From NCBI GenBank assembly GCA_021162685.1, contig JAGGYF010000042.1, positions 1-34,177 on the forward strand: a DNA stretch of 34,177 bases, given 5' to 3'. Below are positions 1 through 34,177 of the stretch, one piece after another; position 1 is the stretch's first letter; every line of letters starts with the position of its first letter. The stretch comes from Candidatus Iainarchaeum sp. GTDB taxonomy: Archaea; B1Sed10-29; WALL01. The notes beneath the pieces are model-generated. The model had not been told where the DNA came from. It searched no databases and worked only from the letters and a program-made list of their open reading frames with translations. Made by a program: the position numbers and the translations under genes.

Positions 1-21
1 ACGAGAAATCGCCTTGTATCC

Positions 22-930
22 CTAAAATTTTATGAGTTTCCCAAGGTGTTCTGAGGACTCTATTGCTTTCCTAAGGGCCTCTCCAACATTTTCTCCCATA
101 ATCGCTCTCATATTGTACATAATGTTGTGCATATCTCCCTTTTCCTCTACAAATTTCTTTATCTCATTTATGTGCTTGTTGTTTAATAGCCCCCGTTTTG
201 CTAGTTCCTCAAACAATTGTATTCTTACTGGTATGTCCTCTTTCTCATTTAGTTCCCAAGTCGCGGTCCAGAGTGCCTCAGATACCTCTTCTGCTGTTTT
301 TATGGCACCTTTTTTTACAAGGTGGGTTAGTATCTTTATTTTTTCATTAGTGATACTGGGAGAGCCCATCTGTATTGTTTTGTGGCCCATAAAGAGTGTG
401 TAGGGTGTTCTGGAGACCTTTTCTCTTATGTCCTCAAAGTATTTCTTATCAACAAGGTTATGGTCAAAAAGTTCTCTTAATAGCCTTATACTGGCACCTG
501 TTACCTCCTCCCCCTTATTCAGATCAAATTCAAGGTGCGGCATGACTACCTTTTCCATTATTTGATGTATGTGTTCCTTTTCAAGCATATTGTGATCTAT
601 AAGGTCTACTATTAGATAGGATGCCCTCCATACATTTCCAGAGTTTGAGAGGTGTTCTATTAGTTTTGGCATTAGGATAGGGATGTGTTCCTTTTTGAGA
701 AGGTCCTTTTCTACCATGTGAGAAAGCAATTGATATTCGTAGTGGTAGGGTATCCATGACTCTTCCATATATTTTAAGATTTTTGGGAGGAGAATGTCAA
801 CGTGTTCCTTTTTGAGTTTGTTGTTTGCGATGGCGCGTTCAATGCGATTAAGCGCTTTGTGGTGTTCTTCACCCCCTTTTCCAAGGCCCCTGCCAAGCCA
901 TTTTGCTGTAAACGATTCTTTAAGTCCCAT
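22..930 (-). CDS. Hypothetical helical-repeat (HEAT/ARM-like) protein, about 302 aa
   Basis: Start trimmed to ATG 930 (MGLKESF...) because the longer track ORF runs through the tRNA. TATA-like TTTATAAA lies about 25 bp upstream. Internal repeats KKEHVDILLPKI / KKEHIPILMPKL / EKEHIHQIMEKV. Confidence 0.7.
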   Translation of the reverse strand: MGLKESFTAKWLGRGLGKGGEEHHKALNRIERAIANNKLKKEHVDILLPKILKYMEESWIPYHYEYQLLSHMVEKDLLKKEHIPILMPKLIEHLSNSGNVWRASYLIVDLIDHNMLEKEHIHQIMEKVVMPHLEFDLNKGEEVTGASIRLLRELFDHNLVDKKYFEDIREKVSRTPYTLFMGHKTIQMGSPSITNEKIKILTHLVKKGAIKTAEEVSEALWTATWELNEKEDIPVRIQLFEELAKRGLLNNKHINEIKKFVEEKGDMHNIMYNMRAIMGENVGEALRKAIESSEHLGKLIKF

Positions 931-968
931 GATATTATTATTGCAATACTTCTTTATAAAATAAGTAG

Positions 969-1107
969 CGCCGGGGGTGGGACTCGAACCCACGTGTCCC
1001 GAAGGACAGTGACTCTCTGCCATCCAACCTTGCGTTGGACTTCGGGTTTCAAAAGGGTGAAACCCTTTGTTAGCAGGCCACCGCAATAGCCACTATGCGA
1101 CCCCGGC
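969..1107 (-). tRNA. tRNA-Ser(GCT) with 56-nt intron at 37/38 (5' exon 1107-1071, intron 1070-1015, 3' exon 1014-969)
   Basis: Acceptor GCCGGGG/CCCCGGC with G73 discriminator. Anticodon stem GTGGC/GTCAC with loop CT-GCT-A^A. Long variable arm TGTCC-TTCG-GGACA, T-arm GTGGG-TTCGAGT-CCCAC. BHB central helix CTGC/GCAG with 3-nt bulges. CCA is not encoded. Confidence 0.95.
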
Positions 1108-1343
1108 TTCAACGATTTCTGATAGTGTGGTCTTGTGCCACACTACGAACGCCCATATGTAATTTGGGCCTATGCGACCCCGGCTTCAACGATTCTGACA
1201 TCCATGTAATTTGTCAAGCATAAGCGCCAAAGGCGCACTTGTTCGCCGGCAGGGCGAACATGGTTATACTTTCCCCAGGCTTTTTCCGCCTGAAGCGGAA
1301 AAAGGCTGCCACACTACGAACGCCCATATGTAATTTGGGCCTA
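1093..1343. repeat. Interleaved direct repeats upstream of tRNA-Ser: repeat A (25 bp, 1093-1117 and 1170-1194) and repeat B (37 bp, 1136-1172 and 1307-1343)
   Basis: A = CTATGCGACCCCGGCTTCAACGATT, which includes the first 15 nt of the tRNA. B = TGCCACACTACGAACGCCCATATGTAATTTGGGCCTA. Both are exact copies read directly from the sequence. Confidence 0.95.
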
Positions 1344-1499
1344 CATTGTTTCTAGGTAGCCCCCAAGGAAGCGGTATAGGATTATGAACGTTACGATATT
1401 TATAGGCAACATAATTACTAATGGCCAGTGATATGTCATTTTGAAGACAGTAATGTACTGGACAACGGCCACTATGAGCATGATCAGGAATTTATTCAT
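1341..1499 (-). CDS. Small putative two-TM membrane protein, 52 aa (below ORF-track cutoff)
   Basis: MNKFLIMLIVAVVQYITVFKMTYHWPLVIMLPINIVTFIILYRFLGGYLETM*. TATA-like TTTAAATA at about 1522-1529, shared with the divergent gene. Confidence 0.6.
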   Translation of the reverse strand: MNKFLIMLIVAVVQYITVFKMTYHWPLVIMLPINIVTFIILYRFLGGYLETM

Positions 1500-1551
1500 G
1501 GACAATATTTAGGGTATAGTAATTTAAATATTATTTTGTTAATCTTGTGCG

Positions 1552-3687
1552 ATGAGAAGGGTTCTTATTGGCATAATGCTCATTATGGCGTTCTCAGTAG
1601 CGTTGGATATCCAGGATCCAAAGCTCGTAAGCTCTTTAAATGCAACTGTGGTTGATGCTGGCTCTATTCAGATACTAAATGGTAGGGCATATTCTATTGA
1701 TTTGAACATTACGATTCCGCAAAACACGGAGTTCCAGGTTGCTAGGTATGATGGAAGAATTGTTAGGGATGAGGAAGGGAATGAACTGGCAAATATATAT
1801 GTTGTAAACCCTGACAATCCGTTTGAATATCGTTTGGTGACAAATGTTGAAACACGGACAAGGAAAGTGGGTTTATTACCAGAGGAGTATGATATACCCC
1901 CAGAGATATCTGAATATGTAGAATCAACAGAACACACGCAGAGCAGCAGTGATGAGATAAGGGCACTTGCTGAGGAGATAACTGCGAATTCCACAGATGA
2001 TTTTGAGAAGATTGCAAAGCTGGCTATATGGGTAAATCAATACATAACATATGACATAAGCATGGTTGGAGAGAAGAGGGACGCGCTCTGGGTTCTTCAC
2101 AATAGGAGAGGGGTTTGTATAGAGTATGCGACATTATTCTCAGCACTTGCTAGGTCATTGGGTTATCCCACGAGGTATGTTCTTGGTCAGACATATGGTG
2201 ATTATGGTTGGTTGGGGCATGCATGGGTTGAGGTTTACTTGGGCGATTGGGTAGCAGTTGATCCAACATGGTTGGAAGTAGGAAAACTTGACGCAACACA
2301 TATTGTATTTTACAGGTCAAGGGGAGTGAATGCAAATAGCAGGGTGCAAGCAAAGGTCACAGAAGGAGCGATGATGAAATGGAACAGACAGGAATTTACA
2401 GGCCAATCTATAAATGAGAGCAGGATATTTGTGAATGAGATATCCTATGATAAAAAAGGAGATTATGACCTTTTCATTGGTGCGAATAGTATAGGTGCTG
2501 GTGATAAAACCATTGTTATTTTGGAGTATAACGGAGAAGAATACACTATCGCTGATGCAACACTTGTTCCGTGCAAAGCATCTTTTCCTGTTGTGTACAT
2601 AGAGGATGAGGAGAAAAAGGCAATCGTTGAGCCAAATAAGAGGATAGTTTTGGCATGGGTTGTTCAGGCTTCAGATAATCTTCAAAAGAATGTGTTGTAC
2701 TCATGCCCTTTAACGCTTAACTCACGTGTTTTGAAGAACAAATCTATTGTTTTGACTATGAGCGAAAAATCAGAAGAGCCAGACATAGATGTTACATTAA
2801 GTAGGAGGGTTGTTGGGCTGGGTGAACCTGTTAGGGTGTATGTAAAAACCAGTGAGAGTGATGTTGGTGTAGGTATTGTAACGAGTGAGGCATACGAACT
2901 CAGAAATATTGGGGGGAGGGAAACAGTATTTTCTGTTAATTTCTCCCGTCCAGGTGAGCAAACTATATATGTATTTACATCAAAGGGAGGCGTTGCAAAG
3001 AGAATAGTATCTGTGGTGCAGGAAAAACCACATGCTTACGTTTCCTCTGTTGATGTTCATGAAAAGATCCTAAAAGGGAGGAGCATTGGATTGAATGTTT
3101 CTATAGAGAGTGAAGGAAAACTTGATGCAAATCTCTTTGTTTCTTTAGGAAACTATAAGACTGCAAGAAAGGTTGTCATAAGTGGAGAGCAGACCTTTAT
3201 GTTTGAGATTCCTCCTCAGGAGGAGGGAGAGCATATACTAACTGTCATATTGAGAGGAGAAGGTATCTATGATGAGCAGCATATTCCTGTCCTCATATAT
3301 TCACGTCCTATTATTGCGGTCTCTAGTATATCGTTCAAAAGGATAGATGGAAAAATCAGGAGCGTTATTGAGTTCTATAGGAAAGGACCAGCACAGAACG
3401 TAACAGTAACTATTGGAAATCAAACAATTGAACTTCAGGATGATACATTAGAAATTGTTTTGGAACCAGGACAGTATTTTGTTGTGATGAAATGGATGGA
3501 TCCAGCTGGAAACCATTATTCTGCAGCAGCGTTTTTAGGAGTACCAGCGTTAGAGGAAGAGAAAGAAAGAGAGCTCTCGTTTGCAAATCTGTTCGCGTTT
3601 CTTATTATTGTTGTTATGGTTGCAATCTTTGTTCTGATTAGTGTGCTTACAATATCTGCTATCACTCTACTCAGAAAAGGCTCATAG
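1552..3687 (+). CDS. Secreted, C-terminally anchored transglutaminase-like (papain-fold) surface protein
   Basis: Signal peptide; catalytic motifs GVCIEYA, HAWVE and DPTW; beta-rich (Ig-like) middle region; C-terminal hydrophobic helix with a basic tail. Confidence 0.88.
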   Translation: MRRVLIGIMLIMAFSVALDIQDPKLVSSLNATVVDAGSIQILNGRAYSIDLNITIPQNTEFQVARYDGRIVRDEEGNELANIYVVNPDNPFEYRLVTNVETRTRKVGLLPEEYDIPPEISEYVESTEHTQSSSDEIRALAEEITANSTDDFEKIAKLAIWVNQYITYDISMVGEKRDALWVLHNRRGVCIEYATLFSALARSLGYPTRYVLGQTYGDYGWLGHAWVEVYLGDWVAVDPTWLEVGKLDATHIVFYRSRGVNANSRVQAKVTEGAMMKWNRQEFTGQSINESRIFVNEISYDKKGDYDLFIGANSIGAGDKTIVILEYNGEEYTIADATLVPCKASFPVVYIEDEEKKAIVEPNKRIVLAWVVQASDNLQKNVLYSCPLTLNSRVLKNKSIVLTMSEKSEEPDIDVTLSRRVVGLGEPVRVYVKTSESDVGVGIVTSEAYELRNIGGRETVFSVNFSRPGEQTIYVFTSKGGVAKRIVSVVQEKPHAYVSSVDVHEKILKGRSIGLNVSIESEGKLDANLFVSLGNYKTARKVVISGEQTFMFEIPPQEEGEHILTVILRGEGIYDEQHIPVLIYSRPIIAVSSISFKRIDGKIRSVIEFYRKGPAQNVTVTIGNQTIELQDDTLEIVLEPGQYFVVMKWMDPAGNHYSAAAFLGVPALEEEKERELSFANLFAFLIIVVMVAIFVLISVLTISAITLLRKGS

Positions 3688-3891
3688 CTTACAGAAGTAT
3701 ACAATTAGAGGAATGCCTAAAAAGGTTACTACAAGAAACCATGAGATAAGGAATAGCACGTCTTCTGGGATAGGATAAAAACTTGCGGCAATGAGAAGGA
3801 TTGCGATGACAAATCCGACAAAAGGAAGGATACCTGCTACTAGGCTTGCCAATACATTCCAGTCTGGAATTAGTGGCTTCTGTTTTTTCAT
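3682..3891 (-). CDS. Small two-TM membrane protein, about 69 aa
   Basis: Likely start MKKQKPLIP at 3891; two hydrophobic helices. The upstream extension in the track overlaps the Nudix gene. Confidence 0.6.
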   Translation of the reverse strand: MKKQKPLIPDWNVLASLVAGILPFVGFVIAILLIAASFYPIPEDVLFLISWFLVVTFLGIPLIVYFCKL

Positions 3892-3944
3892 ATGTGCATT
3901 GTGTACTACAAAGTATTTAATAGTAAAGGGCATAATGAAGAGAT

Positions 3945-4367
3945 ATGGAAGAAAAGTCGTGCGGTACAGTGGTATACAACCCAAAAATACAAAAATTTCT
4001 GCTCCTACGCTATTCAAAGCATTGGGGCTTTCCAAAGGGGAATCAGGAACCAGGTGAGACAGAGGAGCAGACGGCATTGAGAGAGTTAGAGGAGGAAACA
4101 GGCATACATGCAGAGAGAGTGGAACCTAATTTTAGAAAGGAGATAGAATATTTTTATGTTAGAGCAGGTAAAAGAATTCATAAGACAGTTGTTTTCTTTT
4201 TGGTGAAAACAGAGAAAACAGATGTGAAGGTTTCATGGGAGCATAAGGGATATAAGTGGCTCAGCTATGATGATGCTATGAAACACCTAACATTCAATAC
4301 AGCGAAGGAGGTTCTGAAGGAAGCAAAGGCATTTCTGGACCAGAGGACATTAGTCTTCTATACCTAG
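3945..4367 (+). CDS. Nudix hydrolase, Ap4A-hydrolase-like
   Basis: HWGFPKG...ETEEQTALRELEEETG Nudix box; SWEH..YKW motif. Confidence 0.92.
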   Translation: MEEKSCGTVVYNPKIQKFLLLRYSKHWGFPKGNQEPGETEEQTALRELEEETGIHAERVEPNFRKEIEYFYVRAGKRIHKTVVFFLVKTEKTDVKVSWEHKGYKWLSYDDAMKHLTFNTAKEVLKEAKAFLDQRTLVFYT

Positions 4368-4586
4368 TAATTGTTTTACGCGCAAGACGTCGAATCCTAT
4401 TATGATGTTGCCGTCTATGTCAATCACTGGAACGCCCATCTGTCCCGATTTCTGGATCATTTCCATGGCTCTTGCTCTGTCTTTTGATACATCAACATCC
4501 TCAAATGGTATGTTGTGCTCCTTCAAAAACTGTTTTGCCCTTGTACACCAGGGGCAAGATGGCGTGGAATACACAATAACCTTCAT
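4350..4586 (-). CDS. Glutaredoxin-like protein (YruB/NrdH family)
   Basis: YSTPSCPWC active site, GQMGVPVI, IIGFD. Confidence 0.93.
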   Translation of the reverse strand: MKVIVYSTPSCPWCTRAKQFLKEHNIPFEDVDVSKDRARAMEMIQKSGQMGVPVIDIDGNIIIGFDVLRVKQLLGIED

Positions 4587-4630
4587 ATTAATCCCTTACC
4601 TCTTCTTCATATAAAAAGATGGTGGAGGAA

Positions 4631-6388
4631 TTAATCCTCCATGGTTGATAGGTCTCCTACTGGCAACCCTAGTTCTTTTGCTTTTAGCACCCTCCTCATT
4701 ATCTTCCCTGATCTTGTTTTTGGTAGTTTGTCTATGAACTCTATCTCCCTTGGCTTTGCATGTGCTGCTAGCTTTGTTTTAACGAATTCCATGATTTCCT
4801 TCTTTAGTTCTTCGGATGGCTGGTATCCTGGCCTTAGCACTATGAATGCTTTTATGATGTTTCCTCTGAGCGCGTCTGGCTTTCCTATTACTCCTGCTTC
4901 TGCAACTGCTGGGTGCTCCACAAGTTTGCTCTCTACTTCAAATGGTCCAACTCTTTCTCCAGATGTTTTTATTATGTCGTCAAGTCTTCCTTGGAACCAG
5001 AAGTAGCCCTCTTCATCTGTGTATGCAGAGTCACCAGAAACATACCATTCTGTTCCGTCACTGCCCTTAACAAAGTAACTCTTGTATTTCTCCTCGTTTT
5101 TCCAAATGGTTTTCATCATGCTTGGCCATCCCTTCTTTATTGCTAGGTTTCCTATTTGCAGTGGTGGAAGCCTATTTCCATTGTCATCAACAATTGCGCC
5201 TTCAAGACCAGGGAAGGGTTTTCCCATTGAACCTGGCTTTATTGGCATGCAGGGGTAGTTACAGACCAATTGCATACCTGTTTCTGTCATCCACCATGTG
5301 TCATGGATTGGTAGTTTCCAGACATCCATTGCCCATCTCACTACCTCTGGGTTAAGAGGTTCTCCAACTGAGTATATCAATCTAAGGGAGCTGATGTCAT
5401 ACTTCTCTGCAACACCTGCTCCTGCGGCCATGAACATCCTGAATGCTGTTGGTGCGCTGTACCATATTGTTACCTTGTAATCCTGTATTGTTTGGTACCA
5501 GCTTTCAACGCTAAACCTTCCTCCTCTTATTACTTCGGATGCACCGTTGAGCCAAGGACCGAATATACCATAGGATGTTCCTGTAACCCATCCTGGGTCA
5601 GCAGTACACCAATAGATGTCCTCATCATGCAAATCCAAGACGTATTTTGCAGTTGCATAGTGACCAATCATAGCCCTTTGTGCATGAAGAACACCCTTTG
5701 GCTTTCCTGTTGAACCAGATGTATAGTGTATAAGTAATGGGTCTTCTAGGTCAAGCCACACAATATCAAACTTGTCAGATGCCTCCTTCATCTCCTCATA
5801 GTAATTAATTTCGTTGTCATGTATCTCTGCACTGTCTCCTACCATGATTGTGTGCTTCAGTGCAGGCAAATCCTTGTATGCAATCCTGTCCCTCATGGAT
5901 GGAACTGTTATGATACCAACTGCATCACAGTCCTTCATCCTATCCTTCACTGCTTCTTCCATAAATGCTTCAAAAAGAGGAACAGGAATTACACCTGCTT
6001 TTAGCATTCCTAAAAGTGCAATATACATCTCAGGACTTCTTGGCATAAAGACGCCTACACGTTCTCCCTTTCCTATGCCATGCTTTTTCAAAACATTTGC
6101 GAACTTGTTGGATAAGTATTTCAGATCCTGGTAGGTATATTTCTCTTGCCTTTTGTCTGATACATAGTACAAAGCGACCTTGTTCTTTCTCCATGTCTCT
6201 GCGTGTCTATCAATCGCTTCATATGCCATGTTTACTTTCCCTGTTTTATACCATGTAAACTGCTTCTTTATCTCTTCCCAGTCCCAGTTCTTTCTCGCTT
6301 CATCATAGTTTTCAAGATTGGGTTTTAACCTCAGTTGTTCCAATGGTTTTTCTATTTTTTCAACTTCATGCATTGCTTTTTCTGCCAT
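4631..6388 (-). CDS. acsA: Acetate--CoA ligase (AMP-forming acetyl-CoA synthetase)
   Basis: YTSGSTGKPKG, WCTADPGWVTG, DTWWMTETG, LPKTRSGKIMRR. Start at 6388 follows the SD AGGTGA. Confidence 0.95.
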   Translation of the reverse strand: MAEKAMHEVEKIEKPLEQLRLKPNLENYDEARKNWDWEEIKKQFTWYKTGKVNMAYEAIDRHAETWRKNKVALYYVSDKRQEKYTYQDLKYLSNKFANVLKKHGIGKGERVGVFMPRSPEMYIALLGMLKAGVIPVPLFEAFMEEAVKDRMKDCDAVGIITVPSMRDRIAYKDLPALKHTIMVGDSAEIHDNEINYYEEMKEASDKFDIVWLDLEDPLLIHYTSGSTGKPKGVLHAQRAMIGHYATAKYVLDLHDEDIYWCTADPGWVTGTSYGIFGPWLNGASEVIRGGRFSVESWYQTIQDYKVTIWYSAPTAFRMFMAAGAGVAEKYDISSLRLIYSVGEPLNPEVVRWAMDVWKLPIHDTWWMTETGMQLVCNYPCMPIKPGSMGKPFPGLEGAIVDDNGNRLPPLQIGNLAIKKGWPSMMKTIWKNEEKYKSYFVKGSDGTEWYVSGDSAYTDEEGYFWFQGRLDDIIKTSGERVGPFEVESKLVEHPAVAEAGVIGKPDALRGNIIKAFIVLRPGYQPSEELKKEIMEFVKTKLAAHAKPREIEFIDKLPKTRSGKIMRRVLKAKELGLPVGDLSTMED

Positions 6389-6485
6389 AGAATCACCTAA
6401 ATTAATGGATTTTAGGAAAATGAGACATAGGATTATGGCATTTCTAGTATTTAAACGTTTATTGCCGAATTTTGATATTTGCCTA

Positions 6486-6533
6486 GTAACACTTTTGTAA
6501 CAAAATGTGATAATGTTGGAACACTTTTGTAAC
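6486..6533. promoter_or_regulatory. Pair of 16-bp boxes (GTAACACTTTTGTAAC 6486-6501; GGAACACTTTTGTAAC 6518-6533)
   Basis: Near-palindromic boxes 32 bp apart, immediately after the ATPase stop and upstream of the acsA promoter. The function is inferred. Confidence 0.6.
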
Positions 6534-6534
6534 A

Positions 6535-7701
6535 CTAGTACAAAAAGCCAAATGCGACCAATGGTAGTTCATTTTTTCCAGGAAGTTTGCTATCCACTAC
6601 CAAATAGTCCGGTTTTTGCCTCCTTGTTTTTCCTGGACCGCCAATCTCATAAGATTCTTTACCAATATAGAAATCTGTGTGAGAGCCGGGGTCATATGAT
6701 AAGCCCAAGTGGAAGGCATGTTGGACAAAGAACTCTTCTCTCTCTAACCCGCGATTGCGTGGTTTTTTCAACTTATCAAGGATTGCTGTTCTTATCGGAG
6801 GGGTAAGATAAATCTTTTTGTCCTTTTGTAGTGCTTTCACCTTCCCCCTTGCCCTGACCTCTTTTAATATTAGGCCATCATTTAATAGTTGCAGATATCT
6901 ATGAACTTGTGTTTTGTTTATTCCTATGCGTTGGGAAAGAGAAGAGAGGGAAAGTTGTTCAGACGATAAAGCTATGTTATACAGCAATTTTTCAATCTCA
7001 AGAACATTCTCCATATCCATTTTCCTGAATGCAATGAGGTCGTGTCTTAGGAATTTCGTTATCAACTCAAATATATCCGCATCGCTTTTCAACATGTACG
7101 GAAGCGCCTTTGCCATATACTCTGGGATTAATGGAGAATACTGGAGAAATTCCTTCCATCTCCCACTAAGTATCTGCTTTAGGCTTATGGGTGCTATATC
7201 TCTATTTTTTGAAAGGAGGAGGAACTCTCTAAAACTCATAGGCTCAAGTGTCATCCTCTTTATCCTTCTCGCAAGCTCTGTGGGATACAAAGCAAGTGCT
7301 GCTGACCCAGTAATCACTAAGGATAACTCTCCTTTATATGCTTCATAAAATGCTTTTATATCGTGAAATGCCATACACTCCTGAAATTCATCAAGAACAA
7401 TTACATCTACATCCTTTGTTGTGGCAATGTATTCCAGTGTATCATATACATTTTGAGATTTTAGTGGCGTGTAATCCATAGAAAGATACGCATACTTCAT
7501 ATCAGAAACAAGTTGGCTGACAAGAACAGTTTTTCCAGTGCCTCTCAGCCCAGATAGTACGGTTATCTGGTGGGGGTTTTGTATACTCTTTTTGAGAGTG
7601 TCATAGAGATATCTATGTTTTCTATAATTCTTACTATTGTTTTCTACAATCTTTGTTCCGAACAAAAGACATCTCTCTATGATGTCTGTATCAACGGCCA
7701 T
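6535..7701 (-). CDS. AAA_14/DUF4143-type ATPase with wHTH and PD-(D/E)xK-like C-terminus
   Basis: Walker A GLRGTGKT, Walker B VIVLDEFQ, ITGS, LEPMSFREF. HTH LSSLSQRIGINKTQVHRYLQLL; C-terminal TDFYIG..YEIGG. Confidence 0.88.
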   Translation of the reverse strand: MAVDTDIIERCLLFGTKIVENNSKNYRKHRYLYDTLKKSIQNPHQITVLSGLRGTGKTVLVSQLVSDMKYAYLSMDYTPLKSQNVYDTLEYIATTKDVDVIVLDEFQECMAFHDIKAFYEAYKGELSLVITGSAALALYPTELARRIKRMTLEPMSFREFLLLSKNRDIAPISLKQILSGRWKEFLQYSPLIPEYMAKALPYMLKSDADIFELITKFLRHDLIAFRKMDMENVLEIEKLLYNIALSSEQLSLSSLSQRIGINKTQVHRYLQLLNDGLILKEVRARGKVKALQKDKKIYLTPPIRTAILDKLKKPRNRGLEREEFFVQHAFHLGLSYDPGSHTDFYIGKESYEIGGPGKTRRQKPDYLVVDSKLPGKNELPLVAFGFLY

Positions 7702-7732
7702 GATATCTTATAATATGTGCTAGTATATAAAT

Positions 7733-7780
7733 GTTACACTTTTGTAACGAAAAACACGTTTTCTGTTACACTTTTGGAAC
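7733..7780. promoter_or_regulatory. Pair of 16-bp boxes (GTTACACTTTTGTAAC 7733-7748; GTTACACTTTTGGAAC 7765-7780)
   Basis: Same motif and same 32-bp spacing as 6486-6533. Located between the divergent TATA boxes of the ATPase and the Na/Pi symporter. Confidence 0.6.
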
Positions 7781-7831
7781 AAGGAGAAAAGGTATAAATA
7801 CTTGTTATACGTAAATGGTCAATGACTATTT

Positions 7832-8926
7832 ATGGATAGAAAGCTAATCCGCATAGTGCTATTACTTCTTGCTATATACCTCTTTCTTCTCTCAATAAAG
7901 CTCATGGGCTCTGGTTTTAAGGCATTGGGTACAGAATTCGCAAAAAGCGTGATCGCGACGACCTCAAATCCGATTGTTGGATTGTTTATAGGTATCCTGG
8001 TTACCACGGTTGTGCAGTCATCCTCATGCACCACATCATTAGTTGTTGCGCTTGTTGGAAGCGGAGCTATGACTATAGCAAATGCTATACCTATTATCAT
8101 GGGAGCGAATATGGGGACAACTGTCACAAATACAATTGTTTCCTTTGGGCACATCACACGGAGAACAGAGTTTCAAAAAGCATTTGGTGGTGCAGTTGTA
8201 CATGATATCTTCAACCTTCTTTCTGTTCTTGTGTTACTTCCATTAGAGATGGTTTTACATCCAATACAAACGATATCAACTATGCTCGCAGATGCGTTCT
8301 ATGGTATAGGTGGTTTTACATTTACAAGTCCACTGCATGTGATAATTGACCCAGCAAAACATTATGTTATTGCTATATTAGAATCTATTTTTGGGAATAA
8401 TCCTGTAGCCATTATTGTGTTTGCATTAGCACTTTTGTTTCTTTCCTTAAAGATTATTGTGGACTCCATGCGTTCTGTTGTACTCAGTGAAATTGAGACA
8501 CTTATTGATTCATTTCTCTTCAGGAATGGGTGGACAGGGTTTTTTACTGGTTTGTTCTTTACAGCAGTTGTCCAATCAAGTTCTGTTACAACATCCATTG
8601 TCATACCGCTAATAGGGGCAGGCCTACTTTCTATTGAGAAGGTATTTCCTTATGTTCTAGGCGCAAATGTTGGAACAACAATAACGGCAATTCTTGCAGC
8701 ATTAGCGATCTCAGGACCAACAGCAAAAGCAGCAATAACCACTGCATTTGCCCATCTTACCTTTAATCTGCTTGGTATTGCGTTATGGTATCCTCTACGA
8801 AGAGTACCAATCGCATTGGCAAAAAGGCTTTCTGGAATTATTCTTATATCAAGAAAATATGCAATTGCATATGTACTAACAGTATTCTATTTAATACCCA
8901 TTGCATTAGTATTTATACTAAGGTGA
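7832..8926 (+). CDS. Na+/phosphate cotransporter (NptA/SLC34 family)
   Basis: Two repeats of QSSS..TS and GAN(M/V)GTT; polytopic membrane protein. Confidence 0.93.
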   Translation: MDRKLIRIVLLLLAIYLFLLSIKLMGSGFKALGTEFAKSVIATTSNPIVGLFIGILVTTVVQSSSCTTSLVVALVGSGAMTIANAIPIIMGANMGTTVTNTIVSFGHITRRTEFQKAFGGAVVHDIFNLLSVLVLLPLEMVLHPIQTISTMLADAFYGIGGFTFTSPLHVIIDPAKHYVIAILESIFGNNPVAIIVFALALLFLSLKIIVDSMRSVVLSEIETLIDSFLFRNGWTGFFTGLFFTAVVQSSSVTTSIVIPLIGAGLLSIEKVFPYVLGANVGTTITAILAALAISGPTAKAAITTAFAHLTFNLLGIALWYPLRRVPIALAKRLSGIILISRKYAIAYVLTVFYLIPIALVFILR

Positions 8927-8931
8927 GAGAG

Positions 8932-9606
8932 ATGGTGTTTAAGGAGATATATGATGTTTGGACCAAAGAGGTTTTGTTGAGGAAGGCATTTGAGAAAACA
9001 TTGAAGATGATGGATAAGGATAAGGAAGCGTTTTCTCTGGCGTATAATGCTCTTATCAAAAACATAGATGAGCATATTGAAAAGGTTGTTAAGGATGAGG
9101 ATAGGGTAGATAAGTATATGCAGGATGTGCGAAGAGAGATACTAGAATACCTTGCTGTTAATTCTGCCCCGGATGTTGCCGCATCTCTCATACTCACTAC
9201 TGTGATTATATCATTGGAGAGGATAGGGGACTACTCAGAGGACATGACAAAACTAGCAGTGAGGTATCCAAAGAAGGTGAGTGAAAAGAAATACCTTGAA
9301 GCATTTGATTCAATATACGAGCGCATTATCAAGCTGTTTGATATGACGAAAAAGGCATTTGCCGATTCTGATGAAGAGGTCGCAAAAGAGGCCATCGCAT
9401 TATATATGAGCATAAAGAAGGACTGTAACACCCTTTATGATAAATTGGAAAAAGAGAAGAGGATGGAACCTAGAACAGCTATGATCTATGCTTTATTGAC
9501 AAGGTACTTGCAGAGGGTTGGAGCCCATTTGAATAACATAAATACCACAGTGGTAAATCCCTTCCCGCTTGCTGGGTCAAAGAAGGCGGTTAAAAGGGTT
9601 GAGTGA
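8932..9606 (+). CDS. phoU: PhoU-family phosphate uptake regulator
   Basis: EDRVD, LERIGDY and YLQRVGAH motifs. Start at 8932 follows the SD AGGTGA; in an operon with the Na/Pi symporter. Confidence 0.88.
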   Translation: MVFKEIYDVWTKEVLLRKAFEKTLKMMDKDKEAFSLAYNALIKNIDEHIEKVVKDEDRVDKYMQDVRREILEYLAVNSAPDVAASLILTTVIISLERIGDYSEDMTKLAVRYPKKVSEKKYLEAFDSIYERIIKLFDMTKKAFADSDEEVAKEAIALYMSIKKDCNTLYDKLEKEKRMEPRTAMIYALLTRYLQRVGAHLNNINTTVVNPFPLAGSKKAVKRVE

Positions 9607-9608
9607 AA

Positions 9609-10550
9609 CTAAACAACCTTAGCTCCATCAGCAAGTTTATAAGGAGTAGGAGATATCCTGTATTCTTCAAAAGCTAAAATAACGTCCTCTCTGTCTTTAG
9701 AGCGACATGCAACCACAATTTGACTACCCCCTCCCATGGTATAGTATGCATCAACGCCGCTTGTTCGGAGGTCTGTTACAATATCACATACTCGTTTTAC
9801 CTCTTCATTTCTTATGTCTATTCCTTGGCTCAAAAGAAGAGCATATGCTTCATCTATGTCTTCTTGTGCAACCCTAAATGCCCCCATAAAATCCTTTTTT
9901 ATTATCCTTCTCTCAATTTTATGGCATCTTTTATTGCAGTTGCTTACTCTCTCTTCAAACTGTGGTGAGGCAAGCATTGCTCTATGTATCTTTTCTGACT
10001 CAATCCTAGCCTTTTCAAATGAAAAACCAAACAAGGATACACCTACCAATTCTTTTGGATTTAAAAGTTGTTTCCCTCCTACTTCTGGATATTGCGAAAC
10101 ATCTATCTTGCTTATCCCGCCCAACAAACTTCGTGGGGATGAAGCAGACGCATTGATAATTATAGACACCTTCTCATTAATTGTCAGATTTAATTCAAAA
10201 AGATCGTCCAGTGCCTGTATAAGTGCAGCAGCCCCAGATGCAGAACTCCCACTTTTTATGTTATAGTTTCTAGATTGTATACGAACTCCAGAGTTACCAA
10301 CAATTTTCAATACAGTGTGCACTATACGCAACATTGGTTTTGCCTTTTCCCCACTTATCTCACTATCATTAACATAAAACTTGGTTCCGGTCTTTGAAAG
10401 TGTGGCCTCTGTTACTGTTTTCATATTCTCATCCAAGGTAGTAACTGCCATACCTATTGTATTGTGGTAAGGCGATCTATCGCCCCTTAACCCAGCCAAA
10501 AATATTAGGGGTACTGCAGGATATGCTTCAGAAACTGCTTTTGACTTCAT
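9609..10550 (-). CDS. Mevalonate-3-kinase-family paralog (GHMP/MDD fold), substrate uncertain
   Basis: AYPAVPLIFLAG, KSGSSASGAAA, SASSPRSLLGG, YTMGGGSQ. Visibly paralogous to 11377-12384. ATGA overlap with the upstream gene. Confidence 0.8.
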   Translation of the reverse strand: MKSKAVSEAYPAVPLIFLAGLRGDRSPYHNTIGMAVTTLDENMKTVTEATLSKTGTKFYVNDSEISGEKAKPMLRIVHTVLKIVGNSGVRIQSRNYNIKSGSSASGAAALIQALDDLFELNLTINEKVSIIINASASSPRSLLGGISKIDVSQYPEVGGKQLLNPKELVGVSLFGFSFEKARIESEKIHRAMLASPQFEERVSNCNKRCHKIERRIIKKDFMGAFRVAQEDIDEAYALLLSQGIDIRNEEVKRVCDIVTDLRTSGVDAYYTMGGGSQIVVACRSKDREDVILAFEEYRISPTPYKLADGAKVV

Positions 10551-11368
10551 TTTTCTCCCACCAGCTTGGCTACCCTATCCATTATAACATCAAGAGCCTG
10601 TTCAAGTGTTTGGTGGAAATCCTCATTTTTTATTATGGGTATATCCCACTCTTTTGCTTTTTCCAATAATCTATCCTGCATTATCCTGTATTTATCAAGT
10701 TGGTTTATAAGTCGTTGAGGGTCGCTCTTTATGTGCGCAAATTCGTTTCTGGATAGGATCCTCTCCTTGTGCTTTTCTATATCGTCTATGTGCAACACCA
10801 TTGGTATAATATTCCTTTTTTTCAATATGTCACTCTCAAAAGTATGAGGCAAGAAATGGAGATATTCAATAACCATATTTTCCCCATCGCGTACACACCT
10901 CTCCATGAGTTTACCCATACATTTGTTCATAATTCGCGATTGTTCCTCATATCCTTTTATGATTGAGTCTTTTGTGGGTTTATCGCTAAAATACTGCCAT
11001 GTATTATACACACTTGTAAATAGAACAGGATGTTCCTCCTTTTTAAGAATCCCACGCAGAAATTCACGAAGAGCATCTCCTCCCATCATCACCCTTATTC
11101 CTAAACTTTTCGCGATTTCTGATGCAAGTGTTGTTTTGCCAGTTCCTGGTAACCCAGCAACAACTATTACCAACGGCTCTTTCAGTTCCCCTGAAATTGT
11201 TTTTTCTAGATATTTTCTCCATATCTTATATCTCCTAACATACTGCGGCCCAAACCTCCCTAACTCCTTCACTATTTTTTCGTGGGGTTCGCCAATAAGA
11301 TGTTTTATCCTTTCAATTGGCAGTCCAGATGCCCTTACTGCCTCTTTTGTTATATCTATGCCTGGCAT
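10547..11368 (-). CDS. 2-phosphoglycerate-kinase-family P-loop kinase; probable mevalonate-3-phosphate 5-kinase
   Basis: GLPGTGKT, DALREFLR, VIEYLH, YRIMQDRL. The family includes Thermoplasma M3P5K, and the gene sits between two M3K-like genes. Confidence 0.78.
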   Translation of the reverse strand: MPGIDITKEAVRASGLPIERIKHLIGEPHEKIVKELGRFGPQYVRRYKIWRKYLEKTISGELKEPLVIVVAGLPGTGKTTLASEIAKSLGIRVMMGGDALREFLRGILKKEEHPVLFTSVYNTWQYFSDKPTKDSIIKGYEEQSRIMNKCMGKLMERCVRDGENMVIEYLHFLPHTFESDILKKRNIIPMVLHIDDIEKHKERILSRNEFAHIKSDPQRLINQLDKYRIMQDRLLEKAKEWDIPIIKNEDFHQTLEQALDVIMDRVAKLVGEK

Positions 11369-11376
11369 ATGGTCAC

Positions 11377-12384
11377 CTATATCCTCCTGACAACGCGGGG
11401 TGAGGGCGCTACTTTACATTCCCTAAAGGAATAGTTGTTTCTCTCTAGGAAATTTCTTATGTGGTCGGCGTGGTCTTTGTGTACTAATATAGATATTTGA
11501 TTTCCACCCCCTGCTGTTGGTACTGCTATTACTCCTCTCTCCTTAGCAATCTTCTTCACATCTTCCCATAGCTCCCGCATTGGGCCTTTTCTTACAACTA
11601 ACCCTCTATCCTCCAATAACTCATGTGCATTTTCAACATCTTCAAGGATTAGGTCAAACATGCGTTTTATGTTCCCTTCTTTGAATGCCTTTTTGATTTC
11701 TAACACCCTCCTTGGTGTTTCCCTCATCCTTATCTTATAATCGGGATGTTTTACTATTTCTTGATGGATCTCATCCGCAGTTATCCTTGTCTTGAACAGA
11801 GGAGATTCATTTTTATATTTTGGTTCTCCTTCCGGTGCATTGAATGGAACAAGAAAAATACGTATGTCCTTTAAATCTTCATGTGATGCAACAGGTATGC
11901 CCCTCACTTCAGGATAGTTATCCACATTTGTTTCACTCAACCCACCTAATAAACTTCTTTGAACAGACTCGGAACCCATCTTCCCATACTTTATCTTTTC
12001 TTCCTTGCTCATGTTTAACCCAAATAGCTCATCAATAGCAGTAACAAGAGCAGCAACACCAGAGTCAGATGAACCGCTTTTTATGTTATGGTTTACAGAT
12101 TCAATTCTAACACCAGACCTTATGCCTTTTTCTGAGAGTATCCTCTTAACCATATTTTTTATATCTTCGCCACGTTTTCCACTGATTTCTTTCCCATTTA
12201 CAAACAGATGAATGCCCTCTTCTTCAGGTAATTGCTTGGCCTTTGTAACTGTCTTCATATCCTCTTCGAGGGTAGTGATTGCCAACCCCATGGAATTGAG
12301 CCTTGGTGCCCTATCCTCTCGTATTCCCCCCAAAAACACAACAGGTATAGTTGGGAACGCTTCTACCTCAACTTCGTTGTACAT
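11377..12384 (-). CDS. Mevalonate 3-kinase (Thermoplasma Ta1305-like)
   Basis: AFPTIPVVFLGG, SGSSDSG, SESVQRSLLGG and R.....IH match the recalled Ta1305 motifs (AYPTIGVVLLGG, SGSSDAG, SESAGRSLFGG). It lacks the decarboxylase Lys and Asp. Confidence 0.85.
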   Translation of the reverse strand: MYNEVEVEAFPTIPVVFLGGIREDRAPRLNSMGLAITTLEEDMKTVTKAKQLPEEEGIHLFVNGKEISGKRGEDIKNMVKRILSEKGIRSGVRIESVNHNIKSGSSDSGVAALVTAIDELFGLNMSKEEKIKYGKMGSESVQRSLLGGLSETNVDNYPEVRGIPVASHEDLKDIRIFLVPFNAPEGEPKYKNESPLFKTRITADEIHQEIVKHPDYKIRMRETPRRVLEIKKAFKEGNIKRMFDLILEDVENAHELLEDRGLVVRKGPMRELWEDVKKIAKERGVIAVPTAGGGNQISILVHKDHADHIRNFLERNNYSFRECKVAPSPRVVRRI

Positions 12385-12512
12385 AACTAATCCCCCTATC
12401 GTTAACCATAACCTTTATAAATGATTTTAAATAAAAACTTTACACCTATTTTTGCAGATAAATAGGTCTGGAGGTGAAGTCATGGAAACAGAAGCTACAG
12501 GAGGGGAGGGCG

Positions 12513-12851
12513 ATGGCAATCGGCGTCCACATACTTGCAGAGTTCTACGAGTGCAATCCAGACCTACTGGCTACGGTGGATCCTGTTAGAGAGATTCTTG
12601 AGAGCACTGTAGAAGAGGCAAAGCTGAGTAAACTCCATTCGCACTATCATCAGTTTGAGCCATACGGAGTTACAGGTTTTGTTTTACTCGCAGAATCTCA
12701 TATCAGTATACACACCTGGCCAGAGCACGGGTATTGCGCAGTAGATGTTTTCACATGCGGAGAAGAAGGAGACGCCGAACTTGCCTATAAGCTCCTTAAA
12801 GAGAAACTTAAACCAGGGAGAGTTAATAGAGAGAAAAAGGTAAGAGGATGA
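12513..12851 (+). CDS. speD: S-adenosylmethionine decarboxylase proenzyme (pyruvoyl-dependent, prokaryotic type)
   Basis: GVHILAEFYEC, LAE^SHISIHTWPE, VDVFTCG. GGAGG lies 8 nt upstream of ATG 12513. Confidence 0.93.
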   Translation: MAIGVHILAEFYECNPDLLATVDPVREILESTVEEAKLSKLHSHYHQFEPYGVTGFVLLAESHISIHTWPEHGYCAVDVFTCGEEGDAELAYKLLKEKLKPGRVNREKKVRG

Positions 12852-13210
12852 GAACAGTAGGCCTTATAGAGCCAGTAGTTGTAGTAGGCAAGAAAAGGAT
12901 AAAGGTACTTGGTAAGTTTGACACTGGAGCATTCAGAACAAGTATTGATGAAAAAGTCGCAAAGAAGGCAGGGTTCAGAGCGGTTGGAAAAGTGAAAACG
13001 AAAAGCGCATTATCCAAAGGAAGGAGAAGAAAATTAGTAAAAGCAAAGATACAGATAGGTAACAAAATATTTGATGTTGAGGCAAGTGTAAGCAAGAGAG
13101 AGCATTCTATTGCAAAAGTGCTTATTGGTAGGGACATACTCTTCAAGAACTTTGTTGTTGATGTTTCAAAAAGACATTCAAGTCCAAAAGAAAGGGACTT
13201 TAAGATTTAG
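12848..13210 (+). CDS. RimK-associated retropepsin-like protease (RimB / RimK-LysX-associated family)
   Basis: VGLIEPV, KFDTGAFRTSID, VLIGRDIL..FVVD. ATGA overlap with speD. Confidence 0.85.
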   Translation: MRTVGLIEPVVVVGKKRIKVLGKFDTGAFRTSIDEKVAKKAGFRAVGKVKTKSALSKGRRRKLVKAKIQIGNKIFDVEASVSKREHSIAKVLIGRDILFKNFVVDVSKRHSSPKERDFKI

Positions 13211-14078
13211 CGCGCTCATAGATAAATTTCATTACAGTGTCATAAAGGTCTAATTTTGCAACCGTGCTTATGCCCTTAAGGCTCGGTCCATCGTTGATCT
13301 CAATCAGCACTGGTCCTCTCTCACTTGGTATAATATCTACGCCACATACTTCCATACCTATGGTGCTTGCTGCCTTTATCGCAATTTCTTCTTCTTCTGG
13401 TGTTGGTTTTAATGGTTCTGGTTTCCCACCTATTGTTATATTCGTTCTGAATTCCCCTTCTTTTACTGCCTTTCTCTTCATAGCAGCTGCAACTTGTTCC
13501 CCAACGACGAATAGTCTGTGGTCTTCACCAGGGTTTTTTATAAATTCTTCAACAGTAACAATTTGTTTTAATCTTGACATTGCATCTATGATGGGAGCAA
13601 AATCGCTTTGTGATGAAACCAACATGACACCCTTTCCTCCCATACCTCCTAAAAGTTTCACTACTACTGGAAATTCAAAATCTTTAACTACATCTTCAAC
13701 AACCTTCGGAGAGGTAACTAAAACAGCTTTTGGTGTTGGTAGTCCTGCTTCTGACATTACCTTTAATGTGTAAAATTTGTTTTTGGCTATGGTTATTGCG
13801 TCTGCCTGCACAGGGGAGTAAACCCCAGAATCAGCGAGCATGTCCATAATGATTGGAGCATAATCTATATCAGGAGAGGATGAACGAGGGTATGCTGCAT
13901 CAAACTCACATAGGTTGTAGTTTTTGTAGACTACTCTATTGTTTCCTTTATCTACTACTGCTCTTATCTCTGGGAATGGGGCTTGTACGCATTCTTTAAA
14001 GTATTTTTTTCCAGCATCTATTATCTTCTGGTTCACTTCCTTGTATGTTCTTGAACCTGAAAGTAGAACAAATCTCAT
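13200..14078 (-). CDS. RimK-family ATP-grasp amino-acid (glutamate) ligase
   Basis: AKNKFYT, PVVVKLLGGMGGKGV, EEFI...EDHRLFVVG, FRTNITIGG, GVDI, IEINDGP. Start at 14078 forms an ATGA overlap with the upstream gene. Confidence 0.92.
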   Translation of the reverse strand: MRFVLLSGSRTYKEVNQKIIDAGKKYFKECVQAPFPEIRAVVDKGNNRVVYKNYNLCEFDAAYPRSSSPDIDYAPIIMDMLADSGVYSPVQADAITIAKNKFYTLKVMSEAGLPTPKAVLVTSPKVVEDVVKDFEFPVVVKLLGGMGGKGVMLVSSQSDFAPIIDAMSRLKQIVTVEEFIKNPGEDHRLFVVGEQVAAAMKRKAVKEGEFRTNITIGGKPEPLKPTPEEEEIAIKAASTIGMEVCGVDIIPSERGPVLIEINDGPSLKGISTVAKLDLYDTVMKFIYERAKS

Positions 14079-15556
14079 GGCTTCCACAACCTTTCTATTC
14101 TTTCTGTTTCTGCTGCTCGGTATTCATCTAAAAACTCTCTTAGGTATTCTGGGAATACATCCTTCACGCGCTTTGATTCTCTGAATATCTGTTTCAATTT
14201 TCTTTCTAGTCCCTTGCTAATCTTTTTGTAGTGGATGGGGTCTGAGTAGTATAATTTATTCTTAATACGCCAGTAGGCTTTTGTTCCACGTGGTGCGTAT
14301 ACTACATAACCTCTCTCTTCTCCTTCAAATGGGCCCATTGCTCTTTCCATGTCCTTGTAGTTTACCAGATAAACACCGCCCGTTTCTTTATTTGGGTCTA
14401 TGATAAGCAATTCGTCACCCTCCACACCCACGCACAATACAGCATGTTTTTGGTCCCTCTTTACTCCTGGGAAGAGTGCAGCTTTGTAAAAGTTCAGTAC
14501 AACAAGTCCACCCTCAGAGAGCCATGCCCTAACCTCATCTCTGAGATTTATAATCTCTTTGTATGGAACAAAAATACCTGCGACATTGCCCTTTGTTAAC
14601 TTATCTACTGCCTTTATTGCATTGGATACTGTTGTTCCACCAGGAACTTTTGTTTTTGCCTCTTTTGCAATTGTCTTTTGTCCGCCTTCTATGTGGAATC
14701 CGAACAGGTCTAAGATCATGTTAAGAACTGCCGGAACGCAATACGATTTTTCTTGGGCAACATAATGCCTGCGCATTGATTCCATTGTTTTGATGTCAAA
14801 TCTTGACTTTTTTATTCGCACTTCTTTTTCTACGATCTTTGCATTTGGTATGGAGATGTAATATCCTCTGCCCGTGTCTATGATTACAGACGTTGATGAT
14901 ATGTCTATAACCTCCCCATCTGCATCATCAACAAAGATACGCTGCCCAAGCTTTACAAGTTTTGAGCTTTTTATGTAGAAACCAGCAAGCCAGTTCCTCG
15001 TAATGTCCTTTGATGCAAAGAAGATAAGGGCAACCACAAGGAATGCAAACCCATAACTTATTGCTGACAAAGAACTTTCAACAACACTCTTTGGTATTCC
15101 GAGTTGAGCAAGTGATATCTGTATTACAATGATGTATAAAAAGAGACGAAGGCCCATGAGTACGAAGTTTACAACTGGCTCATCTATGCCCATACCTTTG
15201 AGGTAAATCTGGAATTTCATTCCCCTGAATGTTACTGTTAAGATTTCCATGATGAGATTAACAATCATTGTTCCGAGGATTAGTATAAGCAACGTTGATA
15301 GGAGTATGGGAGCATAATTGCTCAAACTCGCAAGTAGTCTTTCTGTTATACCTGGGTCTAAAAAGAAAACCGCGATGAAAATTGTTGCTACGAATAGTAG
15401 GTATTCAATGGTTTTGACGAGTATCTTTGCCATGCCTGGCTTTTTTGTTATGGGCGAGCAAGCAATGGAAAATAATCGGACAATTGTAACTCCAACTAAT
15501 AGGATTAAGACTACTTCAAATGCCTTCAGTATTGCTGGAGGAACATACTCTATCAT
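14075..15556 (-). CDS. MscS-like membrane protein fused to a C-terminal C39-like cysteine peptidase
   Basis: About 5 TM helices, then KDITRNWLAG..GQRIFV..GEVIDI..IPNAKI (MscS TM3 and beta domain). This is followed by Q268-EKSY-C273, GGTT, H371-AVL and D387-P. Confidence 0.85.
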   Translation of the reverse strand: MIEYVPPAILKAFEVVLILLVGVTIVRLFSIACSPITKKPGMAKILVKTIEYLLFVATIFIAVFFLDPGITERLLASLSNYAPILLSTLLILILGTMIVNLIMEILTVTFRGMKFQIYLKGMGIDEPVVNFVLMGLRLFLYIIVIQISLAQLGIPKSVVESSLSAISYGFAFLVVALIFFASKDITRNWLAGFYIKSSKLVKLGQRIFVDDADGEVIDISSTSVIIDTGRGYYISIPNAKIVEKEVRIKKSRFDIKTMESMRRHYVAQEKSYCVPAVLNMILDLFGFHIEGGQKTIAKEAKTKVPGGTTVSNAIKAVDKLTKGNVAGIFVPYKEIINLRDEVRAWLSEGGLVVLNFYKAALFPGVKRDQKHAVLCVGVEGDELLIIDPNKETGGVYLVNYKDMERAMGPFEGEERGYVVYAPRGTKAYWRIKNKLYYSDPIHYKKISKGLERKLKQIFRESKRVKDVFPEYLREFLDEYRAAETERIERLWKP

Positions 15557-15603
15557 GATATCACACTCTCTTTTTATCCAAATGGGGTTTAAAAGAGTTT
15601 ATA

Positions 15604-15786
15604 TTAAATCCATCCTTTACAGTTCTTACTCCCACAGTTGCATTTCATAGTAAATCCAGGTTCTGATTCATCCCTATAATCTGTTGTTATTTCTTCGCCT
15701 TTTTTTATATCTCTTTTTGCAATGTAACAAAACGTTTGTTATTCTTCTTTTGTTAAGGTTTTATGGCTTTTTGAAAAACTAAACAT
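15604..15786 (-). pseudogene. SET/post-SET domain remnant
   Basis: In-frame MFSFSKSHKTLTKEE*QTFCYIAKRDIKKGEEITTDY...MKCNCGSKNCKGWI*. SET C-terminal and post-SET CxCx4C motifs are present; the NHSC core is missing. Confidence 0.8.
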
Positions 15787-15815
15787 TTAAATTTAACTTA
15801 TGAGAAAACTTAGCC

Positions 15816-16349
15816 ATGAATTCTAGACCATCAAAAGACCAATATTATTTGGATATAGCAAAGGCAGTGGCAGAACGTTCTCCATGTATCAGAAGAAAAT
15901 TTGGAGCGATAATAGTAAGAAATGATGCCATAGTCAGTACTGGGTATAATGGTCCTCCAAGAGGGGGAGTAAACTGCTTTGAGATTGGTTGCTTAAAGGA
16001 TGAGATGGATATCCCAAGCTGGCGAGGATACGATTTTTGTCCAGCAGTTCATGCAGAGGAGAATTCAGTTGTAAATGCTGCAAGGCACGGCACCTCTGTA
16101 ATAGGAGGAGTACTCTATATATATGGGATAGATTCAAAAACAGGCAAGCCCACAATTTCTCATCCATGTGATAGATGCAAACGTGTTCTTATCAATGCTG
16201 GCATAAAACAGGTTATTACAATGGATGAGAATGGAAATATTGTGAAATATGATGTAGCAGATTGGATAAAAGAAGATACAGATAAATATGTGCATAAACT
16301 GCAAGAAGTAAGGGAGAAAAAGGAACAGAAAGACTTTAAAGAAGTATAG
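15816..16349 (+). CDS. dCMP deaminase family protein
   Basis: RSPC.RR.FGA, TGYNG, HAEEN, PCDRC. Confidence 0.92.
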   Translation: MNSRPSKDQYYLDIAKAVAERSPCIRRKFGAIIVRNDAIVSTGYNGPPRGGVNCFEIGCLKDEMDIPSWRGYDFCPAVHAEENSVVNAARHGTSVIGGVLYIYGIDSKTGKPTISHPCDRCKRVLINAGIKQVITMDENGNIVKYDVADWIKEDTDKYVHKLQEVREKKEQKDFKEV

Positions 16350-16362
16350 TATATAGCTAATT

Positions 16363-18999
16363 ATGGATGATGCAGTATACTGGCATGCAGTTGATATCAA
16401 GACAATATTCAAGTTGTTGAAGACATCAGAGAAGGGCTTAACTTCTGAAGAGGTAAAGAGGAGAAGAAAGGAGTATGGAGAGAATGAGATAACACTCAAG
16501 GAGAATATATCTGCGCTTAAACTCTTTCTTAATCAATTCTCCAGCCCCCTTGTAATAACACTAATTATTGCTGCTGCAGTTCTTATTATCGTATCATTGA
16601 TGTCAAATGATTCGTCGCAATTAATTGATGCCTCGCTGATTATCTTTATTGTTCTTGCCAATAGTGTGTTTGGTTTTTTCCAGGATTACAAAGCAGAAAA
16701 GAGTATGCTAGCGCTTAGGAAGATGACAAAAGTGAACGTTATTGTCGTTAGGGATGGAGTAGAACAAATTGTAGATGCAAAAGAACTTGTCCCTGGTGAC
16801 ATTATTATTGTAGAAGAGGGTTCAAAGATTCCTGCTGATGCCAGAATTATAGGAGTAGAGGACGCATATGTTAATGAGTCTGTGTTAACTGGGGAGAGTA
16901 CGAAGGTGAGAAAGGAGCCATGCGTTCTTCCCATGAATACGCCACTTCATGCTAGAAAAAACATGTTGTTCATGACAACAACAGTTACAATGGGAAGTGC
17001 AACCGCTGTCGTTGTTGGAACAGGAATAAATACAGAAGTAGGAAGGATTGCAAAGCAGATACACGAGACAGAACAGGAATCAACAATTTTCCAGGTTCAG
17101 TTGGAATCACTAAGTAAGAGTATTGGGAGTTTCATTTTAGGAATTATTGTATTTATTGCTCTTGTGCAGGCATTTGTGCACGCGTTTGACCTAAAAACAA
17201 TCTTTTTAACATCGGTTGCATTAGCAGTAGCAGCAATACCAGAAGGACTTCCTGCAGTTGTTACTCTCTCGCTTGCTTATGGAACATCAAAGATGGTAAA
17301 AAAGAATGCACTTGTAAGGAGACTTGCAATCATTGAGAGTTTAGGTTCTGTTGATGTCATATGTACAGATAAAACTGGGACTTTAACGGAAAACAAGATG
17401 ACTGTGAAAAAGATATATTTTGACAATAAGATGTATGATGTTACTGGTTCTGGCCTTGATGAACAAGGAGAGTTTATTTCTGATGGAAAAATAAGAAAAA
17501 GGGAGTTGTACCCTATTTTGCTTACTGGTGTATTGTGTAACAATGCACACGTAGGAAAGAAATATTTTGGAGAACCATTAGAGGTTGCACTTCTTATTGC
17601 AGGAAAAAAGGCAGGGATAGATAAAAAAGAGGTTGAGAAGAAGTATAAACACATAAAGGAGATCCCATTCAATTCAGAAAGAAAACGCATGACAGTTATC
17701 TATTTAATTGATGGAAAGAAGATGGCATTTATGAAGGGTGCACCCGAGGTTGTGCTTCAACATTGTACATACGTATATGAAAACGGAAAAAATAGAAAAC
17801 TTAGTAAAAAGAGAAAAAAAGAGCTTTTGAGTGTTTCACGAGAACTGGAAGCGCAGGGCTTTTATGTATTGGGATTTGCACAAAAAGAACTCAACAGGCA
17901 ATCGGATGCAGAATCAAACATGGTATTCTTAGGCTTCCAGGGCATGATTGATCCTCCGAGGCCAGAGGTAAAGGAAGCTATTGCGGCATGTGAAACAGCA
18001 GGTATCAGAGTTATAATGATTACAGGAGATAGCCCCCTTACTGCAAAGAACATAGCAAAACAGGTTGGTATTGGTACTGAGGTGATGATAGGGGAAGAGG
18101 TTGATAAAATAACAGATAAGGAACTGGAGAATGCTGTTGAAACTATTGATATCTTTGCCAGAGTTTCACCACATCACAAAGTAAGAATACTCAACGCGCT
18201 TAGGGCAAATGAACATGTTATTGCTATGACTGGAGATGGGGTGAATGACGCTCCTGCTCTGAAGAGCGCAGATGTTGGAATTGCTATGGGGGTACGTGGA
18301 ACAGATGTAGCGAGAGAAGCCAGCGATATGATCCTACTAGATGATAACTTTGCGACAATTGCAGAGGCAATAAAAGAAGGGAGAACAATATACGGAAACA
18401 TAAAAAAATTCATAAACTATTTGCTAACATCAAACTTTGCAGAAGTATTTGCGATATTTATCGCATCTCTCTTTGCTTACCTTCCAGTAACAGCAGTTCA
18501 GCTTTTATGGATAAACTTTGTTACAGATGGATTCCCCGCTGTTGCATTAGGAGCAGACCCACCTCCTCCCGATATTATGAAAAGAAAACCGAAGAAGAAG
18601 GACGAACACATCATTGACAGAAGGATGTGGTACTTGATTGCTTTGATCGGCGTAGAGAATACAATCCTCATTTTGAGTGTGTTCTTTATTGGATTGGGGA
18701 TGGGTGGTCTAAAGGTTGCCCAAACAATGGCATTCACTGGTTTTGTACTGTATGAATTTGTGAGAATAGTCGTGATAAGGACACAAGAAAAGTTGGGCAT
18801 GCTATCAAATCACTATTTAACATTGGCAATGATTATCTCAATAGGACTTCAATTTGTTTTGTTGTATTCTCCACTGAATAAACTCTTTGGGGTTGTTCCA
18901 TTGGGCATAGAAAACTGGGCAGTTTTGATAACAGGTACAATTATAGGTTATGTTTCTGCTATATTCATAACGAGATGGGTGATGAGGATGACTGCATGA
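16363..18999 (+). CDS. P-type cation-transporting ATPase (type IIA, Ca2+-like)
   Basis: TGES, IPEGLP, DKTGTLT, KGAPE, TGD, GDGVNDAPAL. Confidence 0.96.
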   Translation: MDDAVYWHAVDIKTIFKLLKTSEKGLTSEEVKRRRKEYGENEITLKENISALKLFLNQFSSPLVITLIIAAAVLIIVSLMSNDSSQLIDASLIIFIVLANSVFGFFQDYKAEKSMLALRKMTKVNVIVVRDGVEQIVDAKELVPGDIIIVEEGSKIPADARIIGVEDAYVNESVLTGESTKVRKEPCVLPMNTPLHARKNMLFMTTTVTMGSATAVVVGTGINTEVGRIAKQIHETEQESTIFQVQLESLSKSIGSFILGIIVFIALVQAFVHAFDLKTIFLTSVALAVAAIPEGLPAVVTLSLAYGTSKMVKKNALVRRLAIIESLGSVDVICTDKTGTLTENKMTVKKIYFDNKMYDVTGSGLDEQGEFISDGKIRKRELYPILLTGVLCNNAHVGKKYFGEPLEVALLIAGKKAGIDKKEVEKKYKHIKEIPFNSERKRMTVIYLIDGKKMAFMKGAPEVVLQHCTYVYENGKNRKLSKKRKKELLSVSRELEAQGFYVLGFAQKELNRQSDAESNMVFLGFQGMIDPPRPEVKEAIAACETAGIRVIMITGDSPLTAKNIAKQVGIGTEVMIGEEVDKITDKELENAVETIDIFARVSPHHKVRILNALRANEHVIAMTGDGVNDAPALKSADVGIAMGVRGTDVAREASDMILLDDNFATIAEAIKEGRTIYGNIKKFINYLLTSNFAEVFAIFIASLFAYLPVTAVQLLWINFVTDGFPAVALGADPPPPDIMKRKPKKKDEHIIDRRMWYLIALIGVENTILILSVFFIGLGMGGLKVAQTMAFTGFVLYEFVRIVVIRTQEKLGMLSNHYLTLAMIISIGLQFVLLYSPLNKLFGVVPLGIENWAVLITGTIIGYVSAIFITRWVMRMTA

Positions 19000-19023
19000 T
19001 GAACTCAACATAAACTTTTATAA

Positions 19024-19185
19024 ATGTTCTTTCCCAGATCTTCCACTCATTTTTCAGAAATAATTGAAGCAAAGAGCCTAGAAGAAGCAATAGAAAAGAC
19101 AGATATGAACCTAGAATTAAATGTCGTGATACCTCTGAATAATGAGAACATTGAACATCTTAGGAAGTTGATTATTCAGGAATAG
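19024..19185 (+). CDS. Small hypothetical protein, 53 aa (below ORF-track cutoff)
   Basis: MFFPRSSTHFSEIIEAKSLEEAIEKTDMNLELNVVIPLNNENIEHLRKLIIQE* fills the intergenic gap. Confidence 0.45.
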   Translation: MFFPRSSTHFSEIIEAKSLEEAIEKTDMNLELNVVIPLNNENIEHLRKLIIQE

Positions 19186-19233
19186 ATGATTGCATAAGCA
19201 ATGTTTTTAAATCAATGGTTCGTTATGTTTTCT

Positions 19234-20976
19234 ATGGAGCAGGTAGCAGAACTCTTTTTGGAATTGGGCTTGATTCTTGGTACGGCAAGTGTTCTTGCAT
19301 ATATAATGAGAAGGTTCAAGCAGCCAACTATCCTTTCATATATACTCACGGGCGTTATATTTGGCCCAAGTGTGCTGAATGTAATTGGCGCTCATGAATT
19401 TATAAAGGTATTCTCTGAGTTTGGTGTTGCTTTCCTGTTGTTTACTGTTGGTCTGCAGTTGAGTATAAGGGACCTAAAGGAGGTTGGAAAAGTAGCGTTT
19501 CTTACAGGTATAGGCCAGGTTTTGTTCACATTTACAATTGCATTCCTGGGTTTAAACGTACTTGGTTTTGATTGGAAAGCTGCTGTGTACATCGCAATTG
19601 CGCTTTCTTTCAGTAGCACAATTATTGTTGTGAAACTTTTATCAGAAAAGAACGATATTAGCTCTTTATATGGAAAGATTGCAATTGGTTTTCTGCTTGT
19701 CCAGGACTTTATTGCTATATTTGCACTTATCTTTTTGACAGGTGTTGCGCAACAGCAACCAGTTGGCGTGATTATTATAAACACAATCGTAAAGACCGTC
19801 TTTTTGATTGGAGCAATTGCTTTGTTTACGAAGTATATCCTGCACAGGTTGTTTGATAGGATTGCAAGGTGGCACGAACTTCTTTTCATATCAAGTTTGG
19901 GGCTTTGTTTTCTTCTTGCTTATATCACGCATTATTTCGGGTTATCATTGGAAATAGGTTCTTTCCTTGCTGGTGTTTCCCTTGCTACATTAAAATATAA
20001 TATAGACATTGTTGGAAGGATAAAATCTGTCAGAGATTTTTTTATCATCATATTTTTTGTGCTGCTCGGTCTTCAATTGCATATCTCTCTTTCTGATATC
20101 CCACTTGTTATTATCCTCTCACTTTTTGTGCTGATTGGCAATCCATTTATTGTGATGAGCATCATGAGTTTAATGGGGTATAGTACAAGAACAAGTTTAT
20201 TTGCAGGATTTACTGTATCTCAGATAAGCGAATTCTCTCTTATTGTCGCAGCAATGGGTCTTTCTTTAGGGCATATAAGCGAACCAACTGTATCAATCAT
20301 AACCATGGTTGCGCTCGTAACAATAACTGTATCGGTTTACTTTATCCAGTTTAATGAGTATATATATGGGAGAATAGGGAAATTTTTGAAATTTTTGGAG
20401 CGTAAGAAACTCGTTGAACATAGGTCAAGATTACCAAAAGAACTGAGGAATCATGTTGTTCTCTTTGGACATCATCGGATGGGGCACACCATATCAAAAA
20501 AATTGGATGAGTTGGGATACACAATAGTTATTGTGGATTTTGATCCGGATGTCATATCATCCCTACTGAAAAAGGGAAAGAACTGCATGTATGGTGATAT
20601 GAGCGACCCAGAAGTTTTAGAAAAGGTTAATCTGAAGGATGCAAAACTCATTATCTCTACTGTTCCATCAAAAAACGATAATCTTGTTTTACTCCATAAT
20701 GTAAAAGAAGTAGGAAGCAAGGCAATCATTATTGTGACAGCAGAGCAGTTGTTGGACGCCATTGAATTATATAGAGCAGGCGCAGACTACGTGATTATGC
20801 CTCATTTCATAGGAGGAGAGCATGTAAGCTTATTATTGAATAAATTGGTTAAGAATAAAAAATGGAGAGAGGCAGCAAAACAAAAACACATCCTACAATT
20901 GTTGGAACATAGGAGGCGGGGACACGAATTTAACGTCAAAAATATTCAATGGGATCTTCTATCCCTGCTTCCCTGA
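19234..20976 (+). CDS. CPA2/KefB-type cation:proton antiporter with C-terminal TrkA-N (RCK) domain
   Basis: About 12 TM helices with [14 protein letters not shown] and QISEFS; [26 protein letters not shown]. Confidence 0.93.
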
Positions 20977-21598
20977 ACCCTTTTAACCGCAATACACAAG
21001 AATCACATTTTCCGCACGCTTTTGGTCCGTTGCTCACATAGCAACTCCACGTAAGGTGCAGTGGCGCTTTTAGTTCCACCCCTTTCCTTACAATCTCGCT
21101 TTTCCTCATATGTATGATTGGAGTAACTACCTCTATCTTTGTCTCTGGCTTTGTTCCTATTTCTATTACTTTGTTAAATGCCTCGTAAAACTCTGGCCTA
21201 CAATCCGGATACCCACTTGAATCCTCAAATACTGCTCCGATATATATCCTTTCAGCGCCTATGACCTCTGCCCAACTTGTGGCAATACTCAAAAGGTTAG
21301 CGTTTCTGAAAGGTACATACGTTACTGGAATCTCTTTCCTCCCTAAATCAGCCTCTGGAACATCTATATTGCTGTCTGTCAATGCACTTCCCCCAATGTT
21401 CTTTAAGTAGTCAAGATCAACCTCCATTGTTTTTGCTCCATAGTACTTGGCGATATCATAGAATGCTTTTCTCTCCCTTTTTTCTGTTCTGTGTCCATAA
21501 TTTGCATGCAGAAAATATAGTTCATCACATTCCTCGTTTGCAATCGCTGCTGCAACGCACGAGTCCATACCGCCAGAAACAAGAACTACCGCCTTCAT
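20936..21598 (-). CDS. queC: 7-cyano-7-deazaguanine synthase
   Basis: SGGMDS, YVPFRN, YPDCR, TWSCY...CGKCDSC. Confidence 0.97.
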
Positions 21599-22222
21599 CT
21601 AAACACCTCTTTTGTCTCCCCATATTATCTTATGTAATTGTATTCCTATCCTCATGTTGTCATCAAGTTTTTTTATTTTTTTGGATAAAAATGAGAAGTC
21701 TACGCCACCTTCGGGTATAAGATACAATATCTTTGGATTAATTTGTTTTGATAGTTTCTTTGCCCATTTCCAGTCGCTCTCATTTTTTATTACTACTTTG
21801 AAATAAGCATTCTTCAAACGTTTGAACTCTTTGATTTTGAATGTTGCCTTTACATTTGCGCTTGGAGGTTTTGGGCTGACAACAACGCAATCTAATTGTC
21901 TCAGAAATGGTTTGTATATTGTGCCATTTGTTTCAATGTGAATTTTATAATCTGCTCTTTTCAAATCTCTGACCAGAGGATATATCTCCTGAATTAATGG
22001 TTCTCCCCCTGTGATTATTATGTGCTTTGTTCTGTATTTTTGTATTTTCTTTAAGATCTGCTTTTCACTCATCTCTTTATAATCCTCTGAATCATTCCAT
22101 GTATATTTAGAATCACACCAAGAGCATCGCAGATTACATCCGTGCAATCTGATGAATATTGCAGGCATGCCCATAAACGGACCTTCTCCTTGTATGGAAT
22201 AGAATATTTCAGTCACACGCAT
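21599..22222 (-). CDS. queE: 7-carboxy-7-deazaguanine synthase (radical SAM)
   Basis: EIFYSIQGEG, GCNLRCSWCD, ITGGEP, IETNG, VSPK, QLHK; adjacent to queC. Confidence 0.95.
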   Translation of the reverse strand: MRVTEIFYSIQGEGPFMGMPAIFIRLHGCNLRCSWCDSKYTWNDSEDYKEMSEKQILKKIQKYRTKHIIITGGEPLIQEIYPLVRDLKRADYKIHIETNGTIYKPFLRQLDCVVVSPKPPSANVKATFKIKEFKRLKNAYFKVVIKNESDWKWAKKLSKQINPKILYLIPEGGVDFSFLSKKIKKLDDNMRIGIQLHKIIWGDKRGV

Positions 22223-22284
22223 AGTTGTTTTATTGGCACAAAGTTATTTAAGCATGACTGAAGAAAAAGATAGTGGTGATCGTG

Positions 22285-22800
22285 ATGGATGACGATAAAA
22301 GAAGGTTTTGGAGGAGGCGCAACCCGTTTTTTGACCTTTTCTCTGAGTTTGACAAGATTGACGAGATGATGGACGAGATGATGAAGAAAGCGTTTGATGA
22401 TTTTGAGAAAATCGGCGCTTCTGGAAAGCCATTAACATACGGATTTTCTATAAAGATTGGGCCAGATGGAAAACCCCAGATTAGAGAATTTGGAAACATA
22501 AAACCAACAGAGGAGAAGATTGAAGTAAAAGATGCCAGAGAACCGTTGGTAGATGTGATGAATAGAGATGATGGTATAACAGTGCTTGCTGAAATGCCGG
22601 GTGTAGAAAAAAAGGATATAGATATTAGCGCAACTGAGAAAACGCTAACTATCAAGGCCCCTGATTTTTATAAGGAGGTTGAGCTGCCGGAGGAGATACT
22701 GACTGATAGTGTTAAGGCAAGTTATAAAAACGGTGTGTTAACTGTTGAGATGAAGAAGAAGGTTGCAAAGCCAAAAGGAAAGAAGGTTAGGGTAGAGTGA
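22285..22800 (+). CDS. hsp20: Archaeal small heat-shock protein Hsp20
   Basis: YGFSIKIGPDGKP..REFGN, REPLVDV, AEMPGV, ASYKNGVL. SD GGTGAT lies upstream of 22285. Confidence 0.95.
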   Translation: MDDDKRRFWRRRNPFFDLFSEFDKIDEMMDEMMKKAFDDFEKIGASGKPLTYGFSIKIGPDGKPQIREFGNIKPTEEKIEVKDAREPLVDVMNRDDGITVLAEMPGVEKKDIDISATEKTLTIKAPDFYKEVELPEEILTDSVKASYKNGVLTVEMKKKVAKPKGKKVRVE

Positions 22801-22801
22801 T

Positions 22802-23242
22802 ATGCCCGCACTTGAAGAAGCATTCAAGATTAGAAGGCGATTATATGCAGTTGCTTCGGGCATTCATACACACGAGGTTGAAGAAGCAGTCAGGGAACTC
22901 TATAACAAACATAAAAGGCCGGTTAGCATAATGGAGATACATGAACATGTAGTGAACAAGCGTGTTGAAAACGCAATTCCTGAAGTAGCAGAGCAGTTGG
23001 GCATTCCTGAGGATAAGATAAGGCAATATGAGCTTTTTGAGACTGACAAGAGAATGTTGCGGACAAAAATAAACGAAATTCTGAACAAGTTGAGGAAGAA
23101 GGGGCAATTAGAGGTATACGTTGTCAAGGACCTCCCAGAAGATATCTCAAGTAAAATTATAGAAGAAACAATACGCCTTGGATATAATGAGAGATTTGGC
23201 TCAGCAAGATTTTTGAAGGCATACAAACCAACTGAGCCATAA
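22802..23242 (+). CDS. Hypothetical protein, possibly winged-helix-like
   Basis: Intact 146-aa ORF directly after hsp20; no recognised family. Confidence 0.6.
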   Translation: MPALEEAFKIRRRLYAVASGIHTHEVEEAVRELYNKHKRPVSIMEIHEHVVNKRVENAIPEVAEQLGIPEDKIRQYELFETDKRMLRTKINEILNKLRKKGQLEVYVVKDLPEDISSKIIEETIRLGYNERFGSARFLKAYKPTEP

Positions 23243-23274
23243 TGCTTTTATATGCTCATTTGTATTAATTCCAT

Positions 23275-23781
23275 ATGGCAAGACTACATTCAATGGAATA
23301 TCCTGCAAAGAAGCTGTTAAAGATTATTGCCCTAGATATTTATATTCCTGTATTAACCATAGGCATATCTGCTGGCATTATAAGTTTTGTTGCAGATGCT
23401 CTGCTCTCTATTTATGGAAATCCTTTCCCTCAGGTGCTCTGGGACCTTTTCTATGGATTTTTCATGACGTTTTTAGCAATTGGCCTGCTGCTCCATATCC
23501 ATAAGATGTTGCAGATGACAGAGGCATCTATCACAATCATATGGACATGGTTCTTCTACGTTTTTGTTTATTCTATTCTCTACTCAGCAGCAAACTTCTT
23601 ATCATTGATATCCTTTGATTATCCCATTAATTTGATGTCAACATTTATAATTTGGGTACTGGTTGGAACAATCAATGCGATATTCTGGAAATTTATGTCG
23701 GGCGTGTTTGGATACACAAGATGGTATGCATTGAGCACAATAAAGATTGATGAATCACTTCCTGAATCAGAATACCTGTAG
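23275..23781 (+). CDS. Hypothetical four-TM membrane protein
   Basis: Four hydrophobic segments; TATA-like element upstream. Confidence 0.7.
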   Translation: MARLHSMEYPAKKLLKIIALDIYIPVLTIGISAGIISFVADALLSIYGNPFPQVLWDLFYGFFMTFLAIGLLLHIHKMLQMTEASITIIWTWFFYVFVYSILYSAANFLSLISFDYPINLMSTFIIWVLVGTINAIFWKFMSGVFGYTRWYALSTIKIDESLPESEYL

Positions 23782-23789
23782 GTGCATGT

Positions 23790-24017
23790 GTGGGACTAGG
23801 AAGATTATTGTTGGCACGGCGTGTATTTAGACGCCCAAGGAGAAAACATGAAAACGTACAAAAAGAGAGGCCGAAGTCGCCTCCTGCTAAAATTACGCTC
23901 TTTGCCATTATCATTGCAGTGGTAATCGCTTTTATTGCCTACTCCATGACAAAAAATCTTGTTTTAACAATCTTGCTTCCCATTCTAATGCTGTATCTTT
24001 CGCATCATCATGTATAG
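23790..24017 (+). CDS. Small membrane protein with basic N-terminus
   Basis: GTG start after AGGTG; Arg-rich N-terminus followed by two TM helices. Confidence 0.55.
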   Translation: MGLGRLLLARRVFRRPRRKHENVQKERPKSPPAKITLFAIIIAVVIAFIAYSMTKNLVLTILLPILMLYLSHHHV

Positions 24018-24529
24018 GCCATAAAGAAAAGCAGTTGAAGAATAAACCAAAGAAGACCCAAATGCTTTATAGATGCAAAGAATTTAGATAACTCAAGAAA
24101 GCAATATATGGGGACAAAAAGCAGGGGGAGCGAGACCAGTGCAAACAACCAATCAAGCAGGCCTTTTTTGAACGCTAGCGATGCTTTATAGAACTTAATA
24201 AGAGAAGTGGATGCATTATCTATATCTGTTTTGGATGGAAAACAAAAGTATGAAGAAGAGAGCGCAATCCACAGCGTTACAGCCGAGAGAGGTAATTCGT
24301 TTGAATGTAGAGCAATGTAGATAAGTAAAACTGATATACTCGTGCCAAACAAAAAGGGGAATAATGCGATAATGCTATTTATCAAAAAGTTCCTGCTCGC
24401 ATGTGTAACACTTGCTTCTTTTATGCCAAACCATTTTGTGTGGGTCACCTTTGTTCCTGTAATAAGACATGCAACATAGTGTGATAGTTCATGGACCACA
24501 ACACCAGGAAACAGTAGAAACCACAGCAT
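24008..24529 (-). CDS. Membrane metalloprotease-like protein (M50-like, HExxH)
   Basis: PGVVVHELSH and PSKTD motifs in a hydrophobic protein. Confidence 0.8.
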   Translation of the reverse strand: MLWFLLFPGVVVHELSHYVACLITGTKVTHTKWFGIKEASVTHASRNFLINSIIALFPFLFGTSISVLLIYIALHSNELPLSAVTLWIALSSSYFCFPSKTDIDNASTSLIKFYKASLAFKKGLLDWLFALVSLPLLFVPIYCFLELSKFFASIKHLGLLWFILQLLFFMAYT

Positions 24530-24573
24530 AGTAATGACAAGGTTTTTATATGTATTAAATCTTTTGTTTGAAC

Positions 24574-25086
24574 ATGGAGTTTTTTGATGTTATCAAAAGA
24601 AGGAAGTCTGTAAGGGCGTTTCTTGATAAGGAGATACCAAAAGATATGGAAATGAAAATAAAAGAGGCCATAAATCTAGCGCCGTCTGCTGGAGACCTCC
24701 AATCATACAAAGTATTTGTTGTCAAAAATGAGTCAATAAAAAAGAGAATCGCAGATGCTGCATATGGCCAAATGTTTGTAGCAGATGCACCATTGGTACT
24801 TGTGTTCTGTGCAGATGCTAGACGTTCATCTTCAAAATATGGAAGGAGAGGGATGGAACTTTATGCACTGCAAGATGCTACAATTGCAGCTGCATATGCA
24901 CAATTGGCTGCTACTGCATTGGGGCTCTCAAGTGTATGGGTTGGTGCGTTTGATGAGGATGATGTAAAGGAAGTTATACGTACAGAACTGAGACCAGTTG
25001 CTATTATACCTATAGGATATGCCGCGAAAAACCCCGAACGCACACCAAGGAGAAGTGTTGAGGAATTATTTGAAGAATATTTATAA
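24574..25086 (+). CDS. Nitroreductase family protein
   Basis: RRKSVRAF, APSAGDLQ, QDA, LGLSSVWVGAF, IPIGY. Confidence 0.93.
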   Translation: MEFFDVIKRRKSVRAFLDKEIPKDMEMKIKEAINLAPSAGDLQSYKVFVVKNESIKKRIADAAYGQMFVADAPLVLVFCADARRSSSKYGRRGMELYALQDATIAAAYAQLAATALGLSSVWVGAFDEDDVKEVIRTELRPVAIIPIGYAAKNPERTPRRSVEELFEEYL

Positions 25087-25106
25087 GTGGTTCTTGAGTA
25101 AATTAG

Positions 25107-25172
25107 TTGGCTATGATGATACCGCCCCAGTATGAGCAAAAGCAATGATTATCGGAGTAGCTTCTGAGCCAA
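25107..25172 (+). ncRNA. Box C/D guide sRNA with two 23S rRNA guides
   Basis: Terminal stem TTGGC/GCCAA. Box C ATGATGA (25113-19), guide TACCGCCCCAGT, D' ATGA (25132-35), C' ATGATTA (25145-51), guide TCGGAGTAGCTT, box D CTGA (25164-67). TATA TTTATAA at 25080-86. Confidence 0.92.
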
Positions 25173-25210
25173 TGCAATGTATTTATATAACATATGTGAA
25201 ATGTGGTATG

Positions 25211-25519
25211 ATGAAAAAGGATTGGTACCAAAAAGCCTTGGAAAAGCCCATAACTCCAGAGAATCTGAGGGATGCACTTATAGAGTGTTATATGAGCGTA
25301 CATCACTGTGCGTTTAAGAAACAGGTTGTTCCGAAAGAGGCCATTATTCTGCAAATAAAAAATGTATTTAGAACAGTTGGCGCTGATTTTGATCATCCAA
25401 CAAAAAAGGATCTTGAAAATGTTGTTGAAGAGATGAGACATACACTATGTGCAATCATTGATGGAAAGGATGTGGAAACACATTATAAACAGATGAAGGA
25501 CCTCATCAAAAGGTTGTAG
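25211..25519 (+). CDS. Hypothetical helical protein, about 102 aa
   Basis: Start trimmed to 25208/25211 because the track start lies inside the sRNA; TATA at about 25182. Confidence 0.7.
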   Translation: MKKDWYQKALEKPITPENLRDALIECYMSVHHCAFKKQVVPKEAIILQIKNVFRTVGADFDHPTKKDLENVVEEMRHTLCAIIDGKDVETHYKQMKDLIKRL

Positions 25520-25520
25520 C

Positions 25521-26012
25521 ATGATAACAATCCACCATAAAGACATAACAGAAATTAATGCTGACGTAATAGTAAATGCAGCAAACGAATATCTACAACA
25601 TAAAGGCGGTGTTGCATTAGCAATAGCAAACAAAGCAGGCGAAGATTTGATAAGAGAATCTGAGGAATATGTACAAAAACATGGCCCATTGAAAACAACA
25701 GGGGTTGCAGTAACAACAGCTGGGAACCTAAACGCAAAATATGTCATTCACGCTGTTGGACCAAGAGGAACGAATGAGATGCAACTACAAAAAACAATTG
25801 AAAACGTGATGAAAAAAGCTATGGAATTAGAGGCAAAAACAATTGCGCTTCCTGCTATTTCTTGCGGTATTTTTGGTTTTGATAAAAAACTTGGTGCAAA
25901 GGTCATATATGAAACAGTATTAAAGTATAGGGACTTTTTTGATGAAATAAAGTTGGTCTCTACTGATAATGAAATAGTAAAAGAATGGAGGAGACTAAGC
26001 ACAATTTATTAA
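25521..26012 (+). CDS. Macro domain protein (ADP-ribose binding/hydrolase)
   Basis: DIT...DVIVNAAN..L.HKGGVA.AI, YVIHAVGP, PAISCGIFG. Confidence 0.94.
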   Translation: MITIHHKDITEINADVIVNAANEYLQHKGGVALAIANKAGEDLIRESEEYVQKHGPLKTTGVAVTTAGNLNAKYVIHAVGPRGTNEMQLQKTIENVMKKAMELEAKTIALPAISCGIFGFDKKLGAKVIYETVLKYRDFFDEIKLVSTDNEIVKEWRRLSTIY

Positions 26013-26019
26013 AGAGCTA

Positions 26020-26848
26020 ATGCCTAGTTTCGTTATATCAGAGGTACTTTACAACAAAAATCTTGACCCAGCATTCAAAAAGCTTAAGGCAGAGGAGATG
26101 AAAAAGAGTTTTATTGAATTCAATAGATTGCTTAATGTATTTGATAGGGATGATGATTACTTCCAAAATCCTAATGAGATAAAGCAGAAAGTGAAATATT
26201 TCATAGAAGAGCTAGACAAAACAATCAAAAATCCAGAATATAAAAGAGATAAAAAGGGTACTCAAAGAGAAGGAGAAACTACCAGACAGCACAATAATTT
26301 CCCATGTTGCGAGATTTATGATTGGCGCTGATGTCAGTCGTGCAAGTGATGAAGAGGTAAAGCACGGCATTGTCATGGAGGGATATATCAACAATCTTCT
26401 ACCAAAATATGCTGAAACCCAACTTGCTAACTATTTGCGTACTGTTGATCACTACTCTGCTGTAGAGAGATGGCTAGAGCGATTTCCCGAGATGAGCGAG
26501 TACATTGACGAAATATTGAATAAAATGAGGGCTCAAGAAAACATAATTTTTGTCAATCCATTAGGCATTACAACAATAAAAACAAAGTATCCAGGAATAT
26601 ACTATCTATCAGGTGGGAAAGCAGAGGAGCATGAAACTAGGCACAAGCAATTTGCAGAGAAAGCAATAAAGGAGTATGGACATAAGATGTTAGATAAGAT
26701 ACATCGCAAGCACCCTGTTTTGATGGATGTGTTCAGCGAGGCGTTTGCTATTCATGGTGATGAGAAGAAAGTAAAAGACATGCGTATGGTTCTTGCTTCC
26801 TCTATGTTGCACAGCGACCCAAACCTATTCGCGACTATCCCACATTAG
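26020..26848 (+). pseudogene. Frameshifted zincin-like (HExxH) protein; one gene split into track ORFs 26020-26331 and 26318-26848
   Basis: Removing one A from the run at 26242-26245 joins ...NPEYK to EIKRVLKEKEKLP...FMIGAD. HETRH motif with downstream SEAFA. May be a sequencing indel. Confidence 0.6.
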
Positions 26849-26946
26849 AGAGCAATGGTGAAGAACCAAGAAGATTGGCTCAAGACATGAAAACAGCCCT
26901 ATCAGCCATCAAGAACAGAGATAAGGTTGCTCAATTTCTTACTTCC

Positions 26947-28827
26947 TTATCTAAATCCTCCTCCTCCCCCACCAAAACCTCCTCCAAAACCACCGCCACC
27001 TGACCACGAGCCTCCAAAAGATGAGGAAGAGGATGAGCGAGAAGTGGAGCCATAGGTTGATACTACACTGCTCCTTACTGCGTAGAGTCCAATGGCATTA
27101 ATACTGGTAACATCTATATTTGGTATTGCCATATTCAAGTCTTTTAGCGCTTTCAACACATTTTCAGCTACCCCTAAGGCAGTCGCATACACCAGCCACT
27201 TCCCCCACATATTTATGTCTTCTGGTGCATATTTTTTGATTAAGGAATAGTCGCTCAGCAATTTCCTGAATGCGTTCCACTCCTGTTTTCTCCTTGCATA
27301 TTCATCTTTGTACCTACCAAAAGTATATGACTCAAATAAGGCGGTGAAGATAATGGCAGAAATAGATGCAATGAATAAGCTCTTTGTAGTGATGAACAAT
27401 AACCACATAGAAGGAGTTTTTATAAAATTGAATAGGATAGATTCTGCAAGATAGAAGAATACGGCAGAGATTGTAAGTAAACTCATTACTATCTTCCACC
27501 CTGTTTTATCGTATTCTACTTCAATGTAAGGGGTTTCCAATTTCTCAAACATCTTTAAAATCTCTCTCAAAACGCTCCTTTTTCTTTCTTTGTATATCTT
27601 CTTTGCTACCTCCTTCATATCTAGTTGCCTTCCAGAGCCGTACTTTTCGGACAGGAATTTTAGGAGTTTATACATCTGAAGTTCAACTTCATCCATATAC
27701 TCTACTTTTTTGAACTTTATTATGCTCCCATTAATAGCTATGATGCCCCGCCTCGCAAGCTCTAAAATAACCGCTCTCATTCCATCTATAGTTAGTACTC
27801 CAGGCGTTCCCACATATCTAACATTAACCTCGTGCGGTTTTTCATTAGTTGGTGGGTAATGCAAAACATCTGGTATGTCCTTGAACGTTTTCTCCTTACC
27901 AAAAATGAGATATATAAGGAAGATAAAGATTGCTAAAACAGATGATGCCAATAAAGGAACAACTATAGAAAGAGCATATCTGAGATTTGCGATTGTACCT
28001 TCAATGGCATACTCTAACTTGAGACTCCCTATCGTTTCGTCTGGTTTTCCCGTGTATGTCCATACACCACGAACAGCATCCCTAGGAACAACGATGTTGA
28101 TCTCAAACATCTCGCCTGCTTCCATATTCCCTATCTTCATGTTATTGTGGGAAGGATATGTGAACACATCAAGGACATCACCTGAAACATTTAGAATAGC
28201 ATTTCTAATTGGCAGAATGAACTTGCCTGGACTAAACACCTTCCATCTGATCAAGCACTTTGTTTCATAACAAATGTAAGGATTTGGTACCGCATATTTG
28301 AAACGTACCTTATACTCCCCCTTTTTAATGGGCAAAGAGCTCCGACACGCCAATTCCACTGCATTAAGACGATTATATTTGGTAGCATAAAAGCCGATGG
28401 GGCATTCCATCTCTATTGCTCTCATTCCTTGCATAGGGCCGATAAATTCATAGCTTCTGTATAACTCATGTGCATTCTCCTTGCCAGTCATATGGTAAAC
28501 AAGTGTCTCATCAACAATCATCTCATCTGGATTTGTAGAAATATTAATCTGGTATGGCGAGATGTAGTACTCCGGCGTAGCATGGATAAAAGAGGGTATG
28601 ACCATCCACAAGATATTCATAATGAACACAGAGGCGATTACTGCCCCCAACATCTGTTTTTCATTACTGAATAGGATGTCTGCTTTTATGTTTTTCCTGA
28701 TAGAAAGAAGAAGTGCTGCCCCGAAAAAAACAAAAATGGCAAGAGAAGGAAACAAATCCCTGGGAAGAAAGAAAAAACCGATTACTAAAAATTCTAAAAA
28801 CAACCCCAGTATCAGTGCTTTATACAT
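26947..28827 (-). CDS. DUF2207-family membrane protein
   Basis: W.AFRK.L.D, W..WLVYATALGV and a Ser/Gly-rich tail ending GGGFGGGGGGFR; coupled to lemA. Confidence 0.9.
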   Translation of the reverse strand: MYKALILGLFLEFLVIGFFFLPRDLFPSLAIFVFFGAALLLSIRKNIKADILFSNEKQMLGAVIASVFIMNILWMVIPSFIHATPEYYISPYQINISTNPDEMIVDETLVYHMTGKENAHELYRSYEFIGPMQGMRAIEMECPIGFYATKYNRLNAVELACRSSLPIKKGEYKVRFKYAVPNPYICYETKCLIRWKVFSPGKFILPIRNAILNVSGDVLDVFTYPSHNNMKIGNMEAGEMFEINIVVPRDAVRGVWTYTGKPDETIGSLKLEYAIEGTIANLRYALSIVVPLLASSVLAIFIFLIYLIFGKEKTFKDIPDVLHYPPTNEKPHEVNVRYVGTPGVLTIDGMRAVILELARRGIIAINGSIIKFKKVEYMDEVELQMYKLLKFLSEKYGSGRQLDMKEVAKKIYKERKRSVLREILKMFEKLETPYIEVEYDKTGWKIVMSLLTISAVFFYLAESILFNFIKTPSMWLLFITTKSLFIASISAIIFTALFESYTFGRYKDEYARRKQEWNAFRKLLSDYSLIKKYAPEDINMWGKWLVYATALGVAENVLKALKDLNMAIPNIDVTSINAIGLYAVRSSVVSTYGSTSRSSSSSSFGGSWSGGGGFGGGFGGGGGGFR

Positions 28828-29387
28828 CAGAATACCTTTGTGTCAGGTCTCTTTTCTACTTCCTCTCCAAACTCAAGATATGGTTTCTTTGTAAATCCTA
28901 ATAAGCCGGCAAGTAGATTGTTTGGAAACACTTGTATTGTGACATTAAAACTTTGCACTTGGTCGTTATATAGGTATCTAAGTCTTGCGATTTCTGCTTC
29001 TACACTCTTTATACTTTCCTGTAAACTTGTTACTGCCTCTATTCCCTGTACTTTTGGATAGTTTTCAAACACAGCAAATAGTCTTCCTAACAAGCTTCTT
29101 GCTGCAGCATCTGCCTTTTTTATGTCTTCTGGCGTATTAATCGGCATCTGCCTAAGCTTCGTTACATCCACAAATACACTCTTTTCGTATTTTAGATAGC
29201 TTTTAGTAGTGTCCACTAATTGTCCAATCATATCAAACCGCTTCTTCATGCTCACCTGTATTTGATGAAATGTGTTCTCTATTGCATTATTTAATCCAAT
29301 TAATCTATTGTACAGTGTTATGACCCAAACGAGAACAACCAAGACTACAATAAGGAATATTGCCACACCAATATACAAGAGTAACAT
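28827..29387 (-). CDS. lemA: LemA family protein
   Basis: N-terminal TM, YN.L, KRFDMI..LV, ENYP, R..YND.V..FN, FPNN. Confidence 0.93.
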   Translation of the reverse strand: MLLLYIGVAIFLIVVLVVLVWVITLYNRLIGLNNAIENTFHQIQVSMKKRFDMIGQLVDTTKSYLKYEKSVFVDVTKLRQMPINTPEDIKKADAAARSLLGRLFAVFENYPKVQGIEAVTSLQESIKSVEAEIARLRYLYNDQVQSFNVTIQVFPNNLLAGLLGFTKKPYLEFGEEVEKRPDTKVF

Positions 29388-29420
29388 ATGCTCACCAATT
29401 GCATTACTTTGTAGTTCTTT

Positions 29421-30176
29421 TTAAGGCTTACGGTATTTTATCTTAACTTCATGTGTTTTCCCTTTTGGATCTGTGATGAATACCTTTGGTTTTCCATCTC
29501 TGCCCATTATAGCTGTTAGCATAGGAATTTTATACTGTTTTACTGCTTTGATATCAGAGGTAGATGGTCTTTCCACATTTACATAAAATGGATGCGTGTG
29601 CCACCACCCATGCGAATCGCTTTCAAGAAGAGCCCTGAGGGATACAATTGCTGAATGTTCATGTGTTACAATATTGCTCGTTATAAGTTTTATTTTATTG
29701 TTCTCTATCCTCATCGTTCCGTTGTACTCAGGAATACCCCAAAAAAGAAAACGATCAAGCATGCCCACATGCTTTGTTGCTTCTAAAAAAGTGGGTTCGG
29801 TTACACCAACAGAAAGGCCAGCTAGATGATAAGCGTCCTGCTCATCAATCTCAAGATTTGAAAAATCTATTTCGCGCAATCTTTCCTGTAGATTCTTAAA
29901 GGATTCCGTATCCTGGAAGAGGTCAAGTACATGTTTCATAGCATCTGATGGAATAGGTATGTCCTTTCCAAGCATCATTAATGCATCGTGAAGATTTGCA
30001 AGTGCTGCATCACTCCGCTCCTTCTCATATTGGTTAAAAGCCTCCTTGACCTTTGCGTACATCTGTTTTGCTTCTTCATCACTTATGAACTTGTCAGGAC
30101 CATAACCAATAATGGCAACACCACGGGCATGTTTTTCCAGTTCCTCTATTGCCTTTTTTAGCTTCTCAAATGACAT
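29421..30176 (-). CDS. JAB/MPN+ (JAMM) metalloprotease-domain protein with helical N-terminus
   Basis: E150...H193-T-H195-P-x7-P-S205-xx-D208 (WWHTHPFYVNVERPSTSD). Confidence 0.75.
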   Translation of the reverse strand: MSFEKLKKAIEELEKHARGVAIIGYGPDKFISDEEAKQMYAKVKEAFNQYEKERSDAALANLHDALMMLGKDIPIPSDAMKHVLDLFQDTESFKNLQERLREIDFSNLEIDEQDAYHLAGLSVGVTEPTFLEATKHVGMLDRFLFWGIPEYNGTMRIENNKIKLITSNIVTHEHSAIVSLRALLESDSHGWWHTHPFYVNVERPSTSDIKAVKQYKIPMLTAIMGRDGKPKVFITDPKGKTHEVKIKYRKP

Positions 30177-30228
30177 ATTCTAGTTATGGAGTGCAAAATA
30201 TTTAAATGTTAAATGATAAAGAAGATAT

Positions 30229-30635
30229 ATGGAATTTGAGGTAAAGCCTATTGAAAAGCAGCATATTGGTGCTATTAAGCAGTTATTTTCAGAGGAGGGT
30301 TGGCATCTAGAAAATCCACACCCTGAAAACACGCTTGTTCTAGTGAATGAAAGCGATGTTGTAGTAGTTGGGGGCGTACATTTTGATGTGCTGGACAATG
30401 GAACAGGCGAATCAGATATATAAAAACAAAGGTCAGAGGAGAAGAGTTAGGGTCAAGATTAGTACAAGCAGCATTAAAGGAATTGTTTAAGCAAGTTGAG
30501 CTTGTCATCACCACACCCAGCTCGTTTGACCCAAGGATTAAACGTTTTTTTGAGAAAAACGGATTCAAACGGTCATTGGGTGGAAAGATGGCAATAAGAA
30601 AAGATGAATGGAGGGAGATAAATGCCAGAGTATAG
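30229..30635 (+). pseudogene. Frameshifted GNAT-family acetyltransferase, about 135 aa if repaired
   Basis: A -1 shift at 30410-30411 (GAATC) continues IRYIKTKVRGEELGSRLVQAALKEL...IKRFFEKNGF, which are GNAT motifs A and B. May be a sequencing indel. Confidence 0.75.
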
Positions 30636-30969
30636 GTTTGCAGGTAAGAGGATGAACGAAGTACAAGCAAAAAAACATATTGAGGGAATGAGAGAGATGG
30701 TAAAGAAGCATGTGTTTGAATTTGAAAAACTTGGATTTGAAGGAAATGACAAAATAAAGCAGAGGAGAGCAGCAGAAAAATTATTAGAAGAGTTAAAAGA
30801 GACACATGGGGTTATCCCAGAAAACTTTTGGAAACATCCAGAACTCGGAGAGGAATATGGAAGAAACATTATGTATAATTTCAGCCGACTGGTCATGGGT
30901 CTAGAAAGTGAGAGAGAGGGAGCAATTGAGGGCATATTAAGAGCAATAAAAGAGGCACATGAGATATGA
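30622..30969 (+). CDS. Hypothetical protein
   Basis: 115-aa helical ORF with purine-rich SD; overlaps the GNAT end and the next gene (ATGA). Confidence 0.7.
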   Translation: MPEYRFAGKRMNEVQAKKHIEGMREMVKKHVFEFEKLGFEGNDKIKQRRAAEKLLEELKETHGVIPENFWKHPELGEEYGRNIMYNFSRLVMGLESEREGAIEGILRAIKEAHEI

Positions 30970-31367
30970 ATGAACTAGAAGAAAAGGTGATGAAAGTTAT
31001 AAGGGAGAAAGGAATTATCAGAATTATTCCACAGGATATTGACTCAATTGTAAAACGTGTATTTGATCAGGTTACAAGAGAGCATGAGAAGCAGGTTGTA
31101 TCTGCAATTGGGTCACTTATTGAAAAAAAGGAGTTGCACATCATACACATAGTCAAAAATGAATACATAGACCCAGAAAAAAACTATGAGGAAGCATTGA
31201 GTGCTGTTGGGAGTGAGAACCATCTTGTAGTGCCATCAGAACATGTCAGTATAGTAAGAGATGAACTTGGAAAACATACTGACATAACGAGAGAACTACA
31301 TAAGCCATATACACTAAGAAGAATAAGAAAAAGAATTGAGATGGTAAAACGTTTCCCTACTGGGTGA
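30966..31367 (+). CDS. Hypothetical protein, possible N-terminal winged helix
   Basis: MNELEEKVMKVI...VVSAIGSLIEKKELH resembles a wHTH; translationally coupled to its neighbours. Confidence 0.65.
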   Translation: MNELEEKVMKVIREKGIIRIIPQDIDSIVKRVFDQVTREHEKQVVSAIGSLIEKKELHIIHIVKNEYIDPEKNYEEALSAVGSENHLVVPSEHVSIVRDELGKHTDITRELHKPYTLRRIRKRIEMVKRFPTG

Positions 31368-31371
31368 TGTT

Positions 31372-33120
31372 TTGAGAATAAAGACTATAAGTTTAACGAG
31401 GAGCAGAGGGATAAAACAGATATTTGACATGTTCAAAAATCATCCCTCTAAATCACTTGAAGAGATTACTGCATCCAGACGTATACTTATACCTATGGCT
31501 GCATCCAGATCTAAAGACCATATACGATGGGATGCTGACGCTCCTCTACAGATGAGAAAGGTTCTACCCACGGTTGTATACCACAAAAGAGGATTTAAAC
31601 AGATTCCTTCATTGATTGAGGTAGATGAAAAATACACAATGCCAAAAGAGCCACTATTGTTTATTTCCCCGGATTCTTTTTCACACAGGCGTTTTGTTGT
31701 CATTACAAATAAACCGAGAAAACAATTTCAAATTCGGTTGCCTTCAGTAGGCCATCCTCCCTCTGACTTTGTTGGAGTGTTGCAGGGCACAATTATATTT
31801 CCTTCGCTGCCTCTCTACTTTTTCGAAAGAGAAATTCCTAGGTCACTGGTAATACAACACTTTCTTTCTGATAAGGTAGAGATGAAAACGCGACCCAGTG
31901 GGCTCGTTAGAATAGAGTTTGATAAAAAAGGCCCCCTCCTCTACAAAGAAAGTTTACTCCCTGAAAATGAGGAAGCACTTCAGATAAAGAAGGGAGATGT
32001 AGTTGATGTTTCTGTTCACGAGATAATTGAGCCACATGCACGATTAGGAGTATTGCATGCCGAGTTCTTCAAAACACTTGCTGCTAAACAACTCGCAAAA
32101 GAATTGGGTATAAAAGGGGAAGGTCTTGCTGAGTTTATCAAAAAAACAGAAAAAGGTAATCTTTTGATAAAAAAGAAGAAGAAGATGAAGGACATTGTAG
32201 AAGGCATATTCAGAAATGTTGGCTCCCTATTCTGTAAGGTGCACAATCCAGGAGAAGGAATACATATTATTCTGAATAGGAGTACCCATTCTGATGTATT
32301 TGAGATATTAACTGGAAGAAAAACAAGAAGGTCTACCTTGTTTGCCGGCGAGGGGAACCCACATAACATAGAGATAGGGCTTGATGGTAGTATTGGAATC
32401 GCATCTGATTTTTCGTATGCTATACCTGTTCGTACGGATGGAAGCGCGCCAGAATATATTGAACACCCGAAGATTCCTCAAAAGGTAAAGGTGTGGAAGG
32501 TATCAAAAGAGGAGTATGAACATGCTGCAGCCGCGGACCTAGCTACGTTTGTTCTATTTTGTATGGAAACACCTTCTGTGGTTGAGATCTTGCATGAGGG
32601 AGGTATAATAAATAAAAGACAATTCAATTCCATTATGTCTCTCTTGGAGGAACGAAAGAAACTTCTTGAAGATTTGGGTAAAATACGCTCAGAAGTCAAA
32701 ATGGATGAAGCATACATCAAACACAGAGAAAAGGCTAATAAATTCAAAAAGGCACTCATTGAAGCAGGCATTGAAGATTTGGATGCGCATGACATCCGGG
32801 TATACCTCAATACGAATATATTAGTAAACAGGATGGAAGATGCGCAATTGTCGCCAGCACAGATAATGAACGTTGTGAATGCGTACAAAGACGCATTGGA
32901 ATCGTTCATCAAGTTGGTAGATGCAGGGGAGAGATTGCAGAACAATAAGGAATATCTAGAAAAGGTACGAAAAACAGGCCAATTAATAAAGAAGCTTGCG
33001 AGGAGTAAAGCCACAAAAAAAGTATACGGTCTTCTGATAGAGGGCTACTCCAGAGAATATGAACAAAGGGTGGGGAAGCGAAAACCCTGGTTTTTGGTCA
33101 ACCTGATTAAGTCAGGTTAG
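31372..33120 (+). CDS. Large hypothetical protein with divergent protein-kinase-like motifs
   Basis: 582-aa ORF with LLYK192..E198/E200, GE327GNPHN332I, D346FS and AD389L in kinase-subdomain order. The fold call is tentative. Confidence 0.6.
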   Translation: MRIKTISLTRSRGIKQIFDMFKNHPSKSLEEITASRRILIPMAASRSKDHIRWDADAPLQMRKVLPTVVYHKRGFKQIPSLIEVDEKYTMPKEPLLFISPDSFSHRRFVVITNKPRKQFQIRLPSVGHPPSDFVGVLQGTIIFPSLPLYFFEREIPRSLVIQHFLSDKVEMKTRPSGLVRIEFDKKGPLLYKESLLPENEEALQIKKGDVVDVSVHEIIEPHARLGVLHAEFFKTLAAKQLAKELGIKGEGLAEFIKKTEKGNLLIKKKKKMKDIVEGIFRNVGSLFCKVHNPGEGIHIILNRSTHSDVFEILTGRKTRRSTLFAGEGNPHNIEIGLDGSIGIASDFSYAIPVRTDGSAPEYIEHPKIPQKVKVWKVSKEEYEHAAAADLATFVLFCMETPSVVEILHEGGIINKRQFNSIMSLLEERKKLLEDLGKIRSEVKMDEAYIKHREKANKFKKALIEAGIEDLDAHDIRVYLNTNILVNRMEDAQLSPAQIMNVVNAYKDALESFIKLVDAGERLQNNKEYLEKVRKTGQLIKKLARSKATKKVYGLLIEGYSREYEQRVGKRKPWFLVNLIKSG

Positions 33121-33227
33121 CACATTTTGTATAAGCCTTTTATGATAGGCCCAAGTAGTTGATTTCACAATCTTCACAAAAGTTTAAATAGCCCAATTGT
33201 AAAAAAGGGACACAGGTGAGGAATGAA

Positions 33228-34177
33228 ATGAAAAAAGTATTGCTACTTTTGTTGATAATATCTATCGCCCTAGCTGACGGACTTCCAGTAATAAAAGTAA
33301 CGATGGAGGTTCCAGAGATGAAGCAGAGCAAGCAGGTTGCATTTATTGACTGGGATGGAGAGGAGTATACAACTGATATATACGTTACTGTAGGACCCAG
33401 CAATGATGCCTTCTACTGGGTTATTCCTTTTGAAGACGTTCCAGAAGAGGTTTCACTCCACAAAATAAGCGCGATGCAATATACTAATAGGATTAATGCA
33501 TTCAGGAACGATGTTTGGAAATCGAAAAACATGAAGTACCTTTATGATGACGCTTCTGAAAAGCATAAATGGGTCGCGCTTACAAACCCTATAGCACTTG
33601 CAGTAGGAGTGGTGGCTGCACCTATATGGCTAATCACAACAGGTGGATCCACGTTGAGTGCAGGAGGCGCAATCTCCACTACGCAAAAGGTTGTACCAAT
33701 AAAGTCCTTTAATTTTGGTGAACTCGGGTATGCAGAAGTCTACGATGCTTCTGGAGTAAGTCTTAAGCACTTTTTCCAGTCAAAAGGAGTGCCCGTTCCA
33801 GAAAAACTGAATGCATTCGAGGAAAAAAAGATTGTAGTATTCAGTATAAACAGACTTGAAAAAGAAACAAACCTACTTGCATCATTTAGGTTTAAAAGCA
33901 AGGGAAAAATTTTCTACCCATCAAGCACTACATCGATATGGAAAGGCGTGAATTATGATGATTTTGCACTTTACATAAAGACACCAAGGGATTACTCTGT
34001 TGATTATGCATATCCTCTGAAACCAAGGGGCAACACGCATAATATGTTTAACTCGTTTTTCTATTATTATGGAAATGACAAAGTTTTTAGAGAAGACATA
34101 CGTATACAGTTTAAGCATGAGAAGAAAGAGTTCAAGATATCGCAGCTAATTGAGTATTATATTCCTCTGCAGTGGAT
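33228..34177 (+). CDS. Secreted/membrane protein, DUF2330-like; truncated by the window end
   Basis: MKKVLLLLLIISIALA-DG signal peptide, QVAFIDWDG, FYWVIPF...P, IFYPS. The frame is open to the window end; SD AGGTGAGG upstream. Confidence 0.7.
   Translation, partial: MKKVLLLLLIISIALADGLPVIKVTMEVPEMKQSKQVAFIDWDGEEYTTDIYVTVGPSNDAFYWVIPFEDVPEEVSLHKISAMQYTNRINAFRNDVWKSKNMKYLYDDASEKHKWVALTNPIALAVGVVAAPIWLITTGGSTLSAGGAISTTQKVVPIKSFNFGELGYAEVYDASGVSLKHFFQSKGVPVPEKLNAFEEKKIVVFSINRLEKETNLLASFRFKSKGKIFYPSSTTSIWKGVNYDDFALYIKTPRDYSVDYAYPLKPRGNTHNMFNSFFYYYGNDKVFREDIRIQFKHEKKEFKISQLIEYYIPLQW

What the first reader, a model, noticed from the sequence alone, without database searches (positions are those of the whole stretch)
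9609..12384. Mevalonate operon with two M3K-family paralogs; the second has Ala at the substrate-gating Glu (possible new pathway variant)
Seen: an operon of M3K-like (335 aa), 2PGK-family kinase and M3K-like (313 aa). Paralog 1 has SGSSD107 and SE139SVQRS. Paralog 2 has SGSSA104 and SA136SSPRS, resembling the SSAS and SGSACRS motifs of decarboxylases that bind 5-phosphorylated mevalonate. Both keep the Arg and Ser equivalent to Ta1305 R185 and S105, and both lack the decarboxylase Lys (KYWG) and Asp (DAGPN is replaced by GGGNQ/GGGSQ). Established (recalled; alignment by eye): the Thermoplasma route uses M3K, M3P5K and a 3,5-bisphosphate decarboxylase, and small-residue substitutions at Ta1305 E140 convert M3K into a 5-phosphomevalonate 3-kinase. 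Inference: paralog 2 is either a natural 5-phosphomevalonate 3-kinase (salvaging host or environmental MVA-5P into the 3,5-bisphosphate pool) or an independently evolved bisphosphate decarboxylase that completes the operon.
Basis: partly seen in the sequence, partly recalled or inferred. Interest (0 to 1): 0.85.

Follow-up and report, generated by a model that had tools for sequence, protein, structure and literature searches.

The report
Mevalonate kinase operon with retooled paralog
A small vent archaeon that already has the standard archaeal mevalonate pathway also carries a three-gene operon in which the usual decarboxylase is replaced by a second, altered copy of mevalonate-3-kinase whose substrate pocket looks built for phosphorylated mevalonate.

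Summary
Three coupled minus-strand genes encode an M3K-like protein (par1, 335 aa), a 2PGK/M3P5K-family kinase (273 aa) and a second M3K-like protein (par2, 313 aa). HMMER and MAFFT place par2 A136 on Ta1305 E140 and A104 on D109.

New context:
- The genome (1.11 Mb, 98.4% complete) has an intact archaeal-type route: MVK, UbiX, AcnX dehydratase, UbiD, IPK, IDI2 and HMGR. It has no other DMD-family gene.
- In 72 related loci there is never a second M3K-like gene, and every readable copy keeps the Asp and Glu.
- In 31 of 32 loci with M3K→kinase order and a readable third slot, that slot holds a DMD-family decarboxylase. Every full-length genome-locus copy aligned keeps Lys and Asp. Here the slot holds par2.
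- Par2 is probably an in-lineage duplicate of par1 (45% identity in the N half, 25% in the C half). It keeps the P-loop, the Ser/Asn and the phosphotransfer Arg, but lacks the decarboxylase Lys and Asp.

Best reading (about 0.38): an ATP-dependent 3-kinase for 5-phosphomevalonate. Main rival (about 0.22): a decarboxylase with a new mechanism. No enzyme can be assigned to the step from mevalonate 3,5-bisphosphate to isopentenyl phosphate. This is a new variant of a known kind and only assays can settle it.

The parts
11377..12384 (-). par1: M3K-like protein, 335 aa. It keeps every M3K-invariant residue (D107, E139, R143, R200, H254) and has a unique insertion of about 15 aa before R200.
10547..11368 (-). 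2PGK-family P-loop kinase, 273 aa; putative mevalonate-3-phosphate 5-kinase. It is the only member of this family in the genome.
   Evidence: phmmer gives 101-245 bits to full-length kinases next to M3K-like genes in the named loci; two split ORF pieces score 52 and 93.
9609..10550 (-). par2: divergent M3K-like paralog, 313 aa, occupying the operon slot that holds a decarboxylase in related operons.
10239..10241 (-). par2 codon A104 (GCA). It aligns with Ta1305 D109, which is Asp in every other M3K-like protein examined.
10143..10145 (-). par2 codon A136 (GCT). It aligns with Ta1305 E140, the substrate-gating Glu, which is Glu in every other M3K-like protein examined.
9843..9845 (-). par2 codon Y236. 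This column is His in 32 of 32 M3K-like and 87 of 92 DMD-like representatives, and is not His in 11 of 11 MBD-type third genes.
9732..9734 (-). par2 codon G273, at the column of the decarboxylase catalytic Asp (DAGPN). The Asp is absent.
10005..10007 (-). par2 codon R182, equivalent to Ta1305 R185 on the phosphotransfer loop. It is retained.
12414..12421 (.). Palindromic TTTATAAA in the 89-bp divergent intergenic region, 29 nt upstream of the par1 ATG. It may be an archaeal TATA element (inference only). GGGGG lies 8-12 nt before the ATG.

Best explanation
The trio is a horizontally acquired Thermoplasma-type kinase cassette added to a genome that already runs the archaeal-type mevalonate pathway.

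Par1 is an ordinary mevalonate 3-kinase, and the middle gene is the mevalonate-3-phosphate 5-kinase. Par2 is probably a duplicate of par1 made in this lineage. Its two M3K-specific acidic residues, the equivalents of Ta1305 D109 and E140, have changed to the small residues found in decarboxylases that bind a 5-phosphorylated tail. Its C-terminal domain has been heavily remodelled.

Because par2 keeps the ATP and phosphotransfer residues but lacks the decarboxylase Lys and Asp, I read it as an ATP-dependent 3-kinase. Its likely substrate is 5-phosphomevalonate made by the cell's own MVK, and its product would be mevalonate 3,5-bisphosphate. That would make it a natural counterpart of the engineered Ta1305 E140 mutants.

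Shown here: the anatomy, the residue states, the uniqueness of par2, the pathway inventory and the operon comparison. Inferred: the substrate and the reaction. Unassigned: the enzyme that turns mevalonate 3,5-bisphosphate into isopentenyl phosphate.
For: 1. Pocket. A104 and A136 replace an Asp and a Glu that are otherwise invariant in M3K-like proteins: 32/32 representatives, 41/41 named loci and 30/30 readable metagenome loci. The replacements are the DMD/PMD-type states (A 72, S 19 and G 77, A 7, each of 92). A review passage (PMC9961378) states that E140 mutants with smaller residues at this substrate-interacting Glu were used to prepare mevalonate 3,5-bisphosphate, citing Motoyama 2019.

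2. Kinase residues kept. These are S93, N95, the G101-S102-S103 P-loop, R140, R182 and R201. By contrast, the 11 MBD-type third genes aligned have replaced the first Ser of the SS pair in 11/11, keep the Asn in only 3/11, and none has Arg at the R182 column (Lys in 4/11).

3. Decarboxylase residues absent. F17 stands in place of Lys and G273 in place of Asp. PMC9254496 passages report that D309T and D309N abolish MBD activity, and that D281T/V turns S. solfataricus DMD into a kinase only.

4. Substrate available. MVK scores 268 bits against a cut-off of 163, and HMGR is present.

5. Fold intact. The AlphaFold model has pLDDT 94.8, and the top Foldseek hits are Ta M3K 4rkz/4rkp with TM 0.90.

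6. The gene looks live. The ORF is intact, it overlaps the kinase gene by ATGA and has an SD-like GGTGGGAG. One strain variant shows 4 synonymous and 2 conservative changes in the last 37 codons. That sample is very small.
Against: 1. No exit step. An exhaustive HMM search of all 11,643 frames of 40 aa or more found only par1 and par2 in the DMD superfamily. Passages in PMC5177888 say mevalonate 3,5-bisphosphate is stable and needs an enzyme to be decarboxylated. A pure kinase would therefore feed a dead end in a streamlined 1.1-Mb genome.

2. Par2 sits in the decarboxylase slot. In 31 of 32 loci with M3K→kinase order and an observable third position, that position holds a DMD-family decarboxylase.

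3. Par2 lost His236. This residue is kept in nearly all ATP-using members and is absent from 11/11 MBD-type proteins, although 5 of 92 DMD-like representatives with KYWG-type motifs also lack it.

4. The role of D109 is unknown to me. Its perfect inverse relation with the catalytic Asp could mean that it supports kinase chemistry in M3K. If so, par2 might be a poor kinase.

5. No ortholog of par2 exists to test whether the Ala/Ala state is conserved.

6. The primary E140 paper and the Ta1305 structure paper were not held. What I say about them beyond the review passage is recalled.
Confidence: 0.38

Rival explanations
1. Par2 is the operon's decarboxylase. On this view an M3K duplicate gained a 5-phosphate pocket and now eliminates the 3-phosphate and CO2 from mevalonate 3,5-bisphosphate by a mechanism that needs neither the canonical Asp nor the Lys. 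The route would then be complete: par1, then the kinase, then par2, then IPK.
For: - Slot equivalence. In 31 of 32 observable M3K→kinase→X loci, X is a DMD-family decarboxylase. Five of five genomes that carry only the kinase-M3K pair at the locus have a decarboxylase-type hit elsewhere.
- G000 has no other DMD-family gene.
- This is the only reading that gives the cassette a useful product.
- The pocket changes are also what MVA-3,5-BP binding would need.
- His236 is lost, as in 11/11 MBD-type proteins.
- Par2 is the most decarboxylase-like of the M3K-likes scored on the DMD HMM: 173 bits against 127 for par1 and 116-160 for full-length M3K-like ORFs of the named loci. The difference lies mostly in residues 176-300. 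The ESM feature search leans the same way, weakly.
Against: - Par2 lacks both the Lys (F17) and the Asp (G273), while all 21 full-length third-slot decarboxylases aligned keep both. The literature passages treat the Asp as essential.
- It keeps ATP-type residues that MBD-type enzymes have lost.
- It scores 15 bits on the MBD model against a cut-off of 560.
- As recalled, not read, the Ta1305 E140 mutants only phosphorylate.
Confidence: 0.22
2. Par2 is catalytically impaired and serves as a ligand-binding or regulatory partner of par1 or of the kinase. An example would be one subunit of a heterodimer that senses a phosphorylated intermediate.
For: - Par2 has lost three residues invariant in the M3K-like family (D, E, H).
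- Its terminal branch is long: 1.41 against 0.82 for par1 and a median of 0.72.
- Its C-terminal half is only 25% identical to par1, against 45% for the N half.
- It is translationally coupled to the kinase gene.
Against: - The substitutions are not random. Two of the three land on the decarboxylase-type states.
- The P-loop, the three Arg residues and Ser/Asn are kept.
- The model is confident.
- No binding test was run.
Confidence: 0.15
3. The cassette, or par2 alone, acts on a substrate other than mevalonate. Candidates include another 3-hydroxy acid or a phosphorylated one, so the link to isoprenoid synthesis would be only historical.
For: - The main pathway is complete without the cassette.
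- The non-Thermoplasmatales M3K-like proteins scanned here all score far below the curated M3K cut-off of 440 bits: 122-149 bits (par1, par2, P0004, P0005, P0007, L050). I know of no characterised member of this group (recall).
- The abstract of PMC4357925 (listing) notes activity of the MVD family on 3-hydroxyisovalerate.
Against: - Par1 keeps every residue that is invariant in M3K-like proteins, including those aligned with the Ta1305 residues S105, E140, R144 and R185.
- In other lineages the same cassette is fused into operons with DMD/MBD-type decarboxylases and MVK. That ties the family to mevalonate.
Confidence: 0.15

Closest known systems
Thermoplasma acidophilum mevalonate 3-kinase Ta1305 (PDB 4rkp, 4rks, 4rkz)
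   Same: Same fold (TM 0.90) and same two Pfam domains. Neither protein has the decarboxylase Lys or Asp. S105, R144 and R185 equivalents are present in both paralogs.
   Different: Only 23-24% identity. Both paralogs belong to a separate clade shared with sequences from MAGs labelled Aenigmatarchaeota and Heimdallarchaeota. Par2 has Ala at the D109 and E140 positions and Tyr at the conserved His.
Engineered Ta1305 E140 small-residue mutants (5-phosphomevalonate 3-kinase; Motoyama et al. 2019, seen only as cited in PMC9961378, otherwise recalled)
   Same: A small residue replaces the substrate-gating Glu on an M3K scaffold that has no catalytic Asp.
   Different: Par2 is natural, has also lost the neighbouring Asp and a conserved His, and is 64% different from its nearest paralog. 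Its activity is untested.
Mevalonate 3,5-bisphosphate decarboxylase (Ta0893, PtoMBD; NCBIfam NF040847)
   Same: Same superfamily and the same position in the operon, downstream of the M3P5K gene. Both have small residues at the two tail-pocket columns and both have lost the conserved His.
   Different: MBD keeps the Lys and the catalytic Asp and has lost ATP-binding residues. Par2 is the reverse. Par2 scores 15 bits on the model against a cut-off of 560.
M3K - M3P5K - decarboxylase operons in MAGs labelled Micrarchaeota, Aenigmatarchaeota and Iainarchaeota, and the kinase-M3K pairs in Heimdallarchaeota-labelled MAGs (homologs reported in PMC11052028)
   Same: Same first two genes in the same order. 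Par1 is 42-45% identical to the M3K-like genes of four loci, three of them labelled Aenigmatarchaeota.
   Different: The third gene here is an M3K paralog, not a decarboxylase. None of the 72 loci has a second M3K-like gene. The host genome uses the AcnX/UbiD archaeal-type route.
S. solfataricus DMD D281T/V, a kinase-only mutant (passages in PMC9254496)
   Same: A decarboxylase-type phosphate-tail pocket without the catalytic Asp, which predicts 3-phosphorylation without decarboxylation.
   Different: That protein keeps the KYWG Lys and acts on the diphosphate. The G000 genome shows no PMK: only one MVK-like GHMP hit was found.

Membership tests
Mevalonate 3-kinase (NCBIfam NF040848, Ta1305 type) | Two-domain fold: MVD-like_N plus M3K_C | tested here: met
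   Pfam scores 68.6/63.3 bits (par1) and 56.8/55.8 bits (par2). Foldseek TM 0.90 to 4rkz/4rkp for par2.
Mevalonate 3-kinase (NCBIfam NF040848, Ta1305 type) | Score above the curated equivalog cut-off (440 bits) | tested here: not met
   143.4 bits (par1) and 149.3 bits (par2). A Thermoplasmatales-type representative reaches 537.5. Other non-Thermoplasmatales M3K-likes also fall short (122-142 bits).
Mevalonate 3-kinase (NCBIfam NF040848, Ta1305 type) | Family-invariant Asp (Ta1305 D109) and Glu (E140) | tested here: not met
   Par1 meets it (D107, E139). Par2 does not (A104, A136)..
Mevalonate 3-kinase (NCBIfam NF040848, Ta1305 type) | No decarboxylase Lys or Asp; Arg on the phosphotransfer loop (R185) | tested here: met
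   FLGG/FLAG and GGG motifs; R200 (par1) and R182 (par2)..
Mevalonate 3-kinase (NCBIfam NF040848, Ta1305 type) | ATP-dependent 3-phosphorylation of free (R)-mevalonate | not testable with these tools
   Needs an enzyme assay.
Mevalonate 3,5-bisphosphate decarboxylase (NF040847) | Catalytic Asp (PtoMBD D309) and the Lys of the Asp/Lys/Arg triad | tested here: not met
   Par2 has G273 and F17; only the Arg (R140) is kept.. Literature passages.
Mevalonate 3,5-bisphosphate decarboxylase (NF040847) | Loss of ATP-binding residues (ATP-independent enzyme) | tested here: not met
   Par2 keeps S93, N95 and the SS pair of the P-loop. The 11 MBD-type genes aligned have replaced the first Ser in 11/11 and keep the Asn in 3/11.
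Mevalonate 3,5-bisphosphate decarboxylase (NF040847) | Gene lies directly downstream of M3K and M3P5K in the operon | tested here: met
   Par2 occupies this slot. In 31 of 32 observable loci the slot holds a DMD-family decarboxylase.
Mevalonate-3-phosphate 5-kinase (NF008996, Ta0762 type) | Score above the curated cut-off (250 bits) | tested here: not met
   162.3 bits, tied with 2-phosphoglycerate kinase at 160.8. The Micrarchaeum A_DKE operon kinase scores 237.1 and the L018 kinase 131.2.
Mevalonate-3-phosphate 5-kinase (NF008996, Ta0762 type) | Adjacent to an M3K gene in a conserved operon | tested here: met
   A homologous kinase lies in the same locus as the M3K-like gene in 36 of 41 genome loci and 24 of 31 metagenome loci, directly beside it in most. 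Several of the remaining loci are cut by contig ends.
5-phosphomevalonate 3-kinase (engineered activity; no natural family described in what I searched) | M3K scaffold with a small residue at the E140 position | tested here: met
   A136 aligns with E140.
5-phosphomevalonate 3-kinase (engineered activity; no natural family described in what I searched) | Phosphorylates MVA-5P at O3 without decarboxylation | not testable with these tools
   Needs an assay.

The most novel reading that the evidence does not exclude
Par2 is a mevalonate 3,5-bisphosphate decarboxylase that arose from a kinase-only M3K scaffold and works without the Asp/Lys pair thought indispensable in this superfamily. That would be a second, independent invention of the split kinase/decarboxylase solution, running as an Fe-S-independent bypass beside the AcnX/UbiD route.
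Probability: 0.2. Interest if true: 0.85.

Novelty: new variant of a known kind. Interest (0 to 1): 0.6.

Why it matters
The mevalonate decarboxylase superfamily is a textbook case of kinase and decarboxylase functions being split and re-joined. Its specificity switches have so far been demonstrated by mutagenesis.

Par2 is a natural protein carrying the engineered switch (a small residue at E140). It also has a second reverted acidic residue, sits in the decarboxylase slot, and lives in a genome with no decarboxylase but a full alternative pathway.

Either outcome is informative. One is a natural 5-phosphomevalonate 3-kinase, an activity I found described only for engineered enzymes. That would imply an unknown enzyme that consumes mevalonate 3,5-bisphosphate. 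The other is a decarboxylase with a new catalytic solution.

It also shows that Thermoplasma-type genes can coexist with the archaeal-type route in a probably thermophilic vent archaeon. That bears on the argument that this route is an adaptation to acid.

Tried and rejected
**Chimera idea.** Par2 scores higher than par1 on decarboxylase HMMs, mainly over residues 176-300. I tested whether its C-terminal half came from a displaced decarboxylase. Separate domain trees keep both halves inside the M3K-like clade: in the N half par1 and par2 are sisters (SH-aLRT 95), and in the C half par2 is basal within the clade (support 99). I rejected the chimera idea.

**G62D as a relocated catalytic Asp.** This Gly is invariant in 27 of 27 representatives. 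Among the 41 named loci, however, the column is Asp in 2 and Lys in 7. It also lies in an NG-type turn after a strand in the model. I dropped it.

**His236 as a clean marker of ATP independence.** This is weakened by 5 of 92 DMD-like representatives that lack the His yet keep KYWG-type motifs.

**Placement of par2.** The bootstrap tree puts it inside the six-member clade (100/98). The AU test rejects neither par1+par2 as sisters (p 0.53) nor par2 outside all other M3K-likes (p 0.175). The in-lineage duplication is therefore likely, not proven.

**Orthologs of par2.** None was found in any of these searches:
- the word-indexed protein search (3 hits, none close);
- the genome-contig scan;
- the full HMMER search of 1.84 billion representatives, where the best hit other than par2 itself is 36% identical;
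- the metagenome-contig scan.

**Expression.** No RNA holder was listed, so nothing can be said. The contigs laid are short and of low depth. Parts of the stretch without cover mean nothing.

**Synteny.** One family relative (G003) has the speH homolog next to a homolog of window ORF 1552-3687. This hints that the roughly 8.8 kb between them in G000, which includes the trio, is an insertion or a rearrangement. That locus is only 3.4 kb long, and this is a single comparison.

**16S.** No 16S gene was found with a primer-type motif. I did not determine the phylum name.

Complex prediction was not used because I do not claim binding. No coordinates of the model were available, so I could measure no distances and do no docking.

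**Papers.**
- Passages read by 'find': PMC11052028, PMC9254496, PMC5177888, PMC9961378.
- Section 19 and passages read: PMC4357925.
- Not held, so recalled only: Vinokur 2015 and Motoyama 2019.
- Supplements are closed. Tables S1 to S5 of PMC11052028 may list which DPANN MAGs carry these genes.

Full report
**1. What is in the sequence.**
- Three minus-strand ORFs fill window 9609-12384: par1 (12384..11377, 335 aa), a kinase (11368..10547, 273 aa) and par2 (10550..9609, 313 aa).
- Par1 and the kinase are 8 nt apart. The kinase and par2 overlap by ATGA. Each start is preceded by a purine-rich SD-like stretch.
- Upstream of par1 is an 89-bp divergent intergenic region with a palindromic TTTATAAA at 12414-12421.
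- Downstream, the stop of a convergent PhoU-like gene lies 2 bp from the par2 stop.
- Both paralogs carry Pfam MVD-like_N and M3K_C, and their best NCBIfam model is mevalonate-3-kinase. They score 143 and 149 bits, well below the equivalog cut-off of 440.
- The kinase is a P-loop protein that ties between mevalonate-3-phosphate 5-kinase (162 bits, cut-off 250) and 2-phosphoglycerate kinase (161 bits). It is the only member of that family in the genome.

**2. The residue claims hold.**
- The best PDB sequence match for both paralogs is Ta1305 (E 1.6e-19 for par1, 2e-24 for par2).
- With the 19-residue offset of the PDB chain, par2 A136 falls on E140, A104 on D109, S100 on S105, R140 on R144 and R182 on R185. 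Par1 has D107, E139, R143 and R200 at these places.
- Both read F-L-(G/A)-G where decarboxylases read K-Y-W-G, and G-G-G where decarboxylases read D-A-G.
- An AlphaFold model of par2, built on a 29-row alignment, has mean pLDDT 94.8. Its best structural matches are the Ta M3K entries 4rkz and 4rkp (TM 0.90), followed by DMD and PMD structures.

**3. Par2 is unique.**
- A full HMMER search of 1.84 billion cluster representatives gave 184 hits at E ≤ 1e-3 and 43 at E ≤ 1e-10.
- I aligned the 123 listed hits of 250-420 aa with par1 and par2, out of the 150 listed. In that alignment the M3K-like group (32 rows including par1) has Asp at the D109 column and Glu at the E140 column in 32 of 32.
- The 92 DMD-like rows have A 72, S 19, G 1 at the first column and G 77, A 7, S 3, T 2, V 2 at the second.
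- The same holds in 41 of 41 M3K-like genes from named genome loci (one reads GASD instead of GSSD) and in 30 of 30 readable metagenome loci.
- Par2 therefore carries the decarboxylase-type state at both M3K-specific acidic positions.
- It has also changed a His (Y236). That column is His in 32/32 M3K-like and 87/92 DMD-like representatives and in all 41 locus genes.
- Two nearly invariant positions changed conservatively: D to E186 and M to V251.
- Par1 keeps all of these residues. One representative, P0006, is par1 with a different C-terminal end.

**4. Origin of par2.**
- In a careful ML tree the M3K-like proteins separate from DMD-like proteins with 100/100 support. Par1 and par2 fall with four representatives (P0004, P0005, P0007, P0008) in a clade with 100/98 support. 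The order within that clade is unresolved. Par2 has a terminal branch of 1.41, against 0.82 for par1 and a median of 0.72.
- In the named loci, par1's closest relatives (42-45% identity) are four loci, three of them from MAGs labelled Aenigmatarchaeota.
- Divergence between the paralogs is lopsided: 78/175 identical (45%) in the N half and 34/138 (25%) in the C half.
- A tree of the N half joins par1 and par2 (SH-aLRT 95). A tree of the C half leaves par2 on a long branch at the base of the M3K-like clade, which itself has 99 support against decarboxylases. Par2 is therefore not a kinase/decarboxylase chimera.
- The AU test rejects neither a par1+par2 sister pair (p 0.53) nor par2 outside all other M3K-likes (p 0.175).

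**5. Genome context changes the picture.**
- The window is contig 16 of a 1.11-Mb assembly with 45 contigs, estimated 98.4% complete.
- Contig 15 carries MVK (268 bits, cut-off 163), UbiX, a HAD protein, the AcnX large and small subunits (534 and 123 bits), an IPK with a C-terminal HAD domain, and IDI2. UbiD is on contig 24 and HMG-CoA reductase on contig 14. None has an internal stop. That is the complete archaeal-type route from mevalonate to IPP.
- The DMD superfamily is represented only by par1 and par2. This holds with NCBIfam models. It also holds in an unfiltered HMM and phmmer search of all 11,643 stop-to-stop frames of 40 aa or more, where the next hit is MVK itself at 29 bits.
- AcnX is found in 17 of the 31 species genomes of the phylum, including 4 of 5 family relatives.
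- M3K-like genes were found only in this genome. The two other hits in relatives are canonical DMDs sitting next to MVK-type genes.
- So the archaeal-type route is the inherited one and the trio is an addition.
- All genomes of the phylum are 0.3-1.3 Mb. The stretch occurs in hydrothermal-vent metagenomes of two studies. tRNA GC is 62% in a 39.5% GC genome, which suggests a thermophile (inference).

**6. The operon comparison.** A scan of species-representative genomes with a four-sequence alignment returned 41 loci from MAGs labelled Aenigmatarchaeota, Heimdallarchaeota, Micrarchaeota, Iainarchaeota, Marsarchaeota and Bathyarchaeia, plus one Methanothrix bin. A metagenome scan returned 31 more.
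- None of the 72 loci has two M3K-like genes.
- Among genome loci, 21 have the order M3K, kinase, DMD-family gene, and 3 more have a DMD-family gene in another order. Ten are kinase-M3K pairs, one has room after the kinase but no such gene, two are cut by the contig end, and four show M3K alone.
- Among metagenome loci the figures are 10, 0, 9, 0, 5 and 7.
- So where the order is M3K then kinase and the third place can be seen, it is a DMD-family gene in 31 of 32 loci.
- All 21 full-length third genes aligned keep the Lys (KYWG or EK[YF][LM]G) and the Asp (D[TA]G).
- They fall into two types:
  - A DMD/PMD type of 326-349 aa, for example L018 (289 bits on the DMD model), which is followed by an MVK gene.
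  - An MBD type of 368-407 aa, for example Candidatus Micrarchaeum A_DKE (386 bits on the MBD model).
- In five genomes with only the kinase-M3K pair at the locus, a decarboxylase-type hit (192-208 bits on the PMD model) lies elsewhere in 5 of 5.
- The window's genome is thus the only one seen in which the cassette has no DMD-family decarboxylase, and par2 stands exactly where that gene normally is.

**7. Weighing function.** Residue-level evidence points to a kinase.
- Par2 keeps S93, N95, the SS pair of the P-loop and the loop Arg (R182).
- Alanine replacement of the Ta1305 counterpart of R182 nearly inactivates the enzyme, according to a passage in PMC9254496.
- The MBD-type genes have replaced the first Ser in 11/11, keep the Asn in 3/11, and have Lys rather than Arg at the loop position in only 4/11.
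- Par2 lacks two of the three residues of the Asp/Lys/Arg triad. PMC5177888 calls this triad necessary for decarboxylation. PMC9254496 reports that mutating the Asp abolishes MBD activity and turns a DMD into a pure kinase.
- With a decarboxylase-type tail pocket on an Asp-less scaffold, the expected activity is 3-phosphorylation of a 5-phosphorylated mevalonate. The genome makes MVA-5P (MVK) but shows no PMK: the mevalonate-kinase model found only one GHMP hit.

Pathway-level evidence points the other way.
- The product, mevalonate 3,5-bisphosphate, is reported to be stable and to need an enzyme, and none is recognisable here.
- A streamlined genome is unlikely to keep a cassette that ends in a dead end.
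- Par2 occupies the decarboxylase slot.
- It has lost the His that all 11 MBD-type genes have also lost, although 5 of 92 apparently ATP-dependent relatives lack it too.
- It is the most decarboxylase-like of the M3K-likes scored on the DMD HMM: 173 bits against 127 for par1 and 116-160 for full-length M3K-like ORFs of the named loci. The ESM feature search leans the same way, weakly.

My odds are: kinase on MVA-5P about 0.38, decarboxylase with a new mechanism about 0.22, impaired or regulatory partner about 0.15, other substrate about 0.15, and the remainder unknown. A decarboxylase hidden in the unassembled 1-2% of the genome would make the kinase reading fully coherent. It would then be a natural version of the MVK, MVA-5P 3-kinase, MBD route.

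**8. Comparison with what is known.**
- Homologs of Thermoplasma-type enzymes in DPANN and Heimdallarchaeia, mixed with other pathway types, are already reported (PMC11052028, passages). The words paralog, operon and 'two copies' do not occur in its main text.
- Full-text searches for 'mevalonate 3-kinase', '5-phosphomevalonate 3-kinase', 'phosphomevalonate 3-kinase' and 'mevalonate 5-phosphate 3-kinase' found only papers on the engineered enzyme or reviews. The library lacks most subscription papers.
- New here: the paralog with the Ala/Ala/Tyr state, its position in the operon, the absence of any decarboxylase, and coexistence with the AcnX/UbiD route.
- I file this as a new variant of a known kind, with interest 0.6.

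Noticed in passing
G000 contig 15, about 44420-51241 (loci L004, L005, L007, L016): The archaeal-type mevalonate cluster runs MVK, UbiX, HAD hydrolase, AcnX large, AcnX small, then a 535-aa ORF that joins an isopentenyl phosphate kinase domain to a C-terminal HAD phosphatase-type domain, a 172-aa ORF with no Pfam hit, and IDI2. An IPK-HAD fusion plus a separate HAD inside this cluster is unusual and might bear on the turnover of phosphorylated intermediates.
   Followed up: partly
window 1552-12851 compared with L060 (G003): In one family relative the SAM-decarboxylase homolog lies next to a homolog of window ORF 1552-3687. In this genome about 8.8 kb lies between them: an AMP-binding enzyme, an AAA_14/DUF4143 ATPase, a Na/Pi cotransporter, PhoU and the trio. 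This may be an inserted or rearranged segment.
   Followed up: partly
L018-L021 (three labelled Aenigmatarchaeota, one 'uncultured archaeon'), e.g. L018 4080-7828: A four-gene operon: M3K-like, M3P5K-like, a DMD-type decarboxylase (289 bits on TIGR01240) and a mevalonate kinase (210 bits). The 3-kinase and the 5-kinase of mevalonate are encoded side by side. In L019 and L020 the M3P5K-like gene is split into two ORFs.
   Followed up: partly
window 11785-11850 (par1 residues about 185-199): Par1, and its near-identical representative P0006, has an insertion of about 15 residues just before the phosphotransfer-loop Arg (R200). The insertion is absent from par2 and from the four other members of the clade aligned.
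   Followed up: no
MBD-type third genes in L032, L034, L035, L037, L039-L041, L047, L050, L051, L055: All 11 MBD-type proteins lack the His that is otherwise nearly universal in the superfamily, and all 11 have replaced the first Ser of the P-loop SS pair (with E, L or T). This could serve as a sequence signature for ATP-independent members.
   Followed up: partly
window 12848-14087: A RimK-like ATP-grasp gene (minus strand) overlaps, end to end, a small retropepsin/Zn_protease-like gene (plus strand) that follows the SAM decarboxylase gene. This is a RimK-associated protease pairing.
   Followed up: no
L052 (Micrarchaeota-labelled MAG), after 9600: This is the only M3K→kinase locus with room downstream but no recognisable DMD-family gene. 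It could hold a very divergent decarboxylase or a different solution.
   Followed up: no
window 9612-9719 (par2 C-terminus), run X2: A strain variant in one vent run differs at 6 positions within par2: 4 synonymous changes plus I299L and T302I. It also differs at one position in the PhoU-like gene.
   Followed up: yes

Follow-up and report, generated by a model that had tools for sequence, protein, structure and literature searches.

An MscS-like channel/C39-like peptidase fusion of DPANN archaea is linked to a RimK-type ligase in a candidate module for making and cutting glutamyl peptides

DPANN archaea encode a conserved fusion of an MscS-like channel and a C39-like cysteine peptidase, and because this fusion is recurrent, tied to a RimK-type ATP-grasp ligase and, in the lineage of the window (the whole stretch of 34,177 nucleotides analysed here, from Candidatus Iainarchaeum sp.), also tied to a retropepsin, the case for a ligase and a peptidase acting together at the membrane is well founded. 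We infer the product of the ligase, its cutting by the peptidase and any channel or osmotic role, and we favour, with moderate confidence, a reading in which the three genes form a single module, anchored at the membrane, for the synthesis and cleavage of glutamyl peptides, as an archaeal counterpart of RimK/RimB and RloABC. MscS-family channels are known as passive safety valves and C39 domains as parts of ABC exporters; a conserved, lineage-wide MscS-C39 fusion locked to a RimK ligase points to biology still open to experiment. Our literature searches found no description of the MscS-C39/RimK module.

Results

Direct reading of the sequence bore out the reading frames and both gene overlaps given in a preliminary description of this DNA (Table 1). 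The TGA of the fusion gene at 14075-14077 shares bases with the ATG of the ligase gene at 14078, and the ligase and retropepsin genes are convergent, with the stop end of the ligase gene (13200) running 11 bases into the 12848-13210 ORF. The residues Q268, C273, H371 and D387, which the same description had named as an intact set in the 493-residue frame, are found in this order at exactly those positions. An in-frame GTG at 14087 provides an alternative ligase start that would give a protein of 295 residues. The overlapping arrangement of fusion and ligase genes is also present in 5/5 order-level relatives.

Table 1. Features of the fusion, ligase and retropepsin genes in the window
Feature	Position	Strand	Details
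MscS-like channel/C39-like peptidase fusion gene	14075..15556	(-)	whole ORF with stop, 493 aa
Five predicted transmembrane helices, residues 1-183	15008..15556	(-)	hydropathy segments; helices in AF2 model
MscS beta-domain, residues 184-246	14819..15007	(-)	PF00924 (MS_channel_2nd) above cut-off
Papain-fold C39/C39_2-like cysteine peptidase domain (predicted), residues 255-429	14270..14794	(-)	domain model, structural matches
Basic, largely helical C-terminal extension, residues 430-493	14078..14269	(-)	conserved, family-specific, 64 residues
ATGA overlap, fusion stop/ligase start	14075..14078	(-)	direct sequence reading
RimK-family ATP-grasp ligase gene	13200..14078	(-)	292 aa from ATG 14078
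Retropepsin-like aspartic peptidase gene	12848..13210	(+)	120 aa; PF05618, PF13975 and PF13650 matches

The concern that the fusion might be a one-off or an artefact was contradicted by its distribution, as it is encoded in one uninterrupted frame at 52 species-level genome loci across DPANN archaea and a search of 1.84 billion representatives with a C-domain profile returned 54 clusters at E<=1e-30. Fifteen full-length homologues were found at 33-65% identity. Among the matches listed, those that cover the whole profile are either proteins of 436-544 residues carrying the domain at about residues 250-500 or shorter pieces, and the whole-profile matches listed have an N-terminal part of 200-280 residues that is MscS-like where checked. 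Judging by these proteins, the C-domain seems to exist almost only fused to an MscS-like part. Linkage of homologues to RimK, on which the preliminary description depended, was found at 51 of the 52 loci, where a RimK gene follows the fusion within about 1.1 kb; at the remaining locus (L046) the contig ends inside the intervening gene, before any RimK could show. Fusion, RimK and retropepsin stay together in 5/5 order-level relatives, and eight other window proteins used as queries gave no match within about 6 kb of the fusion in these five genomes. Among 31 genomes of the class, all six that have the fusion are among the seven that have RimK, and in one relative that is 66% complete (G008) RimK is followed by a retropepsin and no fusion gene was found.

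The membrane part of the fusion resembles the MscS family in its beta-domain, in the pore-helix region that leads into it and in a match at the level of fold, but has five predicted helices rather than three. The Pfam search identified PF00924 at E 1.1e-10 (41.9 bits, cut-off 20.2) along with a weak PF05552 match at residues 73-115, and a genome profile search gave the same beta-domain coordinates at 45.5 bits. The last helix runs on into an MscS TM3b-type helix. The AF2 model of the full-length protein (pLDDT 77.6) matches E. coli MscS (E 7e-7) as well as papain-fold peptidases, the Foldseek alignments to MscS chains covering 205-211 columns at E 7e-7 to 3e-6. Because the TM-scores of these alignments are low (0.28-0.32 by target) and the rmsd is 11-14 A, the individual MscS pieces fit, whereas the monomer model positions them differently relative to one another. 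After residue 246 Pfam gives C39-type families only, and the peptidase domain and helical extension stand in place of the MscS alpha-beta domain and C-terminal barrel. The earlier claim that the cage region had been replaced holds for these two elements but not for the beta-domain, a part of the cage that is retained.

Basic residues of the fusion are clustered in loops 33-44, 109-127 and 184-205, and by the positive-inside rule the N-terminus is predicted to be external and the C-terminal domains cytoplasmic. The fusion is probably arranged as a ring of seven. Bulky hydrophobic residues abound in the last transmembrane helix (residues 163-183, AFLVVALIFFA), in contrast to the Gly/Ala-rich pore helix TM3a of E. 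coli MscS, so that a pore is not assured. A separate conventional MscS is also encoded in the genome (77 bits, genome search), and the fusion can therefore be specialised.

The window protein scores under the Pfam cut-offs of both C39 families (PF13529, 19.1 bits against 24; PF03412, 16.3 against 22), and for this reason its assignment as a peptidase rests on the fold and on homologues over the cut-off. PF13529 is passed by the L041 protein (24.6), P0017 (31.0) and P0021 (49.7), and precomputed annotation places it on 11 of the 16 listed family proteins. For the AF2 model of the C-domain (pLDDT 86), the VIA Z-scores were 17.7 for the pseudomurein endoisopeptidase PeiR, 15.3 for the primitive phytochelatin synthase Alr0975, 15.3 for ComA (135 aligned, rmsd 2.0), 15.2 for PCAT1, 13.8 for the LahT-type domain 6mpz and 12.8 for the C39-like 3erv. 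The entry titles of Alr0975 and PeiR, the nearest solved folds, give glutathione and pseudomurein isopeptide links, respectively, as their substrates; both lack a channel, being soluble or phage-derived enzymes, and have 14-19% identity to the C-domain over the aligned parts and no sequence family in common with it. No ABC domains were found in the fusion protein by Pfam search. The C-terminal extension, with helices 448-462 and 470-491 in the AF2 models, lies outside the structural matches, which span model residues 1-175, and the family alignment of this region has invariant residues at W429/R430, Y437, Y443, K448, E451 and W491. In many lineages the C-terminal tails are acidic, and an LDEF-type motif recurs at their end.

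The ligase matches PF08443 (RimK; Pfam, 7.8e-42) and passes the family-level RimK model TIGR00768 (173.2 bits, cut-off 143.4), and its gene is the single RimK-family copy in the window's own genome. A profile of the linked ligases is nearest to the solved RimK of E. coli and Pseudomonas (E 1e-55 to 1e-52), with ArgX/LysX next at 1e-34 and weaker, and the ATP-grasp catalytic columns K141, D248, E260 and N262 are invariant in 50/50 linked ligases. Assignment as the bacterial RimK equivalog (NF007764) was rejected at 149.5 bits against a cut-off of 331, as were MptN (142.5 against 350), CofF (67.6 against 300) and LysX (132.6 against 275.6). A search for bS6 (PF01250), which was found in ten control bacteria, gave no match in the genome of the window (98.4% complete). 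Most lineages have a dead ATP-grasp paralogue between the fusion and RimK genes and no retropepsin, an arrangement absent from the preliminary description; this second ATP-grasp gene is catalytically degenerate, with the Asp248 equivalent present in 0/45. Two or three ATP-grasp genes per cluster are seen in other lineages, and the set in the window comprises a live ligase and both peptidases, without the dead paralogue.

The protease facing RimK had been called RimB-like, and this agrees with its match to PF05618 (Zn_protease; RimB/RloA family) at 34.9 bits over a cut-off of 27, in which only profile positions 71-137 align, and with its intact DTGA (residues 25-28); an IGRD motif lies near residue 94. 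The RimB (NF052261) and RloA3 (NF052264) equivalogs were rejected (16.2 against 200 and 28 against 210, respectively). By eye, its N-terminus MRTVGLIEPVVVVGKKRIK is without a typical hydrophobic core and contains no obvious signal peptide. The retropepsin adjoins the ligase in 5/5 order-level relatives, and was found beside the fusion in the window and at only 7 of the 52 loci; a search of five Nanohaloarchaeal/Aenigmatarchaeal genomes gave no PF05618 match in any of them.

Discussion

In the module that we propose, the RimK-type ligase would use ATP to join glutamate by alpha linkage into an acidic oligopeptide, whether free or attached to a protein as a tail, and two peptidases predicted to be cytoplasmic, the RimB-type retropepsin and the thiol peptidase at the inner end of the fusion, would cut this product. 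The MscS part would anchor the thiol peptidase at the membrane and may either pass the products (glutamate, short peptides) or couple product turnover to membrane tension, and the module as a whole would have its role in glutamate/osmotic homeostasis, in a cell equipped with an ordinary MscS as well. The earlier ideas of an osmolyte store-and-release module and of a tension-gated protease or a channel under reversible glutamylation are likewise hypotheses.

Among known systems, RimK/RimB and RloABC of Pseudomonas come closest. PMC12239564 reports that RimK adds Glu tails to bS6 and makes poly-alpha-glutamate and that the RimB retropepsin trims the tails (Pseudomonas, E. coli), that polyglutamate is cleaved by RimB and RloA, that in the rlo operon such a protease is joined by an ATP-grasp protein and by a membrane protein bearing a transglutaminase (papain-superfamily) domain, and that loss of the protease is lethal in hypo-osmotic medium and is rescued by deletion of the ligase or the membrane protein. 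Like RimK/RimB, the module in the window has a RimK-family ligase adjoining a PF05618 protease with DTGA, both predicted to be cytoplasmic. It differs in scoring far under the RimK/RimB equivalog cut-offs, in having no RimA, in a genome in which bS6 was not found, and in adding a membrane channel-peptidase fusion translationally coupled to the ligase. With RloABC of Pseudomonas aeruginosa, the module has in common an ATP-grasp ligase related to RimK, a polyglutamate-cleaving retropepsin (by prediction in the archaeal case) and a polytopic membrane protein whose papain-superfamily domain is in some cases inactive, and the genetic tie of RloABC to hypo-osmotic stress fits the MscS-type membrane part of the fusion. 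However, RloB has seven helices and an inactive periplasmic transglutaminase domain, whereas the fusion is MscS-like with a mostly intact C39-like domain predicted to be cytoplasmic, and RloA is secreted, unlike what the N-terminus of the window retropepsin suggests by eye. The fusion gave no Pfam match at E<=0.01 to the RloB families (transglutaminase, 7TM), and the resemblance of the two systems is one of architecture.

The DPANN module looks like an undescribed archaeal cousin of bacterial systems for assembling and cleaving chains of glutamate, suggesting that the Rim/Rlo logic of a ligase, a trimming protease and a papain-superfamily membrane protein recurs in archaea with different parts, and it helps with the question of what role the Rlo-type membrane component plays. 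Since DPANN genomes of 1 Mb keep little that is dispensable, the retention of the module in them makes it a good candidate for a function that matters to life as a symbiont. The window variant, which has a live ligase and both peptidases but lacks the dead paralogue, offers the simplest set for reconstitution.

It is possible, if unlikely, that the C39-like domain, in the manner of the inactive C39-like domains found in some ABC exporters, mainly serves binding or regulation instead of proteolysis. It would then sense the product, dock the ligase or the dead paralogue, or itself be glutamylated, and so gate an MscS-type channel as a ligand-regulated valve. The catalytic Cys273 is absent in 11 of the 52 fusion sequences, usually with Q268 and H371 gone too, and these still retain the C-domain, the extension and the RimK linkage, so that catalysis is not always needed; W345, E379, D387, W429 and R430 are invariant in 52/52 and therefore better conserved than the nucleophile. 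Catalytically inactive C39-like domains are among the structural neighbours (3zua, Z 11.3; 3b79, Z 11.0), and the acidic tails with their LDEF-type end motif also speak for a regulatory domain. Yet all four catalytic residues are retained in 41 of the 52 sequences, across lineages with about 31-45% identity, which points to selection for catalysis in most of them, and the window fusion has the full set.

Quite unlikely, in our estimate, is a tension-coupled peptidase or valve that manages a polyglutamate reserve, in which the ligase would store the main cytoplasmic anion, glutamate, as a polymer with less osmotic effect, a ring of seven thiol peptidases beneath an MscS-type pore would free it again, and membrane tension would decide whether the products stay or leave. 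If true, such a valve would give symbiotic archaea with reduced genomes a new form of osmotic/amino-acid buffering, and it would be the first case of an enzyme forming part of a mechanosensitive channel.

We find it very doubtful that the C-domain is a transpeptidase or amide-forming enzyme akin to phytochelatin synthase that would take up the ligase-made glutamyl peptide as an acyl-enzyme and transfer it to a membrane acceptor (lipid, surface protein or peptide). Its best Foldseek matches are the Alr0975 acyl-enzyme structures (E 7e-7, TM 0.64 by target), the amide-forming CtaG, CcbD and AziU3/U2 are among its structural neighbours (Z 9.0-10.6), and the two or three ATP-grasp genes in the clusters of other lineages suggest stepwise peptide assembly. 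However, C39 peptidase domains and PeiR score equally well or better (Z 15.2-17.7), hydrolysis and transfer are not separable by fold similarity, and the second ATP-grasp gene is the degenerate one, with its Asp248 equivalent lost throughout.

A C39 domain fused to a membrane transport protein is the hallmark of PCATs, and the peptidase domains of ComA and PCAT1, which likewise place a C39-type Gln/Cys/His/Asp domain on the cytoplasmic side of a membrane transport protein, are strong matches (Z 15.3 and 15.2). In PCATs, however, this domain is N-terminal to an ABC exporter, whereas in the fusion it is C-terminal to an MscS-type channel, and the archaeal module has neither an ATPase nor a precursor peptide gene, its conserved partner being the RimK ligase. 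The earlier proposal of an ATP-grasp peptide pathway, in which the C39 domain would trim a double-glycine-type leader from a ribosomal, ATP-grasp-modified peptide and the MscS-like part would replace the ABC exporter, is disfavoured and in our view highly improbable: the overlapping gene set of the window leaves no room for a precursor gene, the conserved ligase is a relative of true RimK and not a graspetide-type enzyme, the catalytic Cys is missing in 11 of 52 sequences, and an MscS-type channel provides no energy to drive export.

That the three genes are mere neighbours, or the fusion an assembly or gene-calling artefact, is barely credible, as the general caution due to metagenome-assembled genomes is set against eight other window queries unmatched near the fusion, a trio that stays together in five relatives, and one frame in 52 independent species-level assemblies with RimK next in 51 of them.

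A peptidase fused to an MscS-like channel recurs in archaeal genomes

The gene for the MscS-C39 fusion protein lies in the 1.11-Mb genome (98.4% complete) of a DPANN archaeon, of which the window is contig C16. Its ORF ends in ...W-K-P-TGA, the TGA having three bases in common with the ATG start of the RimK-type ligase gene (ATGA), and the ligase ORF converges on the 120-aa retropepsin ORF with an overlap of 11 bases. Both overlaps had been claimed in the preliminary description, as had Q268, C273, H371 and D387 of the fusion protein and the DTGA motif of the protease on the other strand, and reading the sequence places all of them where they were said to be.

Features of the window and of the loci compared with it (window coordinates unless a locus or contig is named)
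Feature	Position	Strand	Remarks
Fusion ORF, 493 aa	14075-15556	-	ORF reading
RimK-family ligase ORF	13200-14078	-	alternative start: in-frame GTG at 14087
Retropepsin ORF, 120 aa	12848-13210	+	DTGA at residues 25-28
Pyruvoyl-type S-adenosylmethionine decarboxylase gene	12474-12851	+	PF02675, E 8.7e-39
Two paralogous GHMP-kinase-type genes around an overlapping P-loop kinase-like gene	9609-12384	-	mevalonate-3-kinase C-domain, PF21433
Ion/phosphate transport genes: Na/Pi cotransporter with PhoU, P-type cation ATPase, Kef-type exchanger with TrkA-N domain	7832-9606, 16363-20976	+	
711-aa protein with transglutaminase-core domain	1552-3687	+	PF01841, E 1.1e-27
RimK/retropepsin pair of G008 (L071)	G008:C11, 4735-6011		RimK 34%, retropepsin 42% identical
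Conventional MscS-family gene of the window's genome (L072)	C12:8192-8392		PF00924, 77.3 bits; open frame 373 aa
Intervening ATP-grasp paralogue (example)	L041:7475-8314		~280 aa
P-loop gene convergent with RimK (examples)	L041:9215-10249, L022:10040-11074	-	344 aa

The possibility that the fusion was a one-off has fallen away, as a word-indexed search returned 15 full-length homologues (469-533 aa, 33-65% identity) and a survey using a single genome for each species yielded 52 fusion loci, in genomes titled Iainarchaeum, Micrarchaeota, Aenigmatarchaeota, Nanohaloarchaeota, Woesearchaeota and Asbonarchaeaceae. A further title, Colwellia polaris, belongs to a bin (L064) in which the archaeal cassette is present, the contig probably being mis-binned. 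When a profile of the C-domain (residues 255-493, the peptidase domain plus a C-terminal extension) was searched against 1.84 billion representative proteins, 199 matches were obtained at E<=1e-3, of which 54 reached E<=1e-30. Among the matches listed, those to the whole profile were proteins of 436-544 aa, in which the domain occupies about residues 250-500, or shorter pieces, while those weaker than about E 1e-9 were mostly small stand-alone proteins of 140-340 aa; seven weak matches that were scanned carry C39 or C39_2 domains, some joined to unrelated domains. Among these listed matches, the C-domain with its extension therefore occurs essentially only behind an MscS-like membrane part. 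We also noted a 211-aa protein (P0075) in which another N-terminal part (residues 1-132), opening with a hydrophobic lipoprotein-like leader, is joined to the family extension (133-208), representing either a rare alternative fusion or a join created in assembly or gene calling.

The fusion gene is linked to a RimK-type ligase gene

The module is intact in all five order-level relatives that have the fusion, its three genes being arranged as in the window, and searches of these relatives with eight other window proteins gave no match within ~6 kb of it. Of the 52 loci, 51 have a RimK-type gene (E<=1e-39, 28-75% identical to the window ligase) within ~1.1 kb downstream of the fusion, and the coupling to RimK first noticed in the window thereby holds up among the homologues. 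The contig of the 52nd locus (L046) stops ~820 bases past the fusion gene, inside an intervening gene, and the weak 'RimK' match at this locus is that intervening paralogue. Two Woesearchaeota loci, L047 and L050, have a longer ligase ORF (357-364 aa), which is encoded on the opposite strand and comes directly after a retropepsin gene.

Of 31 genomes of the class, the window's own included, 6 have the fusion and 7 have RimK, all 6 fusion holders being among the latter; in the window's genome the module ligase is the one RimK-family gene. The seventh RimK holder is G008, a genome of the same order (66% complete) in which no fusion gene was found and whose RimK gene overlaps a retropepsin gene on the same strand, giving this DPANN archaeon a RimK/RimB pair of the bacterial style. 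Thus, the fusion is not seen without RimK, yet RimK and the retropepsin can stand alone, as they do in bacteria.

A C39-type domain replaces part of the MscS cage

The MscS beta-domain of the fusion protein (residues 184-246) is recognized by Pfam above the cut-off (E 1.1e-10), along with a weak match to the MscS 'conserved TM helix' and weak C39_2/C39 matches under the Pfam cut-offs; NCBIfam has no family for the protein. Hydropathy gives five hydrophobic segments, and basic residues cluster in the loops 33-44 and 109-127 and beyond residue 184, an arrangement that by the positive-inside rule would leave the N-terminus outside and put the part of the protein past residue 184 on the cytoplasmic side. 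When the full-length protein was modelled with AF2 (pLDDT 77.6, 15-row alignment), Foldseek matched the model to chains of E. coli MscS (E 7e-7 to 3e-6 over 205-211 columns) and, separately, to papain-fold proteins. Residues 255-493 modelled alone (pLDDT 86, pTM 0.84, 52-row alignment) align by VIA-align with the pseudomurein endoisopeptidase PeiR (Z 17.7), the phytochelatin-synthase-like Alr0975 (Z 15.3), the peptidase domain of ComA (Z 15.3) and PCAT1 (Z 15.2), compared with Z 8-11 for unrelated papain-fold enzymes, and Foldseek agrees. The structural matches cover model residues 1-175 (protein residues 255-429), outside of which the last 64 residues form a conserved, basic and mostly helical extension; W429/R430, Y437, Y443, K448, E451 and W491 are invariant in this region. 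The Pfam match, the AF2 models and the structural matches therefore indicate that the beta-domain is kept and the rest of the cage is swapped. The replacement of the MscS cage proposed earlier accordingly stands for the alpha-beta domain and the terminal barrel, in whose place are the C39-type domain and the family-specific extension, and fails for the beta-domain, a part of the cage that has been retained.

Most non-Iainarchaeal fusion proteins continue past the conserved ...W-K-P end into an acidic tail, which the window protein is without. A motif at the end of the tail, (L/I)(D/N)EF(T/I/V)-D/S-rich, recurs at loci L022-L026, L028-L030, L034, L052, L060, L061, L063, L066, L068 and L069 and could be a docking or acceptor peptide.

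A candidate system for making and cutting glutamyl peptides

The ligase passes the RimK family model of NCBIfam and none of the equivalogs, scoring 149.5 against a cut-off of 331 for RimK, 142.5 against 350 for MptN, 132.6 against 275.6 for LysX and 67.6 against 300 for CofF. A profile of 50 linked ligases, in which the ATP-grasp catalytic columns are invariant, has the solved RimK structures of E. coli and Pseudomonas as its closest matches (E 1e-55 to 1e-52), followed by ArgX/LysX (1e-34 and weaker). A search of the window's genome (98.4% complete) for bS6, the target of bacterial RimK, gave no match; E. coli RimK reportedly also makes free poly-alpha-glutamate, a finding attributed to Kino et al. 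in 2011. PF05618 and general retropepsin models recognize the small protease, and the RloA3 and RimB models of NCBIfam match it weakly. PADLOC returned no match for the fusion, ligase or retropepsin protein, and there is thus no sign of a known defence system.

The available portions of PMC12239564 describe RimB as binding RimK and trimming the glutamate tails that RimK makes, and the P. aeruginosa rlo operon as encoding a secreted retropepsin cleaving stretches of 8-10 Glu (RloA), a protein with seven helices and an inactive transglutaminase domain (RloB) and an ATP-grasp protein 24% identical to RimK (RloC); cells that have lost the three RloA proteases do not grow in salt-free medium, and deletion of rloB or rloC restores growth. 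Parts of these three kinds also make up the archaeal module, but its membrane scaffold is MscS-like and its papain-superfamily domain is C39-like, predicted to lie inside and mostly intact. By analogy, the hypo-osmotic phenotype of the Rlo system and the archaeal MscS scaffold may point in the same direction. We favour, with slightly better than even confidence, a membrane-anchored module that would make and cut glutamyl peptides, in which either peptidase might cleave the glutamyl product and the fusion protein, in the predicted orientation, could form a heptamer with a conductance or a link to membrane tension. As another, conventional MscS-family protein is encoded in the genome (L072), the fusion need not be the general valve of the cell.

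The state of the peptidase active site bears on this reading. In an alignment of the C-domain from the window and 51 loci (fragment L069 left out), all four Q/C/H/D residues are present in 41/52 sequences, whereas 11/52 are without the Cys and most of these also without the Gln and His; the 11 Cys-less sequences are all among the 12 rows least similar to the window domain (31-41% identity), and D387, E379 and W345 are found in 52/52. Most lineages, the window's included, look catalytically competent, and a minority likely keeps the domain as a non-enzyme, which speaks for a role that includes binding, whether to the same ligand or to a partner. The leading alternative is that the domain gates the channel mainly by sensing or docking rather than by catalysis; it has these Cys-less sequences on its side and the 41 complete catalytic sets against it, and we consider it unlikely. 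We give a rather poor chance to a phytochelatin-synthase-like transpeptidase, a reading that the alignment with Alr0975 would suit, PeiR being the higher-scoring neighbour. PCAT-like leader cleavage and export, to be set beside the ComA and PCAT1 matches on the one hand and the MscS-like membrane part on the other, seems more doubtful still. That the genes are neighbours without a functional link is, with RimK following the fusion gene at 51 loci, scarcely credible.

We rate the fusion as a new protein architecture within Rim/Rlo-type ligase/protease systems. The preliminary description knew of no described MscS-C39 fusion, and our literature searches, whose scope did not extend to the amidoligase survey of Iyer et al. 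2009, likewise found no description of an MscS-peptidase fusion or of its RimK linkage. The fusion is not described in the available part of PMC10219603, and term searches of PMC10318531, PMC11237513 and PMC11606122 gave no mention of it in the text so covered.

Variants of the module and its surroundings

The candidate glutamyl-peptide module varies in its composition among the 52 loci. At 45 of them a gene of ~280 aa, absent from the window's lineage, lies between the fusion gene and RimK and encodes a divergent ATP-grasp paralogue, which is probably inactive because the glycine-rich loop is lost and the equivalent of the Mg-binding Asp248 occurs in 0/45. The window represents the minimal variant, consisting of the fusion, the live ligase and the retropepsin without the dead paralogue. 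With tblastn the retropepsin itself was detected at 7/52 loci, which belong to the Iainarchaeum/Micrarchaeota group and to two Woesearchaeota, and PF05618 was not found in any of the five Nanohaloarchaeal/Aenigmatarchaeal genomes searched. An extra YheC/D-type ATP-grasp gene is present at 16/52 loci, and a P-loop gene convergent with RimK at 21/52. For the 344-aa product of the latter, Pfam and NCBIfam give no more than weak matches to MobB, and the product, used as query, was not found in the window's genome; its neighbours in a language-model look-up (score 0.98) were DUF1611 clusters in which 11-16% of members carry PF07755, which we take as a lead only.

Among the other genes of the window, in which a tRNA scan found no tRNA, the S-adenosylmethionine decarboxylase gene overlaps the retropepsin start at its 3' end (ATGA, 12848-12851), suggesting, because of this overlap, that the two may be co-translated in the window; in the five relatives, no decarboxylase gene turned up close to the module. 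The ion and phosphate transport genes around the module are likewise a setting that these relatives do not share. The P-type ATPase and the Kef-type antiporter were rejected as module members, as neither was found near the module in these relatives, and a Kef-type match near the fusion was seen at only 1/52 loci. The 711-aa transglutaminase-core protein is another papain-superfamily protein in the window, and the GHMP-kinase segment may be a piece of a Thermoplasma-type mevalonate pathway in a DPANN genome.
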